The translations under genes were made by a program, and so were the position numbers. Source: Dehalococcoidia bacterium (GTDB lineage: Bacteria; Chloroflexota; Dehalococcoidia; Lucifugimonadales; JADFKI01). Taken from it: 64,000 nt of DNA. Under the pieces are notes generated by a model. The model saw only the letters and a program-made list of their open reading frames with translations, was not told the DNA's origin and did not search any database. Where the stretch lies: contig CBDESO010000003.1 of the NCBI GenBank assembly GCA_965242555.1, positions 251,385 to 315,384 of the forward strand, given 5' to 3'. Shown here one piece after another: positions 1 to 64,000 of this stretch. The first letter of the stretch is position 1. Each line of letters opens with the position of its first letter.

Positions 1-1
1 C

Positions 2-1492
2 GAACCCGCAAGCTCGCCCGTAGCTCAGCCAACCCAGCAGCCGCGCCCCACCGCGCAGCCCCAGCCCACCGAACCCCCGCGCCGGCAAAGCGGCGGAGGC
101 GGGAGCGGCGGCAACAACAATAACAACAACAACGATGACGACAACGATCCCACGCGCACGCCCGTGCCGACCTTCACATCCACCGCCGTGCCGGCGCCCA
201 CATTCACGCCGGCGCCCACCCCCACGATAACCCAAACGCCGTCCATCACGCCGACGCCATCCATCACGCCCACGCCTACGCGAACCAGCGTGTCCATTCC
301 CACGCGCACGCCTACGCGCGTAACCGGCCCGACTCGCCCCGCGCCCACGCCTACGCAGGTCACCCGGCCGCGCCCGGTCGCCACGCCCACGACGACGGGA
401 ACGCCTACCCCGACGCCCACGCAGGTTACTCAGCCGCCGCGCCCCGGCGCCACGGCAACGCCCACGCCTACCCCCACGATAACGGCCACGATTACGCACA
501 CGGCCACGATAACGCCTACGCCCACATACTCGCCGACGGCGACCTACACGCCTACGCCTACCTATACGCCCACGCCTACATACACGGCTACGGCGACGCA
601 GACGCTCACGCCCACCGCCACGCTCACGGCGACCAACACGCCGATTACGCACACGCCCACCCCCATAACTCACACGCCCACGCAGACGGCTACGGGAACC
701 CCCACGCCTACCGCAACGCAGACATTCACGCCAACCCCCACGCAGACGTTCACTCCGACGCCTACGCAGACATTCACGCCCACGCCCACGCAAACCTACA
801 CGGCTACGGCTACGCAAACGTTCACCCCGACGGCAACGCAGACGCTTACCCCGACGCCTACTCCGACGGCGACGCAGACGCTCACGCCCACTATCACGTC
901 GACGCAAACGCTCACGCCCACAATTACGCCCACGCCCACTCTGACGGCAACGGCAACGCAAACGCTCACGCCTACAATCACGCCCACGCCTACGATAACG
1001 CGGACGCCCACAATCACGGCTACGCCCACGCAGACGGCTACGCCCACGATTACGCCGACGGCCACCGCCACGGAGCCGCCCGTAGTTACTTGGTCGGCAA
1101 CGATAACTTCCCAGCACGGCTCCGGCTTCCTGACCGGCTACGCCGACTACGAAGAAAGCGGCGGAACTGTACAGCGATACGGCAGCATAACCGACGACGA
1201 TTTCCAGTATGGTGGAACAGAATTCACCATCCGATACCTCGTGTACAACACGGATCTAAGAACTCTGTTCCTTGAGTTGGATAGGTGCCTGCCGCCGTCC
1301 GACTTAGTCAAACTGACACTGGACCGCCCAGGCAGCTCTGACTGGGAAGATTCCAGCCCATCGTCGACCGATTTCAACGATGCCGGTTGCGCTGAGGATC
1401 GATTTGAGATTCAGGCATTCGTGTACAGCAACGTCTTTCCCAACCCGTTGCCCATCGGCTCGCAGGTCGAGGTTACGATAACATTCCGCTAA
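2..1492 (+). CDS. Thr/Pro-rich repeat (PT-linker) protein, 5-prime truncated by the window edge, with an ~135-aa unique C-terminal domain
   Basis: The frame of ORF 164..1492 stays open back to nt 2, so the gene starts upstream of the window. About 300 aa of TPTxT/TQTxT repeats are followed by a non-repetitive C-terminus ([16 protein letters not shown]...VEVTITFR). Confidence 0.6.
420..1075 (+). repeat. Imperfect tandem coding repeats (ACN-CCN-ACN; ~24-nt period, clearest at 700-800)
   Basis: Direct reading: acgcagacattcacgccaaccccc / acgcagacgttcactccgacgcct / acgcagacattcacgcccacgccc and similar. Confidence 0.7.
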
Positions 1493-1711
1493 TCGCGCGC
1501 CGCCCTGTATCGCATGCGGCTGCGCGCGGACGGGGCGGGTTGCGGCGCATGCGCGCTGACGGGTTGGGCTTGCCCAGCGCCCAAAGCCGCCTCGCCTCGC
1601 AAGCCCAACGGCCGCCGCCGCATCGTCCGCCGTTGCGCCGGCTTGGCGCGCGGGGGCATTGCCTTAGGCAAACGCTCGCGCGCCGCGCCGCCCATCCGCA
1701 TCCGAGCGCCC

Positions 1712-1740
1712 TTGCGCGCCCCGCCAACTTCGCCTATAGT
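1712..1740 (+). promoter_or_regulatory. Sigma70-like promoter of mini-gene 1 (TTGCGC-17 nt-TATAGT)
   Basis: TTGCGC 1712-1717, 17-nt spacer, TATAGT 1735-1740, 34 nt before ATG 1774. The same module recurs before two paralogs. Confidence 0.45.
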
Positions 1741-1773
1741 CTAATGGCATCAGAGGTGTTAGGGGGCAAGATA

Positions 1774-1959
1774 ATGGCAACTATGACTGATCCAATCACA
1801 GAGCGGATGGCGAGACTGGAAGGCGCCTATGAGCATCTGGCCACGAAAGCGGATTTGGCTCAGATGGAAACGCGCATGACCTGGCGTCTGATAGGCGCTA
1901 TGATGGGGATGTCGGGCATTGTCATAACGGCGGTGGCGCTTATCGTGCGGTTCTTGTAG
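1774..1959 (+). CDS. Small tail-anchored coiled-coil protein, paralog 1 (61 aa)
   Basis: Internal ATG of ORF 1540..1959. MATMTDPITERMARLEGAYEHLATKADLAQMETRMTWRLIGAMMGMSGIVITAVALIVRFL has a conserved N-box, one heptad and a C-terminal hydrophobic helix. Confidence 0.7.
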   Translation: MATMTDPITERMARLEGAYEHLATKADLAQMETRMTWRLIGAMMGMSGIVITAVALIVRFL

Positions 1960-2046
1960 CGGCCGGGCAAGTCAGTGGGGCGCGTCTGAGCGCCCTTGTT
2001 CCCCGCCAACTTCGCGCCCATCCTTGTGATTTCGTAGGATAAGCAA

Positions 2047-2241
2047 ATGGCAACTACGCCTGCCCCAATCACAGAGCGAAAGGCCCGCATGGGAGGCGCG
2101 TATGAGCATCTAGCTACCCAGGCGGATTTGGCGCATCTAGAGGCGCGCATGGCAGAGATGGAAACGCGCATGACTTGGCGTCTGATAGGCGCGTCAGGCG
2201 CGATAATAGCGGCGGTGGCGCTTATCCAAAGGTTCCTCTAG
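2047..2241 (+). CDS. Small tail-anchored coiled-coil protein, paralog 2 (64 aa)
   Basis: ORF track. Same architecture (APITERKARMGGAYEHLATQADL ... TWRLIGASGAIIAAVALIQRFL). Confidence 0.7.
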   Translation: MATTPAPITERKARMGGAYEHLATQADLAHLEARMAEMETRMTWRLIGASGAIIAAVALIQRFL

Positions 2242-2282
2242 TTCCCGCATCGGCGAGAACCGCCGTCGTCGGGGGATAAAAA

Positions 2283-2489
2283 ATGTCAACCACGACTGCC
2301 CCAATCACAGAGCGGATGGCGCGCTTGGAAGGCGCACACGAGCGTCTGGCGACAAAGGCGGACTTGGTACAGCTAGAGCTCCGCCTGACGCAGCAAATGG
2401 CGCGGATGGAATCGCGGCTGACTTGGCGCATGATAGGCGCCGCTGGCGTAATCATAGCGGCAGTGGGGCTTATCGTGCGGTTCTTGTAG
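2283..2489 (+). CDS. Small tail-anchored coiled-coil protein, paralog 3 (68 aa)
   Basis: ORF track: MSTTTAPITERMARLEGAHERLATKADL ... TWRMIGAAGVIIAAVGLIVRFL. GGGGGA precedes the ATG. Confidence 0.7.
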   Translation: MSTTTAPITERMARLEGAHERLATKADLVQLELRLTQQMARMESRLTWRMIGAAGVIIAAVGLIVRFL

Positions 2490-2513
2490 CGGCCGGCACA
2501 AGGGTTTGCGCCC

Positions 2514-2542
2514 TTGCGCCTCCCGTGAATTTCGCATATAGT
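2514..2542 (+). promoter_or_regulatory. Sigma70-like promoter of mini-gene 4 (TTGCGC-17-TATAGT)
   Basis: TTGCGC 2514-2519, TATAGT 2537-2542. Paralogous to 1712-1740 and 3058-3086. Confidence 0.45.
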
Positions 2543-2576
2543 CTAATATGTTATGAAGTGTTAGGGAGGCGAGATA

Positions 2577-2753
2577 ATGGCAACTATGACTGACCCACCA
2601 ATCACAGAGCGAATGGCGCGGCTGGAAGGCGCGTATGAGCATCTCGCCACGAAAGCGGACTTGGCGCAAATGGAAACGCGAATGACTTGGCGTCTGATAG
2701 GCGCGTCAGGCGCGATAATAGCGGCGGTGGCGCTCATCCAAAGGTTCCTCTAG
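2577..2753 (+). CDS. Small tail-anchored coiled-coil protein, paralog 4 (58 aa; below the ORF-track length cut-off)
   Basis: Hand translation from ATG 2577 to TAG 2751-2753 gives MATMTDPPITERMARLEGAYEHLATKADLAQMETRMTWRLIGASGAIIAAVALIQRFL. GGGAGG lies upstream. Confidence 0.7.
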   Translation: MATMTDPPITERMARLEGAYEHLATKADLAQMETRMTWRLIGASGAIIAAVALIQRFL

Positions 2754-2794
2754 TTCCCGCGTCGGAGAGAACCTCCGTCGTCGGGGGATAAAAA

Positions 2795-3022
2795 ATGTCA
2801 ACCACGACTGCCCCAATCACCGAGCCAATGGCGCGCTTGGAAGGCGCGTATGAGCGTCTGGCGACAAAGGCGGACTTGGTAGAACTAGAGCTCCGCCTAA
2901 CGCAGCAAATGGCGCAGATGGAATCGCGTATGGCGCAGCTAGAAACGCGCATGACTTGGCGTCTGATAGGCGCGTCAGGTGCGATAGTAGCGGCGGTGGC
3001 GCTTATTGTGCGGTTCTTGTAG
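2795..3022 (+). CDS. Small tail-anchored coiled-coil protein, paralog 5 (75 aa)
   Basis: ORF track. Same N-box and C-terminal helix, with extra heptads (LELRLTQQMAQMESRMAQLETRMT). Confidence 0.7.
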   Translation: MSTTTAPITEPMARLEGAYERLATKADLVELELRLTQQMAQMESRMAQLETRMTWRLIGASGAIVAAVALIVRFL

Positions 3023-3057
3023 CGGCCGGCAAGTCAATGGTTCGCATCCGAGCGCCC

Positions 3058-3086
3058 TTGCGCCCTACGCCAACTTCGCCTATAGT
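3058..3086 (+). promoter_or_regulatory. Sigma70-like promoter of mini-gene 6 (TTGCGC-17-TATAGT)
   Basis: TTGCGC 3058-3063, TATAGT 3081-3086. Confidence 0.45.
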
Positions 3087-3128
3087 CTAATGGTATCAGA
3101 GATTTTAGAGGTGTTAGAGGGCAAGAAA

Positions 3129-3347
3129 ATGGCAACTATGACCGACCCGCCAATCACAGAGCGCATGGCGCGATTGGAAGGCGCGTATGAGCATCTGGCG
3201 ACCAAAGCGGATGTGGCGCAGATAGAAACGCGCGTGGCGCAGATGGAAACCCGAATGGCGCAGATGGAAACGCGCATGACTTGGCGTCTGATAGGCGCGT
3301 CAGGCGCGATAATAGCGGCGGTGGCGCTCATCCAAAGGTTCCTCTAG
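3129..3347 (+). CDS. Small tail-anchored coiled-coil protein, paralog 6 (72 aa)
   Basis: Internal ATG of ORF 3006..3347. Three heptads (QIETRVA QMETRMA QMETRMT) precede TWRLIGASGAIIAAVALIQRFL. Confidence 0.7.
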   Translation: MATMTDPPITERMARLEGAYEHLATKADVAQIETRVAQMETRMAQMETRMTWRLIGASGAIIAAVALIQRFL

Positions 3348-3392
3348 TTCCCGCATCGGCGAGAACCGCCGTTGCGGGCGGGCTGAGGCGGG

Positions 3393-4160
3393 CTAGGTCT
3401 GTGCGCGGATGCGGGCGAGTTCGGCCTCCAGCTCCCTATTGCGCTCCTCAGCGGCAGCGGCGCGAGCAAGCGCGGCGTCACGCTCCCGCTCCGCTTCAAG
3501 AATCCCTATCCTGTACTCGCCGGTCTCGGGGTCTTGCGTAATGAACCGCTCGCCGCCGCCATCCCACATCAGGTTTATGCCCAGCGCCCTGCTATGCCCC
3601 CAGAATATCCCGTCAGGCTCCGCGCGCATCTCATACCGCCGGTATTCCCCGTCTGCCAGATACTCCCCCACCAACGGCTCGCCGTAAAGCGCACCGCCCG
3701 TCGGGTCAAGCCGCCAGTATTCGCCTATCCCAAGCGAGGCATAGCGGTCGCGCTTATCGGTCAGGTCATTATCCTTCGTGTGATTGGACGCCACCTCCAT
3801 CACCACATCGGGCGGCTTGCCCACTTCCCACATCAGATAGCCGTTCCTGCTCCTTATTTCCTCAACATTGACATCGAATGCAACTATGAGGTCGGGGATG
3901 AGCTTGATGTTCTTATCCGCGCGGTCCCAAGCGAGATAGCCGTCGCCCGACACCAGCACATCGGGCCTGTTGCGGAAGTGCGCGCGAACCAAATATCGGA
4001 TGTCGGTATTAGCGAATTCCTGCTGCATTGCGTCCTCAATCGGCTCGGGGTCGGGGATAAAGCTCCAGTCCGGATAGTCCTGCTCCGGCGCGACCAACCC
4101 CCGCTCCGGCGCGACCACGCCGTTGACATGCGCCCCGACGTCTATCTTGGCAGTAGTCAT
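3393..4160 (-). CDS. Uma2-family (DUF820) PD-(D/E)XK restriction-endonuclease-like protein with C-terminal coiled-coil tail
   Basis: PDLIVAF...GKPPDVVMEVASNHTKDNDLTDKRDRYASLGIGEYWRLDPTGG is the typical Uma2 core. The tail is LEAERERDAALARAAAAEERNRELEAELARIRAQT. AGGGAG lies before the ATG. Confidence 0.8.
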   Translation of the reverse strand: MTTAKIDVGAHVNGVVAPERGLVAPEQDYPDWSFIPDPEPIEDAMQQEFANTDIRYLVRAHFRNRPDVLVSGDGYLAWDRADKNIKLIPDLIVAFDVNVEEIRSRNGYLMWEVGKPPDVVMEVASNHTKDNDLTDKRDRYASLGIGEYWRLDPTGGALYGEPLVGEYLADGEYRRYEMRAEPDGIFWGHSRALGINLMWDGGGERFITQDPETGEYRIGILEAERERDAALARAAAAEERNRELEAELARIRAQT

Positions 4161-4236
4161 AGTTCGCTCCCTGTGATGATTGCGTTTCGCGCTACGCTTG
4201 TTAGCATACCATCAAATCGCCGGTTAGGGCAGGGCG

Positions 4237-5153
4237 CTATCGCCGCTGATCGCGCAGACGGGCAATCTCAGCCTTAAGCCCCCTTGCGCGCGCCTCTTCG
4301 TCCTCGCGTTCTTGCCGATACTTGGCTATCTCCGCCTCGGCGGCCGCGATACGCGCCTCTGCAACCTTGCGTTCTTGCCGATACTTGGCCGTCTCCGCCT
4401 CAATCGCCCTTGTCTCCGCCCTAAACGCCTCGCGCTCCCGTATCGTTTCACGAAGTCCCTTCCAGTATTTGCCGGTCGCAGGGTCTTGCATATTGAACTG
4501 CACCTTATCCCCATCCCATATCAAGTTCACCCCATCACCCCGCTATACCCCCACATCCGCCCATCGGCATCCGCCCGCATCTCACACCGCAGATACTCCC
4601 CGTCCGCCAGATGCTCCCCCGCGAAAGGCTCGCCGTGGAGCGCGCCGTTGGTCACATCAAGCCGCCAGTATTCGCGTATGCCCAGCGCCGCGTAAATATC
4701 CCGCTTGGTCGTCAGATTGGCGTCTTTCGTACTTTCCCGCGCAATCTCTATCACCGCATCCGGCGGCTTGCCCACTTCCCAGACGAGATATGCGTTGCGC
4801 TCTATGATGCGCTTGGGATCGACGCCGAATGCCACCATAAGCGTGGGGACGAGCTTGGCGTATATGTCTGCCGGATCCCACGCGAGATAGCCGCCGCCGC
4901 CCACAAGCGCGTCCGGGCGATTGCGAAAGTGCGCCTCAAGTATCAGATAGACATCGCTTTTGACGGGAAACTGCCGCATCCCGTCCCCAACGGGATTCGG
5001 GTCGGGAACCATTCCCCAACTAGGGTATCCCCGCTCATCCGCCGCCCTTTCCCACTTTTCGCTCCCGGATTCGAACTCCGAGTCCACAAATTCATACTCT
5101 TCGGGATCCTCGCGGTTCGCAATCGCGTATTCACGTATCTTGCCGATAGCCAT
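4237..5153 (-). pseudogene. Uma2-family endonuclease paralog, split by a 1-nt frameshift in a C4/G4 run (4530-4533)
   Basis: ORF 4527..5228 ends ...WGYSGVMG*. ORF 4237..4530 continues (V)NLIWDGDKVQF..., colinear with ...WGHSRALGINLMWDGG... of the intact neighbour. The likely start is MAIGKIREY at 5153. Confidence 0.75.
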
Positions 5154-5497
5154 AAGCCATTCCCCCCTTGACGCTTGCGTTTCGCGCCATATCATTAGCA
5201 TATCCGTATCATACCACCAAACCCCCAATTAACTCAGCGCGGCATTGCCACCCACGCGAAAGTAGCGTTTCTTTTTAGATGATTTAAGAGTTCGGCAAGT
5301 TGCCATCCAAATGATAGCGCAGATAGATACGGCGATCCCATCCAACCATCCGCAATGATTGATGCGCTTGACCACCCGTATGAAAACACCACTCGCCCAA
5401 ACACCCCCCACATCCCCCAACCCTCTTATGCTACAATCTGCTATAATCCCCCCCAACGCTTGATACCTAACCCATCTCACACACAAGGACACCCCCC

Positions 5498-6574
5498 ATG
5501 CAACTCGGCCTATTCCTAATGCCCCTCCACTACCCGCACCGCGCGCACGTCGACACCTACGCGGAAGACCTCGCGCTGATGGCGCATGCCGACGCGCTCG
5601 GCTATTCGGAGGCGTGGATTGGGGAGCATTTCACGCTGCCGTGGGAGAATATGCCCTCGCCGGAGATATTTATCGCGCGGGCGCTGGGCGCTACCGAGCG
5701 GATGCGGTTCGGCACGGGCGTTTCGCTGCTGCACTACCACCATCCGGCGCATGTGGCGCACCGCATTGCGATGCTTGACCATATGTCGCGCGGGCGAGTG
5801 TATCTGGGCATCGGATCGGGCGGGCCGTCCACCGACAGCGAGATGTTCGGACTGGACGCCGATGAGGGCAGCCCGCGCGAGCGCCTGTATGAGGCGATTG
5901 ACCTGATACTCAAAATCTGGCAAGGCGAGCCGTTTGAGTACGACAGCAAGTTCTTCCCCGGCAGGCTGCCGGACGCCGTTCCCGAAAGGCGGCTGGGCTT
6001 TCACATGACGCCCTACCAAAAGCCGCATCCGCCCATCGCGGTGGCGGGCAGCAGCCCGTACTCCGGCACGCTTGAAATCGTGGGCGAGCGCGGCTGGCTG
6101 CCGCTGAGCACCTGCTTTCTGCACGATACATTCCTGCCTAGCCACTGGGAAGTCGTAGCCAAGGGCGCGGCGCGCGGCGGCAAGACGCCCTCCCGCAAGC
6201 AATGGCGCGTCTCGCGCGAAGTGTTCGTGGCGGAGGACGGCGAACAAGCCCGCAAAGACGCGCTGCATACTTTCGGCCGGTTCTTCACCGACTACTGGAT
6301 CCCCCTGCTCGGCAGCGGCAGAGGGCTTGACGGCCTAAAGACGGACGCCGATATGCCCGACGAGGCGCTCACGCCCGAATATATGCTGCAAAACCTGTGG
6401 ATAGTTGGCGACCCCGACGAGGTAACCCACCGCATCCGCAAGCTGCACGACGACGTCGGCGGTTTTGGAACGCTGCTCCTCCTCTGCCACGACTGGGAGC
6501 AAGACCGGGACAAGTGGCTAAACTCGCTAACGCTGATGAGCGAGCGCGTGCTGCCGCAGTTGCAGGATTTGTAG
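5498..6574 (+). CDS. LLM-class (luciferase-like) flavin/F420-dependent oxidoreductase
   Basis: ADALGYSEAWIGEHF, RMRFGTGVSLLHYHHP and GRVYLGIGSGG are typical LLM motifs. Confidence 0.85.
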   Translation: MQLGLFLMPLHYPHRAHVDTYAEDLALMAHADALGYSEAWIGEHFTLPWENMPSPEIFIARALGATERMRFGTGVSLLHYHHPAHVAHRIAMLDHMSRGRVYLGIGSGGPSTDSEMFGLDADEGSPRERLYEAIDLILKIWQGEPFEYDSKFFPGRLPDAVPERRLGFHMTPYQKPHPPIAVAGSSPYSGTLEIVGERGWLPLSTCFLHDTFLPSHWEVVAKGAARGGKTPSRKQWRVSREVFVAEDGEQARKDALHTFGRFFTDYWIPLLGSGRGLDGLKTDADMPDEALTPEYMLQNLWIVGDPDEVTHRIRKLHDDVGGFGTLLLLCHDWEQDRDKWLNSLTLMSERVLPQLQDL

Positions 6575-6835
6575 CATCCCGTCTTGGCAACATCCCGTCT
6601 TGATAGCGTACTGCGTTAGGCGCGTCGGTTGTTGTGCGCCCAGTTGCATCCCGTCCTGATAGCGATAGCGAATTGCCCTAAGCGCGGCGCTCAGTTCACG
6701 GCAAGCGAGCGGCAGTTTGTGTATGACCGTGATTGCCCCAATGTGCCGCTACTCAGTCCCCGCCAGCCGCGCCGCGATTGCCATACGCATCCCGCCCTGT
6801 CAACATCCCGCCTTGATAGCATCCCGCCTCTTAGC
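6574..6835. repeat. Cluster of about six short direct repeats, CATCCCG(Y)C(Y)TGATAGC-like
   Basis: agcatcccgtcttgg, aacatcccgtcttgatagcg, tgcatcccgtcctgatagcg, cgcatcccgccctgtc, aacatcccgccttgatagc and atcccgcctcttagcg lie in a convergent intergenic gap. Confidence 0.5.
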
Positions 6836-6859
6836 GCGTTGCTTGCCCTAGCCCAGCAT

Positions 6860-7696
6860 CTACTCAACCCCCACAAGCCGCGCCGGATTGCGCTTGACCA
6901 GCGTCGCCACCTCATCGCCGCTCATCCCCGCATCCAGCAGCGCCGCGATTGCCATACGCATCCCCTCGGCGGGCGGCGGGTTGACCCACTGCCCGAAATC
7001 GGTGGTTACGATGCAGTTGTCCACGCCCAGATCGCGCAGCGTTGCAACGAGATTGGCCGGCGTTATCGCGCCGCGCGATGGCATGCACGCCAGAAATGTG
7101 TATTCGGGATACGCGCCCAGCGCAATCATCCGCCGCTGCTCGTCAAGCGTGGCTATGCCGCCCGGATGCGTGGCTATCATCCGCGCGACGCCCTGCGCCT
7201 TCGCCGCCGCGAACAGCGCGATAGCCTCGCGCGGCGATATATGGCCGGACGCCAGCGTCATATCGTTGGCGGCGATAATCTCTAACACTTCGCCAACGCC
7301 CGCGCACAGATTGCCGTCATCGTCCGCCACGCGCAGGCCGCCGCCCGCGCCGCCCTGCAAGCGCATCCAGAAATCCGCCGTGAACGTGGGCATCCAAACC
7401 ACCTGCGCGCCAAGCCCCGCGGCGACTTCTACGGCTGCGGGGTTCACGCCGCCCACCGCGCGATTGAGCGCTATCGCCCCGAACACGCGCAAGCCCGGAT
7501 ACATCCGGTTCAGCGCGTATGTCAGCGGCGCGGTATTGTAGTCATGCGACTTCAAAACAAACCCGCCCATCTCAGCCTCATACGCGCATCGCGCCGCTTC
7601 CATCGCGTCCATCCGCCGCGCCGCGTTGCCATCCGGCGCCGCGTGAACATGCAGGTCATAGCATCCCCGCAGCAGCTCATCCACCTGAGAATTCAT
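6860..7696 (-). CDS. Metal-dependent hydrolase, amidohydrolase/TIM-barrel-like (DUF6282-like)
   Basis: N-terminal CYDLHVHAAPD (HxH metal motif), followed by GGFVLKSHD and a later THPGG. The family name is from recollection. Confidence 0.55.
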   Translation of the reverse strand: MNSQVDELLRGCYDLHVHAAPDGNAARRMDAMEAARCAYEAEMGGFVLKSHDYNTAPLTYALNRMYPGLRVFGAIALNRAVGGVNPAAVEVAAGLGAQVVWMPTFTADFWMRLQGGAGGGLRVADDDGNLCAGVGEVLEIIAANDMTLASGHISPREAIALFAAAKAQGVARMIATHPGGIATLDEQRRMIALGAYPEYTFLACMPSRGAITPANLVATLRDLGVDNCIVTTDFGQWVNPPPAEGMRMAIAALLDAGMSGDEVATLVKRNPARLVGVE

Positions 7697-7768
7697 AGCA
7701 TCCCCGCCTATTCATATCTTGGAATTGCAACCCTAACCGCCACTCTTAACAGAGTATCTCATCTGCAT

Positions 7769-7801
7769 CCAAAAGTTTGCATGCCTTTTCCAAAAAGCGG
7801 C
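7769..7801 (-). repeat. Intergenic hairpin element (family copy 1)
   Basis: Reverse complement GCCGCTTTTTGGAAAAGGCATGCAAACTTTTGG. Confidence 0.5.
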
Positions 7802-8062
7802 GTCCCCCCGCTTGCCATTGCAAAATCCAACCGCCGCGCGAAACCCGTCTATCAACAAGTGTACACTAATCGCCCAAACAATACGCGATGCGCCGCCCGC
7901 CGCAATATGCTACTATGCAGATTGCCGCGCGCCATCCCGCATAGAGAACGGCGATAGCGGCGATGCGGCTGCTAAGATGGCAACGCAGGCGCAACGCCCG
8001 GCGTCAAGCGAAAAGGGCTAGTCGGCGCGTCAGCCGGCATATTATAAGGAGGAAAATCCCAT

Positions 8063-9079
8063 ATGCGAAACCGACTTGTTTTCGTCCGCAACACAAACGC
8101 GCCTGAGCTCATAGAGATGTTCCTGGTGGCAAGCGCCGCCTCAGTGCTCGGCATACGCGGCTTTCTGGCGGCGACGGGCTACCCGTCCATAGGCGGCGGC
8201 GGCTTGCACATCGCGCATATGCTTTGGGGCGGCTTGTTTATGCTGCTCGCCCTGCTGTTGCTATTCTCAAGCCTAGGGCAGGTCTCACTGCGAATATCCG
8301 CCATACTCGGCGGCATAGGGTTCGGCACATTCATTGACGAACTCGGCAAGTTCATAACCAGCGACAACAACTACTTCTTCTCGCCCACCATCGGGCTGAT
8401 ATACATCATCTTCATATCCATATTTCTGGTGATGCGCGTGCTTGCGCGGCGGCAGGCGGTCAGCCCCCACGCGGCGCTGTCCAACGCGCTTAACCGCCTG
8501 GAATTGGTTGGCGGCGGCGCTATGGGCAGATCCAAGCGCCAAGAAATCATCGGCTTGCTTGACCGCGCCGACCCGGCCGACCCGCTGGCGCGAACCCTGC
8601 GCGAGTACATCCAGGGCAGCGCCGCAACCGCGTCCGACGACCCCGGCATCTATATGCGCTCGCGCGAGTGGATGCTGCGGGCATATGAGCGCGTCGCCCT
8701 CAACCGCTGGTTCATCGCGGGCATCGTGGTCGTCCTCGTGGCGCTGTCTCTCGCGCAGATAGGCCAAATCATCGCGCTGCTATTCCAGCAGCAGAGCGCC
8801 GAGCTCGCCTTCTCAGGCTGGGCGCGCCTGGCGTCCGCGGGCGCCGCGTCCCTGCTCACCCTGTTCGGCGCGTACCGCCTCCGCGTATCCCGCCTCAGCG
8901 CCTATCTCTGGTTCCAGCGCGGCGCGCTCGTGGGCATATTCATCACCCAAATGTTCGCGTTCTTCGAGATGCAGCTCGCCGCCCTAGCGGGCCTTACGCT
9001 AGAGATCCTAATCTACGCCGCGCTAAGCTTTATGATAGAGTTCGAGCAGCGCGCCCAGCCGGATGCGGCCGACGACTAG
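8063..9079 (+). CDS. Polytopic integral membrane protein, unknown function
   Basis: Multiple hydrophobic helices (LHIAHMLWGGLFMLLALLLLF, GLIYIIFISIFLVM, FIAGIVVVLVALSLAQIGQIIALL). AAGGAGG lies 8 nt before the ATG. Confidence 0.6.
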   Translation: MRNRLVFVRNTNAPELIEMFLVASAASVLGIRGFLAATGYPSIGGGGLHIAHMLWGGLFMLLALLLLFSSLGQVSLRISAILGGIGFGTFIDELGKFITSDNNYFFSPTIGLIYIIFISIFLVMRVLARRQAVSPHAALSNALNRLELVGGGAMGRSKRQEIIGLLDRADPADPLARTLREYIQGSAATASDDPGIYMRSREWMLRAYERVALNRWFIAGIVVVLVALSLAQIGQIIALLFQQQSAELAFSGWARLASAGAASLLTLFGAYRLRVSRLSAYLWFQRGALVGIFITQMFAFFEMQLAALAGLTLEILIYAALSFMIEFEQRAQPDAADD

Positions 9080-9216
9080 CGCAGACTAGCCAATCGCCCG
9101 CCGCCTAGACAATCGCAGATCCCCGCTTGCCAATCCCAAGCATCCAACAGGACATCCAACGCCAAGCCCTCTAATAAAACAGCCCAGCGCGCCAGCCAAT
9201 CGCAACAAAGGACGCC

Positions 9217-10899
9217 ATGACTACCGCTATGACTACAACCGATTCGTCCAATTTCATACAGCAAGCCGTCAATGATGACAACGCCGCCGGCAGGTTCGGC
9301 GGGCGCGTCCACACCCGCTTTCCCCCGGAGCCCAACGGCTATTTGCACATCGGACACGCCAAGTCCATCTGCCTCAACTTCGCGCTGGCGGCGGAGTTCG
9401 GCGGGCTGTGCAACCTGCGCTTTGACGACACCAATCCCGCCAAAGAGAGCGTGGAATATGTGGAATCCCAAAAGCGCGATGTGCGCTGGCTGGGCTTTGA
9501 CTGGCAAGACCGCGAGTTCTACGCATCCGACTACTTCGCCGAACTCTACGAATTCGCCAAGCGCATGACGCTTGAGGGCAAGGCGTATGTGGACAGCCTA
9601 TCCCAAGACGAAATCCGCGAACATCGCGGCACGTTGACGCAGCCCGGCAAGCCAAGCCCCGACCGCGACCGCTCGCCTGAGGACAACCTGGCGCTGCTGG
9701 AGCGAATGAAAGCGGGCGAGTTCGCCGAGGGCGAGTTCGTCCTGCGCGCCAAGATTGATATGGCGTCCCCCAACCTGAATATGCGCGATCCGGTGATGTA
9801 TCGCATAATGGACGCCGAGCATCACCGCACCGGCGGCGACTGGCGCATCTACCCGATGTACGATTTCGCGCACGGGCAATCCGACTCAATTGAGGGCATC
9901 ACCCACTCCATCTGCACAATGGAATACGAAGACCACCGCCCGCTCTACGACTGGTTTCTGCGGGAATTAGACTTGTACGCGCCCCGCCAGATAGAGTTCG
10001 CGCGCCTAAACCTGAGCAACACCGTCCTCAGCAAGCGCCGCCTGCTGCAGCTTGTGGACGGCGGCCACGTAAGCGGCTGGACAGACCCCAGAATGCCCAC
10101 CCTAGCCGGCTTGCGGCGGCGCGGCTACACGCCCGAGGCCATCCGCGATTTCTGCGACCGCATAGGCGTCGCCAAAAACGACGCCATCATAGACATACGC
10201 CTGCTAGAACACAGCCTCCGCGACCACCTAAACAAAACCGCCCCTCGCGCAATGGCGGTTCTGCGCCCGCTAAAAGTAGTCATCACCAACTTCCCCGACG
10301 GCGAAACCGACTGGCTTGACGCAATCAACAACCCCGAAGACCCATCCGCCGGAACGCGCCAAGTCCCGTTTTCGCGCGTCCTCTACATAGAGCGCGACGA
10401 CTTCATGGAAAACCCGCCGCGCCGTTTCTACCGCCTCGCCCCCGGCCGCGAAGTGCGCCTGCGCTACGGCTACTTCATCCGCTGCGAAGACATCATCCGC
10501 GACGCCTCCGGCGAAATAACCGAACTGCATTGCACATACGACCCCGCCACGCGCGGCGGCTCCTCCCCTGACGGCCGCAAAGTTCGCTCCACCCTCCACT
10601 GGGTATCCGCCGCCCACGCCATAGACGCCGAGGTTCGCCTCTACGACCACCTCTTTACCCGCTGGAATCCGGATGAAGACGCCGATGAGGGCGGCTGGCT
10701 ATCCGCCCTAAACCCCGAATCTCTGGTGACCATAGACGGGGCTAAGCTGGAGCCTAGTCTGAGCGCCGCAACGCCCGGCAGCCGCTACCAGTTTGAGCGG
10801 CTGGGCTATTTTTGCGCTGACGCCGAGGACTCGGTTCCGGGGCGGCCGGTGTTTAATCGCGCGGTTACGCTGCGGGATAGCTACGCGCGGGGGCGGTAG
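9217..10899 (+). CDS. glnS: Glutamine--tRNA ligase
   Basis: [17 protein letters not shown] (HIGH), [10 protein letters not shown] and [11 protein letters not shown] (KMSKS-like). Length and C-terminal anticodon-binding region are typical. Confidence 0.9.
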
Positions 10900-11038
10900 G
10901 GGGTAGGGGCGTTTCCAGTTGAGTGGGCGAGCGTATTTGCCGTTGCTGCCGGTTGGGCGCGTGTCAAGGGTGATTTTGAAATTGGCGATATGCGCTATGA
11001 GGCAATGTGCGCTATAATAGGGGCGCAGGAGGCGCGCA

Positions 11039-12349
11039 ATGGTAGCTGAGATACGAACTTCGCAGGATCTGCTGGATCTGCTTGACAACAACGAAGAGTT
11101 TCGGCGGGCGGCGCAGCGGGCGCTGCTGACTGACGGCCTGCTGGAGTTGCCCGATATTGTGCGGGAGATGCAGCAGACGCAAAGGCTGATGATCCAGCAG
11201 ATAGCTCAGGTGGCTGAGCGAATGGATCGGATGGAAGAGCGGCAGGATCGCATGGAAGATCTGCTGGCGCGGGTTGTTGCTCAACAGGAATTGACCAAAG
11301 AGCGGATTGACCGTATGGACGCGCGGTTTGAGCAAGTTGCCGCTGAAATGGCGAGCATGAACAAGCGGATTGGCGACCTTGACGGGCGAGTTGACAGCAT
11401 AGACAGGCGGGTTGGCGATATTGACGGGCGAGTTGACAACATTGACAAGCGGGTTGGCGATATTGACGGGCGGCTGAGGGGCTGGGAGCTGGAGCGCGAG
11501 TCGATCAGAAAGTTGCTGCCGCGGCTGGCGCGAGAGTACGACGTGCGACGCATAAGAGCGGTTAGCGCGGATTCGCACAGGTCCGCCATTAGGGTGAATG
11601 ATGTCTGGGAGGCGCGGTTTGAGGAGGCGGTTACCGAGGCGTTTGACGCGGAGCGCATCACGGCGGCAGAGGATGGCTTGCTTGACAGAACCGATATTGT
11701 CGCGCGAGGGCTACGCATAGACGACGGGTCTGATCTATGGTTCGTGGTTCAGGCGTCCGTCACTATTGATAACGATGACATTGATCGGGCGGCGGCGGGC
11801 GCGGTTGCGCTGCGAAAGGTGAGTGGCGATGACGCGGCGGCGGTGGTTTATGGGCGGCGCATTGCGGCGCAGCAGCGGGTTCGGGCCGACGATCTTGATG
11901 TGGCGGTGATGCTGGATGATGAGGGCGAACAGGCGATGGCCGCGGCAACTCCGCCTAGCCCATCGCTGGGCGCGCCAAGCGACGGCTGGCAGTCGCTATC
12001 TGACATTCGCCCCAAACCAGGCGATCGCAAGCCAAGGCAAATGATGCTACCTGATAATTCGGTAGTTGCCATACGGCTTTGGAACCATGTGGGGCTCGAA
12101 GTAGTTCGGTGGCTCACAAACAACGGGCGTTTAGACGCGAGCCACTGCCCTATCCGACATGATGCGTCGAAGTACATCGTTGACGTTCAGCCAACACATC
12201 CGGGCAACAGAGGCGGATTCGTGAAGACGCAAGAAGTGAATTCGCTCCATGTTGACCTGCACTATAACGCCTCGCACGCGGCAAATAACGCGAGGATCAT
12301 CATTGGGCGCGCGGGAATGGACGCATCCCAATTCAAGCTGCGCTGGTAG
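11039..12349 (+). CDS. Coiled-coil protein with RVGDIDG heptad repeats, a nuclease-like central module and a unique C-terminal domain
   Basis: RIGDLDGRVDSIDRRVGDIDGRVDNIDKRVGDIDGRL, then ...DGSDLWFVVQASVTIDNDDIDRAAAGAVAL..., a layout recalled from DUF3782-type proteins. AGGAGG precedes the ATG. Confidence 0.5.
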   Translation: MVAEIRTSQDLLDLLDNNEEFRRAAQRALLTDGLLELPDIVREMQQTQRLMIQQIAQVAERMDRMEERQDRMEDLLARVVAQQELTKERIDRMDARFEQVAAEMASMNKRIGDLDGRVDSIDRRVGDIDGRVDNIDKRVGDIDGRLRGWELERESIRKLLPRLAREYDVRRIRAVSADSHRSAIRVNDVWEARFEEAVTEAFDAERITAAEDGLLDRTDIVARGLRIDDGSDLWFVVQASVTIDNDDIDRAAAGAVALRKVSGDDAAAVVYGRRIAAQQRVRADDLDVAVMLDDEGEQAMAAATPPSPSLGAPSDGWQSLSDIRPKPGDRKPRQMMLPDNSVVAIRLWNHVGLEVVRWLTNNGRLDASHCPIRHDASKYIVDVQPTHPGNRGGFVKTQEVNSLHVDLHYNASHAANNARIIIGRAGMDASQFKLRW

Positions 12350-12466
12350 CCGAGCGCGCCTTGACGCGCGGCGCTTTGGCGGGCTTTGTTGGGATGATAC
12401 GCCGCTTTCATTCCCCCCCACGCCGCGCGAAACGCGCGGCAATTTTGATTTGCGCTAAACTTTTTG

Positions 12467-12496
12467 TTGACAATACTTTGTGAAACCCTATACAAT
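12467..12496 (+). promoter_or_regulatory. Sigma70-like promoter (TTGACA-18 nt-TACAAT) upstream of the aro leader
   Basis: TTGACA 12467-12472, TACAAT 12491-12496. Confidence 0.5.
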
Positions 12497-12503
12497 ATCC
12501 CCG

Positions 12504-12596
12504 ATGTGTAACTCAACCAATTCGCGGCCCCGCGCCAGCTACGCCTATTATTACTTTACCGACGCATATACCGTCGGCGGAGGCTTGGCGTCTTAA
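12504..12596 (+). CDS. Candidate 30-codon leader peptide rich in Tyr/Phe (MCNSTNSRPRASYAYYYFTDAYTVGGGLAS)
   Basis: Hand translation. Five Tyr and one Phe fall within 11 residues, between a promoter and an intrinsic terminator upstream of DAHP synthase. There is no SD, and the ATG lies ~8 nt after the -10, so translation would be leaderless. Confidence 0.4.
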   Translation: MCNSTNSRPRASYAYYYFTDAYTVGGGLAS

Positions 12597-12628
12597 CTGG
12601 ACTGCGATACCACACAAGGCAATCAAGA

Positions 12629-12658
12629 CCCCAGCCGGCGGCGCTGGGGTTTTTGTTT
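12629..12658 (+). terminator. Rho-independent terminator (attenuator candidate)
   Basis: Stem CCCCAGC (12629-35) / GCTGGGG (12643-49), 7-nt loop, then TTTTTGTTT. Confidence 0.65.
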
Positions 12659-12848
12659 GCCATTCCCACGCATCCGCCAAAGCGCGCGCGGCGAGGATAG
12701 CGCAACAACCGCATAGCGACCGAATAGGCAATCCAAGTTAGCAAGGCATTAGACAAGCAAAGCGTTTAGCAAGGCAAAGCATCAAGCGAACAAAGCGTTA
12801 AACAAGGCAAAGCGCGATAGGCGCAGAAAGGAAAGAGAGGCAACCGCA

Positions 12849-13928
12849 ATGCAACCATCACCGGCGAGGGATGTGAATGTGATGAGCACCGAACCGCTTG
12901 TCAGCCCCGTGGGGCTTGTCAACGAACTGCCGCTGACCGAAGACGTGGAGGCGGTCGTGCTGGAGGGCAGGCGACAGATCCAGGCAATCCTGCGGGGAGA
13001 CGACGAGCGATTCATGGTCATCACGGGCCCATGCTCGGTTCACGACGAGGGCGCGGCGATAGAGTACGCGCAGCGGCTGAAGGAACTGCAAGACGCCCTC
13101 GCCGACCGCATGCTCATCGTGATGCGCGTGTATTTCGAAAAGCCGCGCACAACGGTCGGGTGGAAAGGGATGATCTACGATCCCTATCTCAACGACACAT
13201 TCGACATCGGCGAGGGCTTGCGGCGCGCGCGCAAGATGCTGCTGCGTATCGGCGAAATGGGCGTCTATACCGCCACCGAGTTCCTGGATCCCATCGTGCC
13301 GCAGTATCTCGCCGGGCTGGTTTCGTGGGCGGCTATCGGCGCGCGCACTACCGAAAGCCAAACCCATCGCCAAATGGCGAGCGGCCTCAGCATGCCCGTC
13401 GGGTTCAAGAACGGCACCGACGGCGACGCGCAAATCGCGGTGGACGCTATGGTTTCGGCGCGCTCCGAACACGCCTTTCTGGGCATTGACCACTACGGGC
13501 AGACCTGCGTGGTTCACACAACCGGCAACCCGTATGGGCATCTGGTTATGCGCGGCGGCAGGGATGGGCCGAACTACACGCCTGAGGCTATCGCGGCGGC
13601 GCAGGCGCTGCTCGGCAAGGCGGACGCGCCCTCGCAGCTGCTTGTGGACTGCTCGCACGGCAACTCCAACAAAGACCACACGCGCCAGAACATCGCGCTG
13701 CACTCCATCATAGAGCAGCGCATCGCGGGCAATGACGGCATCATTGGCTGCATGATGGAAAGCAACCTAAACCCCGGCAGCCAGAGCATCAACGGCTCGC
13801 TGACTGAGCTGGAATACGGCGTATCGGTGACGGATTCCTGCATCGGCTGGGACGAAACCGAGGCGCTGCTGCGGGAGGCGCATGAGCAGCTCGCGCCGGT
13901 GGTGCGGCAGGCGGCGCTCGTAGGGTAG
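12849..13928 (+). CDS. aroG: 3-deoxy-7-phosphoheptulonate (DAHP) synthase, class I (AroF/G/H type)
   Basis: RFMVITGPCSVHD, RVYFEKPRTTVGWKG, GARTTESQTHRQMASGLSMPVGFKNGTDG and LVDCSHGNS. Confidence 0.9.
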   Translation: MQPSPARDVNVMSTEPLVSPVGLVNELPLTEDVEAVVLEGRRQIQAILRGDDERFMVITGPCSVHDEGAAIEYAQRLKELQDALADRMLIVMRVYFEKPRTTVGWKGMIYDPYLNDTFDIGEGLRRARKMLLRIGEMGVYTATEFLDPIVPQYLAGLVSWAAIGARTTESQTHRQMASGLSMPVGFKNGTDGDAQIAVDAMVSARSEHAFLGIDHYGQTCVVHTTGNPYGHLVMRGGRDGPNYTPEAIAAAQALLGKADAPSQLLVDCSHGNSNKDHTRQNIALHSIIEQRIAGNDGIIGCMMESNLNPGSQSINGSLTELEYGVSVTDSCIGWDETEALLREAHEQLAPVVRQAALVG

Positions 13929-14064
13929 GGGCAAACCCTTATCGCGCAGCCTATCGCATAGATAGCCGCAACAACAAAATACGCGAACCGCAAGCCCCGC
14001 CTTGACCGCTGACAAGGCGGCAAGGCGGGGCAAGCCCATTCCCGCAATCATCCCGGAGGCAAAT

Positions 14065-14910
14065 ATGAGCGCTGACACCGGCAGGTTTCACGGCAAGGCG
14101 GCGATAGTCACGGGCGGCGCTATGGGCATAGGCGGCGCAACCGCCCGGCGGCTCGCCGCGGACGGCGCGAGCGTACTGGTGGCGGACATCGATCTGCAGG
14201 CGGCCCAAGCCAACGTTGCCACCATACGCGCGGCTGGCGGAGTGGCGGATGCTTTCGCCGCGGACGTCGGCAAATCCGAAGACATCGCCGCTATGGTCGC
14301 CCGCGCCGCCGACCTCTGGGGCAGGCTGGACATCCTGGTCAACAACGCATACAGCCCCACCGATGAGACTGACGGCGACGCGCTCACCGTCAGCGAGGAT
14401 GCATGGGACGCGGGAATGGCGACGCTAGTCAAGGCGCACTTCCTAGCCGCCAAATACGCCGTCCCCCATATGCGCGCCAGCGGCGGCGGCAGCATCGTCA
14501 ACATATCCTCCGTTCACGGCTTGCTAATGGCGCCCCGCAAGCTCATCTACGAGGCGGGCAAATCGGCGGTAATCGGCATAACCAAGCAGATGGCGATAGA
14601 CTTCGGCCCCCTCGGCATCCGCGTCAACGCCATCTGCCCCGGCCACATCGTAACCGAGCGCCAGCGCGAAAACTGGGACAGCAACCCGTCCGGCCTGCGC
14701 TACTTCCAAGACCAATACCCCGTCCGGCGCGTAGGAACCCCCGACGACATAGCCAACGCGGTGGCGTTCCTATGCTCCGCCGACGCCTCATTCATCACCG
14801 GCCACGCGCTAGTGGTGGACGGCGGTCTAACCATCCAGCTCCAAGAAGACTTCAGCGTCCGCCAAGCCCACTACCTCCGCCAAAACCCCGAAACGCGGCT
14901 GCCGTATTGA
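14065..14910 (+). CDS. SDR-family oxidoreductase
   Basis: Internal ATG after GGAGG. TGGAMGIGGATARRLAADGASVLVAD (TGxxxGxG) and YEAGKSAV (YxxxK). Confidence 0.85.
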   Translation: MSADTGRFHGKAAIVTGGAMGIGGATARRLAADGASVLVADIDLQAAQANVATIRAAGGVADAFAADVGKSEDIAAMVARAADLWGRLDILVNNAYSPTDETDGDALTVSEDAWDAGMATLVKAHFLAAKYAVPHMRASGGGSIVNISSVHGLLMAPRKLIYEAGKSAVIGITKQMAIDFGPLGIRVNAICPGHIVTERQRENWDSNPSGLRYFQDQYPVRRVGTPDDIANAVAFLCSADASFITGHALVVDGGLTIQLQEDFSVRQAHYLRQNPETRLPY

Positions 14911-15006
14911 CGCGCCGTGATACGATACCCCGTGATACCTTGTGATGGCGATGCCAAGCGGATACCCTGCCCGATTGCCGCGCCGCGCACTGCCCTGTGA
15001 TGCCCG

Positions 15007-15552
15007 ATGAACACGCTGCCCGACTACCTGCGCCCCGGCTTGGACATAGTGCTGGTTGGGCTAAACCCAAGCGTAGCGTCCGCCGAGTCTGGGCGCTACT
15101 TCGCCTCGCCGCGCAACCGCTTTTGGCGCGCCCTGGAATGCGCCGGAATCTTCGCCGCGCCGCCGGGCGCAAGCCCTGAACGCTCTTTGCTGGCGCAAGG
15201 CATCGGATTGACAGACGTCGTCAAGCGCCCCACGCGCGGCGCGTCCGACCTGCGCGCCGCCGACTACCGCCGCTGGGCGCCCGTCCTGCGCGCCAAGCTG
15301 CAGCGGTATCGGCCGCAAATCGTCTGCTTTCACGGCGCGGTGGCGTACAGGGCATACCTGCGCTACGGCGAGGGCGAGCGCCCGGCCGCCCTCAGGCTTG
15401 GCTTGCAGGCGCGGCGCATTGGGGAGGCGCGGGTGTATCTCGTGCCTAACCCAAGCCCCGCCAACGCGGCGTACTCGCTTGCTGAGCTGGCGCGCTGGTA
15501 TCGGCGGTTGTGGGCGCTGAGGGATGATATGCGAGATAGGGAGGATGGGTGA
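15007..15552 (+). CDS. mug: G/U mismatch-specific uracil-DNA glycosylase (Mug/TDG family)
   Basis: DIVLVGLNPS, SGRYFASPRNRFW, GIGLTDVVKRPT and LVPNPSPANA. Confidence 0.8.
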   Translation: MNTLPDYLRPGLDIVLVGLNPSVASAESGRYFASPRNRFWRALECAGIFAAPPGASPERSLLAQGIGLTDVVKRPTRGASDLRAADYRRWAPVLRAKLQRYRPQIVCFHGAVAYRAYLRYGEGERPAALRLGLQARRIGEARVYLVPNPSPANAAYSLAELARWYRRLWALRDDMRDREDG

Positions 15553-15632
15553 TGGCGTGGACGTTGTTACCCAGTTTCCCCATTTAGTCTTCCCCTGTAT
15601 TATCAGAGTGAACTAGAAATAGGAACGGGCAT

Positions 15633-16418
15633 CTAATCGCAATCGTCCAGATAGATTGTGTATGGGATATAGTTGCCTACCGTACACTCCGCTCTCACGG
15701 TGTCTCCTGAGTTTAGATCGAGTAGCCATCTTGTGGGCAATCCTTTCAGAGCGACTTCGTCTAAAACTCCGACGTCGAGATACACTGTATCGTTGACGAT
15801 ACGTCCAACTAACCCATATGTGATGATGCGCTTATCCTTATACATATGAGCGAATCGCGTAGCGTCATTCTCGCGCTCCGCATACAACTTTGTCGCAGAT
15901 ATAATCTGCACATTGCGCGCGGCTGTGGGAGTGTTTTGGACAATTGGTTGAGGTTCGATTCTCTGGGATTCGGATCGTGAGGTAATTTCAACGCCTCCGA
16001 TGGGCAAGATTGCAACAAACGGAATAAGGAACGTGCCAGCCCATGCGCCTCCATAGACAAGCCACGCATCGAGGCCGCAACTCTTCTTGATTGTGCCGAC
16101 AATCATACCGATAAACCCAATTACGACAGCCCATGACAAAATGGCGAGGCCCGCGCCACCGAAGTTGTCGCCAGTCATCATAGCTACAGGCGGCCAGACG
16201 GCCACTCCTCCGTAGATGAACCATGACTTGCGATCACATCTCTTCAAGTAGAGTTGGCCAACAAGCATCCCACCTATCCCAAAGATGCTGGGCAACCCCG
16301 AAAGGACTGCCAGCCAACGCAGGTTTTTCTCTTCCGTATCGTTTATGGAATCGTTCATGGACATAAAAGGAGCCCCCTCGCGGCGCAGGATTGCATCTGT
16401 ACCAGAGAGCTTGCCCAC
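15633..16418 (-). CDS. Membrane protein with a C-terminal soluble beta-rich (OB-like?) domain, in a low-GC islet
   Basis: ORF track. Four to five hydrophobic helices, then a C-terminus KLYAERENDATRFAHMYKDKRIITYGLVGRIV...VRAECTVGNY. The region looks markedly AT-richer than its flanks by eye. Confidence 0.5.
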   Translation of the reverse strand: MGKLSGTDAILRREGAPFMSMNDSINDTEEKNLRWLAVLSGLPSIFGIGGMLVGQLYLKRCDRKSWFIYGGVAVWPPVAMMTGDNFGGAGLAILSWAVVIGFIGMIVGTIKKSCGLDAWLVYGGAWAGTFLIPFVAILPIGGVEITSRSESQRIEPQPIVQNTPTAARNVQIISATKLYAERENDATRFAHMYKDKRIITYGLVGRIVNDTVYLDVGVLDEVALKGLPTRWLLDLNSGDTVRAECTVGNYIPYTIYLDDCD

Positions 16419-16734
16419 AGGGGCCGCTTAGGGGCTTGGCATAACTATACCACTATCTCTATGGGTTGCATAAACGGGCAGGCTATTGGCATATTCATAG
16501 CCCAAACCCCCCCATCCCTTGCTACGCTTGCTATACTAACATCTTGTAGTCTCTATAATAAAGGCGATTTTCGTTAAGCAATATGCGACGAATTATGACA
16601 ACTAACATGGGGTTGCCTATGCTCCCGAAACTTTTGAACAGGAATTCAAAGCAGGTTTATCTGATTGTTAATTGTCAGAAATCCAAATGCGCCTTCCCGC
16701 TATCAGTGTACAACGAACTATTCGGAGCAAGCCT

Positions 16735-17352
16735 ATGACTAGCTGCCCGCCCGCCCAGCAGCCCATCCGCGCATTCGTCGCCATAGAGATCGGCGACGAG
16801 GCCAAGCGCGCGCTTGCGGACGCCATCGCCGCTCTGCGATCTGAGCGCATAGCGGCGCTACGTCCCGTGCGGCCTGAAGGCGTGCATCTGACGCTCAAGT
16901 TCCTGGGGGACATCGCGCCTGAGCTCGCGCCGCGCATTGGGGAGGCGCTGGCGGGCGTCGCCGCGCGATATGCGCCGTTTGGTTTGGCGCTGGGCGGGAC
17001 TGGGTTCTTTCCCGCGGGGAACGCGGGCAGGGCGCGGGCGCTGTGGGTGGGGGTTGAGGGCGATGTGGATGCGCTGCGGGAGTTGCAGGGCGATGTGGAT
17101 GGCGCGCTCGCGGCGCTGGGGTTCGCGCGGGAGCGGCAGGCGTTTCGGCCGCATCTGACGCTCGCTCGGCTGCATAACAGGGCGTCGGCGGCGGATAGAC
17201 GGCGAGCGGTTGTCGCGCTTGCGAACTATGCGTTGCCGCAAGATGTCGGCGTCCGCGCCGACGGCGTTAGCCTGATGCGGAGCGAGCTGCTGCCCGGCGG
17301 CGCGCGCTATTCGCGGATGGCGCATGCGGCGTTGCGCGGGGATGGCGGATAA
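16735..17352 (+). CDS. thpR: RNA 2',3'-cyclic phosphodiesterase (2H phosphoesterase, LigT/ThpR)
   Basis: Two HxTx motifs, HLTLKFLG and HLTLARL. IRAFVAIEI lies near the N-terminus. Confidence 0.8.
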   Translation: MTSCPPAQQPIRAFVAIEIGDEAKRALADAIAALRSERIAALRPVRPEGVHLTLKFLGDIAPELAPRIGEALAGVAARYAPFGLALGGTGFFPAGNAGRARALWVGVEGDVDALRELQGDVDGALAALGFARERQAFRPHLTLARLHNRASAADRRRAVVALANYALPQDVGVRADGVSLMRSELLPGGARYSRMAHAALRGDGG

Positions 17353-17475
17353 GCGGCTTGTGGCGCTTGCCGCTCGCTAATCCGCTTGTGGCGCATAGCC
17401 GCGTTGCCTTTGTATAATGCGTGTATAACTTTCGCGGCGCTCGCTGTCCAAGATGAGCGCAAATCCCGTTAAGCG

Positions 17476-18462
17476 ATGTCCAATATGCGCTTTGCCCGCC
17501 ACAAATTTCTGCGGCTGTTCACGCCACTGTGCCTGCTGTTCTACCTGCTTATGGTGTGGCTGACGCCTATCGCAAGCACGGAGCGGAACAGCGAGATATT
17601 CCCGTTTTTTTCGTGGCGGCTGTTTGACGAAATCCCCGAAAGGTTCAAGTACACGGACGCGGTGATTGTCCATTCCATATACGGCGCGCCGGTGGACGGC
17701 GCGCGCTACATCATCCCCTCGCACATCATAGACCACACCAAGAGCCTGCGCCGCGCGATGAATGTGTGCCGCGAATCGCCGCGCTTGCAGTGCGACGCCG
17801 CGGTCCGGCGGTTTGTCGCGCCGGCGGTGAACGAAATCGTTCAGGGCGATGCGAAATTCAGCATAGTTCGCGCGTCAGTGGATCTGCGCGATTTGCAGGC
17901 GGGCATAGGCGCTATGGAATCGGGAGATGCCGACCTGTTCGCTTTCTACCGGCTGCACCGCGTTATGGGCAGATGGTCAAGCGCGGGCGATACCGCGAAC
18001 CTGTATCTGGCGGACTATGAGGCGGTGTACGAGCGCATCATCGCGGGCGATTATGGCGAGCCTGCCGCGCATGAACCCTTTCGCATCTATCGCGGCGCTG
18101 ATAGGCTGACCTATTTCAAAGCGGACTGCGCGGCGGAGGACACGCGGCGGCGGTTCTTCCTGCATCTCACGCCCGCGCGCGTCCAAGACATCCCCGGCTA
18201 CCGCCAGCAGTACGGCTTTGACAACCTTGACTTTGACTTTCAGCAGTTCGGCGAGCGGTTCGGGGGCAATTGCCTAGCCGTCGTGCCGCTGCCCGGCTAC
18301 CCGATTGAGCGCATCAAGACGGGGCAGTACATTCGCGGCGAGGGGCAGGTGTGGGATGTGGAGTTCGCGGGCGACGCGGGCGCTGAGCCGGCGGCGCGGC
18401 GGGATAGCGACGCGTCGGATGCGACGCCTGCGCCATCTGCCCGAAAGCCGAGCGCGGCATAA
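17476..18462 (+). CDS. Hypothetical protein with N-terminal TM helix
   Basis: ORF track (FLRLFTPLCLLFYLLMVWL). Its stop overlaps the next start (TAATG). Confidence 0.5.
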   Translation: MSNMRFARHKFLRLFTPLCLLFYLLMVWLTPIASTERNSEIFPFFSWRLFDEIPERFKYTDAVIVHSIYGAPVDGARYIIPSHIIDHTKSLRRAMNVCRESPRLQCDAAVRRFVAPAVNEIVQGDAKFSIVRASVDLRDLQAGIGAMESGDADLFAFYRLHRVMGRWSSAGDTANLYLADYEAVYERIIAGDYGEPAAHEPFRIYRGADRLTYFKADCAAEDTRRRFFLHLTPARVQDIPGYRQQYGFDNLDFDFQQFGERFGGNCLAVVPLPGYPIERIKTGQYIRGEGQVWDVEFAGDAGAEPAARRDSDASDATPAPSARKPSAA

Positions 18463-19514
18463 TGGGGCATCCGGCGCGCGGCGGGAAAGCGGTCGCAAGG
18501 CGGGCGGCAAGGCTCTTGCGCTTGGCGCGGCGCTTGATTTCATACGACCCAGGGCCGCCGCGAACCCACGCCGAACTCGCCAATGCCGCCGCGAGCGTAG
18601 TCTGGCTCGCGCGGTTCTTCTACCTATTCGTCACATACTACATATTCGCATTTGGGGGCTTTACCGCAATCGTGCGGCGGCCTCCGAGCGGCCCTCAGTG
18701 GCCGGTGGCGCTGCTGCTGGACGCATTCGGCGGCGGGTGGGTGGAATACGCGCCGTTCATCGCAATGTGCGCGGCGCTGTTGGCGCTGCTCGCGGCGGTC
18801 TTGCCGGGCGCGCTCGCCTTGCGCTTGGGGGTATTCTTGGGCGTCTTCGTATTGGCGGCGTTGCGAAACTCGTATGGGGCGATAAACCACGAGCATTACA
18901 TAGTCGTGTACGCCTCATTCGCGCTGCTATTTCTGCCGTCGCGGATCGGCTGGGGCATTGGCAAAGGCGTGGGCAAGGACGGGCGGATTTCGCGCGCGGA
19001 CACACTGGCGCTGTTGCGGGTATTTTGGCTAACGCAGGCATTGGCGCTGCTGCCCTACACGCTGTCGGGCTACTGGAAAATCCGCCACAGCGGGCTGGAG
19101 CTATTCAGCGGCGATGCGATGGCGCGGCTGCTGCTTGACCGCATAGCCAACCAGGCGGCGGACATACCTCCGCTGCTGCCGCTCGTGGTGGCAAACGGCT
19201 ACATCGCGCAGGCGCTGCTGCTGGGCGCGGTGTATATGCAGATATTCGCCCTGTTCGCCCTATTTCGCCCGCACTTGCATCGGCCGGTTGGGATAGGGCT
19301 GATCCTGTTTCACTTCGGGACGGGCTGGCTGCTCAACATCCCGTTTGAGGCGCATGTGGTGGTGAATGGGCTGTTTTTGGTGTTCTCGCCGCTTGCGTCC
19401 AGGAGATTTTCGGCGCTGGAGCTCACGCGGTCGCTGCCGGTGGCGGGGGAGGCTTCGCGGGCGTGGGCATGGGCGGCTAGGCGGCGGGGCATGCGGGAGG
19501 AGAGTGAGGAATAA
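18462..19514 (+). CDS. Polytopic membrane protein, unknown function (HTTM-like?)
   Basis: ORF track. Several hydrophobic helices. Translationally coupled to 17476..18462. Confidence 0.5.
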   Translation: MGHPARGGKAVARRAARLLRLARRLISYDPGPPRTHAELANAAASVVWLARFFYLFVTYYIFAFGGFTAIVRRPPSGPQWPVALLLDAFGGGWVEYAPFIAMCAALLALLAAVLPGALALRLGVFLGVFVLAALRNSYGAINHEHYIVVYASFALLFLPSRIGWGIGKGVGKDGRISRADTLALLRVFWLTQALALLPYTLSGYWKIRHSGLELFSGDAMARLLLDRIANQAADIPPLLPLVVANGYIAQALLLGAVYMQIFALFALFRPHLHRPVGIGLILFHFGTGWLLNIPFEAHVVVNGLFLVFSPLASRRFSALELTRSLPVAGEASRAWAWAARRRGMREESEE

Positions 19515-19560
19515 GAGGGACGTGCGCCAGGCGAGTCTTGCCAATAGCGATACTTGCCGC

Positions 19561-19637
19561 TGGTCGGGGAGACTGGATTTGAACCAGCGGCCCCCTGCAC
19601 CCCATGCAGGTGCGCTTCCAAGCTGCGCCACTCCCCG
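19561..19637 (-). tRNA. tRNA-Pro (anticodon GGG), CCA encoded
   Basis: CGGGGAGTGGCGCAGCTTGGAAGCGCACCTGCATGGGGTGCAGGGGGCCGCTGGTTCAAATCCAGTCTCCCCGACCA folds as a cloverleaf. Anticodon loop A-T-GGG-G-T. TTCAAAT T-loop. Confidence 0.9.
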
Positions 19638-19692
19638 ACACGCAACTATGGTAGCACATGAGGGGGATGGGGGGCAAGTTACTGATTTGCGG

Positions 19693-20535
19693 GGTATTCT
19701 TACCTTGCAGTGTTCATTGATTTGATGGACTGATTTAGGCACTCCTCAAACACTATCGCCAGCAGATGTTTCAGCATCTCCACGCTCTTTGTGTAGCCCT
19801 TTGTCCGCCTTACCAGCCTGTTGAGTTTGCTCCTCAGCTTAGAGTGCAGCCCCTCATTCCAGTTCACCGCTCCGCCCTTGCCTATCACATGCCTGTCCCG
19901 AGGCAGCCATTCGTACACCGGATAAGCGTCTGTCTCATACCTGTCAGCTCCCGGCAGCCGATCCAGCAAGCGCGAGAACGCGGACAAGTCTCTGCCGCCC
20001 ACCTCATACATCCGCCAGCGGACTCCGTCCCGTTCCTCCACCACCGCAGTCCATATCCACAGGTCTTGACGCCGCTCGCCGCGCCTTATCCCCAAGTATG
20101 TCCACATCTCATCAAACGCCACAATAGACGCGCGGACGCTGTCTTGCCGCCCACTTGTACGCCACTCTATAAAGCGCGTCAGACGCTCTCTCGCCAAGGC
20201 CCCCTTTTTTTGACCCACTTGCTTACAGTGGGTACGCTCGCGCCCATCACGCGGGCGGTCGCCGACAGGCTCATCCCTTCGGCGCACATCTTTACCGCTT
20301 GCTCTTTCTGCTCATCGGTGAACCGATGCTTTGCGCCCTCTTGATGCTTTTTGCCGCACTGATTGCACTTGTACTGCTGCTTGCCGCGCGAGTGACCGTC
20401 TTTTTTGACCCAGTTTGAACCGCATTTCGGGCATAGCGCGTCGTGTCTATACACTCTTTGGTTTGCCATAATGACACCTGCCTTTCAGCGGTTTCGGGCA
20501 AGTATATCATATTAGCACTGCAAGGTAAGAATACC
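19693..20535 (-). mobile_element. IS1-family insertion sequence, copy A (843 bp)
   Basis: Terminal IRs GGTATTCTTACCTTGCAGTG (19693-19712) and its complement ending at 20535. Flanked by direct ATTTGCGG (19685-92 and 20536-43). Confidence 0.85.
19700..20469 (-). CDS. IS1-family transposase InsA / InsAB' (two frames joined by -1 slippage on an A7 run, T7 on + at 20205-20211)
   Basis: InsA-like Zn-finger/HTH (CPKCGS...CNQCGK). InsB-like DEMWTY...ETDAYPVY...NEGLHSKLR...TKGYTKSVEML resembles E. coli IS1 InsB. Confidence 0.8.
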
Positions 20536-20543
20536 ATTTGCGG

Positions 20544-21386
20544 GGTATTATTAGTGTGCAGTGCTAATATGATATACTTGCCCGAAACCGCTGAAAGGCA
20601 GGTGTCATTATGGCAAACCAAAGAGTGTATAGACACGACGCGCTATGCCCGAAATGCGGTTCAAACTGGGTCAAGAAAGACGGACACTCGCGCGGCAAGC
20701 AACAGTTCAAGTGCAACCAGTGCGGCAAAAAGCATCAGGAGGGCGCAAAGCATAGGTTCACCGATGAACAGAAAGCGCAGGCGGTGAAGATGTGCGCCGA
20801 GGGTATGAGCCTATCGGCAGCCGCGCGCGTAATAGGCGCGAGCGTGCCCACTGTAAGCGAGTGGGTCAAAAAAAGGGGGCGTTGGCGACCGAGCGTCTGA
20901 CGCGCTTTATAGAGTGGCGTACAAGTGGGCGGCAAGACAGCGTCCGCGCGTCTATTGTGGCGTTTGATGAGATGTGGACATACTGGGAGGTAAGGCGCGG
21001 CGAGCGGCGTCAAGACCTGTGGATATGGACTTCGGTGGTGGAAGAGCGGGACGGCGTCCGCTGGCGGATGTATGAAGTGGGCGACAGGGACTTGTCTGCG
21101 TTCTCGCGCTTGTTGGATCGGCTGCCGGGCGCTGATAGGTATGAAACCGACGCCTATTTGGTGTACGAGTGGCTGCCTCGGGACCGGCATATAGTAGGCA
21201 AGGGCGGATCGGTGAACTGGAATGAGGGGTTGCATTCCAAGTTGCGGAGCAAGCTGAATCGGCTTGTGAGGAGTACAAAGGGCTACACAAAGAGCGTGGA
21301 AATGCTGAAACATCTGCTGGCGATAGTATTTGAGGAGTGCCTAAATCAGTCCCTCAAATCCATTAGCACTGCACACTGAGAATACC
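20544..21386 (+). mobile_element. IS1-family insertion sequence, copy B (843 bp), head-to-head with copy A
   Basis: IRs GGTATTATTAGTGTGCAGTG (20544-) and CACTGCACACTGAGAATACC (ending 21386). Flanked by ATTTGCGG (20536-43 and 21387-94). InsA is roughly 90% identical to copy A. Confidence 0.85.
20610..21379 (+). CDS. IS1-family transposase InsA / InsAB' (A7 slippery run 20868-20874)
   Basis: ORFs 20610..20900 and 20792..21379 overlap in the -1 frame at TCAAAAAAAGGGGG. Confidence 0.8.
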
Positions 21387-21394
21387 ATTTGCGG

Positions 21395-21468
21395 GAATAC
21401 TCTCACCCTGCAGCGCTAAAGTGTTTGATGGACTGATTAGGCTTTCCTCAGCAGATGTTTAAGCAACT
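21395..21468 (-). mobile_element. Terminal remnant of a third IS1-family copy
   Basis: gaatactctcaccctgcagcgctaaagtgtttgatggactgattaggc...gcagatgttt aligns with the IRR-proximal end of copy A (19693-19790) with an internal deletion. Confidence 0.6.
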
Positions 21469-21739
21469 AGGCGCCCTCGGCATAGCCTGCGGCGCCGTCC
21501 AAGACACCCGCGAGCTCCTCCACGACCCCCACCTCCGCGCCCGCCAAATGATCCTAGAAGTGAACGACCCCGCTCGCGGCAGCCACCTCGCCCTAGGCAA
21601 CCCCATCAAAATCGCATCCAACGATGTGCAGTACGCGCCCCCGCCCCTGCTCGGCGAGCATACGGATTCGGCGCTGGCGTCGCTGCTGGGCCTGGACGCG
21701 TCGGCGATAGCGGCGCTGCGGGAGGGCGGGGCGGTGTGA
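21455..21739 (+). pseudogene. 3-prime fragment of a family-III (CaiB/BaiF) CoA-transferase truncated by IS insertion
   Basis: GAVQDTRELLHDPHLRARQMILEV...LGNPIKI...PPPLLGEHTD is the C-terminal end of CaiB/BaiF proteins. The first codons derive from the IS remnant. Confidence 0.65.
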
Positions 21740-21758
21740 GGGGGCGGCGGCCGGCTTA

Positions 21759-22034
21759 CTAGCCGCCGAGTTCGCGGTATTTTCGCATATCGGATCGAGA
21801 TTTGAATGTGTTGTCTAGGGCGGCGTGCATAAACGCGCGATAGTAGTATGCGAAAGCGTCATCCGGATCAATATCAATGGCGCGGTCATAGTCCGCGATT
21901 GCTTTGGTGAATTCGCCGAGTTCGGCGTAGGCAAATCCCCGATTGTTGTATGCCTCAGCATCGTTTGGATCAATAGCATTAGCGCGGTTACGGAGTGGCG
22001 GTAGCGCTCGCCCCTTCCTCGCATCCGGTCCCAT
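21759..22034 (-). CDS. TPR-repeat protein (short; possibly a fragment)
   Basis: AIDPNDAEAYNNRGFAYAELGEFTKAIADYDRAIDIDPDDAFAYYYRA is two TPR units. It overlaps the upstream gene end by 47 nt. Confidence 0.35.
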   Translation of the reverse strand: MGPDARKGRALPPLRNRANAIDPNDAEAYNNRGFAYAELGEFTKAIADYDRAIDIDPDDAFAYYYRAFMHAALDNTFKSRSDMRKYRELGG

Positions 22035-23664
22035 AAGTTACGCTGCCACTGGCGTCGTCAGCCGTCTTCGCCATCCGCAGCATCAACATATCGCCAGCCC
22101 GCCAAGGCTGGGAACAAACATCCCAGATCAGCGCACGCGCGCCATCCATCTCGGCAACAGCGGCGTCGTCGAAGTCAAGCCTCAAAGGCGCGCTGCCGTC
22201 TAGCGCAATGAAATCTATGTGATGATTAGCAAGAGGCGCAGGCGGGTTAGCAAACCTAATTGCCACTTTATTAGACGCCCATTCTATCCGCTGAATGGCA
22301 ATTTCCACGCCATCCGCGGTGAATGAGGCAGGCTTGAGCTTGCCAAGCGAACCGCCGGCCGCTATCGCATCGCCATCCGCGACGGGATCGAAGAACGCCT
22401 CATGCAGAACGCCATCGGGAGCAACCACCGTAACTTCCCACTGGCTCAAGTCCTCGTATGGCAAGTTATAGCCACAAAGCCTCCACAAAGCCAACTGAGG
22501 ACGCGGAACAAAGTTATACACGCCCCCCGGTAGCGGACGCTTGGTCGTGTATATCAGATAATACGACGCAAGCTCTAGACTGCTCTCGTCATAATCAATA
22601 TCATATCCTTCTTCCGCAGTGGGCGAATCGGTGATATGAGCCTGGAAATATTCCGCATCCCGCCCCTCCATGCTCCATTTGCCATAGCCTAACCCCATTA
22701 TCCATCCCCCCTCCATGCTAGGCAACATTGTCCTCTGCGGCGAACCGGAAGGTAGTTCATCCGTGACAGGCGGACGTGAGCTGGGTGGATCATGCACAAA
22801 TGCGTTCTCAAGATCCAATCGCTGTTTTACGCAGCCCTCATAACCTTCAATTCCAGCGCCCGCTTCCAAAATCGCGGCTACGGATTCTATTGACGCGCGC
22901 AGATCGGAAAGAGATATGGTGGATAGTTCACTATTCCCTGTTACCGCATTCGCATCTGTTAGATACATGGGATCGCCGTCATTTTGTCCTGAAGCGCCTG
23001 AATCGAACTCCGCAAGCGGAAGCCAAGGCTTGCTATTTTCACCTAGCGTATACTCATTCGAGGCGTACCTAGTGAAATTATATTCTGTAGTCGACGCGCC
23101 GGACGCGCCTCCCTCCTGTTGCGCGGCTGCCAAAAAGAGAACCGAATCACGGGTCTCCAACGAAGTATCTCTTCCCGCAAGCCCCCCCGTCAGCGCGTCC
23201 TGAGCCTCCTCCCTTGTCAGGAAAGTATGCCTGCCCTCACGCGGCCATTCACCCACAAATGACCACTCCACAATTATTTCGTCGTCTCCATTGCCTTTCA
23301 GGTATTCTATCACCGGAAACCGAAAGATTATCCACGGGCGATACGTCGGCGCTACGCCCTCGTCTGCGCTAGGAATAGATTGAATCTTTCCTGTAACGGA
23401 TGGCTGACGCACTCTAACTATCGCATCGGACCTAATGACACGCATCTCGATGCTGGGCGGATGCGATATGGCATGAGACGCCACCATAATCGGAGTCGGC
23501 GAAGGTTGCGTCAACATAACCGCAGTCGGCGAAGATTGCGCCACCATAATCGGAGTCGGCGAAAGTTGCGCCACTGATTGACTAGACGTAGAGACGCCGC
23601 ATCCAAGCCACCAAATAGCGCAGAAAAGCAGCGCGAGCAGGGTGAACGACGTTTGGTTAAACAT
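21988..23664 (-). CDS. Putative lipoprotein, unknown function
   Basis: Signal peptide with lipobox-like WLGC (MFNQTSFTLLALLFCAIWWLGCG). Three ~10-aa SPTPIMVAQ repeats, then a large unique domain. Confidence 0.6.
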   Translation of the reverse strand: MFNQTSFTLLALLFCAIWWLGCGVSTSSQSVAQLSPTPIMVAQSSPTAVMLTQPSPTPIMVASHAISHPPSIEMRVIRSDAIVRVRQPSVTGKIQSIPSADEGVAPTYRPWIIFRFPVIEYLKGNGDDEIIVEWSFVGEWPREGRHTFLTREEAQDALTGGLAGRDTSLETRDSVLFLAAAQQEGGASGASTTEYNFTRYASNEYTLGENSKPWLPLAEFDSGASGQNDGDPMYLTDANAVTGNSELSTISLSDLRASIESVAAILEAGAGIEGYEGCVKQRLDLENAFVHDPPSSRPPVTDELPSGSPQRTMLPSMEGGWIMGLGYGKWSMEGRDAEYFQAHITDSPTAEEGYDIDYDESSLELASYYLIYTTKRPLPGGVYNFVPRPQLALWRLCGYNLPYEDLSQWEVTVVAPDGVLHEAFFDPVADGDAIAAGGSLGKLKPASFTADGVEIAIQRIEWASNKVAIRFANPPAPLANHHIDFIALDGSAPLRLDFDDAAVAEMDGARALIWDVCSQPWRAGDMLMLRMAKTADDASGSVTYGTGCEEGASATATP

Positions 23665-23757
23665 CCAATCACTCTGTCCTTTTCATCAGCATCCCGCCAG
23701 CGCCTTGCATCCTGCCACGCTTTGCATCCTAGCGCATCATCGCCTAATAGCAAGCAG

Positions 23758-24759
23758 TTACGCGCTATTAGGCCCCACCGCCCTCATCGCCCCCACATAC
23801 GCCTCCACGCTCGGCTCGTTGAACACCAGCCGTATCTCATCCACCCCCGCGTCGAAGAACGCCCGCATCCGCTCCCGGCACTGCTGCGCGTTGCCGATGA
23901 TGGTCATCGCGTCCACCATCTCGTTTGTGACCAGCTCCGCCGCCACCTCGCGCTCGCGGTTCAGGTACGCCTCGCGCACATGATCCGCGGCGTCGCCAAA
24001 GCCGATGCGGTGCATGTATTGGTGGTAGAATGTCCCCATGCCGCCTATGTAGAACGCGATGTGCGGGCGCTCGCGGCGGCGCGCCGCCTGGATGTCGTCG
24101 GTGACGTATATGGATACCTGCGGGCTGATGGTGATTTGGTCTAGCGATCTGCCCGCGGCTCGCGCGCCCTCGGCGATTTCGGATACCAGCGGGCCCATCC
24201 GCGAGGGCGCCAGGAATATCGGCAGCCAGCCGTCCGCCAACTCGCCCGTGAGACGCAGGCTGGCGGGCGTCAGCGAGGCTATGTATATGGGCAGATGCGT
24301 CCGGTAGGGCGCGAACCGGATGTGAAAGCGCTGTATGTCAAAGAACTCGCCGCTGTGATCCAGCCGCTCCCCCGCCGCCGCCTTGCGGATGATGCTGATG
24401 TACTCCCGCATCCGCGCCAGCGGCCGAGTGAACCGCTCTCCGTGAAAGTCCTCTATCACCAGCCTGCCGCTCGCCCCTAGCCCCAAGAACAGCCGCCCCT
24501 CCGACATCTTGTCCAGATTAAGCGCCGTCATTGCCATATTCGCGGGCGTGCGCCCGTATATCGGCACGATTGAAGTGCCAATGCGGATGGTCTCCGTGGC
24601 GGCGGCAATCTGCGCCAGCGATGTGAACGCATCCTCGCCCCAAGCCTCGCCCATCGTGATGCAGTCGTAGCCCAACTCTTCGGCGAGCTGCGCGATGCGT
24701 ATGCTGTCGCGCCATGTCGCGCCGGGGGGCCGCAGTCCGGTTATGCCTATTCGTGTCAT
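23758..24759 (-). CDS. LLM-class flavin/F420-dependent oxidoreductase
   Basis: AEELGYDCITMGEAWGEDAF, IRIGTSIVPIYGRTP and GRLFLGLGASG. Confidence 0.85.
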   Translation of the reverse strand: MTRIGITGLRPPGATWRDSIRIAQLAEELGYDCITMGEAWGEDAFTSLAQIAAATETIRIGTSIVPIYGRTPANMAMTALNLDKMSEGRLFLGLGASGRLVIEDFHGERFTRPLARMREYISIIRKAAAGERLDHSGEFFDIQRFHIRFAPYRTHLPIYIASLTPASLRLTGELADGWLPIFLAPSRMGPLVSEIAEGARAAGRSLDQITISPQVSIYVTDDIQAARRRERPHIAFYIGGMGTFYHQYMHRIGFGDAADHVREAYLNREREVAAELVTNEMVDAMTIIGNAQQCRERMRAFFDAGVDEIRLVFNEPSVEAYVGAMRAVGPNSA

Positions 24760-24971
24760 TTGCGCGCCTCGCTGATGTGTCTAGTGTATGCCTAGCGTCC
24801 TAGCGTTTATTAGAGAGATATGTGAACTTGCCCGCCATCCGCGCCATCACGACAATGCCCTTGCGACAAGAAGACGCGGCGGCGGCTTATTCGGGATTAT
24901 AGCATTGCGCCGCGCGCAATCAACGGGGAATTAGGGCGCTATTTGCGCCGCTATTTGCGAAACAAAGTTTT

Positions 24972-25000
24972 TTGACAGACGCTAAACATTGTTTTATAAG
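24972..25000 (+). promoter_or_regulatory. Sigma70-like promoter (TTGACA-17-TATAAG) upstream of the ATPase gene
   Basis: TTGACA 24972-77 and TATAAG 24995-25000, in an AT-rich gap 175 nt before ATG 25175. Confidence 0.45.
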
Positions 25001-25174
25001 CGCCTTAAACGCCTTGCATAGCCTTTCGCGCGTTGGATAGGCTTTGTTCACGATGCGGGGGGATAGCCGATGCGCGGCAAGCCTATCGCAGGCTAGGGGG
25101 AACGGGTTGGCATCCCCGCGCATCCCGCATACGCAAGCAATCATACGCCTTACAGCGGGATTCAGGGAGGAATT

Positions 25175-27226
25175 ATGAAACTTGTCCGAGCTAGGGTTAC
25201 CGATTTCAAATCCATAGACGACTCCGGCTGGGTGGAGGTGGACGACGTCACCTCAATGGTGGGCAAAAACGAGTCGGGCAAAACAGCGTTCCTGGGCGCG
25301 CTCAAGCGCCTGAACCCGGTTGACGGGGATCAGGAGTTCGAGCTCAAAGACTACCCGCGCAAAGGGTATGTGAAATACCGCCGCACGCACGAAAAGGATC
25401 CCGCCGACGCCATTACCGTGGTGATGACGCTATCCGCCGAAGAGCGCAGCGAACTGGCGGAGCGGCTGGGCGACGACGTCCTGCTCTCCGAAACCGTGCA
25501 GGTGTCCAAGAACTACAAGAACGAGTTCACCTGGGAATTCGAGATGGACGAGCATGCGATGGTGCGCCACATCCTCGCCTCCTCCGAGTTGCCGCCCGAG
25601 ATCCAGGAACACGCCAGCGGCGCGCCGAGCATCAGCAATCTCATCACCACGCTGGAGGCGCTCGACGTCAAGCCCGTCGCGGTGGGCAGGCTCATCACCA
25701 GCCTCTACAAGCGGTTCAGCGAAACCTCCGCCCGCGACAAAGTGCAGGGCTACCTGCAATCGCGCCTGCCCAAGTTCGTCTATTTCGACGAATACAGCAC
25801 AATGCGCGGCCGAATATCCATAGAGGACATCTGCCGCCGCGTTGAGGCGGGCGAAGACCTGGACGAGTCCGACCGCACATTCATGTCGCTGCTCGCCCTA
25901 GTCGGCGCGGATCCCATGGATCTCGCCAGCGAAACCAACTACGAATACCTCAAGGCGGAACTGGAATCCGCCTCCATCAGCATCTCCGACGAGATGTTCC
26001 AGTACTGGGCGCAGAACAAGCAGCTGCGCGTTGAGTTCGACCTGTCCCCCGCCGACCCCAACGACATCCCGCCCCTCAACAAGGGCACCATCCTGCACGT
26101 CCGCATCTGGAACAACCGCCACCGCGTATCCGTCCCGTTCGACGACCGCTCCAAGGGGTTCGTCTGGTTCTTCTCGTTCCTGACCTACTTCTCGCGCATC
26201 GAAGAGCGCGAAGAGTGCGACCTCGTGCTGCTGCTGGACGAGCCGGGCCTAAACCTGCATGCGCTCGCGCAGTCCGACTTCCTGCGGTTCATCGACGAGC
26301 GCCTCGCGCCCAAGCACCAGGTCATCTACACAACCCACTCGCCCTTTATGATCAACCTCAAGCACCTGGATCGCATCCGCACAGTCCAGGACGTGGACGA
26401 CCGCGGCACCGTCATAAGCGCCGACACCCTCAGCAACGACCAGGAAACCATCTTCCCGCTGCAGGTGGCGCTGGGGCATAACCTGGCGAACACGCTCTTC
26501 CTCGCGCCGCACTGCTTGATGGTGAACGCGCCCTCCGACCTCATCTACCTGCAGGTGTTGGGCGAGATGTGCGCCGCCAAAGGCTACCAGCGGCTAGACC
26601 CGCGCTGGGTAGTGATACCCGTGGGCGGCGCGGACAACCTGCCCACATTCGTGTCCCTGCTGGGCGAAAACTATGTCAGCGTAGCCGTCCTGATGGACGT
26701 CACGCCCAAGAACAAGGAAAAGCTGGAGCACATCAACCGCAACAGCGCCATACAGCGCGACAACCCGATACGCTGGGTTGAGGTGCAGAAGATCCGCACG
26801 GCGGACATCGAGGACATCTTCGACGCGCAGTTCTACCTGCGGCTGGTGAACGACGCCTACGCCGAAGAGCTGCCGGAGCGCCTGTCCATGAAGGCAATAT
26901 CCGCCAAAGACCCGCGCATCGCCGAGCGCGTGGCGGCGTACTTCCGCGAAAACGACATCGCGGACGGCGAGTTCGACTCCTACCGCCCGGCGGCATACCT
27001 GCTCAAGCATCACGGCAGGCTGCTGCGCGACATAGACGGCGACACCATAGAGCGCGCAATGTCAATGTTCCAACGGGTGAACGGCTTGCTCCCGTCCGAC
27101 GGCGGTTTCGGCGCGCTGATGTCCTCCGCGCGAATGGCGAATGGCGCAAACGGCCACTCCCCCGACGAAAACGGCCGCGCCGAACTCAACGGCAAAAAGC
27201 GCCTCGCGCCCGTCTTCAAGGTATAG
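25175..27226 (+). CDS. OLD/GajA/AriA-like ABC-type ATPase fused to a C-terminal Toprim/DUF4435-like region (683 aa)
   Basis: Walker A GKNESGKT, signature-like SKGFVWFFSF, Walker B LVLLLDEPGLNLH and H-loop VIYTTHSPF. The C-terminus has CLMVNAPSDLIYL...VVIPVGGADN...AVLMDVT where OLD nucleases have VEGxSD...DxD. GGGAGG precedes the ATG. Confidence 0.6.
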   Translation: MKLVRARVTDFKSIDDSGWVEVDDVTSMVGKNESGKTAFLGALKRLNPVDGDQEFELKDYPRKGYVKYRRTHEKDPADAITVVMTLSAEERSELAERLGDDVLLSETVQVSKNYKNEFTWEFEMDEHAMVRHILASSELPPEIQEHASGAPSISNLITTLEALDVKPVAVGRLITSLYKRFSETSARDKVQGYLQSRLPKFVYFDEYSTMRGRISIEDICRRVEAGEDLDESDRTFMSLLALVGADPMDLASETNYEYLKAELESASISISDEMFQYWAQNKQLRVEFDLSPADPNDIPPLNKGTILHVRIWNNRHRVSVPFDDRSKGFVWFFSFLTYFSRIEEREECDLVLLLDEPGLNLHALAQSDFLRFIDERLAPKHQVIYTTHSPFMINLKHLDRIRTVQDVDDRGTVISADTLSNDQETIFPLQVALGHNLANTLFLAPHCLMVNAPSDLIYLQVLGEMCAAKGYQRLDPRWVVIPVGGADNLPTFVSLLGENYVSVAVLMDVTPKNKEKLEHINRNSAIQRDNPIRWVEVQKIRTADIEDIFDAQFYLRLVNDAYAEELPERLSMKAISAKDPRIAERVAAYFRENDIADGEFDSYRPAAYLLKHHGRLLRDIDGDTIERAMSMFQRVNGLLPSDGGFGALMSSARMANGANGHSPDENGRAELNGKKRLAPVFKV

Positions 27227-27469
27227 CCAGCCACGCCGCCGCAAACGGCGGCAACGGCTGAGTAGCCGAATACAAGCGCAAGCGATATGAGGGCGGCTCT
27301 CTTTCACAAGGGAGCCGCCCTTTCGCGCGGGCAAGCAAAGCATATACAGCCAATCCCGATTTGCGGTAAAGTTATTAGCGGGGATTTGTGGGGATTGGCG
27401 GATTATCGCGGGCATATGAGCGCGGCTTGCGGCGGGCAAGCGGCAGGCTATACGGCGGGCTATACGGGG

Positions 27470-28857
27470 ATGGCTATGGGCGCGAAACTGACTTACGACG
27501 AGGCGCTGGCGCGCGTGATGGGCTTGGCGGATTTTGAGCGATCCACGCACAGCCCGGGCCACTCCGCGTTTCACCTTGAGCGGATGCGGCTGCTGATGGC
27601 GCGGCTGGACGACGCGCATCTCGCCACGCCCACGGCGCACATCGCCGGCACTAAGGGCAAGGGCAGCACGGCGGCTATGGCGGCGTCCATTCTGGCGGCG
27701 GCGGGCTACAGGTAGGCATGTACTCCTCGCCGCACCTGCACAGCGCCACTGAGCGCGTCCGCGTGAATATGCGGCCCATTTCCCGCCGCGATTTCGCGGA
27801 CGTGGTAGCCTGCGTATGGCCCGCGGTGGAGCATGTGGGCGCGAATGGCGGCTACGGCGGCGTAACCACCTTTGAGGCGCTCACCGCTATGGCGTTCACC
27901 CACTTCGCCCGCATCGGCGCGGACTACCAGGTGATAGAAGTCGGGCTTGGCGGCCGCCTTGACGCCACGAACATCGTCAAGCCGCAGGCGTGCGCCATCA
28001 CATCCATCAGCCTGGATCACACCGCCACGCTCGGCAACACGATAGCCAAGATAGCCGCCGAAAAGGCGGGCATCATCAAGCCGGGCGCGCCGGTGGCGGC
28101 AGCGCCGCAGCGGGATGAGGCTATGGCGGTCATACGGCGGGCGGCCGCCGAGCGCGGCGCTGACCTGGTAGCGGTGGGCGAGCGCTACTCGTGGCGCGGG
28201 CTGCGCGCCGATATGCGGTCGCAGACGTTCCGCCTGGAAGGCCCTCGCCGCGCGTATGAGCTTGAGACGCAACTGCTGGGCGATTATCAGATGGAAAACG
28301 CCGCCACCGCCGTTGCGCTGGTAGAGGCGCTGGAGGCGCAGGGAACGCATTTGCCGGAGGGCAGCGTAGATCGCGGGATGCGGGCTACCGGCTGGGACGC
28401 GCGGCTGCAGACGCTGTCCACGCCTGAGGACGGCGGCAACCTGCTTGTGGTTGACGGCGCGCACAACCCGTACTCTATGGAACGGCTGGCGGACGCCGTC
28501 CGAGAGCATTTCGCGTACAAGCGCCTGATAGTGATATTCGGGGCGCTTGGCGGGCATAGCGCGGCGGGGATGCTCGCCGCCCTAGCGCCTCTCGCGCCGG
28601 TGATAGTGGCGGCGCAGTCGCGGCATCCGCGCTCGGCGCCGGGCGCGACGATTGCCGCCGCCGCCAAGCAAGCCGGCCTGGAAGTGGCTTTCAGCGCCGA
28701 CGACGTGGCCTCCGCCGTCCGATATGCGCTGTCCATCGCGGGCGCGGACGATATGGTTCTGGGAACGGGATCGCTGTCGGTCGCCGCCGAGGTGATAGAA
28801 GAGGCGCGCGGCATTCCGCCTGAGCTGTATCCGTATATGGGCAGGGTTCGCGGATAG
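27470..28857 (+). pseudogene. folC: Folylpolyglutamate/dihydrofolate synthase, interrupted as assembled by a 1-nt frameshift at 27711-27715
   Basis: ...HIAGTKGKGSTAAMAASILAAAGYR* (frame 1), then MYSSPHLHSATERV... (ORF 27718..28857). The expected GYRVGMYSSPHL is restored by adding one G to acaGGtagg. Confidence 0.8.
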
Positions 28858-29013
28858 CCAGATGGCAAGAGATTGGGCGCTTTGGGATATGAGCGGCGGG
28901 CGGCGGGCTGTATAATTGGCGGCAGGCAAGGACGAAACTCGGCTTGGGCTTGTTGATACGGCGGGACTGACCGGCCTGGCCGGGATTGACCGAACTAACA
29001 AGGAGACGCGGGA

Positions 29014-30264
29014 ATGGAGCATAGGCGCAATCGGGTTGTGGTTACGGGAATGGGCGCGGTTACGCCGCTGGGCGAGTCGGTGAACGAGTACTGGGATAGC
29101 CTTGTGCGGGGCAAGTCGGGCATACGGGGGATGACGCTCGCCGACCCGACGGCATATCCCTGCAAGGTGGCCGGCGAGGTTCCCGACTTTGACCCTGGCA
29201 AGTACATCAACCCGCGCGAGGCTCGGCGTATGGCGCGGTTTTCGCAGATGGCGATAGCGGCGGCGGCGCTGGCGATCGAGGACGCCGCGCTTGACTTGTC
29301 GGCGGAGGACGAAGAGCGCATGGGCGTTGTGATGGGCAACGGCAACGGCGGCTTTCCCACCACTGAGGACAACGCGCGGCTGCTTGTCAATCGCGGCGGC
29401 ATGCGCGTCAGCCCGTACTTCATCCCGATGATACTGCCGAATATGGCGGCGGCGAATGTGAGCCGCATATTCGGGCTGAAGGGCTACACTTCCACGGTCA
29501 TAACGGCATGCGCGGCCGGCACTCAGGGGATAGGCGAGGCGGCGGAGGCGATACGGCGCGGCGCGGCGGATGTGGTGCTGGGCGGCGGCTGCGAGGCGGG
29601 CATCTGCGAGCTTGGGCTTGGCGGGTTCAATGTCATCAAGGCGCTCACGCGGCGGGATGTGCCGCCGCACAAGGCGAGCTGCCCGTTTGACGCCGACCGC
29701 GACGGGTTTGTGCCGGCCGAGGGCGCGGCGATTTTCGCGCTGGAGAGCCTGGAGCATGCGATTAGCCGGGGCGCCGAGCCGCTGGCTGAGGTGGCGGGCT
29801 ACGGCGTCTCATCCGACGCCTTTCACGCGGTACAGCCGGACGAGGACGGCTCCGGGGCGGCGCGCGCTATGCGCTGGGCTATCGCCGACGCCGGCATGCA
29901 GCCGGCGGACATTGACTACATCAACGCGCACGGCACATCCACGCCCAAGAACGACGCGGTGGAAACGCTGGCTATCAAGAGCGTGTTCGGCGCGGGGGCT
30001 TACGATGTGCCGGTGAGTTCCACGAAGTCTATGATAGGCCACGCGCTAGGCGGCGGCGGCGCGCTGGAGGCGGTGGCATGCGTCAAGGCGATACAGACGG
30101 GGTGGATTCACCCGACCATCAACTACCACACGCCCGACCCCGACTGCGACCTGGACTATGTGCCGAATGAGGCGCGGCAGATGCGCGTTGACGCGGCGCT
30201 GTCCAATAGTTTCGGCTTTGGCGGACAGAACGCCTGCGTTGTGCTGCGCCGGTTTGAGGAGTAG
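29014..30264 (+). CDS. fabF: Beta-ketoacyl-ACP synthase II
   Basis: RVVVTGMGAVTPLG, ITACAAGTQGIGEA, INAHGTSTPKND, KSMIGHALGGGGA and NSFGFGGQN. Confidence 0.9.
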   Translation: MEHRRNRVVVTGMGAVTPLGESVNEYWDSLVRGKSGIRGMTLADPTAYPCKVAGEVPDFDPGKYINPREARRMARFSQMAIAAAALAIEDAALDLSAEDEERMGVVMGNGNGGFPTTEDNARLLVNRGGMRVSPYFIPMILPNMAAANVSRIFGLKGYTSTVITACAAGTQGIGEAAEAIRRGAADVVLGGGCEAGICELGLGGFNVIKALTRRDVPPHKASCPFDADRDGFVPAEGAAIFALESLEHAISRGAEPLAEVAGYGVSSDAFHAVQPDEDGSGAARAMRWAIADAGMQPADIDYINAHGTSTPKNDAVETLAIKSVFGAGAYDVPVSSTKSMIGHALGGGGALEAVACVKAIQTGWIHPTINYHTPDPDCDLDYVPNEARQMRVDAALSNSFGFGGQNACVVLRRFEE

Positions 30265-30490
30265 GCGCAGGCGGGGATGGCGAGTCTTATGCAAACGCTT
30301 TGCCTTGCGCCGCTAGATCTCTATCCAAATAAGCGGGTAAGCGCGGGCGGGAATTACGCAAGCCCTCGCCTTGCGCCGCTGCATCCCTATCCAATAAGCG
30401 GATAGGCGCAGGCGGGGATTACGCAAATCCTTTGCCTTGCGCCGCTGCATCCCTATCCAATAAGCCAATAAGCGGGCAGGCGTGGACGGC
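30263..30490. repeat. Tandem repeat, ~65-67 bp unit x ~3.3
   Basis: The unit ttacgcaaRcccttgccttgcgccgctgcatccctatccaataagcggataggcgcaggcggggat starts at 30287, 30354 and 30419. Each unit has the hairpin CCTATCC-aataagc-GGATAGG. Confidence 0.75.
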
Positions 30491-30587
30491 GATGGCGCCG
30501 GCGGGATATTCGGTTGTTAAAGGGCAAGCCCTCTGCCTTGCGGATGCGCGCGGGCGGAGGGCTTGATTTCGCTCAGGGCAGGGCGCG

Positions 30588-30845
30588 CTAGGCGAGGCTG
30601 GCGGCGGCCGCCTCGGACTGGGTTACCATGTCGCTGAGCATCATCTGCATCGCCATGATGTGAACGCAGATCCCGCGGGTGATGAAGTAGTAACAGGTGC
30701 AGCTCCACTTGCCGGAGTCGTAGGTGAGTTCGTGGTCGTCGTTGTCTCCCCGGAACTTGGCTTGGCATTGGGTTAGGGTTACGCGGCCGTCCTGCACCGA
30801 GTAGTCTTTGGCTTTCTCCATCTTCCTGACGAGGCTTGAGTCCAT
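30588..30845 (-). CDS. Small SWIM zinc-finger protein (85 aa)
   Basis: CTCYYFITRGICVHIMAM fits CxCx(n)CxH. Confidence 0.55.
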   Translation of the reverse strand: MDSSLVRKMEKAKDYSVQDGRVTLTQCQAKFRGDNDDHELTYDSGKWSCTCYYFITRGICVHIMAMQMMLSDMVTQSEAAAASLA

Positions 30846-30988
30846 TCAGTTCCCTCCGTAGCGATTTTCGCAACAATATCGCGTTGGCAATCTTGCGGCA
30901 GCTTGGCGGCGCTGACGCTTGTCGCGATGCGGTTATGATACAAGATTGTTGCGGTTGGCGTAAGTGATTGTATCAAAGACGGCGGGTT

Positions 30989-32317
30989 TCATCCATAGTT
31001 TCGCGCGAGATTTTGGGCGGGCTTGGCTTGGGTTAGGGTTAGGGCGGCGGCGTAGAACAGGGCGGCGACGGTTATGAACGCGAAGTGGTAGCCGCCGGTG
31101 ATGTCAAACGATCCGCCCGCCAGCACGGGCCCGCCGAAGAACGAAATCGCGGTCGCCATATTGATGATGCCCATAATGCTGCCGTAGCGCCGTATGCCGA
31201 AGGCGTCTTGGATGATGAGGGGGAACAGCGCGCCGAAAGCGCCTAGGAAGAATCCGAATGAGGGGACGAATGTCCACAGGTATAGGCTGGATTGCGGCGC
31301 GAAGTGGGTTAGCAGCAGCAGGAATGTGGCTTGGCCGGTTAGGTCAATCATAAGCGCGTATCGCGCCGTGATGCGCTCGGCGAGCAAGCCCATAACGAAC
31401 TTGCCGGTCATGCCGCAGATGGCTATGGCGCTGAGGGCAAGGCCTGCGGTGGCAATTGAAACGCCCTCGGCGGTTAGGTGGTTGAACACTTGGGGCAGGA
31501 TGGCGCTGTAGGTGAATGTGCCAAGCACGACGGCGATCATCGTGGCGTAGAAGGCTTTGGAGCGCAGCGCCTCGCCGACTGACGCGCCAGTGAGCGCGGG
31601 AGGGCCGGCTTGGGTTTGGGCGGCGGCGGCAGTGGGATTGGCGGGATTGGCGGCGCGGCGGCGGACTTGGGCGACGGTCGGGTATTCGCGGACGACCAGC
31701 AGGGTGTAGATGGTGAGCGCCACGCCGATTACGCCGAAGAGCAGGTAAGCGCCCGCCCAAGAGGGGAGGGTTGCGCCGCTAATCTGCCACGACGCCGACA
31801 GCGCGAATGTGGTGATGAGGGGGAATGTGAATCCGCCGAAGTTGTTGCCCATAAGGGTGATGCCCATAACGCGGCCGCGCTTGTGGGCGAACCAGATGCC
31901 GACCAGCCTGCCCGCCGGCAGAATGGACGCGCCCGCGTAGCCCGCGTACTGGACTAGGCTGAGCGCGTACCAGTGCCAAAGCTCGCTCATCAGCGGGCGC
32001 AGCAGGTAGCTCACGGCGATGAGCAGCATAGACACGACCATAATGCCGCGCGCGCCGCGTCTGTCCATCACCCAGCCCAGCGCGGGCGCGATGAGGCTGC
32101 CGATCGCGGTGAACGACAGCGACAGGTTGATCTGCGTGCGCGTCCACCCGAACTGGGTTTCCAGCGGCTCTATGAATTGGCCAAAGGCGTACTGCCCTGA
32201 GCCGACGGTGAGGGTGGCTGCCAGGAATGGGGCGGATATGACCCACCAGCCGGCGTAGATGGCGGGAAGGCGCAGGCGCGGGCGGCGCGGCGGGTTGCGG
32301 CGGAGTGGGTGTGACAT
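30989..32317 (-). CDS. MFS transporter
   Basis: About 12 predicted helices, a DRRGARG loop motif and 442 aa. Confidence 0.8.
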   Translation of the reverse strand: MSHPLRRNPPRRPRLRLPAIYAGWWVISAPFLAATLTVGSGQYAFGQFIEPLETQFGWTRTQINLSLSFTAIGSLIAPALGWVMDRRGARGIMVVSMLLIAVSYLLRPLMSELWHWYALSLVQYAGYAGASILPAGRLVGIWFAHKRGRVMGITLMGNNFGGFTFPLITTFALSASWQISGATLPSWAGAYLLFGVIGVALTIYTLLVVREYPTVAQVRRRAANPANPTAAAAQTQAGPPALTGASVGEALRSKAFYATMIAVVLGTFTYSAILPQVFNHLTAEGVSIATAGLALSAIAICGMTGKFVMGLLAERITARYALMIDLTGQATFLLLLTHFAPQSSLYLWTFVPSFGFFLGAFGALFPLIIQDAFGIRRYGSIMGIINMATAISFFGGPVLAGGSFDITGGYHFAFITVAALFYAAALTLTQAKPAQNLARNYG

Positions 32318-32425
32318 TGTGAGAGAGTATAAAGGAAAAGGTGGGGGTTGTCAGGTTGGGTGGGGGTGGAAGGGCCGCAATGGGTTATGGGTGGACGCAC
32401 GGGGACTGCGGGGGCGGGGGCCGAT

Positions 32426-32463
32426 CTATTTTTTCCAAAAAAGTAGCAAAATTTTTGATCGGG
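32426..32463 (+). repeat. Intergenic hairpin element (copy 2)
   Basis: CTATTTTTTCCAAAAAAGTAGCAAAATTTTTGATCGGG. Confidence 0.5.
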
Positions 32464-32677
32464 TGTGCTGTGTGTTTGTTCTGTTAAAAATAGCGGGGAT
32501 TGTAGGGGGCGGTGCAAGGGTTATTTTTCAAATCCCCACTATGCGCTATAATGCCCATGCATCCTACTATCATCCTCTCAAACACTCTCCGGAGCGAGCA
32601 GCGTGTTGTTGCCAATAATAGAACATTCATCACATCAACATTCCCGCGCTGACGCAACGGCCGGCGGCTGATTAGCG

Positions 32678-33832
32678 ATGCGTATGGATACGATTAGCGC
32701 GGGCGTGGAGTATGATTTTGTGGCGCATCTGACGGGGTTTTGCAGGGCGCTGCGGGGGCATGGGCTGCTGGTGGGGCCGCGTGAGACGGCGGACGCCGCA
32801 AGGGCGCTGGCGGCGGTGGATGTGATGGATAAGTGGCGCGTGTATTGGGCATTGCGCGCGCTGCTGCCGTCCAGCCGGGATGAGCTGCCGATATACGACG
32901 CGCTGTTCGAGCGGTTCTGGCGCTTTGAGGCGATGCCGACGCGGCCGGATAGGCGGCCGGATGATGACGATCTTGTGGGCGGGGCAAAGGAGTTCAGGCG
33001 GTCGCCGAGCATGGGGGCGCTGCCGGAGGGGGATGACGCCGCCGAGCATACGCTTGTGCAGATGCTGCGGGAGGGGGCGAGCGCCAGGCGCGGGCTGGCG
33101 GCGCGCAGGGATCTGTCGGCGATACAAGCGGATGAGCTGGCGGAGCTGGAGCGCATCGCGGCGCGGATGGTCAGGGCGATGGCAGCGCGGCCGGGCAGGC
33201 GGCGCAGGCGGCATCCGCGCAAGGGCAGCCCGGATTTGCGCGGCGCTTTTCGGCTGAATATGAGCGCGGGAGGGGACATTGTGCGTATCCCTCGCAAGCG
33301 GCGGTTGCCTAGAACGCCGCGCCTGCTGGTTATGCTGGATGTGAGCGGATCTATGGACCGGCACGCGCAGTTGCTGCTGCAGCTGGCGTATGCGGTGGCG
33401 CAGCGGACGCGGCGCGTGGAGACGTTTGTGTTCAGCACGGGCGCGACGCGCATCACGCGGGAGCTGGACGCGCCGTCGTTTGGGGAGGCGCTTGCGCGCG
33501 TGGGCGGCGTGGTCGCGGACTGGTCGGGGGGGACGCAGATCGGCGCGGCGCTGGCGCACATTAACAACCGGCGCGATGGCCTGCTGACGCGCGATACCAC
33601 GGCGTTGCTGCTCAGCGACGGCTGGGATACGGGTGATCCGGAGCGCATCGCGCTGGAGGCGCGGCGTTTGCGGCGGCGCGTCCACAGGGTTGTGTGGCTG
33701 AATCCACTGCTGGGCAGCGATGGGTATGAGCCAACGACGCGCGGTTTGCTGGCGGCGCTGCCGTATGTGGATTGCCACGCGTCGGCGCGGGATGTGGGGG
33801 CGCTGAAGCGGTTGCCTGGGTTGTTAAGGTAG
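32678..33832 (+). CDS. VWA domain-containing CoxE-like protein
   Basis: N-terminal FCRALRGHGLLVGPRETADAARAL... and MIDAS LLVMLDVSGSM. Confidence 0.75.
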   Translation: MRMDTISAGVEYDFVAHLTGFCRALRGHGLLVGPRETADAARALAAVDVMDKWRVYWALRALLPSSRDELPIYDALFERFWRFEAMPTRPDRRPDDDDLVGGAKEFRRSPSMGALPEGDDAAEHTLVQMLREGASARRGLAARRDLSAIQADELAELERIAARMVRAMAARPGRRRRRHPRKGSPDLRGAFRLNMSAGGDIVRIPRKRRLPRTPRLLVMLDVSGSMDRHAQLLLQLAYAVAQRTRRVETFVFSTGATRITRELDAPSFGEALARVGGVVADWSGGTQIGAALAHINNRRDGLLTRDTTALLLSDGWDTGDPERIALEARRLRRRVHRVVWLNPLLGSDGYEPTTRGLLAALPYVDCHASARDVGALKRLPGLLR

Positions 33833-34056
33833 TGGGCGTGGGGCGCACGGACTAGGGTTTCGCCATAGTTGGCTAGCTTGCGGATTTGGCGGGCGATCTT
33901 GTAGCGCGTCTGCTACTCTTCGGATGCTATCCGCTCTCGCGTTATCCCGTTGCACACATTTGTTACGCCTCCCGTGTAGGGTTTTGGGCTTGGATATTTT
34001 ATTCGAATTAAATGTAATGAGGATATGTGGCGGGATTTTCAGGGCACATTGTGATG

Positions 34057-34084
34057 TTGATTGCCGGTGAAGTGATGGTATAAT
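34057..34084 (+). promoter_or_regulatory. Strong sigma70-like promoter with extended -10 (TTGATT-16-TGgTATAAT)
   Basis: TTGATT 34057-62, TG at 34076-77, TATAAT 34079-84, 100 nt before ATG 34184. Confidence 0.55.
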
Positions 34085-34183
34085 GCTCGCAAACCGAATA
34101 TAGCCTGCGCCGGCGAGTAGTTGGCGGGAAATGTTTGCGCGCGCCGTCGGACGCGGGTTTGGATTGGATGAGGAGTTGGCAGG

Positions 34184-34585
34184 ATGACAACGGCGACTGA
34201 TACGAATACGGAGCGGATTGCGCGGCTGGAGGGGGCGTATGAGCATCTGGCGACTAAGGCGGATTTGGCGCAGATGGAGTTGCGGCTGACGCAGGAGATG
34301 TCGCAGATGACGCAAGAGACGGCGCAGGCGGAGTCGCGGCTGACGCAAGAGATCACGCAGGCGGAGTCGCGGCTGACGCAAGAGACGTCGCGGCTGACGC
34401 AAGAGATGACGCAGATGGAGTCGCGGCTGACGCAAGAGATCACGCAGGCGGAGTCGCGCATGGCGCAAGAGATAGCGCAGGTGAAATCGAGCATGGCGCA
34501 GATGGAGTCGCGCATGACTTGGCGCATGATAGGCGCGGCGGGCGTAATCATTGCGGCTGTGGGGCTTATTGTGCGGTTCTTGTAG
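34184..34585 (+). CDS. Tail-anchored coiled-coil protein, elongated paralog 7 (133 aa)
   Basis: Same N-box (TERIARLEGAYEHLATKADLAQMELRLTQ) and tail (TWRMIGAAGVIIAAVGLIVRFL) as the 1.7-3.3 kb array. About 13 heptads of (Q/A)ESRLTQE(I/M)T. Confidence 0.75.
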   Translation: MTTATDTNTERIARLEGAYEHLATKADLAQMELRLTQEMSQMTQETAQAESRLTQEITQAESRLTQETSRLTQEMTQMESRLTQEITQAESRMAQEIAQVKSSMAQMESRMTWRMIGAAGVIIAAVGLIVRFL

Positions 34586-34764
34586 CGGCGCGCGATGGGG
34601 ATACTATGGGCGCAGTTTGGATTGACAGGGCGGCGGTTGCGGCTTACACTTTGCGCTAAGGGCGCAAGGGGCGGCGGTTGCTCTTGGGCAGGGTCAAGCG
34701 GGGCGCGGCGGCAAAGGGCGGGTTGGCGTTCAATGCCTATCCAATAGAGAGTAGGGGCGTTAGG

Positions 34765-35238
34765 ATGATAAGCGGGGTTTTGCGTAGGTATGCGGCGTTT
34801 GGCGGGCGGGCGACTAGGGCGGAGTTTTGGGGATTTGCGCTGGCGAGCGTTATTGTGTTTGTGGTGATTGGGTTTCTGGCGGGGTTTGGCGCGGCGCTTA
34901 GTCCGGGGGAATTGCCGATTATGGCGCTGCCGCTGGTTGTGTATGGGGTTGGCATGGTTGTTCCGGGCTTGGCGGCGATGAGTAGGCGGTTTCATGACGC
35001 GGGGTTTTCGGGGTGGATGGGGTTGGCGCTGCTGGTTCCCGTGGTGGGGTGGGTTGTGGTGGCTGTGTTTATGGCGCTGCCTAGCGAGCGGGGGGATAAT
35101 CGGTATGGGCGGGATCCGCGGAGCAAGGGGCTGCCGTCGTATCGGCCGGAGGCGGGCGTGAAGACGTGGGCGGGACATCCAGGATACGCGGGGTGGGATG
35201 GATCTCGCTTTGGGAACGGGGACGCTAATTTTTTGTAA
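34765..35238 (+). CDS. DUF805 family inner-membrane protein, copy 1
   Basis: Internal ATG. LRRYAAFGGRATRAEFWGF...RRFHDAGFSGW...PSERGDNRYG. Confidence 0.75.
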   Translation: MISGVLRRYAAFGGRATRAEFWGFALASVIVFVVIGFLAGFGAALSPGELPIMALPLVVYGVGMVVPGLAAMSRRFHDAGFSGWMGLALLVPVVGWVVVAVFMALPSERGDNRYGRDPRSKGLPSYRPEAGVKTWAGHPGYAGWDGSRFGNGDANFL

Positions 35239-35262
35239 GAGAGCGGGCGAAGGGCTTTCGGG
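35223..35262 (+). repeat. Intergenic hairpin element (copy 3, degenerate)
   Basis: CGCTAATTTTTTGTAAGAGAGCGGGCGAAGGGCTTTCGGG. Confidence 0.45.
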
Positions 35263-35292
35263 CGCGAAGAAGAAGAGAGAGGGGGCGCTAGG

Positions 35293-35667
35293 ATGATAAG
35301 CAATTATGTGGGGGTTCTGCGGAAGTACACGGCGTTCAGCGGGCGGGCTACTAGGGCGGAGTACTGGTGGTTTATGCTGACGCACTTTATTGTGGTTATG
35401 GCGCTGGGCGTACTCGCGGGGATTGGCGCGTCGCTTAATCCCGGGGAGTTGCCGAGTCTGGCGCTGCCGCTAATCGCGTATTGGATCGGCACGCTACTTC
35501 CGAGTTTGGCGGCGGTCGTGCGGCGGTTCCACGATGCGGGGTATTCTGGCTGGATGGCGCTGTTGCTGCTGATACCTACCATCGGCGGGATTATTGTGCT
35601 GGTGTTTATGGTTCTGCCGAGCGAGCGGGGGGATAATAAGCACGGGGCGTATCCGCATAGGGCGTAG
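35293..35667 (+). CDS. DUF805 family inner-membrane protein, copy 2
   Basis: VLRKYTAFSGRATRAEYWWF...RRFHDAGYSGW...PSERGDNKHG. Confidence 0.8.
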   Translation: MISNYVGVLRKYTAFSGRATRAEYWWFMLTHFIVVMALGVLAGIGASLNPGELPSLALPLIAYWIGTLLPSLAAVVRRFHDAGYSGWMALLLLIPTIGGIIVLVFMVLPSERGDNKHGAYPHRA

Positions 35668-35780
35668 AGGGCGCAAGCGCAAGAGGGGCGGCCGGCGGGA
35701 ATGACGCGGGGGCGGCTTAAGGCGCGCGGGCGACGAAGGTTGTCCGTTCAGGGCATAGTCAAGCGGGGGAGTTAAGCGGG

Positions 35781-36167
35781 ATGTTTATCGTCAATAATTA
35801 TGTGGGCGTGCTGTCCAAGTATGCGGGGTTTAGGGGAAGGGCTACGCGGTCGGAGTACTGGCTGTTCGTGCTGGCGAGCGTTGTCGTCTCAATCGTGGTG
35901 GGGATAGTGGGGAGTGTGCTGGGGCTGACGATTGGCGAGGGCGCCGGGGCTCCGAATATCCTGAGCCTGGCGTACACGCTGGCGGTGCTGCTGCCGTCTA
36001 TCGCGGTGATGGTTCGGCGGTTTCACGACGCCGGGCATTCGGGGTGGATGGCGCTGCTGATTCTGATACCCATAATCGGGCTGATCGCGGTGATTGTGTT
36101 TATGATTCTGCCTAGTCAGCAGGGGGATAATAGGCACGGGCCGGATCCGCGCGGGATGGCTGCGTAA
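35781..36167 (+). CDS. DUF805 family inner-membrane protein, copy 3
   Basis: VLSKYAGFRGRATRSEYWLF...RRFHDAGHSGW...PSQQGDNRHG. Confidence 0.8.
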   Translation: MFIVNNYVGVLSKYAGFRGRATRSEYWLFVLASVVVSIVVGIVGSVLGLTIGEGAGAPNILSLAYTLAVLLPSIAVMVRRFHDAGHSGWMALLILIPIIGLIAVIVFMILPSQQGDNRHGPDPRGMAA

Positions 36168-36198
36168 GGCGGGCAATCGGCGGGAACAACGCGGGGAC

Positions 36199-36236
36199 GC
36201 CGCTTTTTGTGAAAGAGCGGCCAAAAGGCTTTTGGG
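36199..36236 (+). repeat. Intergenic hairpin element (copy 4)
   Basis: GCCGCTTTTTGTGAAAGAGCGGCCAAAAGGCTTTTGGG. Confidence 0.55.
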
Positions 36237-36265
36237 CGTCAGGGATAATCGGGGGATAATCAGGG

Positions 36266-36640
36266 ATGATATTCATCAGCAATTACATCGGGGTTCTGCG
36301 GGAGTACGCGGAGTTTGACGGGCGAGCGTCTAGGGCGGAGTTCTGGTGGTTCGCGCTGGCGCAGGCGGTTGTGTTCGTGGCGCTTTGGGCGGTGGTTCAG
36401 GCGCTGCCGAGGCCGCTTAACGCGCTGTTCACGGGGATTAGCGTTATGTATATCATCGGGACGCTGCTGCCGATGCTGGGGCTAACGATGCGGCGGTTTC
36501 ATGACGCGGGATACTCGCGGTGGATGGCGCTGATGTGGCTGGTTCCGGTGGTTGGTTGGGTTGTGATGGCCGGGTTTATGGCGCGGCCGAGCGTGGCGGG
36601 GGATGATGAGGGGGATGCGAGCGGGGACGTCGCCGAGTAG
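36266..36640 (+). CDS. DUF805 family inner-membrane protein, copy 4
   Basis: VLREYAEFDGRASRAEFWWF...RRFHDAGYSRW. Confidence 0.8.
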   Translation: MIFISNYIGVLREYAEFDGRASRAEFWWFALAQAVVFVALWAVVQALPRPLNALFTGISVMYIIGTLLPMLGLTMRRFHDAGYSRWMALMWLVPVVGWVVMAGFMARPSVAGDDEGDASGDVAE

Positions 36641-36667
36641 GATGCGGGGGCGCAGGGGGATGTTCGG

Positions 36668-37033
36668 GTGATTATCGTCAGGAACTATGTCGGCGTTCTG
36701 CGTAAGTACGCGGTGTTTAGGGGGCGGGCGACGCTGTCGGAGTACTGGTGGTTTGCGCTGGCGCACTTTGTCGCACTCATCGCGCTCAACATACTCGGCA
36801 GGATTGGCTCGCCGGAGGATTTCCCATGGATCTTGCCGTTTTATCTGTATTATCTTGGCACAATTATTCCCTTTTTAGCGCTGACCGTGCGCCGATTCCA
36901 CGACAGGGGACATTCGGGCTGGATGATATTGCTCGGCTTACTCGGCTGGTTTATCGTGCTTATCTTTATGGCGCTGCCGAGCGAGCGGAGGGATAATAAG
37001 CATGGGCCGTATCCGCACTGGACGAGGGCGTAA
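36668..37033 (+). CDS. DUF805 family inner-membrane protein, copy 5 (GTG start)
   Basis: VLRKYAVFRGRATLSEYWWF...RRFHDRGHSGW...PSERRDNKHG. Confidence 0.75.
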   Translation: MIIVRNYVGVLRKYAVFRGRATLSEYWWFALAHFVALIALNILGRIGSPEDFPWILPFYLYYLGTIIPFLALTVRRFHDRGHSGWMILLGLLGWFIVLIFMALPSERRDNKHGPYPHWTRA

Positions 37034-37051
37034 GGGATAAAGCGCGGGGAT

Positions 37052-37089
37052 GCTACTTTTTGTAAGAGAGTAGGCAAAGAACTTTTGGG
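37052..37089 (+). repeat. Intergenic hairpin element (copy 5)
   Basis: GCTACTTTTTGTAAGAGAGTAGGCAAAGAACTTTTGGG. Confidence 0.6.
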
Positions 37090-37141
37090 TGTGTGGGCAG
37101 CGAAATTGCCCGTTTAAGCATAGACAAGGCGGAGCTGACCG

Positions 37142-37579
37142 ATGGTTTTCAGGGCGTATTGGGGGGCACTGAGGCAGTATGCGCGGGTTGACGGGCGCAC
37201 TGCGCGGGCGGAGTTCTGGGGGTTCGCGCTGGTTCATCTGGGGGTTTTGGCGGCGCTGCTGGTCGTGGGCGGGTTGATGGGGGCGGTTGTGGGCGTGAAT
37301 ACCACGGATTTGGTTACGACGGTGAATGTGCCGGCGCTGGTTATCACGATTAGCGTGCCGGCGGCGGTGTATTCGGTGGCGACGCTGCCGCCGACTATCG
37401 GGGTCGCGGTCAGGCGGCTGCATGACGCGGGCTATACGGGGTGGCTGACGCTGCTGTGGTTTGTGTCCATTCCGCCTTTTGGGCAGGTGATATTGGCGGT
37501 GTTTCTGCTGTTGCCAAGCGAGGTTGGGGATAATCGGTTTGGGGCGGATCCGCGTGGGGATGGCGCGGACGGCGGGTAG
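37142..37579 (+). CDS. DUF805 family inner-membrane protein, copy 6
   Basis: ALRQYARVDGRTARAEFWGF...RRLHDAGYTGW...PSEVGDNRFG. Confidence 0.8.
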   Translation: MVFRAYWGALRQYARVDGRTARAEFWGFALVHLGVLAALLVVGGLMGAVVGVNTTDLVTTVNVPALVITISVPAAVYSVATLPPTIGVAVRRLHDAGYTGWLTLLWFVSIPPFGQVILAVFLLLPSEVGDNRFGADPRGDGADGG

Positions 37580-37609
37580 ATAGGCGGCGCGCAGGGGCGA
37601 CGAGAGGGT

Positions 37610-37649
37610 CTTGCTTTTTTAGAAAAAGAGCAAGCAAAAGACTTTTGGG
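37610..37649 (+). repeat. Intergenic hairpin element (copy 6)
   Basis: CTTGCTTTTTTAGAAAAAGAGCAAGCAAAAGACTTTTGGG. Confidence 0.6.
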
Positions 37650-37753
37650 TGGGTGTGGATGGAGCGGGTTTGTGGTGTACAATTGTGTGCGATTGCATTG
37701 CCGTAGCCTTGAGCGCCGAGGCGCTATTCTAATGGACGGCGGCGGGGGAACTT

Positions 37754-39727
37754 ATGCCTGAGTTTCAGATAGTTTCGGATTTCGCGCCGACGGGGGATCA
37801 GCCGGGGGCTATCGCCAAGGCGTCGGCGGGGATTGAGGAGGGGCTGCGCCATCAGACGCTGCTGGGGGTTACGGGCAGCGGCAAGACTTTTACTATGGCG
37901 TGCATTATCGAGAAAGTTCAAAGGCCGACGCTGGTTATCGCGCATAACAAGACGCTGGCGGCGCAGTTGGCTACCGAGTTCAAGGAGTTTTTTCCCAAGA
38001 ACGCGGTGGAGTATTTCGTGAGCTACTACGATTACTATCAGCCGGAGGCGTATGTGCCGCGAACCGATACCTATATCGAGAAGGACGCGGACATCAATGA
38101 GGAGCTGGATAAGCTAAGGCACGCGGCGACTAGGGCGCTGCTCACGCGGCGCGATACGCTGATTGTGGCGTCGGTGTCGTGCATCTTCGGGCTTGGTTCG
38201 CCGGAGGAGTATCAGGGGTTCGTGGCGTACGTTCGGCGCGGGGAAGAGATGCCGCGCGGCCGGCTGGTCCGGCAGCTGGTGGATATGCAGTATGAGCGCA
38301 ACGATATGGATTTCGCTCGCGGGCGGTTCCGGGTGCGCGGGGATACGATGGAGATCCTGCCGGCGTATGAGGAGCTGGGGATCCGCATCGAGTTCTGGGG
38401 GGATGAGGTGGAGCGCATCGTGGTGGTGGATCCGCTGACGGGGGAGCTGCTGGGCGAGCGGGATGACATCGAGATTTATCCGGCGAAACATTTCGTCACA
38501 TCGCAGGAAAAGATGACGCTCGCCATCAAAGACATTGAGGCGGAGCTGGCGGAGCGGCTGGCGGAGCTGAAGGGGCAGGGCAAGCTGCTGGAGGCGGAGC
38601 GGCTGGCGTCTCGGACGCGGTATGATGTTGAGATGATGCAGGAAACGGGCTACTGCGCGGGGGTGGAAAACTATTCGCGGCATCTGGCGCGGCGCGAGGC
38701 GGGCAGCAAGCCCTACACGCTGATGGACTATTTCCCGCGGGATTACCTGCTGTTCGTGGACGAGTCGCATATGACGCTGCCGCAGATACGGGGGATGTTC
38801 CGGGGGGATCAGTCGCGCAAAGAGACGCTGGTGGAGTTCGGGTTCCGGCTGCCGTCGGCGCTTGATAATAGGCCCTTGAATTTCCCTGAATTTGAGCGGC
38901 ACATCAACCAAGCCGTGTTCGTATCGGCGACGCCGGGCCCGTATGAGCATGAGAATAGCCAAGCGGTGATAGAGCAGGTGATACGCCCCACGGGGCTGCT
39001 GGATCCGCCGGTGGAAGTGCTGCCGACCGAGGGGCAGATAGACGACCTGCTGCACCGGATACGCGAGCGCGTGGGCGCAGGGCAGCGCTGCCTGATTACC
39101 ACGCTGACCAAGCGGATGGCGGAGGAGCTGTCGGATTATCTGCGCGAGATGGGCGTCAAAGTGCATTATTTGCACTCGGAGATAGACACGCTGGAGCGCA
39201 GCGAGATACTGCGGGATTTGCGGCTGGGGGTGTATGACGTGGTTGTGGGGATAAACCTGCTGCGTGAGGGGATTGACTTGCCGGAGGTGAGCTTGGTGGC
39301 TATCCTGGACGCCGACAAAGAGGGCTATTTGCGGTCGCAGACGTCGTTGGTGCAGACGATAGGTCGGGCGGCGCGGCATGTGGACGGCAGCGTGGTGATG
39401 TACGCGGATCGTGTCACGGACTCGATGCGGCGGGCGATAGACGAGACCGAGCGGCGGCGGGCGATCCAAGAGGCGCACAACCGCGAGCACGGGATTACGC
39501 CGCAGGGCATCCGCAAGACGGTTCACGACATCACCGAGCGGGTAAAGGCGGTGGCGGAGGAAAGCGCCCCCTATGTAACGCACGGCGATTTGCCGCGCGA
39601 CGATGTGATGCGGCTAATCAAGGATTTGGAGTCGCAAATGAAGGCGGCGGCGCGCGGGCTGGAGTTTGAGAAGGCGGCGCTGTTGCGGGATCAGATTGTG
39701 GATTTGCGGAGGGTGGTGGCGGGCTGA
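37754..39727 (+). CDS. uvrB: Excinuclease ABC subunit B
   Basis: [44 protein letters not shown], and the C-terminal UVR motif [13 protein letters not shown]. Confidence 0.95.
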
Positions 39728-39837
39728 CGGGCTGTTCGCGGGTGGGCTGGCGCTACGCGGGCAACTGGGAATAGCGTAGGCTCTACGCGGGCAAGTGGGG
39801 ACGGCGTAGGCACTACGCGGACGTGATAAAAGGCGGC

Positions 39838-39873
39838 GCTACTTTTTGTGAAAAAGTAGGCACAACTTTTGGG
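39838..39873 (+). repeat. Intergenic hairpin element (copy 7, near-consensus)
   Basis: GCTACTTTTTGTGAAAAAGTAGGCACAACTTTTGGG. Confidence 0.6.
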
Positions 39874-39896
39874 GGCGAATGCGCTACAAGCGGTGG

Positions 39897-40730
39897 TTAT
39901 TCGCGGGGTGGTTGGCTGAGTTGGGCTTGGAGTTCGGCTAGGCGGGTTTCTAGGGCTTGGCGGGCGGCTTGTTCTTGCTCAGCGCGGGATTCGGCGGCTA
40001 AGCGGGCGGCTTGTTCTTGGTCGGCGCGGGATTCGGCGGCTAAGCGGCCGGCTTGTTCCTGGTCGGCGCGGGATTCGGCGGCCAAGCGGCCGGCACGTTC
40101 TGCCAACCGCTGCTCGTGTTCGTCCTCATAGTTGAGCAGCCACTCTTCGGCGACGGGATCCCAGTAGCGCAGGTCGCCGGCGTCCCAGTAGAGGGCTAGG
40201 TTCAATGCGGGGCTGTGGGCCCAGACGCGGCCGTCGTCGTCTTCGCGCATCTGCAAGGGCTGATACTCGCCGTTGACTAGACGCTCGCCTACCAAGGGAT
40301 CGCCGTAGAAGTCGCCGCCGGTCTGGTCGTAGCGCCAGTATTCGGGTATGCCCAGTTCGGCGTACAAGGCGCGCTTGCCGATGAGGTCGTTGGATTTGGT
40401 GCTTTTTGAGGCTATCTCCATTACGAAGTCGGGGGGCTTGCCTACTTCCCATAGCAGGTAGGTGTTGTTGCCCTCCTCCGATAGGGAATGTATTGCCTCA
40501 GGCGTAATGCCGAACACTACATAGCAGTCGGGGGATACCGATTGGTTGGGGTCGCCCTCTACATAGTAGAGGAGGGTGTTGCCGTTGACATGAGATCCCG
40601 GGACTTCTCTGAAGTGGTTTTCCAGCGGGGTGAGGGCTTTTCTGAAGATGAGGGATTGGTATTCTCCGTCGGGCATGGGCTGACCGTCCGTTTCCGGGTA
40701 GATGATGGCGGTTTGGGTTTGGGTGGTCAT
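39897..40730 (-). CDS. Uma2-family endonuclease with repeat-containing coiled-coil tail
   Basis: GKPPDFVMEIASKSTKSNDLIGKRALYAELGIPEYWRYDQTGG. The tail carries three copies of AGRLAAESRADQEQ. Confidence 0.8.
   Translation of the reverse strand: MTTQTQTAIIYPETDGQPMPDGEYQSLIFRKALTPLENHFREVPGSHVNGNTLLYYVEGDPNQSVSPDCYVVFGITPEAIHSLSEEGNNTYLLWEVGKPPDFVMEIASKSTKSNDLIGKRALYAELGIPEYWRYDQTGGDFYGDPLVGERLVNGEYQPLQMREDDDGRVWAHSPALNLALYWDAGDLRYWDPVAEEWLLNYEDEHEQRLAERAGRLAAESRADQEQAGRLAAESRADQEQAARLAAESRAEQEQAARQALETRLAELQAQLSQPPRE
39966..40091 (-). repeat. 42-bp tandem coding repeat x3 (14-aa units) in the Uma2 tail
   Basis: ggcttgttcttg(c/g)tc(a/g)gcgcgggattcggcggc(t/c)aagcgg(g/c)c repeated at 39966, 40008 and 40050. 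Confidence 0.75.
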
Positions 40731-40802
40731 GGGGGTACCTCCTAGCGCAAGGGGTATTGTAGCATAGGCGCGGGGGTTAGGCGCGGCGGGATTGGAGGGC
40801 GC

Positions 40803-40835
40803 GTTACTTTTGGGAAAAGGTGGGCAAAGCTTTGG
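40803..40835 (+). repeat. Intergenic hairpin element (copy 8)
   Basis: GTTACTTTTGGGAAAAGGTGGGCAAAGCTTTGG. Confidence 0.5.
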
Positions 40836-40883
40836 TGTGTGTTGCGAGCGGTGGTTATTCGCGGGGCGGTTGGCGCAGTTGGG

Positions 40884-42836
40884 CTAGGCGTGATTCGGCT
40901 GCTTGGCGCAGGGGCGGCTAGTTGGATGTCGGGGTCGGACTGGGGCAACGTCGGGGTCAAGATGATCGGGGTAGCAGCTTTGATTAGCCGCGTCATCGCT
41001 ATTCGTGCCGTCTGGGCAGGTGGTGTCGTCCCAATCGACTTCCTCTATATCGCCCGCCTGTAGCATATTCTTCGCGCCCTCCAGATCGGCGTCATCGAAC
41101 TCGGCGTCGTTCACGCTGGTGTTTCGGAAATCGGCGCCGGGGAAGTCGGAGTTGGGGAATTTGGCGTCGTCCAAAGTGGCGCCCTCGAAGTCCACGTCGT
41201 CGAACTTGCAGTTCATAAAGATGGCGTCGGTCATGATGGCGTCATGGAGGATGGAACTATCGAAATCCACCCGCTCCCACCTGACTTTGGACATATCCAC
41301 ACCCGTCATATCCGCCTTGAGGAATTTCGTCTTCGTATCCACGATGGCGCTCGTCAGGTCAACCTTGTCCATTTTGGTGTCTTCCAACACCGCGCCGGAC
41401 AGGTCGGTCTTGTCCAAAGTGGCGGTTCGCAGGTCAGCGTCTTCCAGGATGGCGTTAATCAGCGATGAGTTGGACAAGTCGGCGTCGATAAAGCCCACGC
41501 CGCTGAGATCTATGCCCTCGTTGAATGCGACGTTGGTCAGTATCGCGCCCCTGAACTTGGCGGCGTTGTTCTTTTTGGCGTTTGTGGTTGCCCTAATGCG
41601 GGCGTCTGTGAGATTGACGCTGTCCATCTCGGCGCGCGTGAACTTGGTTTCGGTGATGTCCGCGCCGCTGAGGTTGGCGTTGTTCAGAATAGCGTCGGTC
41701 ATGTCTGTTTGCTTGAGGTTGGCGTTTGAGAGGTTGGCGCCGGTGAAGTTCGCCTTTCTGAGGTTGGAGTTGGTGATGATTGCGCCCGTTAGGTTGGCGT
41801 TGGCGAGGTCTTTTTCGGACCAGTCAACGCTGTTGAAAACGCAACCGATGAGGTCTGTGCCGGGGCCGATTTCGGCGCAGGGTTCGCGCGCGCCGGTGGC
41901 TGTGGGCTCAGGCGTGGGCGTGGATTCGAGAGCGGGAGTAGGCGGATTAGGCGTGGCAGTGGGCGTAGGCGTAGGCGTAGCGGGCGGCGCGCCTGCCACG
42001 GTTCCGTCCTCAAGATGCGCTACTCTGGTTGCCAGAATAGCGACCTGATTTTTGAGATCCGCCAGTTCCGCGAGCTGCGTTTCAAGCGCGATAAGCCTGG
42101 ATAGAAGGGCATCGTAGGACGCCGGAGTCGCGGTGGGCATGGGGGTTGAGGTGGATGCGGGCGTTGGCGCGGCAGCGCAAATTGGCAACGCAAGCCGCCT
42201 TATCTCCGCGCTGCCCAAAGGCAGGCGCAAGGATTGGGGAATACAACCCGTGAACCGATTGCCGTGGAGACGCAAACCATCAGAGCGCTCGAGGTTGGAA
42301 AGGTTGCCTAACTCGGAGGGAATCACGCCGGACAGGTCATTGTTTTCGAGATTCAATGCCTCAAGACTGGCAAGGTTGCCCAACTCGGAGGGGATCTCGC
42401 CCGTCAGGGCATTGTTTGCGAGATCCAATGCCCGAAGGCTGGCAAGGTTGCCCAACGCGGAAGGAATCGCGCCATTCAAGGATCTATCCGGCAAAGACAA
42501 TCTTGTTACGCGATTGTGTTCTATGGTTACGCCGCCCCAATCGCTAATGCGAATATCCGCCGACCAGTTTAGGTTGCCGCTCGCGCCTGCAAGCGTATCC
42601 TTTAAGGCGAGCAACGTGGCGCAGTCTTCCACAAGGCCGGGGTTGTATGCAAGGTTTGGCGCGGCTATGCCGTTGGAGCATTGCTCGGTGTACTGGGCGG
42701 GCATGGCGCGAGCCGATGCGTCCGCGTTAAGAGCGATTGCTCCGCCCGCGCCGGTCATCAGCAGCGAAACCGCTACCACTGACAGCGCCGCAACCAACGC
42801 TAGGGCGGCTGTTATTCTGATTGCGCGCTTGGACAT
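40884..42836 (-). CDS. Secreted LRR + coiled-coil + PT-linker + pentapeptide-repeat fusion protein
   Basis: Signal-like MSKRAIRITAALALVAALSVVAV (alternative upstream ATG at 42914). Plant-type LRRs (LxxLxLxxNxLxGxIPSELGNLxxL), [17 protein letters not shown], then over 250 aa of A(D/N)LxX pentapeptide repeats. Confidence 0.75.
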   Translation of the reverse strand: MSKRAIRITAALALVAALSVVAVSLLMTGAGGAIALNADASARAMPAQYTEQCSNGIAAPNLAYNPGLVEDCATLLALKDTLAGASGNLNWSADIRISDWGGVTIEHNRVTRLSLPDRSLNGAIPSALGNLASLRALDLANNALTGEIPSELGNLASLEALNLENNDLSGVIPSELGNLSNLERSDGLRLHGNRFTGCIPQSLRLPLGSAEIRRLALPICAAAPTPASTSTPMPTATPASYDALLSRLIALETQLAELADLKNQVAILATRVAHLEDGTVAGAPPATPTPTPTATPNPPTPALESTPTPEPTATGAREPCAEIGPGTDLIGCVFNSVDWSEKDLANANLTGAIITNSNLRKANFTGANLSNANLKQTDMTDAILNNANLSGADITETKFTRAEMDSVNLTDARIRATTNAKKNNAAKFRGAILTNVAFNEGIDLSGVGFIDADLSNSSLINAILEDADLRTATLDKTDLSGAVLEDTKMDKVDLTSAIVDTKTKFLKADMTGVDMSKVRWERVDFDSSILHDAIMTDAIFMNCKFDDVDFEGATLDDAKFPNSDFPGADFRNTSVNDAEFDDADLEGAKNMLQAGDIEEVDWDDTTCPDGTNSDDAANQSCYPDHLDPDVAPVRPRHPTSRPCAKQPNHA

Positions 42837-42981
42837 AGAGGGCTTGTTGTTCACTCGGTTATTACCTCGCGCTTGTTTGTTGGCGTGAGGGGACGCGGCG
42901 CATCTGCGTGGCATTCGGTTTAGATATGGTTATTGGGGCAAGTATAACAGCAAAGGTTGGCTTATGGATGGATGTGCGGGG

Positions 42982-43017
42982 TTCTATTTTGGGGAAAAGT
43001 AGGTAAAAACTTTTGGG
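42982..43017 (+). repeat. Intergenic hairpin element (copy 9)
   Basis: TTCTATTTTGGGGAAAAGTAGGTAAAAACTTTTGGG. Confidence 0.55.
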
Positions 43018-43039
43018 ATGGTGGCGTTGCGAGCGGTGG

Positions 43040-43897
43040 TTATTCGCGGGGCGGTTGGCGGAGTTGGGCTTGGAGTTCGGCTAGGCGGGATTCTAGGGCT
43101 TGGCGTGCGGCTTGCTCCTCTAAACGCGCGGCTTGCTCTTGGGCGATGCGGGATTCGGCGGCTTGGGCGCGGTCTTCAGCGGCCTCGCGCGCGGCTTGCT
43201 CTGCCAAACGGCCGGCTTGTTCTTGGTCGGCGCGGGATTCGGCTACTTCCGCGCGCTCTTCGGCTGCCAGTCGCCCGACGTGATCTTCTTCGTGGTTGCG
43301 TAGCCACTTTTCGGCGACGGGATCCCAGAAACGCAGATCGCCGTCGTCCCAGTATAGGTCTAGGTTCAACGCGTCGCTGCGCGCCCATATGCGGCCGTCT
43401 TCGTCTTCGCGCATTTGTAGCGGCTGATATTCGCTGTCAACTAAACGCTCGCCGACAAGCGGCTCGCCGTAGAAGTCGCCGCCGGTCTGGTCGTAGCGCC
43501 AGTATTCGCCTATGCCCAAGCTCGCGTACAATGCGCGCTTGCCGGTGAGGTCGTTGGACTTAGTGCTATATGACGCTACCTCCAGCACGAAGTCGGGCGG
43601 CTTGCCCACTTCCCAAAGGCGATAGGTGTTGTTGCGGTTTATGTTTTCCTGTTGCTCCGGGGACAATCCCGTAGCCACATAGCAGTCGGGGGAGACGGAT
43701 ATGTTGGGGTTGCCCTCTATGTAGTATAGGAATGTGTTGCCGTTGACGCGGACGGCGGGGGAGTGGCGGAAGTGCGTGCGGAGCGTGGTGAGCGCGTCCG
43801 CTTGTATGGGGGCTTGGTATTCTCCGTCGGGCATGGGTTGACCGTCCGATTCTGGGTAGATGATGGCGGTTTGTTGGATAGCAGTTTGGGTGGTCAT
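43040..43897 (-). CDS. Uma2-family endonuclease with coiled-coil tail
   Basis: GKPPDFVLEVASYSTKSNDLTGKRALYASLGIGEYWRYDQTGG. Ala/Glu/Arg-rich tail ending LAELQAQLRQPPRE. Confidence 0.8.
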   Translation of the reverse strand: MTTQTAIQQTAIIYPESDGQPMPDGEYQAPIQADALTTLRTHFRHSPAVRVNGNTFLYYIEGNPNISVSPDCYVATGLSPEQQENINRNNTYRLWEVGKPPDFVLEVASYSTKSNDLTGKRALYASLGIGEYWRYDQTGGDFYGEPLVGERLVDSEYQPLQMREDEDGRIWARSDALNLDLYWDDGDLRFWDPVAEKWLRNHEEDHVGRLAAEERAEVAESRADQEQAGRLAEQAAREAAEDRAQAAESRIAQEQAARLEEQAARQALESRLAELQAQLRQPPRE

Positions 43898-43966
43898 TGA
43901 GGATACCTCCTAGCGCAAGGGGTATTGTAGCATATAGGCGGGGGTTAAGGCGCAGGGCGCTGGGAT

Positions 43967-44002
43967 GCTACTTTTTCCCAAAAGTAGGCAACAACTTTTG
44001 GG
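43967..44002 (+). repeat. Intergenic hairpin element (copy 10)
   Basis: GCTACTTTTTCCCAAAAGTAGGCAACAACTTTTGGG. Confidence 0.6.
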
Positions 44003-44080
44003 TTAGGGTGGATTAGCCGAATGTTACTCGGCTAGAAATCAAATTGCGATTGGGCGGTTGGGTATTCGGGCAACTAGGCG

Positions 44081-45577
44081 CTAGTCCATGGCTTTGCCCC
44101 GCGTTTGGCGAAGGGCGAATTCTTCTTCGGGCGAGTGGACTAGGCGGCGGCGGCCGCCCAAGGCGAAGTAGAGCAAGCCCGCCGCGAACCAGAGGCCGCA
44201 GCCGTATATGCCAACACGATAGTCGGGGTTTAGGAATAGGAATAGCAGCGTCGCCAAGGCTATGAGGGCGGCGAATAGGGCGCCGGGGTTTCCCAAAGGG
44301 CTGACATAAGGGCGGGCTATGCGGGGGAAGTTTCGGCGCAGGCGGATGAAGGCTATCATTTGCATTATGTAGGCGATTACCGCGCCGAATACCGCCATGT
44401 TCAAGAGGACGGCGGCTACGGGGACGTCCGCGCCCAGCAGGTCGTCGGCGAATTCTATCGCCAATGCGACGCAGTAGCCTATGAGGGCGCCGGCTATGAG
44501 CGCGATGTGGGGCGTTTTGCGGCGCGGCAGGGTTACCGATAGCCAGCGGGGGAGGTAGCCGGAGCGCGATAGCGAGTAGATGTTGCGCCCGTAGGCGTAG
44601 ATGATGGTGTGGAAACTGGCGACTAGCCCGGCGACGGCGGCTAGGGCGAGCAGCGACGTGGCTATGCCGCCGCCGAATATGGTGGTGAACGCCAAGAATA
44701 GCGGCTCGTCGGAGCGGCCGACTTCGGATGCGCCGGGCGGGATGCCTGCGTTCAAGAATAGCGTTAGCGCGGATGCGATTATGAGCGTCAGGATGCCCCA
44801 CAGCAGCGCTTTGGGCATATCGCGCTGCGGGTTGCGGGATTCTTCGGCGGCAAGCGGGAGTTGCTCTATCGCCAAGTAGAACCAGATTGCGAAGGGCAGC
44901 GCCTGCGCTATGCCCGCCAAGCCGAAGGGCAGAAAACGCGAGTTGTCCCCAACGGGGGCTATGTTGAGCGCGTTGTCCCAGCTGAAGTGGGGGATTGCGC
45001 CTATCCAGAATATCGCCAGGATCGCCAAGGCAACGATGGTGATGGCTACCGAGAATTTGAAGGTCGCCTCTACGCCTACGATGTTCAATCCCACGAACAG
45101 CGCGTAGAAGGCGAGCCACCATACCGGCGCGGGTATGTCAACGCCGAATGAGCCGCTGAACACCGCGCCCATATAGCCGCCGATGCCGACCACGATGACG
45201 GCGGGGGTTAGGATGTATTCCATATTTTCGGCGAGGCCGGTGATGAATCCGCCCCACGGGCCCATCGCGGTGCGCCCGAATGAGTACGCGCCGCCGGTGT
45301 GCGGCAGCGCGGGGGACATTTCGGCGATGGAATAGCATATCCCCAAGTACATCAGCGCTACGATGAGGGTGGCTATGGCAAGCCCGCCGAATCCGCCGGC
45401 GCCGAGGCCGAAGTTCCAGCCAAAGAAGTCGCCGGATATGACGGCGCCCACGCCCAGCGCCCACAGCGAGCCCACGCCGGCGTAGCGGCGCAGGCCGCGG
45501 CGGGCGAAGTAGCTCGCGTCCGTGGCCTGGTATTGGATGGAGCCGTGGCGGCGGTTGTCTTGGTCTTGTTCGCTCAA
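44081..45577 (-). CDS. APC-superfamily amino-acid/ethanolamine permease
   Basis: LWALGVGAVISGDFFGWNFGL, AEMSPALPHTGGAYSF and ~12 helices. Confidence 0.8.
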   Translation of the reverse strand: MSEQDQDNRRHGSIQYQATDASYFARRGLRRYAGVGSLWALGVGAVISGDFFGWNFGLGAGGFGGLAIATLIVALMYLGICYSIAEMSPALPHTGGAYSFGRTAMGPWGGFITGLAENMEYILTPAVIVVGIGGYMGAVFSGSFGVDIPAPVWWLAFYALFVGLNIVGVEATFKFSVAITIVALAILAIFWIGAIPHFSWDNALNIAPVGDNSRFLPFGLAGIAQALPFAIWFYLAIEQLPLAAEESRNPQRDMPKALLWGILTLIIASALTLFLNAGIPPGASEVGRSDEPLFLAFTTIFGGGIATSLLALAAVAGLVASFHTIIYAYGRNIYSLSRSGYLPRWLSVTLPRRKTPHIALIAGALIGYCVALAIEFADDLLGADVPVAAVLLNMAVFGAVIAYIMQMIAFIRLRRNFPRIARPYVSPLGNPGALFAALIALATLLFLFLNPDYRVGIYGCGLWFAAGLLYFALGGRRRLVHSPEEEFALRQTRGKAMD

Positions 45578-45684
45578 AGCGGGATGCGCCTCGCGTATGG
45601 GTATGCCGATTTAATGGTAGAGAGTCGTATGGCGGGGCGCAAGTGGGTTATCCTCAGCCCATCCTAAACCCTATCCCATCGCCG

Positions 45685-46230
45685 CTAAGGCAGCCTTGCC
45701 ATATCCTCTGTGGGTTCTACCTCGAAGGCGTTTAAGGCGCAGGCGAGCATCCCGTAGTAGCCGATGGTCGCTGTGAGTTCGGTTACGCCTTGCTCGCCTA
45801 GCGCTGATTTTGCGGCTGTGAAGGTGGCGTCGGATACGCGATGCTGTCGCAGCAGCTCGCGGCCGTAGCGCACTATCATGGCATCGTCCGGCGTTAGGGC
45901 TGACAAGTCTTCGTTGTTGGCTACGGCTTGTATCGCGGCATCCGGGACGCCGGCATTGCGGGCGAGGGGTTCGTGCGCCCCCCATTCGTAGGCGCAGTCG
46001 AACTCGCGGGCGGCGGTGATGATCGCTAGTTCGCGCTGCGCCGCCGTTAGGGTGGATTCAAAGCGGATGTACGCGCCAAGATGCGCGGCGCGGCCGGCTA
46101 TATCAGGGCTGTTTAGCAGCGCCGAGAATGGGCCGCTTACTCGCCCGCGGCTCTCGGCTATCGCGTCAAACAAGTCTCGCTTGTCTGCCGCGACCTGATC
46201 TCGCTCGGTAATTCGCGTTATGCGTGGCAT
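45685..46230 (-). CDS. Carboxymuconolactone decarboxylase (AhpD-like) family protein
   Basis: Starts at MPRITRI (internal ATG of ORF 45685..46491). RELAIITAAREFDCAYEWGAHEPLARNAGV. Confidence 0.6.
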   Translation of the reverse strand: MPRITRITERDQVAADKRDLFDAIAESRGRVSGPFSALLNSPDIAGRAAHLGAYIRFESTLTAAQRELAIITAAREFDCAYEWGAHEPLARNAGVPDAAIQAVANNEDLSALTPDDAMIVRYGRELLRQHRVSDATFTAAKSALGEQGVTELTATIGYYGMLACALNAFEVEPTEDMARLP

Positions 46231-46508
46231 ATAAAACCTCCGTTTGCGCCGTGATGCGCTTGCTGATGTTGCCGTTTCTTTCGCGCTCCGGCTTGCGTAT
46301 GTCGCAGCAATGCGCGTATCGCAAGCAGAGCGGCGAATTCTTAACCCCGCTATTGTAGCGCAAATCGTATGCGCCGCGTGTACAATGTCCATATCTCTAG
46401 CGAACACGCGGCGCGAGCGGGTGGCGCAAGTGGGCGTGAATCGGGCGTTGCGGCGGCGCGGGCGATGCGCGGGCAATGCGCGGACGCGCATACGGGAGTG
46501 ATGCGGCT

Positions 46509-47387
46509 ATGAAAATACATCTGGTTGATGGCACATACGAACTCTTCCGCGCCCACTTCGGCGGCGGCCCCAAAACCGCTTCCCTCGACGGCGCCCCCAC
46601 ATCCGCCGCGCGCGGCCTAATCCAAACCCTGCTGCTGTTGCTGCGCCAAGACGACGCCACCCACATCGCCTGCGCCTTCGACAGCGTCATCACATCATTT
46701 CGCAACGCCCTATTCGCGGGCTACAAAACCGGCGAGGACGTCCCCCCCGACCTGCTCGCCCAATTCCCAATCGCCGAGCGCGCCGCCGCGGCGCTAGGCA
46801 TAGTGGTATGGCGCATGACCGACTTCGAGGCGGACGACGCCCTAGCCACCGCCGCGCATCGCTGGGCGGACGCCCCCGGCGTAGAGCAAGTGGTGATATG
46901 CTCCCCCGACAAAGACCTAGCCCAGATAGTTCGCGCCGACCGCATCGTAACCCTAGACCGCCGCCGGAACATCCTGCTAAACGCCGAGGGCGTGCTAAAC
47001 AAATACGGCGTCCCCCCCGAATCCATCCCCGACTACCTGGCGCTAGTTGGCGACGCCGCCGACGGCATCCCCGGCATCCCCCGCTGGGGCGCCAAATCCG
47101 CCGCCGCCGCCCTGCGCGAATACCGCCGCCTAGACGCCATCCCCGCCGACCCCGCCCGCTGGCGCATCAAACTGCGCGGCGCGAAATCCCTCGCCCAAAG
47201 CCTCGCCGCCCACCGCCATGACGCCGCCCTCTACAAACGCCTAGCCACATTGCGCCTGGACGTCCCCCTAACCGAAACCATCCCCGACCTGCAATGGCGC
47301 GGCGCTCGTCGCCCCGACTACCACGCCCTCTGCGCCGAACTGGGCTTGGACAGCCTGGCGAACCTGCCCCACAAGTGGGATGAGTAG
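46509..47387 (+). CDS. 5'-3' exonuclease (FEN/Pol I N-terminal domain family)
   Basis: MKIHLVDGTYELFRAHF, FEADDALAT, SPDKDLAQ and LVGDAADGIPGIP (H3TH). Confidence 0.8.
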   Translation: MKIHLVDGTYELFRAHFGGGPKTASLDGAPTSAARGLIQTLLLLLRQDDATHIACAFDSVITSFRNALFAGYKTGEDVPPDLLAQFPIAERAAAALGIVVWRMTDFEADDALATAAHRWADAPGVEQVVICSPDKDLAQIVRADRIVTLDRRRNILLNAEGVLNKYGVPPESIPDYLALVGDAADGIPGIPRWGAKSAAAALREYRRLDAIPADPARWRIKLRGAKSLAQSLAAHRHDAALYKRLATLRLDVPLTETIPDLQWRGARRPDYHALCAELGLDSLANLPHKWDE

Positions 47388-47484
47388 GCATATGGCGAGT
47401 GGCTATGCCTGCGAATAGCATACGGCGAATGGCTACGCTACCAAATGGCTACACGATAAGCCATTGCCACAGAGAAAGAATAAG

Positions 47485-47556
47485 TACCCCCGGCGGGACT
47501 CGAACCCACGCGCCTGGCTCCGGAGGCCAGCGCTCTATCCACTGAGCTACGGGGGC
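47485..47556 (-). tRNA. tRNA-Arg (anticodon CCG)
   Basis: GCCCCCGTAGCTCAGTGGATAGAGCGCTGGCCTCCGGAGCCAGGCGCGTGGGTTCGAGTCCCGCCGGGGGTA folds as a cloverleaf with a G1:U72 wobble. Anticodon loop C-T-CCG-G-A. Confidence 0.85.
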
Positions 47557-47616
47557 AACGCATCCAATATACCACTCGCCGCCCCGCATAACAACCCACT
47601 GCCCGCCAATTTGAAA

Positions 47617-48290
47617 GGTATTGTCATCCTGCAGGGTTAATGGGTTTGATGGACTGGTTTAGGCGCTCATCGAACACTATCGCCAGCAGATGTTTCAGCC
47701 TCTCCACGCTCTTTGTGTAGCCCTTTGTTCGCCTCACAAGCCTGTTCAGCTTGCTCCGCAACTTGGAATGCAACCCCTCATTCCGGTTCACCGCTCCGCC
47801 CGTGCCTATCGCACGCCGGCCGCGCGGCAGCCACTCGTACACCGGATAAGCGCCGGTCTCGTATCTATCAGCGCCCGGCAACCGACCCAACAAGCGCGAT
47901 AACGCAGACTCGCCCTTGCGGCCCACCTCATACATCCGCCAGCGGACGCCATTCGGCTCTTTCACCACCGCAGTCCATATCCACAGGTCTTTGCGACGCT
48001 CGCCGCGCCTGACGCCCAAGTATGCCCACATCTCATAAAACGCGCAATAGACGCGCGCCCGCCACTCCGCCGCCCACTCGTCCGCCACGCCAGAAACCGC
48101 GTCAGACGCTCGGTCGCCAACGCCCCTTTTTTTGACCCACGCGCTCAGCTTGGCTACGCTTGCGCCTACTACTCTCGCCATCGCCGATAGGCTCATTCCC
48201 TCGGCGCGCATCTTCACCGCTTGCTCTTTCTGTTCATCGGTGAACCGATGCTTTGCGCCCTCTTGATGTTTTGCCGCGCTTGTTCCCGCT
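47617..48290 (-). mobile_element. Decayed, 5-prime-truncated IS1-family copy
   Basis: The end GGTATTGTCATCCTGCAGGG at 47617. ORF 47624..48316 is a fused InsA(C-terminal)/InsB-like sequence without the Zn-finger. No second IR was found. Confidence 0.7.
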
Positions 48291-48461
48291 CGCGGCGTGG
48301 TTTTCAGAATATTCACCGACCGCGCGGCGCTTTCGGCGGCTACTTTTGGTTAAACGGCGGTTCATTCACAATCGCGCGGCAAAGCCTAGCGGGGGATTCG
48401 GCCGGTTGTCCGGATGCCGCAAAGTCGGGAATGGCGCGCCGCTATTAAGGTTGGGGCGCCG

Positions 48462-49577
48462 TCAGTTTGTCGGTGTCGGCGTTGGCGTCGGGCAAGTGAA
48501 TTTGGATTCGTCTGAGAGCGCGCAGGAGTTTGGAGTAAGCCTCCCGCTGTCCGCAAGGCGCACTGATGAGAAATCTGCGAGAGTTCTAACGTCGTTGCTG
48601 GCGTTGTCGTCGCCTTGTGTTAGGATTAAGTCCCCGTAAGAAATTGACGAGTATATCCGTCCTCCTTGGTTTGTGTTATTGACGCCGAAACCGCGCGCGT
48701 TAAGGCGGCCGGCGGGCGTTGCGTCTGTGATGTCGCCGTAAGCGTAAGACCCATATATGTTGGCATTGTTCACGCCAACAAAGCCGCCGATGCGCGCATA
48801 GCGATTGTCGTTTGTAACCTTGACGTTAACGTCCGCAACGCTCCCGGCTATCGTACCTTTGTTGAGACCGACAAGTCCGCCGGTGCCTCCGGCGCTCGCT
48901 GATTCCAGCTCGCCTGAGGCGTAGCTGCCGATTATCGTCCCATGGTTCCTTGCCGCAAGCGCGCCTGCCGAGCCGAGTCGATGAGTTGAGTCCCGATTTA
49001 TTTTCGCTCCTACCACGTATACGTTCTTGACTATCGTTTTGTCGGCGGTAGCGGCAGTGCCAATGTCGACAAACAGCCCGTTTGCCCCCTCCAACCCCGT
49101 GATTTTGAACCCGTTGCCATCGAAAACCGCTTGCCAAGGGCCTGTCGAATCCCTAGCGCCTATCGGCGTCCACGGCTTGTACGAGGCGAGCGAGATGTCC
49201 GCCATTAGTTCGTAACCTTTGCAAGTCGAGGGCGTCGGCCCCGCCCCCGTCGCAGTGGGCTGACTGCATCGTAGGAGGCTAAAGTAGGTCAATCTGTCGG
49301 CGGGGGAAACGCTTGCGTCAGGGTCGCCCTCGCCGACTTGGTCGCCGTCGCCATCCAGGTCCCAGCGCATCGCGTTTAGCTGCGCGGGCGTTGATATTTC
49401 TATCAGGCCGTTGCCGTCGGTGTCGGAGGCTGGCGTCGCCGTTGGGGTTGGGGTAGGCGTCGCCGGGGTTTGCGCCGTCGTTGGGGTTTGCGTTGCGGCG
49501 TTCAGCGCAAGCGCGACCGCCAGCGCCAGCGCGAAAGCCGCGGCAAGCAGGATAGTCCTATTCGTCAGTTTCTTCAT
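48462..49577 (-). CDS. Secreted GLUG-motif repeat protein
   Basis: Signal peptide MKKLTNRTILLAAAFALALAVALA, PT-linker, DTDGNGLIEISTPAQLNAM, and GGLVGLNKGTIAGS / IGGFVGVNNANIYGSYAYG (GLUG motifs). Confidence 0.7.
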   Translation of the reverse strand: MKKLTNRTILLAAAFALALAVALALNAATQTPTTAQTPATPTPTPTATPASDTDGNGLIEISTPAQLNAMRWDLDGDGDQVGEGDPDASVSPADRLTYFSLLRCSQPTATGAGPTPSTCKGYELMADISLASYKPWTPIGARDSTGPWQAVFDGNGFKITGLEGANGLFVDIGTAATADKTIVKNVYVVGAKINRDSTHRLGSAGALAARNHGTIIGSYASGELESASAGGTGGLVGLNKGTIAGSVADVNVKVTNDNRYARIGGFVGVNNANIYGSYAYGDITDATPAGRLNARGFGVNNTNQGGRIYSSISYGDLILTQGDDNASNDVRTLADFSSVRLADSGRLTPNSCALSDESKFTCPTPTPTPTN

Positions 49578-49949
49578 TCTGTCAGTTCTCCTTTCTCATT
49601 ATTTGTCCGCATACGAAACCATCGCGCGGCAAAGTCTAGCATACCTCGATTTTATCAACCCGACCGCCAGCGAGTAATCGGACATAGTATTCTCAGTGCG
49701 CCGCGCTATTTGAATTTTCGCCGCCGCTAAACCGAACTCCAACGCCTAGATTATCGCGTTCAGCGCGCATCCGGTTTTGATGCGGTTCAAAATAGCGCCG
49801 CAATATGGAAATACTGATAGAGCGCAGAGGGGATAAGCGCAAGCGCAAAGCACGGCTTGTCTTATACGGGCAAGCGGGTTACACTTGGCGCGCGACATTA
49901 TGCGCGGGCGCGGGATAGGTACAAGATAACAACGGGGGGTTTATGCGAT

Positions 49950-51341
49950 ATGGCTGCTGCGACTGGGATGCGGGAGGGGGAGGAGCTGAGGCGGGCGTCT
50001 TTGCGGTATTTGTGGATGCACAACCGCGATTGGACGCAGATGGCGGAGGAGGGGGAGCCTCAGATTATCGAGTCGGGCAAGGGCGTGCGGGTTGCGGATT
50101 CGGAGGGGCGGTCGTGGATTGATGTGAATGGCGGGTATAATTCGGTGAATGTGGGGTACGGGCGCACGGAGATAGGGCAGGCGGCGTATGAGCAGATGCG
50201 GCGGCTGTCGTATTTTCCTCAGGGGACTACTACCGAGCCAACCGCTCGGCTGGCGGCTAAGCTGGCGGAGCTGGCGCCGGGCAGCTTGTCACGGGTGTTT
50301 CCGGTGAGCGGCGGGTCGGAGGCGAATGAGACGGCGCTGAAGATCGCTAGGGCGTATTTCAAGCGCATCGGCGAGCCAAGCCGGTATAAGGTCATCAGCC
50401 GCGTGGGGTCGTATCACGGGATGACGGCGGGCGTGCTGTGGCTGGGAGGCAGCCCGCAGCAGCCGCGCCACGATTATGAGCCGGCGTATCCGGGGATGCT
50501 GCACGCGCCCCAGCCTAACGCCTATCGCGGCGGCGCGGACGGCGAGACGGCGGCGGAGCGCGCCGTCTATGCCGCCAACGAAATTGAGCGGCTGATTGAG
50601 TTTCACGGCGCGAAGACCGTGGCGGCGGTTATCGCAGAGCCGATAGCGATACCGCAGGGCGCGGTCGTGCCGGGCGACGAGTATTGGCCTATGCTGCGGC
50701 AAATATGCGACAAGCACGGCGTACTGCTTATCGCCGACGAAGTGATATGCGGGTTCGGGCGCACGGGCAAGATGTTCGCGCTGGAGCATTGGGGCGTCGT
50801 GCCGGACATTATGACGGTCGCCAAGGGCGTGGTGAGCAGCTACCTGCCGCTGGCGGCGGCGATAGTGCGCGAAGAGGTGGCGGACGCTTTCGCGGGGGAG
50901 GACAACATCCTGCGGCATGTGTTCACGGCGGCGGGGCATCCGGTTTCGGCGGCGGCGGCGCTGCGAAATATCCAAATCCTAGAAGAAGAGGGGCTGGTCG
51001 AGAACGCGGCGCAGGTGGGCGCTTATTTCAAAGAGCAGCTGGAGGGGCTTAAGGTGGATCACCCGCTTGTGGGCGATGTGCGCGGGCTGGGGATGCTGCT
51101 GGCGGTGGAGCTGGTGAGCGACCGCAAAACTAAGGCGGGGTTCGCGGCGGGCGAGCGCGTCCCTGATCGGCTGAACGAAAAGTTCAAAAAGCATGGGCTG
51201 ATATTCCGCGTCAACAGCAATATCCTGAACATAGGGCCGCCGCTGTGCATCACGCGGGACGAGGTGGACGAGATTGTGCATGCGATAGACTTGTCGCTGT
51301 GGGAGCTGGAGGGCGAGATGGGGATTGCGCGGATGACGTAG
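49950..51341 (+). CDS. Class-III (omega) aminotransferase, paralog 1
   Basis: Internal ATG aligned with the paralog's start. SGGSEANETALKIAR, IAEPI, LLIADEVICGFGRTGKMFA and VAKG. Confidence 0.85.
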   Translation: MAAATGMREGEELRRASLRYLWMHNRDWTQMAEEGEPQIIESGKGVRVADSEGRSWIDVNGGYNSVNVGYGRTEIGQAAYEQMRRLSYFPQGTTTEPTARLAAKLAELAPGSLSRVFPVSGGSEANETALKIARAYFKRIGEPSRYKVISRVGSYHGMTAGVLWLGGSPQQPRHDYEPAYPGMLHAPQPNAYRGGADGETAAERAVYAANEIERLIEFHGAKTVAAVIAEPIAIPQGAVVPGDEYWPMLRQICDKHGVLLIADEVICGFGRTGKMFALEHWGVVPDIMTVAKGVVSSYLPLAAAIVREEVADAFAGEDNILRHVFTAAGHPVSAAAALRNIQILEEEGLVENAAQVGAYFKEQLEGLKVDHPLVGDVRGLGMLLAVELVSDRKTKAGFAAGERVPDRLNEKFKKHGLIFRVNSNILNIGPPLCITRDEVDEIVHAIDLSLWELEGEMGIARMT

Positions 51342-51442
51342 GGGATAAGCGGCTGGCGGCAAGGCGGGCATTACGGCAGTTGCCCTTGCCTTGCAAGGAC
51401 GATTAGACGCAAGCGGGCAAGACGCTACGCAAGGGGCTGACA

Positions 51443-52798
51443 ATGGCGAATATCAGCGAAATGGAGTCTGTGCGGCGGGATGCTTTGGCGCATCTTTGGA
51501 TGCACAACGCGGACTGGGCGACGATGGCGGAGGAGGGCGGGCCGCCGATTATGGTCGAGGGGAACGGCGTCCGCGTTACCGATAGCGAGGGGCGGGTTTG
51601 GATTGACGCGCACGGCGGATACGCCTCGGTGAACGCGGGCTACGGGCATGCCGAGATAGCGGACGCTATGCTGGAGCAGATGGAGCGGCTGACTTATTTT
51701 CCTCAGGGAACGACCACCGCGCCGATGATACGGCTTGCTGAGAAACTGGGGGAACTCGCGCCCGGGGATCTAGAGCGGGTTTGGCCTGTGAGCGGCGGGT
51801 CGGAGGCGAATGAGACGGCGATAAAGATAGCGCGCGCGTATCACAAGCGGCGCGGCGATAACGGGCGCTACAAGATTATCAGCAGGCGCGGCTCGTATCA
51901 CGGCGCTACGGGCGGCGTGATGTGGCTGGGCGCGAGCTCAGGGCTGGCGGATTTCGAGCCGGCGATGCCGGGGATGCTGTACGCGCCGCAGCCGGGCGAG
52001 TACCGGCGCGATTGCGGCGGCGCGACGGCGGCGGACTGCGACGAGCGCTGCGCGGACGCCATCGAAGAGCTCATACTGCTGCACAATCCCGCCACGGTGG
52101 CGGCGTTCATCGCGGAGCCGGTGGCGTCCGGCCTCGCGCCGCCCGCGCCGGAGTACTGGCACAAGGCGCGCGATATATGCGACCGCTACGGCGTCTTGCT
52201 GATAGCGGACGAGGTGGTAACCGGCTTTGGGCGCACTGGCAAGATGTTCGCAATGGAGCATTACGGGATTGTGGCGGACATAATGACGGTCGCCAAGGGC
52301 ATCACCAGCGGCTACCTGCCCTTGGCGGCGACCGTAGCGTCCACGCGCGTGGCGGACGCCTTCGCGGGGGAAGACAACGTATTCCGCCAAGCGCTCACAT
52401 TCGGCGGGCATCCCGTAACGGCGGCGGTGGCGCTCAAGAACATAGAGATAATAGAGCGCGACGGCCTAGTGGACAACGCGGCGCAGGTTGGCGCGTACTT
52501 CTTGGAACTGCTGCATGAGCTAAAGGCGGAGCATCCGATTGTGGGCGACGTGCGCGGCATAGGGCTGCTGCTTGGCCTGGAGCTGGTAAGCGACCGCGCC
52601 ACCAAAGCGCCGTTTGCGGAGGAGCTGCAGGTAGGCAAGCGCCTGACGCGCAAGATGCGCGAGCAGGGCGTGATAATGCGCGCGGGCGGGAATAGGGTTA
52701 CGCTGGGGCCGCCGCTGTGCATAACGCGGGATGATGTGGATGAGATAGTGGGGGCGATGGATCGGGGGATTGGGGAGGTGGAGGGGGAGGTTGGGTAG
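51443..52798 (+). CDS. Class-III (omega) aminotransferase, paralog 2
   Basis: SGGSEANETAIKIAR, LLIADEVVTGFGRTGKMFA and TVAKGITSGYLP. Confidence 0.85.
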   Translation: MANISEMESVRRDALAHLWMHNADWATMAEEGGPPIMVEGNGVRVTDSEGRVWIDAHGGYASVNAGYGHAEIADAMLEQMERLTYFPQGTTTAPMIRLAEKLGELAPGDLERVWPVSGGSEANETAIKIARAYHKRRGDNGRYKIISRRGSYHGATGGVMWLGASSGLADFEPAMPGMLYAPQPGEYRRDCGGATAADCDERCADAIEELILLHNPATVAAFIAEPVASGLAPPAPEYWHKARDICDRYGVLLIADEVVTGFGRTGKMFAMEHYGIVADIMTVAKGITSGYLPLAATVASTRVADAFAGEDNVFRQALTFGGHPVTAAVALKNIEIIERDGLVDNAAQVGAYFLELLHELKAEHPIVGDVRGIGLLLGLELVSDRATKAPFAEELQVGKRLTRKMREQGVIMRAGGNRVTLGPPLCITRDDVDEIVGAMDRGIGEVEGEVG

Positions 52799-53046
52799 AG
52801 GCGGATGTTGGGGGGATAAGGTAGTCTGACGGCGGCTGTTTAATGGGTAGCAAGCCAGGCGCGGCTGGCGGTTATGGGTGAGTTGTGAATGATAGGTTGT
52901 CGGTGGCTAATCGCCGCTGATATGGTAGTTGCTAATCGGCGAGCTGTTGGCTACATAGCGCTTGGATGATGCTTGCTAAGCCAAAGTGCGGACATCTTCA
53001 CTAAACCCGCCCACTAGACGCAGGACGATTAAATTTGAAACAACCC

Positions 53047-53076
53047 TTGACACGCGCCCAAAACCCCCGCTATTCT
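53047..53076 (+). promoter_or_regulatory. Sigma70-like promoter (TTGACA-18-TATTCT)
   Basis: TTGACA 53047-52 and TATTCT 53071-76, 100 nt before ATG 53176. Confidence 0.4.
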
Positions 53077-53104
53077 TATACCAGAACAAATTATCAGACA
53101 CCTA

Positions 53105-53143
53105 CCCAAAAGTTTTTGCTACTTTTTTCTAAAAAAGTAGGGC
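53105..53143 (-). repeat. Intergenic hairpin element (copy 11)
   Basis: Reverse complement GCCCTACTTTTTTAGAAAAAAGTAGCAAAAACTTTTGGG. Confidence 0.6.
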
Positions 53144-53175
53144 CCCGGCGGCGGGGGGACTTGGAGGCAACCAAC

Positions 53176-54750
53176 ATGACAACCGCAACCGCAACCCGCG
53201 AACCCATAACGCACGAACAGGCGCTATCCGAACAGGAACGCGTCCGCCACAACATCGCCCGCCGCGTCAACCAACTCACCCACGACGGCGACCGCCTCAT
53301 CCAATTCATGTGGGACACCGTCCAAGGCGAATACCCCGACGCCAAATTCCACCACCGCCAAAACGCCGCGCGCGACCTCGCCGTTATGAGCGGCAACCTC
53401 CCACAAGACACCCCCGGCTCCCCCGCTCGCGTCATCCGCGAAGAAGACATGCCCAAACCCAAAACCCCCAAAGTAACCCTAAAACAGATAATCAACAAGC
53501 CCATCGGCGCATACATACGCGAAAAAACCGACGACTGCCGCGACCTCGCAACCGAATACTACAACATCCTATTCCCGCGCCCCGTCTTCGAAAGCGCCAA
53601 CCCCGACGAAAAAAAATACCAAAAAGCCACCCGGATCCGCCCGCACCACCAAGTAGCCGCGCTCAAAGAAATGATGAAACGCAGCATCGGCAGCCGCAAC
53701 CCATACGCCTACCCGCAAACCTCCGCTATGGAAGAAAAAATGCTCAACAGCAAGTTGGGAACGGAAATGCGCCTGTCAATGGACAAAGGCATGGGATACG
53801 CGCGCTACATGTTCGAAATCCTAGAAAACGACAAAACCGACCGCTGGGGCAACATAATAACCGACCCCTTCACCCAAACCCACCGCATCTGGGCGCTCAA
53901 CGAACTCTGCCGCATGGGCGCCGACATCCCCTGGGAACACATAACCCCAGAGTCCATAGACGCCTTCTTCCGCGACCTCCACGCCAAAGAGCGCCGCGAG
54001 GCGGAACGCCTCCTAGCCCAGCGCCAACAATCCGCCGCCACCGAACTCACCCCTGAGCAAAAAGCCGGCGTCCTACAAATGTTCGAACAAATGCAGCGCA
54101 CAACCGACGCCAACGACCGCAAAGCCGCCAAGAAAACCCAAAAGAAAGCCAAAAAAGCCGACGCCGCCAAAGCCGACGCCCACAACTACAACAACCCCGC
54201 CAACCGCAGCGCCGTCGCCAACGCCGCCGATGACGCCAAGAGCGCCGCCAACGGCAACAATGGCGAGAATGGCAACAACGTCGCCAAAGACAGCGCCAAC
54301 GGCGAGAATGGCAACAACGTCGCAAATCGCAAAAACGCAGAGAGCGCCGCCAGCGGCAAGAATGGCGAGAATGTCAACAACGCCGCCAACCGCAAAAACG
54401 CCAAGAACGCCGCCAGCGGCAAGAGCGCTGCCAATGCCAAGAACACCGGCAAAGACACCGGCGCAGCCAACAGCGCCCACGCCCCCGACACCCCCACAAC
54501 CCGCGGCGAAACCGCCGTAGCCAACGCCCTAGCCCGCCACCCCGAAGTGGACTTGGACACTGCCTTGGAAAACCACCACTCCACCGCCGGCATCCCCAAA
54601 CAAAACCTAACCCACGAACAAATCTACGACGCCATCACAGCCGAGGCAAACTTCCAAAAACGCCAAGCCATAATCCAAAGCCGCCTGCGCTCAAAAAACC
54701 CCGACGCGGCCACTGAGGACAACGCTCCCCCCAAATCCCGCAGCCCTTAG
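53176..54750 (+). CDS. Hypothetical protein with an internally duplicated N-terminal module and an Asn/Gly/Ala/Lys low-complexity region
   Basis: Internal ATG after GGAGG. Two similar modules (LIQFMWDTV...HHRQNAARDLAVMSG / ARYMFEILE...THRIWALNELCRMG), then NGNNGENGNNVAKDSANGENGNNVANRKNA... Confidence 0.55.
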   Translation: MTTATATREPITHEQALSEQERVRHNIARRVNQLTHDGDRLIQFMWDTVQGEYPDAKFHHRQNAARDLAVMSGNLPQDTPGSPARVIREEDMPKPKTPKVTLKQIINKPIGAYIREKTDDCRDLATEYYNILFPRPVFESANPDEKKYQKATRIRPHHQVAALKEMMKRSIGSRNPYAYPQTSAMEEKMLNSKLGTEMRLSMDKGMGYARYMFEILENDKTDRWGNIITDPFTQTHRIWALNELCRMGADIPWEHITPESIDAFFRDLHAKERREAERLLAQRQQSAATELTPEQKAGVLQMFEQMQRTTDANDRKAAKKTQKKAKKADAAKADAHNYNNPANRSAVANAADDAKSAANGNNGENGNNVAKDSANGENGNNVANRKNAESAASGKNGENVNNAANRKNAKNAASGKSAANAKNTGKDTGAANSAHAPDTPTTRGETAVANALARHPEVDLDTALENHHSTAGIPKQNLTHEQIYDAITAEANFQKRQAIIQSRLRSKNPDAATEDNAPPKSRSP

Positions 54751-57044
54751 CTCGGCAAACCCGCGCCGCAAGCCTCCCCCAAAAACCCCCGCGCCCTCGC
54801 CCGATCCAGCCGCTCGTGGACGAACTGGTTGCGGTAGCTCCGCAGGCAGCCGTAGCAACTTGAGTCGCAACCGCAGGCGCCGGCCACGCGGCGGGCGGCG
54901 CTGCTCAGGGCATGGCCGAACACCGCGTCATCCCGCGCCAGCCGATCTACCAGGCCGGCGCCGCCGGGCGCGTTGTCGTACAGGACTATGGACACGCCGG
55001 CGCTTGCCCGCTCGCGCGACAGCGCCACGTTCAGGTCGGTTTCGGGCGCGCCCAGCGTCTCAGCGGCGCCAAGCAGCAGCGCGTAGCCGAGCGAATAGGC
55101 GTCGTCGGCGCATACAAGACCGGGGAACGACAGCCGCGTCACATCGGTGACCAGCTCATAGCCGTATGAGTGCTTGCCCATCTTGCCCTCGCAGGGCGCG
55201 CCGTAGAGCGTCCTGTGCTTTCGCAGCCGCTTGTCGGAGTGCCGCCCGCAGGCAAGGCAGATGTGAAAGCCTTTCTTGCCGCGCCCCTCGCTGAGGATGA
55301 ACAGGCTGCCCGGCGCGGCGGCGGTTACGCTCACGCCGCGCATCACGCTTTCGGCAGGCGCCTCGCCGCCCGCGAATCCGCCGAAGAACGGGCGCGTGGC
55401 GTACAGCCGCTCGCTCTTGCGCTGCGGCTCAACCGGCTTGTAGTTCATTTCGGTTGCGAAACCCCAATCGGGCGTCAGGTATTTTCTCACCTTGCTCGCG
55501 CCGCTTATGCCCTCCGGCTTTTCGTTCCACTGCTCAAACAGCCCATCGTCGCAGTAGCGGTAGTATTTGGATGTCGGCAATTTGCCGGGCATTATCTTGA
55601 TGCCGGACGATTCCCACACAAACTTGTTCGCCACTATCTTGTTGCCGGGCGCGTATTCGGCGATAGCCTGCGACAGGTCGCGCTGCAACGCGATGCCCCG
55701 CGCGGCGAACCCGGATGCGCCGCCCAGAATGTCCAACTCCACCACATCCACCGGAAAGCCGTACTTGGGCAATATCGCCTTGCGGGACAAAAACTCCGGC
55801 GCGCGCTCGCCCAAGACCGCCTTTAGCCTGCGCTGAATTCTGCCCGCGCTGGCATATTCGCCTCGCTGCGCGAACCCGATTTCAAGCGCTTGCAGCTCGC
55901 CGATGTCGTTCAACAGGCTGACGATGCCATCGTGAAGTCTGCTGCCCTCGCCCGCAATCTTGTCTATCCACGAGCCGTCCTCAAGCCCAACCGCCGGATG
56001 CGCGGCGGGCGGCGCGATGGCGATGAGCGTCTGACGCAATCTGGCGTTGGCGCGGCAGAAATCGCGCAGTTCGTCGGCAAGCTGGGCGGCGTCGCTATCG
56101 CCTATGAACTCGCGGACGCTGTTGAACCGCGCGGCGTTGCCGTCTTGCCTGAAGAACGCGCCCAGCGCCGCGGCGGTCATATGGCGCAGGATGATTTTGG
56201 CGTTCTCAACCCGAACCAGCGGCGGACGGGATCCGCCGTTAATCAGGTTTTGTTCGGGGTTTTCGTAGTAATGCAAGTCGTGCGAGCTGCGGCGGCAGTA
56301 TGTCAGCGCGAACCCGGGGCTGTTATCGCGGCGGCCCGCGCGCCCAACTCGCTGCGTGTAGTTGAACGCCTCCGGCGGCACATTCCTGAGGAACACAACA
56401 TCCAGTTCGCCAAGATCCACGCCTACCTCAAAGGTGGTGGATGAGCTCAGCAGGTTTATCTGCCCATCCTTGAAGGCGTCTTGGCGATCCTCCGCCTCGT
56501 CGGTGTCGAGTTGCGCGGTATGCTCTTCGGCGTGAAATGTGAGCGGCAGCGCGGCGCTTTCGTACAGGATGCGGTAGTGGTTTTCCCGCAGCGCGCTTTC
56601 GTCCGCCGGCCGCAACGCGCCGGAGCAGCGCCAGCGCGGACAGACGCGCCTGATGTTGACCAGGCTGACGCCGCCGCAAGTGCCGCAAGCCCATATCTCG
56701 CGCGGCGCGGGTTTCGCAATCCGCATAAACGCGGGGTTAAGCCTAAACGCGGCGTTGCCAACGCGCAGCAAAAGCTTTTCGTCTTTGCGCTTGCCATGGT
56801 CGCGCTGAGTGAGAGAGCGCCAAATCTCTTTCATCAAATCCTGCGCCGCCTCCGCGTCAACGCCCGCCGCGCTCGTCAGGAATTGGATGGCGTCAGATTG
56901 GGCATTGCCCCACTCTCTTGTAGATTTTGGACTCGGGCGTATCGGTTTCCCTGAATTTGGACGGGCGCGAATCCCAGTAGTTACGCAGGCGGTCGGCGAG
57001 ATCCGACGCGATCAGCCCCTCGCCGTCGATGGGCAAGTCGGTCA
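54747..57044 (-). pseudogene. C-terminal half of a split DUF1998-type DEAD/DEAH helicase (RecA2 motifs, Zn-ribbon, DUF1998 Cys cluster), with an extra 1-nt frameshift at 56908-56911
   Basis: HAEEHTAQL...FKDGQINLLSSSTTFEVGVDLGELDVVFLRNVPPEAFNYTQRVGRAGRR, and C-terminal CGCDSSCYGCLRSYRNQ. The reading frame starts exactly at TGACCGAC (57037-44 on +) beside an IS end. Confidence 0.8.
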
Positions 57045-57175
57045 TGTATTGTCATCATGCGGCGCAATTTTGGATCAAGTCAAAATTGCATTCCCGCTGA
57101 TGCGATAAATTAGGGCGCGAATCGCCGCTCATAATTGGCGAAAATTTCCATTAGCGCCGCAAGATAGGAATGTCA
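57045..57175. mobile_element. ~131-bp MITE-like relic carrying two IS1-family-type ends
   Basis: The left end tgtattgtcatcatgcggcgcaatt resembles GGTATTGTCATCCTGCAGGG of the 47617 copy. The right end ccattagcgccgcaagataggaatg resembles ccattggcgctgcgcgctgagaatacc. Confidence 0.5.
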
Positions 57176-57267
57176 ATTGACTGACTGGCTTGACGAAACG
57201 CAGTTCATCCGCCACAATCGGCTATTGTCGCAGGCGCTTGCCCCGCTACTTGCGCTGACGCCGGTTC

Positions 57268-58488
57268 GTGGTTGCGATAATCGGAGTTGCCGTGCCAAAA
57301 TTCACTTCACGGCTGCGTCCGCTCTTGATAGCCCTAGTTGTGTTCGGCGCGGTATACGTTGCGAGCGAAGTTAGGGATAGGATAGCGCACAGCCTCGCCG
57401 GCGCGTCAGATGTGCGGCTGGAAAGCGAGCTTTCGCATTACGAACACGGCCGCTCGGTCAGGCTCAGCGGGCGGCTGCGGTTCACGGACGCGGAGCGCGC
57501 GGATATTGACGCGGTCAGGCTTATCGTCAGAGGGCCGCAGAGTTTCGCCGCAAGGCTGCCGCTGCGCCAAGGGCGCTTTGACATATCCGGCCTGGCGGGC
57601 GTTCCCGGAATTCTGACCGGCGGGACGCAGCTTAATTCGGTGGACAATCCGATGGCGCGCGTGTATAAGGGCAACGCGTCGGGGGCGTCCATTTCGTTCC
57701 AAGCCTTTTGGACGCCGGACTCGCTGAGGCGCTCCGGCGGCGGCTATACTGCCAGGCTGTCGGTCAAGCTCAGCGACGCCGAATCACCGATGAATAGCCG
57801 CGCGGCGCGGTTTTATATCAGCCATCCCACGCCTACCATAACGCCAACCGCTACGGTGACCATCACGCCAACGCCGTCGGTGACGGCAACGGCCACAGCC
57901 ACGCAGACGCCTACGGCTACGCGCACGCCTACTATTACACCATCCCCCACATCTACGATCACGCCAACTGGCACGCCCACGACTACGTCCACAGCCACCC
58001 TCACGCCAACCGCCACTCACACCCCCACGCCGACCGCCACCGCCGCGCTCACGCCAACTCCCGTTCTCACCGCCACCGCAACGCTCGCGCCGCCGCCCAC
58101 GCCTACCATCGCGCCTACATTCACGCCGCTACCCACCGCAACCGCCGCGCCCACCGAGCCGCCTGCCACTGCCACCGCTCTGCTCCCAACCACCGCTCCC
58201 ACGGCGCCACCGACAGCAACGGCACCGCCCGCGCGTCCGGCCCAGTCGACGCCCACGCCGGCGCCCAGTGCGGCGACGCCCGCAGTTCGCGTCGTGCTTG
58301 CCGTAACGCCGCCCCCACCCGCTCCCCCGCAACTTCCCGCATCATCCGCGCCCGCGTCCCCGCGCCCGCCCGCCGCCGCTCCGGCCGAACCCGCGCTTGC
58401 GCCCCTCGCCATCGCCGTGATTTTTGGCATAGCCGTGATTGCCGCGCTGTTCGCGCTCATCGTAGGCGTGGCGAGGCGGTTCAGGTAG
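57268..58488 (+). CDS. Membrane protein anchored at both termini: N-terminal TM, ~170-aa domain, PT/PA-rich linker, C-terminal TM (gene 1 of the helicase operon)
   Basis: ORF track. [14 protein letters not shown] near the N-terminus and [27 protein letters not shown] at the C-terminus. The start may be GTG 57292 (GGAG upstream). Confidence 0.6.
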
Positions 58489-58508
58489 AGAGCCAGAGAG
58501 CCGCCCCT

Positions 58509-60893
58509 ATGCGCCTCATCAACAAGACAACCATCTGCGCGGCGGCGCTCGGACTGCTCTTGCTCTACATCATTCGCAAGCGCAAGACTGCCGACGAGCA
58601 GCCCGTCTCAGACAGCGATGCGGCGTCGGCATACGCCAATGTGGCCGAGGCCGCGCCCGTTGTGTCAGCGCCGTCAGCCACGCATACGCCCGCGGACGCG
58701 CCTGTGGACATTGCGCCGCCCTCCGATGATAGCCCCGATACGCAAGCGGATACGGGCGTCGCGGCGCATCCGGATATTTCGGTGTACGAAGATGCGTTTG
58801 AGCAGGAAGACGCGGCGCTAGACGAACCGCTGCCTGGCGATAGCGTTCATGATACGCAAGCGGATGGCGCGCTAGACGAACCGCCACCCGCCGATGATAC
58901 TCACGATACCCAAGCCGACGCCGCCCAAGCCGAACCCCCGCCCGCGAGCGAAGTTCCCCCGAAGTCGCTGGCCAGCCCTCAGCGCAAGCCTAGCGCGCAA
59001 CCGCCGCCCAAGCGTCAACGCCAACCCGCGGCGACAAGAACGCAGCCCAAGCGCCAACGCCGTCCTGCGGCAAGCGCGCAATCTACGCGCCAATCTAAAC
59101 CGCGCAGGCATATGGGACGCAGGGTTCGCAAGGGCGTATATTATGCGCCCCTTTCGCCGCCGACCGAAAGGGCAAGCCTGCGCTGCCGCGAAACGAGTGA
59201 GGGCTGGGAGATATACCTTGCTATTCCGCAAGAGAGCGCGGTGGTCAAGGTGACGCATGGCGGCGATGAGTTGCAGGTAGCCTCTGAAACTGAATTGCCG
59301 CTGAGTCAGTTTGCGGGCGACGTAGCCGTTCACTACCAAGACAATACTGCCAGGCTGACGCTGTTCAACGCGGCGGATGGCAAGCCCTTGTTCTTCAAGA
59401 TGCGAGAGAACTGGGAGGGCGAGGGCAGGCTTGTCAATAACCCCACGGCGGGACATATATTGGCTATCGCGCCACTAGATTACGACGCAAGCGAATGGGA
59501 TGACTACGAAAGCAATGAGCCTGAGGAATGCGTTGACGAGAATTTCGAGGCGAGGTTTCTGTTCTTGGAGGGCGCTGCGCCCGGTCGTCCCGCCCGAATG
59601 CGGATTAAGGGCAAGGCGCTCCATGATGACGCCGACGCTGAGTATCACGGCAAACTCTACATCGGAGCGCCGCCCGAACTGCACGTGGATCCTCAGATAA
59701 CCGACGCCCGAATTGTTGAGGAAACAGGGGGGCGCAAGGACAATGAGTGGGGCGAAAATTTCGCCCCGCACAGGCAGTCAATCGCCGCCATGCTGGACGG
59801 GCGCGATGGCAGGTTTTCCATCCGCACATACCACGATGGGGATTTGCAAGAAAGCAAGCCGTTCAGATATTTCCCCACGCTCAGGCGCATCGCCATTAAC
59901 GGCAATCAGCACAGCCCTGGCACTGCGCTGATGCCGGATACGCGCGCGGGAACCCATCGTGAAATAGCGTTGCGGTTTGAACTAGATAGCGGCGCATGCC
60001 TGCGTCCATACAGCGTTAGCCACGACAACGAAGTTCACATTGACGACGACGATGTCGTAATCATACCCCCGTCGCCATCAATCCAAACACTGACTTGCGA
60101 CTTTCCCAACCGCGCGGCAATCGCGGTGGCAGTGCCGCGCGTGTGGTGGCGGCTGACGGACGAGGACGGCGCAACGGGCGAGTGGGGCGGCGAGACTTAT
60201 GAGTTCTCCCGAAACGAATTCATGAACTTGATCAAAGCCCGTATAGAGATAAGCGCGCCGCCTGCGATAAAGGCGGTTGAGGTTGGGTTCAGCGATGATG
60301 CGATGAATGAACGCAAAGCCTCGCAAGGCGCGGTTGAGTTCGGGCTGATGGTCTTCGCGGATTATAAGGAAGTGTTCGATGCGCTAGACAAAACGCTGCA
60401 CCTGAACATACGCGTGAACGGGCAAACCGCGCCTATATTGCGTGTTCTGGCAGACACTGCGCTAGACGAATCCGCCGCTGATAAGGCGCTGCTAAATCTT
60501 CGGGACAGATACACGGCGCGCGCAATGCCATCAGCGTCTCCGCGCGATCGGTCGACTCCAAGCACAGACGGGTGGGCTAGAGGAGCGCACGACGTCCGAT
60601 TGGAAAGAATGAAGAGGCCGGACACCCTTAAAGAGGGCGAGTCTGTGTTTGGCGATGTCGTACAAATCGCGCAGGGCAGTCATTTGGTGTTGGAGATAAC
60701 CGTCAAGAGCAGTCATTCCTTTCACGGCATTTTGGAATGGAGCGAAATGAAAACAATGCCGAAAACTGAACGCGCCGAAATCACCATTGGACAGAAGTTG
60801 CCCGTCTATGTGATAAAAGCGCCGCCAGGACGACGGGCGCGGCTGTCAGTTGATAGACTGACTGACGAGAATCACAACGCGGCCGAAAACTAA
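58509..60893 (+). CDS. 794-aa protein: N-terminal TM anchor, acidic DTQAD repeats, basic KRQR tract, large unknown domain, C-terminal S1/OB-like domain (gene 2 of the helicase operon)
   Basis: TTICAAALGLLLLYIIRKRK; PPKRQRQPAATRTQPKRQRRP. The C-terminus GESVFGDVVQIAQGSHLVLEI...FHGILEWSEM...IGQKLPVYVIKA...RARLSVDRL follows the S1-domain pattern. Confidence 0.6.
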   Translation: MRLINKTTICAAALGLLLLYIIRKRKTADEQPVSDSDAASAYANVAEAAPVVSAPSATHTPADAPVDIAPPSDDSPDTQADTGVAAHPDISVYEDAFEQEDAALDEPLPGDSVHDTQADGALDEPPPADDTHDTQADAAQAEPPPASEVPPKSLASPQRKPSAQPPPKRQRQPAATRTQPKRQRRPAASAQSTRQSKPRRHMGRRVRKGVYYAPLSPPTERASLRCRETSEGWEIYLAIPQESAVVKVTHGGDELQVASETELPLSQFAGDVAVHYQDNTARLTLFNAADGKPLFFKMRENWEGEGRLVNNPTAGHILAIAPLDYDASEWDDYESNEPEECVDENFEARFLFLEGAAPGRPARMRIKGKALHDDADAEYHGKLYIGAPPELHVDPQITDARIVEETGGRKDNEWGENFAPHRQSIAAMLDGRDGRFSIRTYHDGDLQESKPFRYFPTLRRIAINGNQHSPGTALMPDTRAGTHREIALRFELDSGACLRPYSVSHDNEVHIDDDDVVIIPPSPSIQTLTCDFPNRAAIAVAVPRVWWRLTDEDGATGEWGGETYEFSRNEFMNLIKARIEISAPPAIKAVEVGFSDDAMNERKASQGAVEFGLMVFADYKEVFDALDKTLHLNIRVNGQTAPILRVLADTALDESAADKALLNLRDRYTARAMPSASPRDRSTPSTDGWARGAHDVRLERMKRPDTLKEGESVFGDVVQIAQGSHLVLEITVKSSHSFHGILEWSEMKTMPKTERAEITIGQKLPVYVIKAPPGRRARLSVDRLTDENHNAAEN

Positions 60894-60916
60894 CTTATCG
60901 CGCCGGGGGTTGCCCT

Positions 60917-62587
60917 ATGGACGACCACGCCGCTTGGACAGAATTCATTGAGCGCAGCTACATCAATTACCTGAAAACGTCGTTCTATTTCAGGGACAAG
61001 GCGCTGCGCGATTCGTTCCAAGAGGCGCTGGGACAGGAGGGGGCGCTGCTGAAGGGGCCATTCCCCGAACCCGCTTATGATTTTGAGAGGGGCGCCCGCG
61101 CAAGCGAGCTCGCCGCGCGGTTCTTTCCTGGCAATGCCGAGGGCTTGGCGCCCGCGCTGCTGGATGGCGAGCTGTACGCGCATCAAGAGGCCGCCGTTCA
61201 AAGCGCTTTCGGCTACGATATGAACATCGTGGTCGCCACCGGCACGGCGAGCGGCAAGACGGAATGTTTTCTGTATCCAATCCTGTTTGACTTGTATCGT
61301 CAATATCTGAGCGGCGAGATTGCCGAGCCGGGCGTCCGCGCTATGATCATCTACCCGATGAACGCGCTTGCAAACGACCAGCGCCAGCGGCTGGGCGCGC
61401 TTTGCGGCAAGCTCGCCGCCGCCAAGTCGGACTTTCGATTTACATTCGGGCAATATACAGGGCAGACGCCGGAGAACATCCGCGACCGACATCGCAACGG
61501 GCAAGCCAAGCAGGACGACAGGCTGCCCGGCGAGGTCGTCTTCCGCGAAGAGATGCGGGCTAATCCGCCCAACATCCTGCTCACCAACTACTCTATGCTG
61601 GAATACCTGCTCATTCGCCCGCACGACAGCCCGCTGTTCGAGCGCGGGCGGCATTGGCGGTTTATCGCGCTTGACGAGGCGCATCTGCACAGGGGCGCGC
61701 GCGGCGCCGAAATGGGCATGCTGATGCGCCGCCTCAAACGGCGCGTCGCCGAGGGCGGGCGCGCAAGCCCGTTCACCTGCATCGCCACCAGCGCCACCAT
61801 CACATCGGCGCAAACGCGGTCGGCGCGCAAAGAAGTGGCGGATTTCGCAGCCGCGCTTTTCGGCGAGCCGTTCTCGGCGGATTCGGTCATCTTTGGCAAG
61901 ACGCAGCCGCAAGCCAACGGCGGCGCGCCGCGCAGGCGCCACCTGTTCGCCCGCGCGTTGGAAAGCGCGTTTCTGGTTCACGAAAGCGGCAAAGACAGGG
62001 TGGCGCTAAACCGCACGGCGTTGGGGCAAGACGCCGCGCCGATTGAGATAGCGCTCTGCCGCGATTGCGGGCAGCACTACTACATCGGGCGCGAATCGGC
62101 GGGCAAGCTTGCGGAGCCGATTCGCGATCCCAGCGCCGCGGGTTTCGGCGTAACCTACTTTATGCCCATAGACGCCGCCGCGTCCGCCGCCGCCACGCAT
62201 ATCCTCTGCCGCCGCTGCGCCGGTATAGCAAGCGTTGCAAGCGTCGCAAGCGGCAAGGCGGGGTTGGCATGCAACTGCCGCGCCTCCGCCGTTATCCGCG
62301 TCAAGAAGTGCGAATCGGACAAAGCCAATCCCGACCAGATAAAATCCTGCGAATTCTGCGGCTACACAAGGGGCGGCTACAAAGACCCCGTGCAAGAGAT
62401 AGTTCACGGATCCGACGGCCCAAACGCGGTTTTCGTTACGGCGCTGCATCAGCTCTTGAACAAGGATAGGCGCAGGGTGCTGTCATTCGCGGACAGCCGT
62501 CAAGAGGCGGCGTTCTTCGCGTGGTACGCCGAAAATTCGTATGGCGATATTGTTGACCGCAACTCCATCCTGCGCGCGCTGACCGAC
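60917..62587 (+). pseudogene. N-terminal half of the split DUF1998-type DEAD/DEAH helicase (motifs I-III, Zn-ribbons, start of RecA2)
   Basis: LYAHQEAAV, VVATGTASGKTECF, YPMNALANDQ, LLTNYSMLEYLL, IALDEAHLHRG, ATSATI, CRDCGQHYY and LSFADSRQEAAFFA. The native sequence ends at TGACCGAC (62580-87), and the last codons (RILIL*) come from the IS end. Confidence 0.8.
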
Positions 62588-63031
62588 CGTATTCTCATAC
62601 TGTAGGGTTAATGGATTTGAGGGACTGATTTAGACATTCCTCAAGCTCTATCGCCAGCATATGTTTCAATATTTCCACGCTCTTTGCGTAGCCCTTTGTC
62701 CGCCTCGCCAGCCTATTCAGCTTGATACGCAACTTGGAACGCAGCCCCTCATCCGGTTCACCGCCGCGCGCATATTCGCCGCTCGCTCTTGCTGTTCGTC
62801 AGTGAACCGATGCTTTGCGCCCTCTCGACGCTTGCAGCGGCGCTGGTTGCATTTGCATTGTTGCTTGCCGCGTGAGCGCCCGTCTTTTTTGATGCAGTTT
62901 GAGCCGCATTTTGGGCATAGCGAGTCGTGTCTGTACACGCTCGGTTTCGCCATAGATCCACCCGTCTTTCAGCCGTTCCGGAGCGATTTAGGACAAGTAT
63001 GTCATATTGGCGCTTGCAGGGTGAGAATACC
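62588..63031 (-). mobile_element. Internally deleted IS1-family copy (444 bp) with both ends
   Basis: cgtattctcatactgtaggg at 62588 and cttgcagggtgagaatacc ending at 63031. Retains insB 3-prime and insA remnants (ORF 62717..62953 is MAKPSVYRHDSLCPKCGSN...) and lacks ~400 bp of insB. Confidence 0.75.
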
Positions 63032-63085
63032 GCCCCGCTGCGTAGTCTGCGGCGCGATGACTAGCGGCATGGATGTCATAGGCAG

Positions 63086-63248
63086 GTGAACCGGATGAGG
63101 GATTTGCGCTCCAAGTTGCGGAGCAATCTGAACAGGCTGGTGAGGCGCGCAAAGAGTGTGGCAATGCTGAAACATCTGCCGGCAATTGTGTTTGAGGAGC
63201 GCCTAAATTAGTCCATCAAATCCATTGGCGCTGCGCGCTGAGAATACC
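63086..63248 (+). mobile_element. IS1-family 3-prime fragment (insB C-terminus plus IRR)
   Basis: gtgaaccggatgaggg...ctgaaacatctgcc...ccattggcgctgcgcgctgagaatacc. It is an inverted copy of 62588-62765. Confidence 0.7.
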
Positions 63249-63389
63249 ACGCTACCGAACTGTGGTTGACGACAAGCGCTTTTGGCGATTAGAGTGGGGA
63301 ATGCTTTGGAATAATTAGAACCCCTGCCGGCCGGATGCCCGCCCGCGAACTCGGAAGATATAGTTGAACCTAGCACAGTCTATCGGCTT

Positions 63390-63683
63390 GTGAGGATCGC
63401 CCCGCCTAGCCTTGACGATTTTAGATCTCAGCGCGCGGATAACCATGTCGCTACATTCAGGCGTGTTACCGAACGTCAGGCGCGCGGAGTGTCGGTGTTC
63501 ATAAGCATTGAAGATGTGAACAAGAGGCGGGAAAGGCCCCGTCTAAGCGGGACGCTGATTTGCGCGGTAGTTTTGGACAAGGGAGCGGGGCGCATCCTGC
63601 AACCAAACCGTAAGTCGTCGCATTGCACTTGGTGGCCGCTAGCCAATTACGACATCCTAGCGAATTGTCGGGTGATAGCATGA
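63390..63683 (+). CDS. Hypothetical protein (frame open from 63315; start uncertain)
   Basis: ORF track. Its stop overlaps the next ATG (ATGA at 63680-83). Confidence 0.4.
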   Translation: MRIAPPSLDDFRSQRADNHVATFRRVTERQARGVSVFISIEDVNKRRERPRLSGTLICAVVLDKGAGRILQPNRKSSHCTWWPLANYDILANCRVIA

Positions 63684-64000
63684 GGACTATCAAGCCCGTC
63701 GCAGTCCTGGATTACTACGACGGGATACAGATATTTGAGGGGCGCGACTCTATCGGCGGCCACTACATCGCGGTGTTGATAGACAGCGTGGGCAGTGCCT
63801 ATCGCTACGTAGCGACAGGCGCGAACCCTGAGCGACTTCGGCAGTTCAGGGTTGGCGACCTAGATCTGCGGACGCTGCTCTTGGAGGCGCCGGGCGGCGA
63901 GTGGTTCTTCATATACGCGGATGCTCCATACGGAGAGTCGCTGACGCTGCTGCCTCAAGAGGGGCCGCTTGCTGATCGAAAGGACTTGCTGCCCGGCCCA
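63680..64000 (+). CDS. Hypothetical protein, 3-prime truncated by the window edge (absent from the ORF track)
   Basis: Hand translation gives MRTIKPVAVLDYYDGIQIFEGRDSIGGHYIAVLIDSVG...LLPGP, open to nt 64000. Confidence 0.45.
   Translation, partial: MRTIKPVAVLDYYDGIQIFEGRDSIGGHYIAVLIDSVGSAYRYVATGANPERLRQFRVGDLDLRTLLLEAPGGEWFFIYADAPYGESLTLLPQEGPLADRKDLLPGP

Follow-up and report, generated by a model that had tools for sequence, protein, structure and literature searches.

Six genes with products of 58-75 aa follow one another on the + strand at positions 1774-3347 of the window, the 64-kb stretch of DNA analyzed here, and the question that they raise is whether such short and repetitive reading frames are real genes and, if they are, to what family their products belong and what they might do. 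The preliminary description had reported six + strand genes with common ends, and all six were confirmed, with the N-box ITERMARLEGAYEHLATKADL and the tail TWRLIGASGAIIAAVALI(Q/V)RFL both as claimed. They are as follows, the coordinates counting the stop codon.

1774..1959, + strand: gene 1, 61 aa; N-box, LATKAD, minimal 8-residue stalk, transmembrane (TM) helix, VRFL end
2047..2241, + strand: gene 2, 64 aa; LATQAD neck, 8+7-residue stalk, QRFL tail
2283..2489, + strand: gene 3, 68 aa; 8+11-residue stalk (one hendecad, LELRLTQQMAR), VRFL tail
2577..2753, + strand: gene 4, 58 aa; minimal 8-residue stalk, QRFL tail
2795..3022, + strand: gene 5, 75 aa; 8+11+7-residue stalk, VRFL tail; 21-nt tandem repeat at 2909-2953
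3129..3347, + strand: gene 6, 72 aa; 8+7+7-residue stalk, QRFL tail; three 21-nt repeats at 3213-3275

In genes 1 and 6 the true ATG codon is internal to a longer mechanical ORF (beginning at 1540 and 3006, respectively), and in gene 1 the sequence AMMGMSG is inserted within the hydrophobic helix. The gene 2 product is identical to the database protein P0084, for which an exact look-up found no contig, and that of gene 4 is identical to P0100. A repeat search returned families of 5-6 copies spread over the array, together with a 92% match between 2143-2416 and 2655-2928 at a period of 512 nt, which bears out the repeated two-gene unit proposed earlier. Alignment of 2242-2794 with 2754-3392 revealed insertions or deletions of 21 and 42 nt, both in frame, and the 21-nt repeats of genes 5 and 6 were both detected by Tandem Repeats Finder. 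A seventh member of the family is found at 34 kb.

34184..34585, + strand: 133-aa paralog with the same N-box, LATKAD and anchor (family HMM, E = 3.6e-50)

The stalk of this paralog, at 84 residues, is derived from 33-, 21-, 54- and 87-nt tandem repeats.

Each product is made up of four parts: a 21-residue N-box, the sequence LATKAD, a repeat stalk and a C-terminal TM helix. The N-terminal cap consists of two heptads with core residues I8, M12, L15 and Y19, and L-A-T-K-A-D makes a nonad that runs from Y19 to L28. Six of the seven genes (1 and 3-7) have LATKAD and gene 2 has LATQAD, and A-T-K-x-D is 97-100% conserved among 231 diverse relatives. This fits the β-layer motif [aliphatic]-A-T-K-x-[D/E]; the published consensus is [aliphatic]-A-T-K-[polar]-[DE], and the fifth position here is Ala, not polar. 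Inserts of this type form trimers (Hartmann et al. 2016, PMC4786415), and in DUF1640 proteins the β-layer motif lies at the start of the stalk (PMC4786415). Motif and homology together suggest that the array proteins would form parallel trimers with a β-layer. Stalk length equals 8+7a+11b residues in 136/136 distinct relatives, the hydrophobic residues being spaced 3-4 in heptads and 4-4-3 in hendecads. The heptads that had been described are therefore present, but they are not the only building unit, as 11-residue hendecads such as LELRLTQQMAQ also build stalks. The earlier picture of tail-anchored coiled-coil mini-proteins agrees with what was found: there is a single hydrophobic 17-residue window, located at the C terminus (mean Kyte-Doolittle value 1.9-2.3, 1-4 residues beyond), with 2-3 K/R immediately before it and 0-1 beyond, and an AlphaFold2 monomer is one plain helix over residues 9-74 (pLDDT 74). 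Judged from their sequences, the proteins are probably tail-anchored with a cytoplasmic N terminus.

Stalk length shifts as 21- and 33-nt repeats are gained or lost in frame, and repeat number is variable, as had been proposed, both among paralogs and among orthologs. The orthologs differ by whole repeats: those of the 133-aa paralog are of 133 aa (L004), 107 aa (L012) and 111 aa (P0008), and at another locus lengths of 68 versus about 79 aa are found. The number of genes is equally changeable, with 6, 4, 3 and 3 at the syntenic locus in four related genomes, where the flanks are 89-94% identical. Because gene number varies and the arrays are not colinear, the pattern fits unequal crossing-over and gene conversion. 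The types of N-terminus, stalk and anchor are found combined in 33 ways, and the family has at least 7 copies in the window and at least 10 in a related genome. More distant homologs elsewhere are single-copy in 3/3 loci checked, and a scan of JGI metagenomes returned distant relatives only (at most 47% identity, over short segments) and no further arrays.

Equal synonymous and nonsynonymous change, which the preliminary description had named as evidence against real genes, is not what was found; instead, dN/dS values of 0.02-0.37 across 18 ortholog and paralog pairs indicate purifying selection. By gene, the values are 0.07-0.09 for gene 1 (versus paralogs and relatives), 0.26-0.33 for gene 2, 0.09-0.21 for gene 3 (versus orthologs in L001 and L011), 0.11-0.19 for gene 5 (versus 75-aa orthologs in L001 and L011), 0.08 for gene 6 (versus L001:10779) and 0.02 for gene 4 versus gene 6, at a dS of 0.32. 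The frames are therefore coding, which rules out a noncoding repeat, and the copies cannot be put down to faulty assembly, which is also excluded by a paralog dS of 0.3-0.66 and by the occurrence of arrays in four independent assemblies. The same dS values indicate that the copies are old and have been maintained.

The stretches upstream of the genes contain recurring elements of their own.

1697..1765, + strand: promoter-like block before gene 1, CTTGCGC-N17-TATAGTCTAAT and then a GGGGG Shine-Dalgarno-like run; family D5, a 3-copy direct repeat
2499..2567, + strand: promoter-like block before gene 4, from repeat search and exact pattern
3043..3111, + strand: promoter-like block before gene 6, from repeat search and exact pattern
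2242..2282, + strand: 41-nt spacer separating a QRFL-type gene from the one after it, with a predicted hairpin (-18.7 kcal/mol, z = -2.55)
2754..2794, + strand: second copy of the 41-nt spacer hairpin, predicted to fold at -20.4 kcal/mol (z = -3.05)
34076..34183, + strand: region upstream of the 133-aa paralog, with an exact TGGTATAAT (extended -10) and then a leader of ~95 nt with a predicted hairpin

The pattern CTTGCGC-N17-TATAGTCTAAT has three exact occurrences in 64 kb, before genes 1, 4 and 6, versus 0 expected by chance. Two copies are found in each of the syntenic arrays L001 and L011, and the region upstream of gene 2 is a degenerate version of the block. Of the TTGCGC-17-TATAGT promoter proposed previously, the conserved block in three copies stands, but the -35 hexamer matches at only 3/6 positions, and none of the proposed promoters of the array was called by a sigma-70 scan, which detected no + strand terminators either. 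The conservation of the blocks suggests that they may function as promoters. In the 41-nt spacer (2242..2282), part of the GGGGG ribosome-binding run is base-paired in the predicted hairpin, whose two copies differ by one compensatory change (CGGCG/CGCCG versus CGGAG/CUCCG); the hairpin may have a function. The region upstream of the 133-aa paralog, which has a mean column identity of 84% in a five-locus alignment, may likewise contain a promoter and a structured leader. The leader hairpin was dropped as a claimed structure because covariation is too slight, the consensus fold having a compensatory change at only 2 pairs. Rfam matches in the window are confined to two tRNAs.

The family extends well beyond this locus. 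Close homologs number 132, are of 50-111 aa and come without exception from Dehalococcoidia-type assemblies; the family profile retrieved 565 representatives at E<=1e-3 from 1.84 billion proteins, and a broader profile at least 2866 proteins among 8000 candidates. Where the databases searched gave a name, the proteins were nearly always unnamed or a "hypothetical protein"; the one source name "flagellar capping protein FliD" is probably a misannotation. Scans of the six array proteins against Pfam, NCBIfam and PHROGs returned nothing over a curated cut-off, and a literature search with LATKAD-type strings found nothing relevant. PF27276, precomputed on some relatives, was set aside as a weak match to the family 'MJ0349' and no model of the headless family.

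A resemblance to DUF1640 (PF07798) had been suggested in the preliminary description. As distant homology it is upheld by profile and hhalign comparisons, but the array proteins have no head and score below the Pfam cut-off. Among 146 distant relatives, 51 match PF07798 at E<=0.01, more than for any other family, and five proteins retrieved by the family profile at E values of 1e-9 to 1e-6 (1.84 billion proteins) exceed the curated cut-off of PF07798 with 36.8-53.4 bits (P0156, at 53.4 bits, P0265, P0245, P0250 and P0252), although coiled-coil and TM composition may inflate such profile scores. Comparison with head-bearing members by hhalign gave a probability of 98.9% (E 2.6e-17) over the last repeat and anchor and of 90.8% (E 1.2e-6) at the neck, the aligned template columns being 38-55 (neck) and 114-154 (anchor), with the head columns left without alignment. 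No window protein reaches the cut-off of 33.5 bits: PF07798 is the top Pfam match of the 133-aa paralog at 24.3 bits (E 3.2e-5, profile positions 117-173 only), and of the six array proteins only that of gene 5 matches, at 14.6 bits. The DUF1640 head domain is absent, with just 21 residues before LATKAD. With the head absent and the scores under the Pfam cut-off, we therefore speak of "headless, unannotated relatives" and not of members. As a whole, the array is best explained, and in our judgment probably so, as a lineage-specific expansion of minimal headless DUF1640/CCDC90-like (MCUR1-type) relatives.

A quite unlikely alternative places these products with phage-derived lysis or holin-accessory proteins of the XhlA/DUF2730 type, or with the small membrane toxins found in type I toxin-antitoxin systems, a reading in which the coiled coil would oligomerize a membrane-damaging helix. 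Sub-threshold matches to XhlA (PF10779; at most 15.8 bits for any array protein and 20.4 for the 133-aa paralog), DUF2730 and DUF1515 point in this direction, as do DUF2730 and XhlA matches at E<=0.01 in 40 and 18 of the 146 relatives, weak PHROG matches of unknown function (phrog_736, 1.3e-5; phrog_9415, 8.9e-7) and distant N-box relatives on viral contigs, for example beside P2-like tail genes (L018 1040-1342). However, every score is under its curated cut-off (34.7 bits for XhlA; 24.9 for DUF2730 (PF10805), with at most 13.9 in window proteins), precomputed DUF2730 matches in close relatives are weak or faint only, and a tblastn search of 50,697 phage records came back empty. Near the loci examined there is no gene for a phage protein, an integrase or a lysis function, the flanks being of a housekeeping kind (CoA-transferases, luciferase-like monooxygenase, UvrB, cytidylate kinase, ABC transporter). 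Syntenic positions across genomes and purifying selection argue in the same sense, and a lethal product is hard to square with the copy numbers given above, several copies having their own promoter-like block. The topology could also be reversed, the N terminus lying outside, so that the stalks would be envelope or S-layer spacers or variable surface structures with repeat variation as a contingency mechanism. A short N-terminal domain may in principle cross the membrane even where a signal peptide is lacking, and the polymorphism of repeat and copy number in close relatives is like that of surface-protein contingency loci. The proteins lack a signal peptide, however, their N-terminal region is highly charged (10-14 charged residues per array protein, 30 for the 133-aa paralog), and positive charge lies on the N-side of the helix; dN/dS is low, with diversifying selection not seen. 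In MCUR1, which consists of a head, a β-layer neck, a stalk and a TM domain, the first three are in the matrix (PMC6801532), the equivalent of the cytoplasm. We regard outward-facing stalks as very unlikely.

The neighbors of the array invite yet another reading, in which the array and the adjacent Uma2 nucleases are one system, possibly for defence, with a membrane-anchored coiled coil docking or regulating the nucleases. Two Uma2 genes (PD-(D/E)XK) do follow the array in convergent orientation, both with coiled-coil C-termini, as had been noted at the outset; one or two follow it in 4/4 syntenic versions, and the window Uma2 proteins match the PADLOC candidate PDC-S03. Coiled coils with ATK-type β-layers are known fused to PD-(D/E)XK endonucleases (DUF3782) as well as free-standing (Hartmann et al., PMC4786415). 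The second Uma2 gene beside the array is frameshifted. Adjacency, however, is inconsistent across loci: Uma2 is present at two syntenic loci and missing at the other loci compared, with none within 10 kb (L002, L003, L005, L006) or 6 kb (L014, L015) of family genes and none at more distant members in other lineages (L045-L050). Uma2 is simply common here, at 4 copies in 64 kb; its convergent orientation means that it and the array are not co-transcribed, the Uma2 tails are without the ATKxD motif, and PADLOC gave zero matches for the six mini-proteins. No conserved partner gene of the family was found at the loci compared. We regard a joint system with Uma2 as very unlikely.

If the array does encode headless DUF1640/CCDC90-like relatives, parallel trimers would keep the N-cap at a constant distance from the membrane, set by ~1-4 nm of stalk in the six array proteins and ~13 nm in the 133-aa paralog, with neck and anchor both in register. 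As register would be needed at neck and anchor alike, different stalk lengths should sort into separate homotrimers, although such sorting of paralogs is speculation. A stricter version, in which the stalks are length-coded and mutually exclusive, a difference of 7 or 11 residues blocks co-assembly, and slippage and unequal crossover retune the heights between strains, strikes us as unlikely. Were it true, the same conserved N-cap would be shown at several discrete heights, a natural molecular-ruler kit. By analogy with MCUR1, it may be speculated that the proteins act on the cytoplasmic side of the membrane as a scaffold or spacer, rather than as a toxin, a holin or a Uma2 partner.

What emerges is a large family of small proteins, defined by an N-box and neck of the form ERvSRLEGaYEH-LATKAD and missed by current Pfam and NCBIfam models. 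This headless family, previously undefined, has at least ~2,900 members in a 90%-identity database and is tied to the MCUR1/CCDC90B lineage, whose ancestral function remains debated. It provides a natural series of β-layer neck, heptads and hendecads with register-preserving changes in length, which should be handy for structural work on coiled coils, and it shows that closely related uncultured Dehalococcoidia can differ at a single locus both in how many genes and in how many repeats they have.

The comparison with known systems brings out what is shared and what is not. With XhlA, DUF2730 and DUF1515 (PF07439), the proteins have in common a short N-terminal coiled coil and one TM helix, weak reciprocal profile matches and, in some cases (L018, L020), an HLATKAD motif; they differ in their below-cut-off scores and in being chromosomal and syntenic, in a housekeeping context without a lysis cassette. 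The Tcar0761-type α/β coiled coils (MATKDD nonads, PDB 5apz, PMC4786415) belong to the same β-layer class, [aliphatic]-A-T-K-x-[DE], and the register here obeys the published rule, with the layer after a c position and the downstream helix resuming from e. Tcar0761 has 14 consecutive nonads, whereas the proteins here have one nonad followed by heptads and hendecads and are membrane-anchored; a PDB sequence search gave no significant chain, the Tcar0761 construct 5apz being the best relevant match at E = 0.15. The closest parallel is with the DUF1640/CCDC90-like proteins (PF07798; human MCUR1 and CCDC90B, yeast homologs and prokaryotic members), which share the [LV]ATK[AST]D neck at the stalk start, the repeat-rich coiled-coil stalk, the juxtamembrane A-x-LE-x-R-L-x-W and the single C-terminal TM helix. 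In place of the head, the array proteins have a strongly conserved N-box, ERvSRLEGaYEH, that is not alignable to it; at 58-133 aa they are set against a PF07798 profile spanning 175 positions, and they occur as tandem paralog arrays whose length variation is quantised.

All six of the consecutive plus-strand mini-genes that had been claimed are present at 1774-3347, and each encodes the common N-box ITERMARLEGAYEHLATKADL and C-terminal hydrophobic helix, with a (V/Q)RFL end. A family HMM finds a seventh member elsewhere in the window (E = 3.6e-50).

Family genes and their neighbours (coordinates of genes 1 to 6 include the stop codon)
164-1492, plus strand: 442-aa ORF upstream of the array
1774-1959, plus strand: gene 1, 61 aa
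2047-2241, plus strand: gene 2, 64 aa
2283-2489, plus strand: gene 3, 68 aa
2577-2753, plus strand: gene 4, 58 aa
2795-3022, plus strand: gene 5, 75 aa
3129-3347, plus strand: gene 6, 72 aa
3393-4160: Uma2-family (PD-(D/E)XK) gene, first of four
4237-5228, minus strand: second Uma2 gene, split in two frames (4527-5228 and 4237-4530)
34184-34585: seventh family member (long paralog), 133 aa
35293-37579, plus strand: four tandem DUF805 genes of 124, 128, 124 and 145 aa (Pfam E 1e-22 to 1e-33)
39897-40730: third Uma2 gene
about 43328-43846: fourth Uma2 gene

A repeat search recovers families of 5-6 copies across the array and bears out the repeated two-gene unit, with a 512-nt period and 92% identity between 2655-2928 and 2143-2416. 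Once aligned, the units differ by in-frame indels of 21 and 42 nt, and the 21-nt repeats noted previously are found as tandem copies at 2909-2953 and 3213-3275. The long paralog is itself composed of 33-, 21-, 54- and 87-nt tandem repeats. The array genes are real and coding. Their reading frames are conserved, with unequal synonymous and nonsynonymous change (dN/dS of 0.02-0.37 over 18 ortholog and paralog pairs, by the method of Nei and Gojobori), and the products of genes 2 and 4 each have an exact database match encoded on a 544-kb contig. Because dS among the paralogs of the window is 0.3-0.66 while dN is 0.008-0.07, these are old copies under purifying selection. The same values rule out assembly expansion as the origin of the copies, and the low dN relative to dS rules out noncoding repeats.

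The proteins have a common architecture and a quantised stalk length. A single C-terminal 17-residue window has a mean Kyte-Doolittle hydropathy of 1.9-2.3, is followed by only 1-4 residues and has two or three K/R directly ahead of it and none or one behind; in an AlphaFold2 monomer model, residues 9-74 are one helix (pLDDT 74). This agrees with the tail-anchored helix with coiled coil put forward in the preliminary description. The heptads reported there exist, as 7-residue units (METRMAQ, hydrophobic spacing 4-3), but they are only half of the picture, 11-residue units (LELRLTQQMAQ, spacing 4-4-3) being present too. Taken as the segment from ATKAD to TWR, the stalk has a length of 8+7a+11b in 136 of 136 distinct family sequences, over a range of 8 to 103 residues, and the register from neck to anchor is therefore preserved. 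For up to 33 extra residues, 11 of the 33 values are representable, and all eight non-zero length classes fall on them; by rough arithmetic, arbitrary lengths would fit in this way with a chance of about 1 in 6,000.

Copy number and repeat number both vary among genomes. Four assemblies share this locus in synteny, with the array followed by Uma2, a luciferase-like monooxygenase and DUF6282, and there are six family genes in the window, four at the related locus L001 (closed chromosome OZ251547.1, flanks 94% identical to those of the window) and three each at L011 and L013. The best nucleotide matches between array copies criss-cross: gene 1 of L001 has the upstream region and first 85 nt of window gene 1, and at full length matches window gene 5 at 90.8%, the pattern expected of unequal crossing-over or gene conversion. 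The three genes classed by their tail as QRFL-type are near-identical at their 3' ends across about 100 nt and divergent in the remaining gene sequence, and 33 combinations of N-terminus, stalk and anchor types occur. Whole-repeat differences separate orthologs of 133, 133, 107 and 111 aa at one other locus, and of 68 and about 79 aa at a further one. More distant members are single-copy, amid unrelated housekeeping genes, in the three other lineages checked, and the arrays are thus a lineage-specific expansion.

Genes 1, 4 and 6 are preceded by a 69-nt block, CTTGCGC-N17-TATAGTCTAAT with a G-rich ribosome-binding run, that is also found in L001 and L011. This arrangement has no further copy in the window, where chance alone would give none, and in more distant relatives the equivalent position is taken by another block, which has a TACAAT box. 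Of the earlier promoter claim, the conserved block stands, but its sites go uncalled in a sigma-70 scan because the -35 hexamer matches at only 3/6 positions; a scan of the plus strand found no terminator. We infer separate promoters. The 41-nt spacer 3' of QRFL-type genes (2242-2282 and 2754-2794; 10448-10489 in L001) folds into a conserved hairpin with a z-score of -2.5 to -3 and, between copies, a single compensatory change from C-G to A-U. The hairpin overlaps part of the downstream gene's GGGGG ribosome-binding run and may serve translational coupling or RNA stability. The region upstream of the long-stalk paralogs (34076-34183 in the window, with equivalents in L002, L003, L004 and L012) carries TGGTATAAT as an exact extended -10 box, about 100 nt from the gene in the window, and then a leader of about 95 nt with 84% mean column identity over the five loci; the hairpin predicted in it has only two covarying pairs, too thin for a claim of structure.

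Among the neighbours, the Uma2-family genes match PADLOC candidate PDC-S03. Compared with its L011 ortholog (intact, 317 aa, 96% identity around the deletion site), the second has lost 1 nt from a C-run near 4529, which splits its frame; it is either a pseudogene or a long-read assembly homopolymer error. The DUF805 genes, directly downstream of the long paralog and syntenic with L012, form a second tandem set of small membrane-protein genes. The 442-aa ORF has about 300 residues of Pro/Thr-rich repeats (TPTPTxTQT), followed by an apparently globular C-terminal domain of about 130 residues; it has no Pfam match, and at the equivalent position in L011 the gene caller put a gene on the opposite strand.

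Inserts of the MATKDD(IAN) type, six or nine residues long, form a beta-layer in heptad coiled coils, with the consensus [aliphatic]-A-T-K-[polar]-[DE] (Hartmann et al., eLife 2016, PMC4786415). All of the beta-layer constructs in that study were trimers, and the motif stands at the start of the C-terminal stalk in DUF1640 membrane proteins, both prokaryotic and mitochondrial (PMC4786415). The register of the window proteins agrees with the published rule (PMC4786415).

Register around the LATKAD neck
I8, M12, L15, Y19: core, positions d, a, d, a
E20, H21: positions b, c
L22, A23, T24: beta-layer
K25, A26, D27: positions e, f, g
L28: position a

On this assignment, from I8 to L28, the sequence would read as a nonad from Y19 to L28, positioned after a c position. 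The proteins probably form trimers with a beta-layer and may sort themselves by length; our best guess at their role is a membrane-anchored scaffold or spacer.

The family might instead be a phage lysis protein or toxin, as weak XhlA, DUF2730 and PHROG matches and distant relatives on viral contigs suggest; however, the context is syntenic and housekeeping, tblastn against 50,697 phage records gives no match, and the copies per genome are many. The viral contigs L018 (1040-1342) and L020 (about 4900-5270) encode HVATKAD or HLATKAD proteins with a transmembrane helix, in L018 adjoining P2-like tail genes (gpD-like, tape measure), and the neck-stalk-anchor module therefore circulates in prophages too. 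A partnership with the Uma2 nucleases is suggested by their coiled-coil tails and by an adjacency that is real, as described earlier, but the orientation is convergent and no Uma2 gene lies within 10 kb of family genes at four other loci or within 6 kb at two more, nor does one accompany the more distant homologs. This window has four Uma2 copies, and the apparent linkage reflects that density, 4 in 64 kb. As to which side of the membrane a scaffold or spacer would occupy, outward-facing stalks are disfavoured by the lack of a signal peptide, by the charge distribution and by the topology of MCUR1, whose head, beta-layer neck and stalk lie in the matrix, ahead of a transmembrane domain, according to PMC6801532, citing Adlakha et al. 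2019. The stalks would probably face the cytoplasm.

Every window protein falls short of the cut-off of all Pfam and NCBIfam models. The best matches are to PF07798 (CCDC90-like, cut-off 33.5 bits), where gene 5 scores 14.6 and the 133-aa paralog 24.3, and to XhlA (cut-off 34.7 bits), where the score does not exceed 20.4. The close family numbers 132 proteins of 50-111 aa, with genes that genome scans place in Dehalococcoidia MAGs. Searched against 1.84 billion representatives, the family profile matches 565 proteins at E<=1e-3, mostly of 60-130 aa and alike in architecture; among the best 146 distant matches, PF07798 is found in 51, DUF2730 in 40 and XhlA in 18, each at E<=0.01. A broader profile takes in at least 2866 proteins among 8000 scored candidates. 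Most of these have no Pfam domain on record, and the few source names given are "hypothetical protein" but for one "flagellar capping protein FliD", which looks like a misannotation. Conservation across 231 diverse relatives is highest in R-x-x-R-L-E-G-x-Y-E-H-L-A-T-K-A-D, with A, T, K and D at 97-100%. Distant relatives in Gemmatimonadales MAGs (L007-L010), at 33-39% identity, have no more in common with the family than the juxtamembrane motif LAQLESRLTWRM and the anchor, their N-terminal coiled coil being longer and different, without an obvious ATKAD neck. One Dehalococcoidia genome (L002, 14517-14738 on the plus and 17539-17730 on the minus strand) encodes more divergent small paralogs, MATLEKRVATIEGTIPHL(P/A)TKADLKDLE..., with a longer hydrophobic tail, similar to the variants on viral contigs.

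Matches of the family profile include head-bearing proteins above the PF07798 cut-off (P0156, at 53.4 bits, P0265, P0245, P0250 and P0252). Profile-profile comparison with head-bearing PF07798 proteins gives 98.9% probability (E 2.6e-17) across the last repeat and anchor, and a profile restricted to the N-box and neck matches their neck at 90.8% (E 1.2e-6), with no alignment to the head. The likeness to DUF1640 suggested in the preliminary description therefore holds as distant homology by profiles. The window proteins lack the head domain and score under the Pfam cut-off, and are for these reasons kept out of PF07798, but they share the neck, stalk and anchor features of DUF1640/CCDC90-like proteins and are head-less, sub-threshold relatives of them.

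Follow-up and report, generated by a model that had tools for sequence, protein, structure and literature searches.

The closest known case to the element described here is the aroR-aroF attenuator that Neshat et al. (2014) reported for Corynebacterium glutamicum (summarised in PMC11802643; first found by RNA-seq, PMC4046766). These sources bear out the leader peptide that had been cited from Corynebacterium when an attenuator was originally proposed for the present locus. In the aroR-aroF system, a short ORF with Phe/Tyr codons lies directly 5' of a 3-deoxy-7-phosphoheptulonate (DAHP) synthase gene, and ribosome stalling raises read-through. In the pheL-pheA and trpL-trpEDCBA leaders of E. 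coli, segment 1 contains or adjoins the regulatory codons; unimpeded translation leads to 1:2 and 3:4 pairing, a stall leads to 2:3 pairing, and both leaders carry an intrinsic terminator with a U-run. The T-box leaders of Firmicutes aromatic genes likewise form a terminator/antiterminator switch that reads tRNA charging 5' of biosynthesis genes. No attenuator of a DAHP synthase gene from Chloroflexi or Dehalococcoidia was found in the literature that we searched.

Here, we analyzed a 64-kb window, that is, the whole stretch of DNA under study, from a Dehalococcoidia metagenome-assembled genome (MAG). We found that the region 5' of its class-I DAHP synthase gene very likely forms a ribosome-mediated (leader-peptide) transcription attenuator that controls this monocistronic gene. 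Such a pheL/trpL-like reading had been put forward in the original prediction, and conservation, the codon-position pattern and mutually exclusive RNA structures now support it. The gene, aroG (12849-13928, plus strand), encodes a 359-aa enzyme of the AroF/G/H type, and its predicted assignment to class I from position 12849 is borne out by scores of 471.7 bits against TIGR00034 (aroFGH) and 499.8 bits against PRK12755. The nearest solved structure is that of the Tyr-sensitive AroF (6agl/6agm, 386 bits). As DAHP synthase opens the shikimate pathway, the gene behind the leader takes part in making the amino acids that would be sensed. A Gly residue aligned with the Ser of the AroG motif "HCFLS" was rejected as a discriminator in the enzyme, because clade members without the leader also carry this Gly.

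The sigma-70-type promoter (12467-12496, plus strand) consists of a -35 box TTGACA (12467-12472), an 18-nt spacer and a -10 box TACAAT (12491-12496), exactly the predicted TTGACA-18-TACAAT arrangement; it matches 11 of the 12 consensus positions and is the sole promoter-like site within 11000-15000. Transcription is predicted to start at ~12503-12504, ~7 nt past the -10 box. Upstream of the promoter, a terminator-like hairpin (12422-12450, plus strand) is formed by GCCGCGCG-AAA-CGCGCGGC with 8 G-C pairs, followed by the T-rich tail AATTTTGATT. It is located downstream of a coiled-coil protein gene (ORF 11039-12349, ending at 12349) and would shield the attenuator promoter from upstream transcription.

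The leader ORF (12504-12596, plus strand) contains the predicted 30 codons, starting with the ATG at 12504, which is presumably used as the start codon, and ending with the TAA at 12594-12596, and it encodes MCNSTNSRPRASYAYYYFTDAYTVGGGLAS. The codon run TAC GCC TAT TAT TAC TTT (12540-12557, plus strand) encodes Tyr-Ala-Tyr-Tyr-Tyr-Phe (YAYYYF, Y13-F18), a cluster of end-product codons that we propose as a candidate stalling site under scarce charged tRNA-Tyr or tRNA-Phe. The prediction had counted five Tyr and one Phe within 11 residues; the YAYYYF run stands, but Tyr22 (12567-12569) is replaced by Asn in the 99%-identical locus L001, which limits the conserved regulatory run to Y13-F18. Only one window of six codons with at least five aromatic codons exists on the plus strand of the 64-kb window, at 12540, versus 0.26 in shuffled sequence, so the aromatic run is unlikely to have arisen by chance. 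A second aromatic run on the minus strand (53610-53627) was dismissed as chance; it arises from the antisense reading of a Lys-rich stretch in a 571-aa ORF. A scan for ORFs with amino-acid runs plus terminators returned one other leader-like ORF, a Val/Gly-rich ORF at 41914-42048.

We found the same promoter, short aromatic-rich ORF, hairpin and terminator 5' of the orthologous DAHP synthase gene in 36 further Dehalococcoidia/Chloroflexota genome loci, where the short ORFs are homologous to that of the window. The conserved aromatic mini-ORFs that the original prediction called for upstream of aroG orthologues therefore exist. The leader is also present on ~10 metagenome contigs, giving ~45 related sequences from uncultured Dehalococcoidia/Chloroflexota in total; all of the sequences compared are MAGs or metagenome contigs. 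In 14 other loci, nhmmer matched 12539-12660 to sequence lying before the DAHP synthase orthologue, and all 37 loci contain the promoter, a leader of 21-34 codons, the hairpin P1 and the terminator. Seven relatives (L020, L026, L028, L039-L041 and L054) are without the element. In the 64-kb window, the nhmmer leader profile detects one copy only (12504-12659). A metagenome scan anchored on the terminator motif alone gave 25 matches, nine of which have the leader and a DAHP synthase gene downstream; 2-3 further matches lie on truncated contigs that retain leader sequence, and the remaining ones are unrelated terminators lacking a leader. The idea that the module also precedes other genes was rejected in this terminator/loop-motif scan, in which every leader-bearing match lies before DAHP synthase or is cut by the contig end.

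The aromatic codons are specific to the reading frame. Across the 37 leaders, 250 of the 1086 codons in the leader frame (23%) are aromatic; the corresponding shares are 5.5% and 7.4% for the other two frames and 5.1% for the DAHP synthase genes. In alignment A2, the aromatic block shows 4, 12 and 28 non-consensus letters at codon positions 1, 2 and 3, and the N-terminal part of the leader shows 26, 34 and 21. The changes in the aromatic block of this subfamily are mostly third-position changes or Tyr/Phe/Trp swaps, and one aligned codon is TAC, TAT, TTC or TGG in 13 of the 14 sequences. This pattern argues that the leader is translated and that the identity of its aromatic codons is under selection. 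The aromatic run in the relatives contains 5-10 aromatic codons and is dominated by Tyr, with Trp too in some lineages. The codon make-up of each leader may hint, by sequence only, at the limiting aromatic amino acid of each lineage. Outside the run, the only conserved peptide positions are those overlapping RNA helices.

Conserved alternative hairpins in front of an intrinsic terminator are common to all mechanisms of this kind, including those in which a T-box with uncharged tRNA, a metabolite riboswitch or a TRAP/PyrR-like protein acts as the sensor and the ORF is incidental; Firmicutes tyrosine genes are under T-box control (as cited in PMC1262725). A sensor other than the translating ribosome is nonetheless highly improbable here, as neither the frame-specific aromatic enrichment nor the third-position variation is expected for an untranslated RNA. 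Moreover, the start codon stands at a fixed distance from the promoter, the in-frame stop codon always precedes the terminator, and the RNA 5' of the aromatic run is not conserved among the relatives. No Rfam family of leaders, T-boxes or riboswitches matched the whole window at the gathering threshold, which returned only two tRNAs, and relaxing the search to E values up to 10 in 12300-12900 gave four chance-level matches, none of which was a leader or T-box. A tRNA or tmRNA identity of the element was excluded as well.

The RNA of the leader can be divided into four regions, as in a ribosome-sensing attenuator. Region 1 (12554-12564, plus strand) is the 5' arm of the hairpin P1 (C-UUU-A-CCGACG, delimited by the RNAalifold consensus) and begins within the last regulatory codons TAC TTT, continuing through ACC GAC. 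Region 2 (12571-12588, plus strand) contains the 3' arm of P1 (CGTCGG, 12572-12577, lengthened by GGAG) and the 5' strand of the antiterminator (CCGUCGGCGG-A-GGCUUGG). The CCGACG/CGTCGG hairpin had been predicted at 12558-77; it is real but spans 12559-12577, an offset of one nucleotide. The leader stop codon (12594-12596, plus strand) lies 6 nt 3' of region 2, and, given typical ribosome footprint sizes, a non-stalled ribosome resting there would block region 2. Regions 3 and 4 form the predicted intrinsic terminator between the leader ORF and the gene (12627-12658, plus strand), in which the stem GACCCCAGC / GCUGGGGUU (12627-12635 / 12643-12651) encloses the loop CGGCGGC and is followed by TTTTTGTTT. 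In the 37 loci, the stop codon is separated from the terminator 5' arm by 18-57 nt, with a median of 27. Region 3 (12623-12641, plus strand) is the 3' strand of the antiterminator and takes in the whole 5' arm of the terminator (12627-12635) together with most of its loop (12636-12642). The segment 12582-12592, originally proposed as the antiterminator, is only the inner part of a longer helix between 12571-12588 and 12623-12641.

The fold of 12500-12665 is more stable than that of dinucleotide shuffles (z = -2.74). P1 pairs are 91% formed in the relatives, with compensatory G-C to A-U changes, and the terminator stem is 91-93% paired, with compensatory changes in four of its ten pairs. For P1 and the terminator together, compensatory changes occur in six pairs and none of 500 shuffles reached the observed covariation score; both helices also emerge independently from RNAalifold. 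Within region 2, the P1 3' arm is complementary to the terminator 5' arm and loop too, which gives a 1:2 / 2:3 / 3:4 switch. In constrained folds that mask the nucleotides under a stalled ribosome and leave the terminator 3' arm unmade, region 2 takes the terminator 5' arm and loop as its pairing partner, both in the window and for most relatives, so that the mutually exclusive structures expected from the original prediction are indeed found. For 35 of the 37 leaders, the region 2:3 duplex has a lower energy than the shuffled mean (mean z = -2.05). In 30 sequences, a seven-pair antiterminator core, which is exclusive with both the terminator and the 1:2 hairpin, is 86.5% paired; slid registers reach 3-49%, and one of 500 shuffles scored as high. 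In the loci L002 and L003, regions 1, 2 and 3 are altered together (A, U and A). Covariation of the antiterminator is weak, being no better than shuffles on alignment A1; on alignment A3, 34 of 500 shuffles reach the observed number of cells changed on both sides and 42 of 500 reach the covariation score. The antiterminator is supported mainly by conserved complementarity among phylogenetically related sequences, and its helix in the window includes a bulge and G-U pairs. A first antiterminator model with inner helices (A1 columns 82-90 with 142-151) was only 54% paired and was abandoned, the core helix alone being retained.

Under equilibrium folding, the terminator remains the preferred structure of the full-length RNA whichever mask is applied, the stalled-ribosome mask included, so antitermination has to be kinetic, like that of the classical attenuators. 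This preference, together with the weak covariation of the antiterminator, would also suit a constitutive "leaky" terminator or an mRNA-stability or processing element with an accidental ORF and no amino-acid signal. We regard such an element as extremely unlikely, for it leaves unexplained why 5-10 aromatic codons lie exactly at the P1 5' arm in many divergent subfamilies, why region 2 has stayed complementary to region 1 and region 3 alike, and why the element is tied exclusively to the enzyme that initiates aromatic amino-acid synthesis.

The stretch between the terminator and aroG (12659-12848, plus strand) is variable and purine-rich, with a 17-nt tandem repeat (12757-12814) and an SD-like AGAGAGG (12834-12840). 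Its length of ~190 nt had been listed as a weakness of the attenuator proposal and is accounted for as a variable stretch, partly made up of the tandem repeat, that measures 24-195 nt in the relatives. The complete strong promoter, the strong terminator and the 190-nt distance from aroG are also what one would see if the unit were an independent small gene, encoding a ~150-nt sRNA or a small protein, beside an aroG with a separate promoter in the spacer; rnTrpL and peTrpL of Sinorhizobium, a terminated attenuator RNA and a leader peptide that act in trans, offer a precedent (PMC7968998, PMC7298713). We consider an independent gene very unlikely because the promoter scan of 11000-15000 found no promoter-like site in the spacer (12659-12848). 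In addition, the DAHP synthase gene starts just 24 nt past the terminator in four loci (L006, L009, L013 and L015), which leaves no room for a second promoter, so DAHP synthase there must be expressed by read-through of the terminator. The unit is always 5' of DAHP synthase in the same orientation and was found nowhere else, and the restriction of peptide conservation beyond the aromatic run to helix-overlapping positions also speaks against a small protein. A trans role may still be added to the cis role of the attenuator. Translational sequestration of the aroG ribosome-binding site was dropped too, as 12500-12860 folded as one RNA gave z = -0.07, with no structure joining the attenuator to this site.

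In the attenuation mechanism that we propose, the mRNA would begin at or beside the leader AUG, ~7 nt past the -10 box, and a ribosome would translate the 30-codon leader while RNA polymerase makes the downstream segments. When aromatic amino acids are ample, charged tRNA-Tyr and tRNA-Phe would be plentiful, and the ribosome would cross YAYYYF, get to the stop codon at 12594 and sit over region 2, or P1 (12554-12564 with region 2) would re-form behind it; region 3 would then be free for region 4, the terminator (12627-12651) with its U-run would form, and transcription would end at ~12655. When aromatic amino acids are scarce, the ribosome would stall on the Tyr/Phe codons, covering region 1 and freeing region 2 (12571-12588), which would pair with region 3 (12623-12641) once the latter leaves the polymerase. 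The 2:3 pairing would sequester the terminator 5' arm and loop, and the polymerase would read through into aroG, which is the physiological response that we infer.

The start of leader translation deserves separate attention. The leader ORF has no Shine-Dalgarno sequence (SD), and its 5' UTR would be 0-1 nt by the predicted transcription start. The mean anti-SD duplex energy is -2.4 kcal/mol for the leaders versus -8.5 kcal/mol for the DAHP synthase genes. In the window, the ATG at 12504 is 7 nt past the -10 box, and in nearly all of the 37 loci, whose leader ORFs have 21-34 codons, a TTGACA -35 box is accompanied by a -10 box ending 5-13 nt 5' of the leader start codon. The missing SD and the ATG ~8 nt after the -10 box, both listed earlier as weaknesses, are therefore true features of the locus and are conserved across the loci. 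With the -10 box so near the start codon and no SD, translation of the leader is probably leaderless, judged from the promoter-start geometry alone. Against a leaderless start, a survey predicted such genes in just 4 of 12 Chloroflexi genomes, at ~5% of genes (PMC3160421). It is a tentative and rather doubtful extension that the mRNA is truly leaderless, with a 5'-AUG, across a whole class of Chloroflexota, that one leader senses tRNA-Tyr and tRNA-Phe charging jointly, in some lineages along with tRNA-Trp charging, and that the ~150-nt RNA or the peptide may act in trans. If so, the sensing ribosome would have to bind in its 70S form to the first few nucleotides of the transcript while this is still being made, and a single leader would gate the common aromatic pathway by several tRNA charges. 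This conserved leaderless arrangement lends itself to studying how transcription and translation are coupled in a leader that has no SD.

Considering these features together, the element is very probably a ribosome-sensing attenuator in a phylum for which no earlier description was found, and it would extend ribosome-mediated attenuation to the largely uncultured Dehalococcoidia/Chloroflexota, about whose gene regulation almost nothing is known. A new Rfam family could be built from the alignments and would improve MAG annotation, in which the leader is otherwise unannotated or a "hypothetical protein". There are also differences from the known systems. The T-box binds uncharged tRNA directly without translation, whereas the present element lacks a T-box match and points to a translated ORF. 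The E. coli leaders share with it the position of the codons, the 1:2 and 3:4 versus 2:3 alternatives and the terminator with a U-run, but each of them reads a single amino acid, whereas the window leader has no SD, is probably leaderless and mixes Tyr and Phe codons, joined by Trp codons in some relatives. The window leader matches no Rfam model, unlike the E. coli Phe_leader (RF01859) and Trp_leader (RF00513). pheL and trpL gate terminal-branch genes, whereas the window leader would gate the DAHP synthase of the common pathway; in E. coli, DAHP synthase is controlled by the TyrR/TrpR repressors (PMC11802643). In the case of C. glutamicum, leader peptides can likewise be made without a ribosome-binding site, as for the ilvB leader cited in PMC4046766. 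The aroR leader, compared here by its published description only (an F-Y-F motif upstream of aroF), resembles the window leader in its place directly before a DAHP synthase gene, and stalling is proposed to raise read-through likewise. However, the motif of aroR, from Actinomycetota, is limited to Phe-Tyr-Phe, and its response was to Phe and not to Tyr (PMC11802643), whereas the leader from Chloroflexota is dominated by Tyr and its family carries 5-10 aromatic codons; the two are likely independent in origin. The entry step of the aromatic pathway, besides its terminal branches, would be gateable by tRNA charging, in parallel with the single known actinobacterial case, aroR.

Upstream of the DAHP synthase gene lies a promoter with a -35 box TTGACA (12467-12472), an 18-nt spacer, and a -10 box TACAAT (12491-12496), which matches 11 of the 12 consensus positions and is the sole sigma-70-like site detected in 11000-15000. 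It is followed on the same forward strand by a Tyr/Phe-rich ORF running from the ATG at 12504 to the TAA at 12594-12596, with the product MCNSTNSRPRASYAYYYFTDAYTVGGGLAS, and by a terminator whose stem GACCCCAGC (12627-12635) and GCUGGGGUU (12643-12651) precedes the T-run TTTTTGTTT. The original prediction had proposed these three elements, and it had also named the downstream gene correctly: the forward-strand ORF at 12849-13928 scores 471.7 bits against TIGR00034 (aroFGH) and 499.8 bits against PRK12755, both above the cut-offs of these models, and is a class-I DAHP synthase. The hairpin CCGACG-CATATAC-CGTCGG, read from the forward strand, has the proposed arms but spans 12559-12577 rather than starting at 12558. 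Across the whole window, the forward strand has a single run of at least five aromatic codons in six (12540), against 0.26 in shuffled sequence, and the fold of the 166-nt leader is more stable than its dinucleotide shuffles (z = -2.74). A strong terminator-like hairpin with eight G-C pairs and a T-rich tail (12422-12450) is located 17 nt before the -35 box and 73 nt after the upstream gene (11039-12349), which encodes a 436-aa coiled-coil protein with weak, sub-threshold matches to SMC/arcadin-like coiled coils.

A profile of the leader found one copy in the window. The only other run of at least five aromatic codons in six, AFWYFF at 53610-53627 on the reverse strand, was rejected as a second leader; it is a chance antisense artefact of a Lys-rich stretch in a 571-aa ORF (53035-54750, forward), the C-terminal half of which is long, repetitive, and rich in Asn, Gly, Ala, and Lys (e.g., NGENGNNVA units). 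A crude scan for leader-like ORFs also returned a Val/Gly-rich short ORF followed by a weak terminator-like hairpin (41914-42048, forward), probably a GC-rich repeat that lies within a gene or antisense to one.

The DAHP synthase of the window shares 99% identity with the enzyme of L001, a Dehalococcoidia MAG (OZ251547.1), and the following ~40 best loci likewise come from Dehalococcoidia or Chloroflexota MAGs. An nhmmer search with the window upstream region matched 12539-12660 in 14 other loci, in each case at the 5′ side of the orthologue. Checking orthologues for the proposed aromatic mini-ORF, we read all upstream regions and found that 37 loci share one layout, in which a TTGACA promoter is followed by a short Tyr/Phe/Trp-rich ORF, a hairpin, and a terminator. 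These loci comprise the window, 34 of the related loci L001-L038, L046, and L057; the layout is present in L022 as well. The leaders, such as MINANTLWFYAYYYFTDANEVGRGDAS in L003, MRVSNRYAYYYYYFTGPTAAGEGQVRGT in L015, MMISSHRFYGYYWLFTGSSAAGRGLVPENR in L008, and MSTACRQIVPGYYRPFYFYAYRSTASVNPAWEAR in L021, are 21-34 codons long, with 18-57 nt between the stop codon and the terminator and 24-195 nt between the terminator and the DAHP synthase start. The aromatic leader ORF was absent in the Planctomycetota, Hydrogenedentota, Verrucomicrobiota, and similar loci examined, where enzyme identity is 55-60%. When the metagenome collection was scanned for the terminator/loop motif by itself (CCYCARYCGRCAGCGRYTGGGG), 25 loci came up. 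In nine of them, an aromatic leader precedes DAHP synthase; two to three more have a leader sequence on contigs ending too soon, and the remainder are ordinary terminators without a leader. Among the new leader variants are MSSLHPHTLGFFYYWYYFTGFQAAGEGLVPRF (L098) and MQIRNSYAYYWYYFTGPTAAGEVQVRGK (L094).

Several loci depart from the common layout. In the metagenomic locus L083 (reverse strand, ~2399-2527), the leader MQITVSFSYAYYFYFYPA stops at a TGA within the first hairpin, just after its 5′ arm (region 1) and not after its 3′ arm (region 2), so the stop-codon position varies across the family. In L020 (~2900-3000) and L054 (~2925-3000), the promoter and first leader codons are those of L022 (2730-3000; ATGAAAATTACCTGGG) and are fused straight to the DAHP synthase 5′ UTR (GGTCACTATATTTATTTGGAAGGAATACCGTG), with the leader ATG changed to AAG in L020. 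Short CCYGGG repeats seem to mark the two ends of a precise deletion of the attenuator; if this reading is true, the two loci are natural attenuator-less variants. L028 (~1290-1345) holds a short ORF, MISRFYYGPRAVCLFA, whose Phe-Tyr-Tyr codons adjoin a small hairpin (GGCC-CUCG-GGCC) with GTTTGTCTTTTTG after it. Such an arrangement may represent a minimal attenuator, with direct blocking of the terminator by the stalled ribosome, or it could be a decayed remnant.

Of the 1086 in-frame codons of the 37 leaders, 250 (23%) are aromatic, comprising 150 Tyr, 79 Phe, and 21 Trp; the corresponding share is 5.5% and 7.4% in the two alternative frames and 5.1% for the DAHP synthase genes at these loci. 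We counted non-consensus letters per codon position in a 14-member subfamily. The N-terminal part bears no sign of coding constraint because its changes spread over all codon positions (26, 34, and 21 at positions 1, 2, and 3), whereas in the aromatic block upstream of the first hairpin (4, 12, and 28) they fall mostly on third positions. Pro is written CCC, CCG, or CCA and Phe TTT or TTC, and one aligned codon is TAC, TAT, TTC, or TGG in 13 of the 14 sequences. By sequence comparison, this pattern marks the aromatic codons themselves, rather than one given peptide or RNA sequence, as the object of selection. Tyr22 of the window leader is Asn in L001, the closest relative, which confines the conserved regulatory run to Y13-F18 (12540-12557). 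A T-box, a riboswitch, or a protein-mediated attenuator at this position is very unlikely, given that the codon signal is frame-specific and that no Rfam family matches.

RNAalifold predicted two helices on 21 diverse leaders, the first hairpin (region 1, 12554-12564, with region 2, 12571-12588) and the terminator; the 5′ arm of the former (C-UUU-A-CCGGC) starts inside the last aromatic codons. Together, they are paired in 92.6% of cells on this alignment and in 91.1% on one of 30 sequences, against 26-48% in slid registers, and compensatory changes occur in six pairs, with the observed covariation score reached by none of 500 shuffles. When the nucleotides that a ribosome would cover while stalled at the Phe codon were masked and the RNA was ended at the terminator loop, 12571-12588 (CCGUCGGCGG-A-GGCUUGG) paired with 12623-12641 (region 3) in the window. 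The segment originally proposed for the antiterminator (12582-12592) does take part, but the helix is longer, combining that segment with the 3′ arm of the first hairpin and covering the terminator 5′ arm in full and the loop for the most part; it is also seen in most relatives. Region 2 is thus complementary to both regions 1 and 3, in agreement with the mutually exclusive structures expected on folding, and the strong conservation of the terminator apex CCGGCAGCGG is explained because regions 1 and 3 (both CCGGC) complement region 2 (GCCGG). The duplex of regions 2 and 3 beats the mean of region 2 dinucleotide shuffles in 35 of the 37 leaders (mean z = -2.05, median empirical p = 0.037), and its seven-pair core is 86.5% paired on the 30 sequences, against 3-49% in slid registers (1/500 shuffles as high). 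Covariation in the antiterminator is weak (seven cells changed on both sides; 34/500 shuffles as high), as expected because region 2 has to pair with both region 1 and region 3. A joint change in regions 1, 2, and 3 (to A, U, and A, respectively) is seen in L002 and L003. A constitutive leaky terminator would leave both this three-way complementarity and the aromatic codons unexplained and is hardly credible.

We consider it highly probable, from the comparative sequence evidence, that the element is a classical ribosome-mediated attenuator. With ample charged tRNA-Tyr and tRNA-Phe, the ribosome would reach the stop codon at 12594, with region 2 covered or re-paired with region 1; with region 2 occupied, the terminator would form and transcription would end near 12655. 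Under low charging, the ribosome would stall on 12540-12557 and cover region 1, region 2 would capture region 3, and the polymerase would proceed into aroG. Since the full-length RNA at equilibrium still favours the terminator, the predicted decision must be kinetic, by analogy with classical attenuators.

In every one of the 37 loci, the gap from the end of the -10 hexamer to the leader start codon is 5-13 nt (mode 10 nt; 7 nt in the window), and the predicted leader 5′ UTR is therefore ~0-6 nt. The mean anti-SD pairing is -2.4 kcal/mol for the leaders, and the DAHP synthase genes downstream of them average -8.5 kcal/mol. From the short 5′ UTR and the weak pairing, we infer leaderless or near-leaderless initiation; the original prediction had reached this from the missing SD and an ATG ~8 nt after the -10 box, a geometry that all 37 loci share. 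For some Chloroflexi, a survey predicted leaderless genes (PMC3160421), and the ilvB leader peptide of C. glutamicum is made without a ribosome-binding site, according to work cited in PMC4046766.

No promoter-like site was found between 12497 and 12849, and in L006, L009, L013, and L015 the terminator and the start codon are only 24 nt apart, SD included, which leaves terminator read-through as the sole route to DAHP synthase expression. An independent sRNA or small-protein gene is accordingly hard to reconcile with these spacers, the absence of another promoter, and the strictly cis linkage to DAHP synthase, and is most improbable, though the leader RNA or peptide may have an additional trans role beside its cis role. 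The ~190-nt gap before aroG, once regarded as a weakness, is no functional objection: the window spacer (190 nt) is purine-rich, lineage-specific, and contains a 17-nt unit repeated 3.5 times in tandem (12757-12814, consensus GCAAAGCGTTAAGCAAG). In L001, the spacer is 39 nt shorter and its repeat content differs, and the window spacer is therefore evolving fast through repeat gain and loss. Another repeat expansion, four tandem copies of CCAGCGAACCCTTGA, lies in the corresponding spacer of L023 (~2900-2985).

Because the conserved run has four Tyr and one Phe, the signal in the window should be mainly tyrosine. The closest solved relative of the enzyme is the Tyr-sensitive AroF (6agl/6agm; 386 bits versus 365 bits for the Phe-sensitive AroG), and the Gly of the HAFLG motif in the window enzyme (13470-13484) aligns with the Gly of AroF HRFVG (6agm) and the Ser of AroG HCFLS. 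This Ser/Gly position reportedly sets Phe versus Tyr sensitivity in this DAHP synthase family. The Gly suggests tyrosine feedback inhibition, in keeping with the Tyr-rich leader, but carries little weight because clade members without the leader have Gly too.

Our literature searches on Chloroflexi/Dehalococcoidia and in broad attenuator surveys turned up no description of such an element, and no Rfam family covers it. On the comparative sequence evidence, it is a well-supported finding and a good Rfam candidate, while the mechanism of the predicted attenuator is unsurprising, sharing its logic with trpL and pheL. The Corynebacterium precedent named in the original prediction is real: aroR-aroF of C. 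glutamicum, where an F-Y-F leader 5′ of a DAHP synthase responds to Phe limitation (PMC11802643, PMC4046766), is by analogy the closest known case. Compared with aroR, the present element belongs to a different phylum, its aromatic run is much longer and Tyr-dominated, and it includes Trp codons in some lineages; the two very probably had separate origins.

Follow-up and report, generated by a model that had tools for sequence, protein, structure and literature searches.

The locus described here is very probably what is left of a defence operon of three genes, in which gene1 and gene2 were followed by a gene for a DruE-like, YprA-family helicase of ~1410 aa that was split by an IS1-family mobile element. 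It was found in a 64,000-nt stretch of a Dehalococcoidia genome (the window). Gene splitting by such an element is an ordinary kind of decay, here reconstructable base by base. The oddity of the locus is that the front half of the helicase gene still evolves as in a working gene. The features, in window coordinates, were as follows.

19693–20535 (minus) and 20544–21386 (plus): two full IS copies, head to head, 843 bp each, ATTTGCGG flanking each
54747–57036, minus strand: helicase C-half, codon 558 to stop
56926–56927, minus strand: scar of a 308-nt deletion (102 codons + 2 nt) between TCCAA(A/G) direct repeats
57037–57044, minus strand: target duplication copy, TGACCGAC on the minus strand (= GTCGGTCA), adjoining the IS1-type end at 57045
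57045–57174, no strand assigned: left element, 130 bp, MITE-like, non-coding, with imperfect IS1-family-type terminal inverted repeats
57175–57267, plus strand: operon upstream region with a promoter-like site at 57190–57218 (TTGACG-17-CACAAT)
57268–58488, plus strand: gene1, 406-aa Thr/Pro-rich protein
58509–60893, plus strand: gene2, 794-aa partner protein
60917–62587, plus strand: helicase N-half, 557 codons, with RecA1, inserted domains, and the first RecA2 strand
62580–62587, plus strand: target duplication copy TGACCGAC, adjoining the IS end at 62588
62588–63031, minus strand: right element, IS1-family, 444 bp, with an internal deletion of ~400 bp and a truncated insA kept
63032–63248, plus strand: second IS copy, 5'-truncated, 217 bp, with the 3' end of insB and the right-end repeat (IRR) at 63248

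The helicase gene was the last in a conserved operon, gene1–gene2–helicase. The uninterrupted locus was sought in related genomes, as an earlier sequence-only reading had suggested, and the order was intact in three relatives (L001, L002, and L017), which were 93–95% identical and encoded helicases of 1408–1417 aa. Homology to all intact alleles started at 57189. The gene1 product, which is probably membrane-bound, was conserved in close relatives only and gave no family match. The gene2 product was composed of an N-terminal helix, a disordered linker, a beta-rich core, and a C-terminal S1-like OB fold. No match to it was found in Pfam, PADLOC, NCBIfam, or PDB, and its AF2 model was poor (pLDDT 45.8), with S1-like OB folds as the only structural matches. 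A gene2 homologue immediately preceded the helicase gene in phylogenetically diverse genomes, at 12 or more loci spread over several phyla.

The two open reading frames with helicase motifs reported by the sequence-only reading, 60917–62605 on the plus strand and 54747–56837 on the minus strand, were both found. The N-half frame enters the IS for five codons and stops at 62605, giving a fragment of 562 aa. The C-half contained the remaining part of RecA2, the OB-CON region, and the MZB/DUF1998 Cys cluster, and showed 88–94% identity to the intact L001, L002, and L017 genes by blastn. It is now a pseudogene remnant, in which 54747–56837 is the longest ORF, and the helicase as such is dead. The proposal that both halves belonged to one gene with a recoverable frame was upheld, and the join read RALTD/LPIDGEG, compared with RALTDMPIDGEG in P0001. 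When aligned with the single-chain homologues of 1408–1417 aa, the joined halves were colinear, which established their colinearity. The halves met at the same octamer, with no residue lost or doubled beyond the 8 bp. In the joined protein, Pfam domains PF00270 (DEAD, residues 88–297), PF00271 (Helicase_C, residues 723–793), and PF09369 (MZB, residues 1207–1288) were detected, and the intact homologues carried the identical three-domain set. The PADLOC profiles DruE1 and DruE3 matched the helicase at 1e-145, and the PDB matches were 9tu7_Y (4e-82), 9wae_A (7e-40), and YprA (6znp, 7e-22). Entries 9tu7 and 9wae are named just 'helicase', and their length and date suggest that they are DruE. The protein is thus named a DruE-like helicase of the YprA family.

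Both breakpoints carried the same octamer, each copy beside an IS1-type end, as the earlier reading had stated, and the two copies were inverted. Both abutted ends of the type GGTATT(C/G)TCA..., the terminal repeat of the 843-bp IS1-family element. The octamer was present once, at the colinear position, in the intact L001, L002, and L017 alleles. In the whole 64-kb window it occurred only seven times, both strands counted; therefore, chance adjacency to two IS ends has a probability of ~1e-4 or less. The possibility that the octamer was part of the IS terminal repeats could be dismissed, as TGACCGAC is target DNA and the other IS copies were flanked by ATTTGCGG. The target duplication was established by these observations. 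It is very improbable that two different helicase copies were truncated independently and that the halves merely resemble one gene. A second paralogue, 56% identical, does occur in a related genome (L009), but both halves were 93–95% identical to the same intact alleles and met at exactly the same octamer, and two insertions at one base pair are improbable.

When the C-half was compared with L001, the frame change was found to be due to the 308-nt deletion, which was thereby established, and not to the single-nucleotide frameshift that had been proposed within a C4 run (56908–56911). The missing 308 nt corresponded to positions 1766–2073 of the L001 coding sequence. Therefore, the ancestral protein was ~1410 aa (~1410–1417 aa from the intact homologues), and not ~1319 aa as first estimated. 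The C-half would have lost the 308 nt by slippage between the TCCAA repeats, and it is decaying.

A Dehalococcoidia chromosome of 3.5 Mb, assembled independently (OZ251547.1, L013), carried the same split, with the same order, both junctions, the identical 308-nt scar, and the relics. It diverged from the window by 1–22%, depending on the segment, and is therefore a different genome. The shared split, deletion, and relics indicate that the event is old and not an assembly artefact, and they establish the common ancestry of the rearrangement; the split and the deletion would have preceded the divergence of the two genomes. An assembly chimera, in which the halves are not truly linked, is extremely unlikely. 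Assemblies classically go wrong at IS copies and repeats, and at least five related elements were present in the window, but the linkage of the halves as assembled was reproduced, with order, junctions, scar, and relics, in the independent chromosome.

The full IS copies at 19693–21386 served as the reference from which the ends of the IS, the length of its duplication, and its family were defined. The 8-bp sequence ATTTGCGG occurred three times around these two copies. IS1-family elements have short inverted repeats starting with GGT, an 8–9-bp duplication, and a length of ~0.75–1.2 kb (ISfinder). The termini of the present element were GGTATT(C/A)T..GTGCAGTGCTAAT at both ends, its duplications were 8 bp, and its length was 843 bp. 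The insA (20610–20900) and insB' (20792–21379) frames overlapped, and a –1 shift at the A7 run (20868–20874) is predicted to yield one 256-aa protein. The InsAB' fusion reached 117.4 bits on NF033558, above the cutoff of 100, with profile positions 1–198 of 199 covered; the score on PF03400 (DDE_Tnp_IS1) was 28.8 bits (cutoff 24.1). By its sequence, the element belongs to the IS1 family, with which it shared the insA/insB' arrangement with a predicted –1 frameshift at an A-run, the DDE_Tnp_IS1 domain, the GGT... repeats of ~25 nt, and the 8-bp duplications; its membership is established on these characters. Its kinship to E. coli IS1 was distant, however (117 bits in NCBIfam and 29 bits in Pfam), the host is a Dehalococcoidia MAG, and the element was accompanied by 130-bp MITE-like derivatives.

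The sequence-only reading had regarded both junction elements as deletion relics of one IS, of 131 bp and 444 bp. This view was not borne out, as the two elements differed and shared only ~25 nt. The left element, of 130 bp, was MITE-like, had terminal repeats at both ends, and was not a deletion relic of the neighbouring IS. Its inverted repeats matched at 14 of 20 positions, and its operon-side end resembled the IRR of the IS. A homologue was located within the window at 49687–49815 (73% identity over 70 nt, E=2e-4), and the L013 orthologue was 79% identical. No direct duplication was found at either of these two window copies. Beyond the ~25-nt inverted repeat, the left element did not resemble the interior of the IS. 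For the right element, the size and the deletion had been described correctly, but the structure was compound. The 444-bp element, with IRR at 62588 and the left-end repeat IRL at 63031, was followed by the second IS fragment (63032–63248), which abutted the IRL of the first and formed with it a pair of 100-nt inverted arms. Base 62588 was C in the window and the canonical G in L013.

The inversion of the promoter–gene1–gene2–N-half segment relative to the C-half was borne out. In the most probable reconstruction, an IS1-family transposition hit the octamer at helicase codons 555–557 and duplicated it, and this 5.4-kb segment came to be inverted relative to the C-half, with an inverted octamer copy left beside an IS1-type end at either breakpoint. 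How many steps this took, and in what order, is inferred. The geometry is accounted for by one-step intramolecular transposition 'in trans' at least as well as by insertion with subsequent recombination. A single intramolecular transposition of this type by an element upstream of the operon is favoured, with the chances for it about evenly balanced, and it may have used the ends of two neighbouring related elements. A target duplication in inverted orientation, with an IS copy beside each repeat, is the published hallmark of intramolecular replicative transposition in trans; in 2015, He et al. (mBio; PMC4471558) documented such inversions for IS26 and Tn4401 and regarded such patterns as usually one-step events.

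The inverted octamers at 62580–62587, beside 62588, and at 57037–57044, beside 57045, were as expected of one step. As in the IS26 and Tn4401 inversions, the segment from the element to the target was inverted, inverted 8-bp target copies were each located by an IS end, and a gene was split. In contrast to those cases, the bracketing elements were not identical (a MITE-like element, and a deleted IS with a second fragment), and only the ~25-nt terminal repeats were common to them. A further diagnostic pair of flanking repeats, which would be carried over from the original insertion, was lacking too. This inverted pair, expected by the simple one-step model, was not found when 57175–57182 (ATTGACTG) was compared with the reverse complements of 63032–63039 (AGCGGGGC) and 63249–63256 (GGTAGCGT), nor was it found in the L013 flanks. 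The relative orientation of the junction elements appears inverted, with the IRR-like end on the operon side at the left and the IRR at 62588 at the right, which is read from ~10 nt. The present case further differs in its family, IS1 instead of IS6, and in being ancient and eroded. IS-mediated inversion 'in trans' is classically also known for IS1.

The two-step route of the sequence-only reading, a simple insertion with direct 8-bp repeats followed by recombination with an inverted copy upstream of gene1, is less probable than the single transposition but a real contender. It gives an end geometry identical to that observed, and the several IS copies in the window and the related genome would have been available as recombination partners. 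However, the ~25 nt shared by the present elements are too little for RecA recombination; two full-length copies, since replaced or eroded, would therefore have to be assumed for this route. In addition, the left element has its own homologue, dissimilar to the IS interior, and an insertion-only, uninverted allele was not found among the relatives. He et al. favour one step for such patterns (PMC4471558). The presence of a different element at each junction is predicted by neither of the simple routes.

The helicase operon is predicted to be of the anti-phage (Druantia-type) defence kind. The 'III-B-like' branch of Druantia type III is a compact DruH + DruE system without nuclease (Bell et al. 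2025, PMC12458937; bioRxiv 10.64898/2026.05.13.724758). The present locus resembled it in the two-gene core, the unannotated large partner upstream of the helicase, the YprA-family helicase with MZB, the strong DruE HMM match, and the lack of a C-terminal PLD nuclease. The PLD domain, a type III-A trait, was not detected by Pfam in the joined helicase, which ends ~30 aa past MZB; this fits the nuclease-less 'III-B-like' branch, most helicases of which were described without a C-terminal PLD nuclease (PMC12458937). The locus differed from Druantia in that the helicase was ~1410 aa, compared with 1970–2108 aa in the solved DruE proteins, that the partner gene2 had no PDB match and no DruH match in PADLOC (E<=1, gene2 and five homologues), and that this clade has the extra Thr/Pro-rich gene1; the system is also broken in the window. 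DISARM DrmA/DrmB likewise has a YprA-family helicase in parts encoded by separate genes. In DISARM, the split lies after RecA2, separating the helicase core from OB-CON-DUF1998, and the two genes sit side by side in the same orientation, whereas the present break is inside RecA2, was made by an IS, and left halves in different transcription units with a frameshifting deletion.

The constraint on the two halves differed. The N-half dN/dS between the window and L013 was 0.137, as low as among the intact alleles (0.17–0.23), and its dN to the outgroup was the same for split and intact alleles. Differences at codon positions 1, 2, and 3 were distributed 14:6:49. The gene1, gene2, and N-half ORFs were intact in both split genomes, and the promoter-like site was kept. 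In the C-half, the ratio of synonymous to non-synonymous substitutions was 30:31 on the window branch, compared with 30:7 on the L001 branch. The C-half is therefore under mildly relaxed constraint and decaying, and the N-half shows no relaxation. As the non-coding relics of the locus diverged by 4–22% between the two split genomes, this pattern is not expected of a long-dead gene.

These values argue for selection on gene1–gene2–N-half with the native promoter as a functional unit, the C-half being dispensable or supplied in trans, a reading that we hold only tentatively. A superfamily 2 helicase without RecA2 motifs V and VI cannot hydrolyse ATP, and the N-half, which lacks both, would not be expected to do so. 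Complementation in trans is excluded in L013, where an additional 1220-nt deletion destroyed the C-half. Conflicting site patterns (14/10/4) and uneven divergence (0–22%) point instead to recombination with intact alleles, which could import 'selected-looking' variation. The stronger form of the functional reading, that the 562-aa N-terminal fragment was long kept by purifying selection with gene1 and gene2 under the native promoter as a helicase-dead remnant that still acts, is rather doubtful. If true, the remnant might serve, for example, as a sensor or partner module, or as a regulator of the genome's other DruE-like system, which is intact.

The two helicase ORFs described in the sequence-only reading were present, with the quoted motifs, and the octamer TGACCGAC was located at both breakpoints.

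60917..62605, plus strand: front helicase ORF, with helicase motifs
54747..56837, minus strand: rear helicase ORF, with helicase motifs
62580-62587, plus strand: octamer TGACCGAC, one copy of the target duplication
57037-57044: reverse complement of TGACCGAC, the second copy

Each octamer copy directly abutted an IS1-type end of the form GGTATT(C/G)TCA.., as had been proposed, and the octamer occurred just 7 times in the window on the two strands together. When 60917..62587 was joined to the reverse complement of 57036..54747, the reading frame was retained over the join. The joined protein contained the DEAD, Helicase_C, and MrfA zinc-binding (MZB/DUF1998) domains of Pfam and matched the PADLOC DruE models at 1e-145. 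P0001, an intact homologue, matched the solved chains 9tu7_Y (4e-82) and 9wae_A, and YprA (6znp). Database searches gave hundreds of single-chain homologues of 1395–1457 aa, the closest being 93% identical, and colinear alignment with them bore out the origin of both halves from a single ancestral gene.

The uninterrupted locus was found in three related genomes (L001, L002, and L017, the last on a 3.43-Mb contig). The order was the same in 3/3, with gene1 (395–404 aa), gene2 (790–808 aa), and the helicase last (1410, 1408, and 1417 aa, respectively). Positions 57189-62586 of the window aligned to the upstream region, gene1, gene2, and the N-half of the helicase, and 57044-56926 and 56927-54775 aligned, reversed, to the C-half of the intact alleles. 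The intact alleles held a single copy of GCGCTGACCGA(C/T). The protein join in the window was RALTD/LPIDGEG (slash at the join), and the homologues had RALTDMPIDGEG, RALTDQPIDGE, and RALTDRPIDGEG. Since the octamer occurred once in the intact alleles and the join matched the homologues, the octamer was target DNA duplicated by the insertion. The join had lost no residue. The split of the helicase is real, and its central reconstruction was right.

The reconstructed length of 1319 aa was wrong, as the homologues were approximately 91 aa longer. A stretch of 308 nt (L001 CDS positions 1766-2073) was absent from the C-half of the window.

56926/56927: junction of the 308-nt deletion, from alignment to L001

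The ends of the deleted stretch in L001 were TCCAAA and TCCAAG, and a single TCCAAA was left in the window. The frame of the C-half changed because the loss of 308 nt shifts it. A 1-nt frameshift had been placed in the C4 run at 56908-11, and removal of one C there yielded an open 1319-aa frame. The alignment of homologues identified the reopened frame as an accident of the 308-nt deletion, which is the real lesion, and the frameshift was rejected.

A scan of species-representative genomes gave the same architecture in L013, a locus of the 3.5-Mb Dehalococcoidia MAG chromosome OZ251547.1. The order was C-half (minus strand), octamer, MITE-like element, gene1, gene2, N-half, octamer, deleted IS, and IS fragment. 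The 308-nt scar was also present, and a further 1220 nt of the C-half was gone. Identity to the window varied along the locus from 99.7% down to 78%, which marked L013 as a different genome; the linkage of the two halves was therefore not an assembly chimera. Because the architecture and the scar were common to different genomes, the rearrangement is older than the divergence of the two lineages. The N-half/IS junction was not found in a scan of JGI metagenome contigs. When window positions 51755-64000 were compared with L013, the aminotransferase gene differed by 1.5%, the final 310 nt of the helicase by 0.3%, the N-half by 4%, gene1 and gene2 by 12–13%, and the region of the MITE and promoter by 22%. 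The defence locus is a mosaic, of much greater age than the genome around it.

The elements at the two breakpoints were distinct.

62588-63031, minus strand: IS with an internal deletion of approximately 400 bp, right-end repeat (IRR) at 62588 and left-end repeat (IRL) at 63031
63032-63248, directly after the first: second IS copy, 5'-truncated, ending in IRR at 63248
57045-57174: MITE-like element of 130 bp with terminal repeats at both ends

The right breakpoint had inverted arms of 100 nt because the deleted IS and the truncated copy adjoin. The left element had just ~25 nt in common with the IS and no similarity to the interior of the IS, and its own interior did not resemble the subterminal regions of the IS (z<=2.7). 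It had a homologue at 49687-49815. The proposal that both junction elements were deletion relics held for the right one; the left one, with both repeats, would be better called MITE-like. No such element was found upstream of the intact alleles. The first bases of the element ends in the window were non-canonical (C at 62588 and T at 57045). In L013, the right junction was GACCGAC/GGTATTCTC and the left element started with G, and the two window bases are later substitutions.

The homologue at 49687-49815 (129 bp), likewise MITE-like, had IS1-type inverted repeats of ~28 nt and no flanking duplication. A tandem pair of paralogues started 40 bp downstream of it.

49857-51341: class-III aminotransferase
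51443-52798: class-III aminotransferase, tandem paralogue

The junction at 57043-57045 (minus strand) formed an ATG in frame with the C-half (MTDLPIDGEG...); the MITE end supplied its A and the duplicated octamer its TG. A promoter-like site within the MITE (57083-57054, minus strand) was directed at it. This ATG is probably a coincidence, because L013 lacked it.

Full-length copies of the IS were found elsewhere in the window.

19693-20535, minus strand: full-length IS copy, 843 bp
20544-21386, plus strand: full-length IS copy, 843 bp

The two copies, 91% identical, were arranged head to head (IRL facing IRL) with exactly 8 bp between them. The sequence ATTTGCGG was present to the left of, between, and to the right of both copies, with the outer occurrences in direct orientation. 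Its presence at all three sites indicates that the IS makes 8-bp duplications, and at 19685-21394 a second copy seems to have inserted into the duplication that an earlier one had made. The ORFs insA (96 aa) and insB' (195 aa) overlapped at an A7 run (20868-20874). Their -1 fusion gave a 256-aa protein that scored 117 bits on the NCBIfam 'IS1 family transposase' model (cutoff 100), and InsB' passed Pfam DDE_Tnp_IS1. A third copy (47617-48316, minus strand), 5'-truncated, contained a fused InsAB-like ORF of 230 aa with no frameshift needed.

The published signature of intramolecular replicative transposition 'in trans' is an inverted segment flanked by a target duplication whose two copies are themselves inverted, with an IS end attached to each (He et al. 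2015, PMC4471558). When the joint structures were worked through, the observed order was exactly the product of such an event. An element upstream of the operon promoter would have attacked the octamer 5.4 kb away. For different bracketing elements to arise in one step, the IRR of the IS might have synapsed with the neighbouring MITE end in a composite-like manner. We give a one-step inversion, by whatever ends, an even chance. The route proposed from sequence, in which an insertion comes first and inverted copies then recombine, reaches the same end state and to that extent fits; it is a possible but doubtful history, no more likely than a single step. The bracketing elements differed from each other, and the flanking octamers yielded no second inverted pair (57175-82 versus 63032-39 or 63249-56). 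As a result, neither route fits in its simple version. More complex histories take the remaining probability.

The two remnants were compared for constraint. In the C-half, the window branch had 30 synonymous and 31 non-synonymous changes, and the L001 branch had 30 and 7 (Fisher p=0.0025). The dN of the C-half to the outgroup L002 was raised in the window (0.081) and in L013 (0.102) relative to the intact alleles (0.064). Constraint on the C-half was relaxed. In the N-half, dN/dS between the window and L013 was 0.137, and dN to L002 did not differ between the split alleles (0.054 and 0.055) and the intact alleles (0.050 and 0.054). Its terminal branches had synonymous to non-synonymous changes of 28:7 and 17:5 (binomial against neutrality, p=4e-18), and differences at codon positions 1, 2, and 3 were 14:6:49. 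The frames of gene1 and gene2 were open, their dN/dS was no different when intact alleles were compared, and non-coding relics of the locus differed by 4–22%.

The unit of promoter, gene1, gene2, and N-half may still be useful; a promoter-like site (57190-57218) marks where homology with all intact alleles starts. Alternatively, recombination with intact alleles from within the population may have repaired the split ones, as suggested by conflicting site patterns (14/10/4), the marked unevenness of the divergence, and the difference of only 1.5% in a flanking aminotransferase gene. The split alleles compared came from two genomes. Should selection truly act on the N-half, the locus would offer a natural experiment showing which parts of a Druantia-like system can act without the motor.

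The split matters little by itself, because it is a textbook route by which a costly defence gene is lost, and the biology is ordinary IS-mediated inactivation. It provides a clean case, from a Dehalococcoidia lineage that is uncultured, in which an IS1-family inversion and its inverted target duplications can be reconstructed in full. Automated annotation would overlook the 1410-aa helicase and report a pair of unrelated 'DEAD helicase' fragments in its place. Only two points deserve follow-up, namely the partner family, which is unannotated, and the N-half, whose conservation was unexpected.

The helicase is a DruE-like member of the YprA family; membership of Druantia III is likely for it and possible for its partner gene2. 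Type III-A DruE has a C-terminal PLD nuclease, whereas the window helicase has none, consistent with the nuclease-less 'Druantia III-B-like' branch (Bell et al., PMC12458937). The absence of the nuclease also accords with the 'more compact DruE' of bioRxiv 10.64898/2026.05.13.724758. Homologues of gene2 were located immediately 5' of the helicase in MAGs of Dehalococcoidia, SAR202, Pseudomonadales, Longimicrobiales, Gemmatimonadetes, Poribacteria, Rhodothermales, Acidobacteriota, and Rhodobacterales, and gave no DruH match in PADLOC and no PDB match. AlphaFold modelled gene2 poorly (pLDDT 45.8), and Foldseek gave only weak S1/OB matches (E ~0.01) in the C-terminal 80 aa. The locus points to a widespread, unannotated two-gene module, with a 670–890-aa partner and a 1400-aa nuclease-less DruE-like helicase; it occurred in many marine and sponge-type MAGs, and current DruH models miss the partner. 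Sequence searches of Pfam, PADLOC, NCBIfam, and PDB gave no match for gene1, gene2, or the ORF at 53035-54750.

This last ORF (571 aa) contained a long Asn/Ala/Lys/Gly-rich region of 9-nt repeats and converged on the helicase C-half, with stops overlapping by 4 nt. It was kept in L013 (95%) and absent beside the intact alleles. In the intact loci, the helicase was followed by a DUF499 / NYN / DUF1156 / PLD-SNF2 set (L001 11888-18386 and L017 16823-22427). In L013, NYN and PLD-SNF2 genes, 75–80% identical to those of the intact loci, lay to the right of the IS cluster (12554-16738) and were oppositely oriented. Both defence modules thus seem to travel as a pair, though in shuffled order; the orientation in L013 fits such defence-island shuffling and does not contradict the inversion model. 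LRR protein genes were located divergently upstream of the intact operons (L002 3699-6020 and L017 5406-8267), and an LRR gene of 70–77% similarity lay ~15 kb from the split operon (window 40884-42914, minus strand).

Many database proteins of the DruE-like helicase family were only 340–980 aa long and held the DEAD part alone; fragmented or truncated DruE-like copies may be common, with contig ends possible among the short proteins. The chromosome of L013 contained a second, apparently intact DruE-like helicase (L009, OZ251547.1 2447653-2467849), 56% identical and accompanied by a gene2 homologue. The same IS occurred around it in three copies, of which one (7014-7867) separated gene2 from the helicase.
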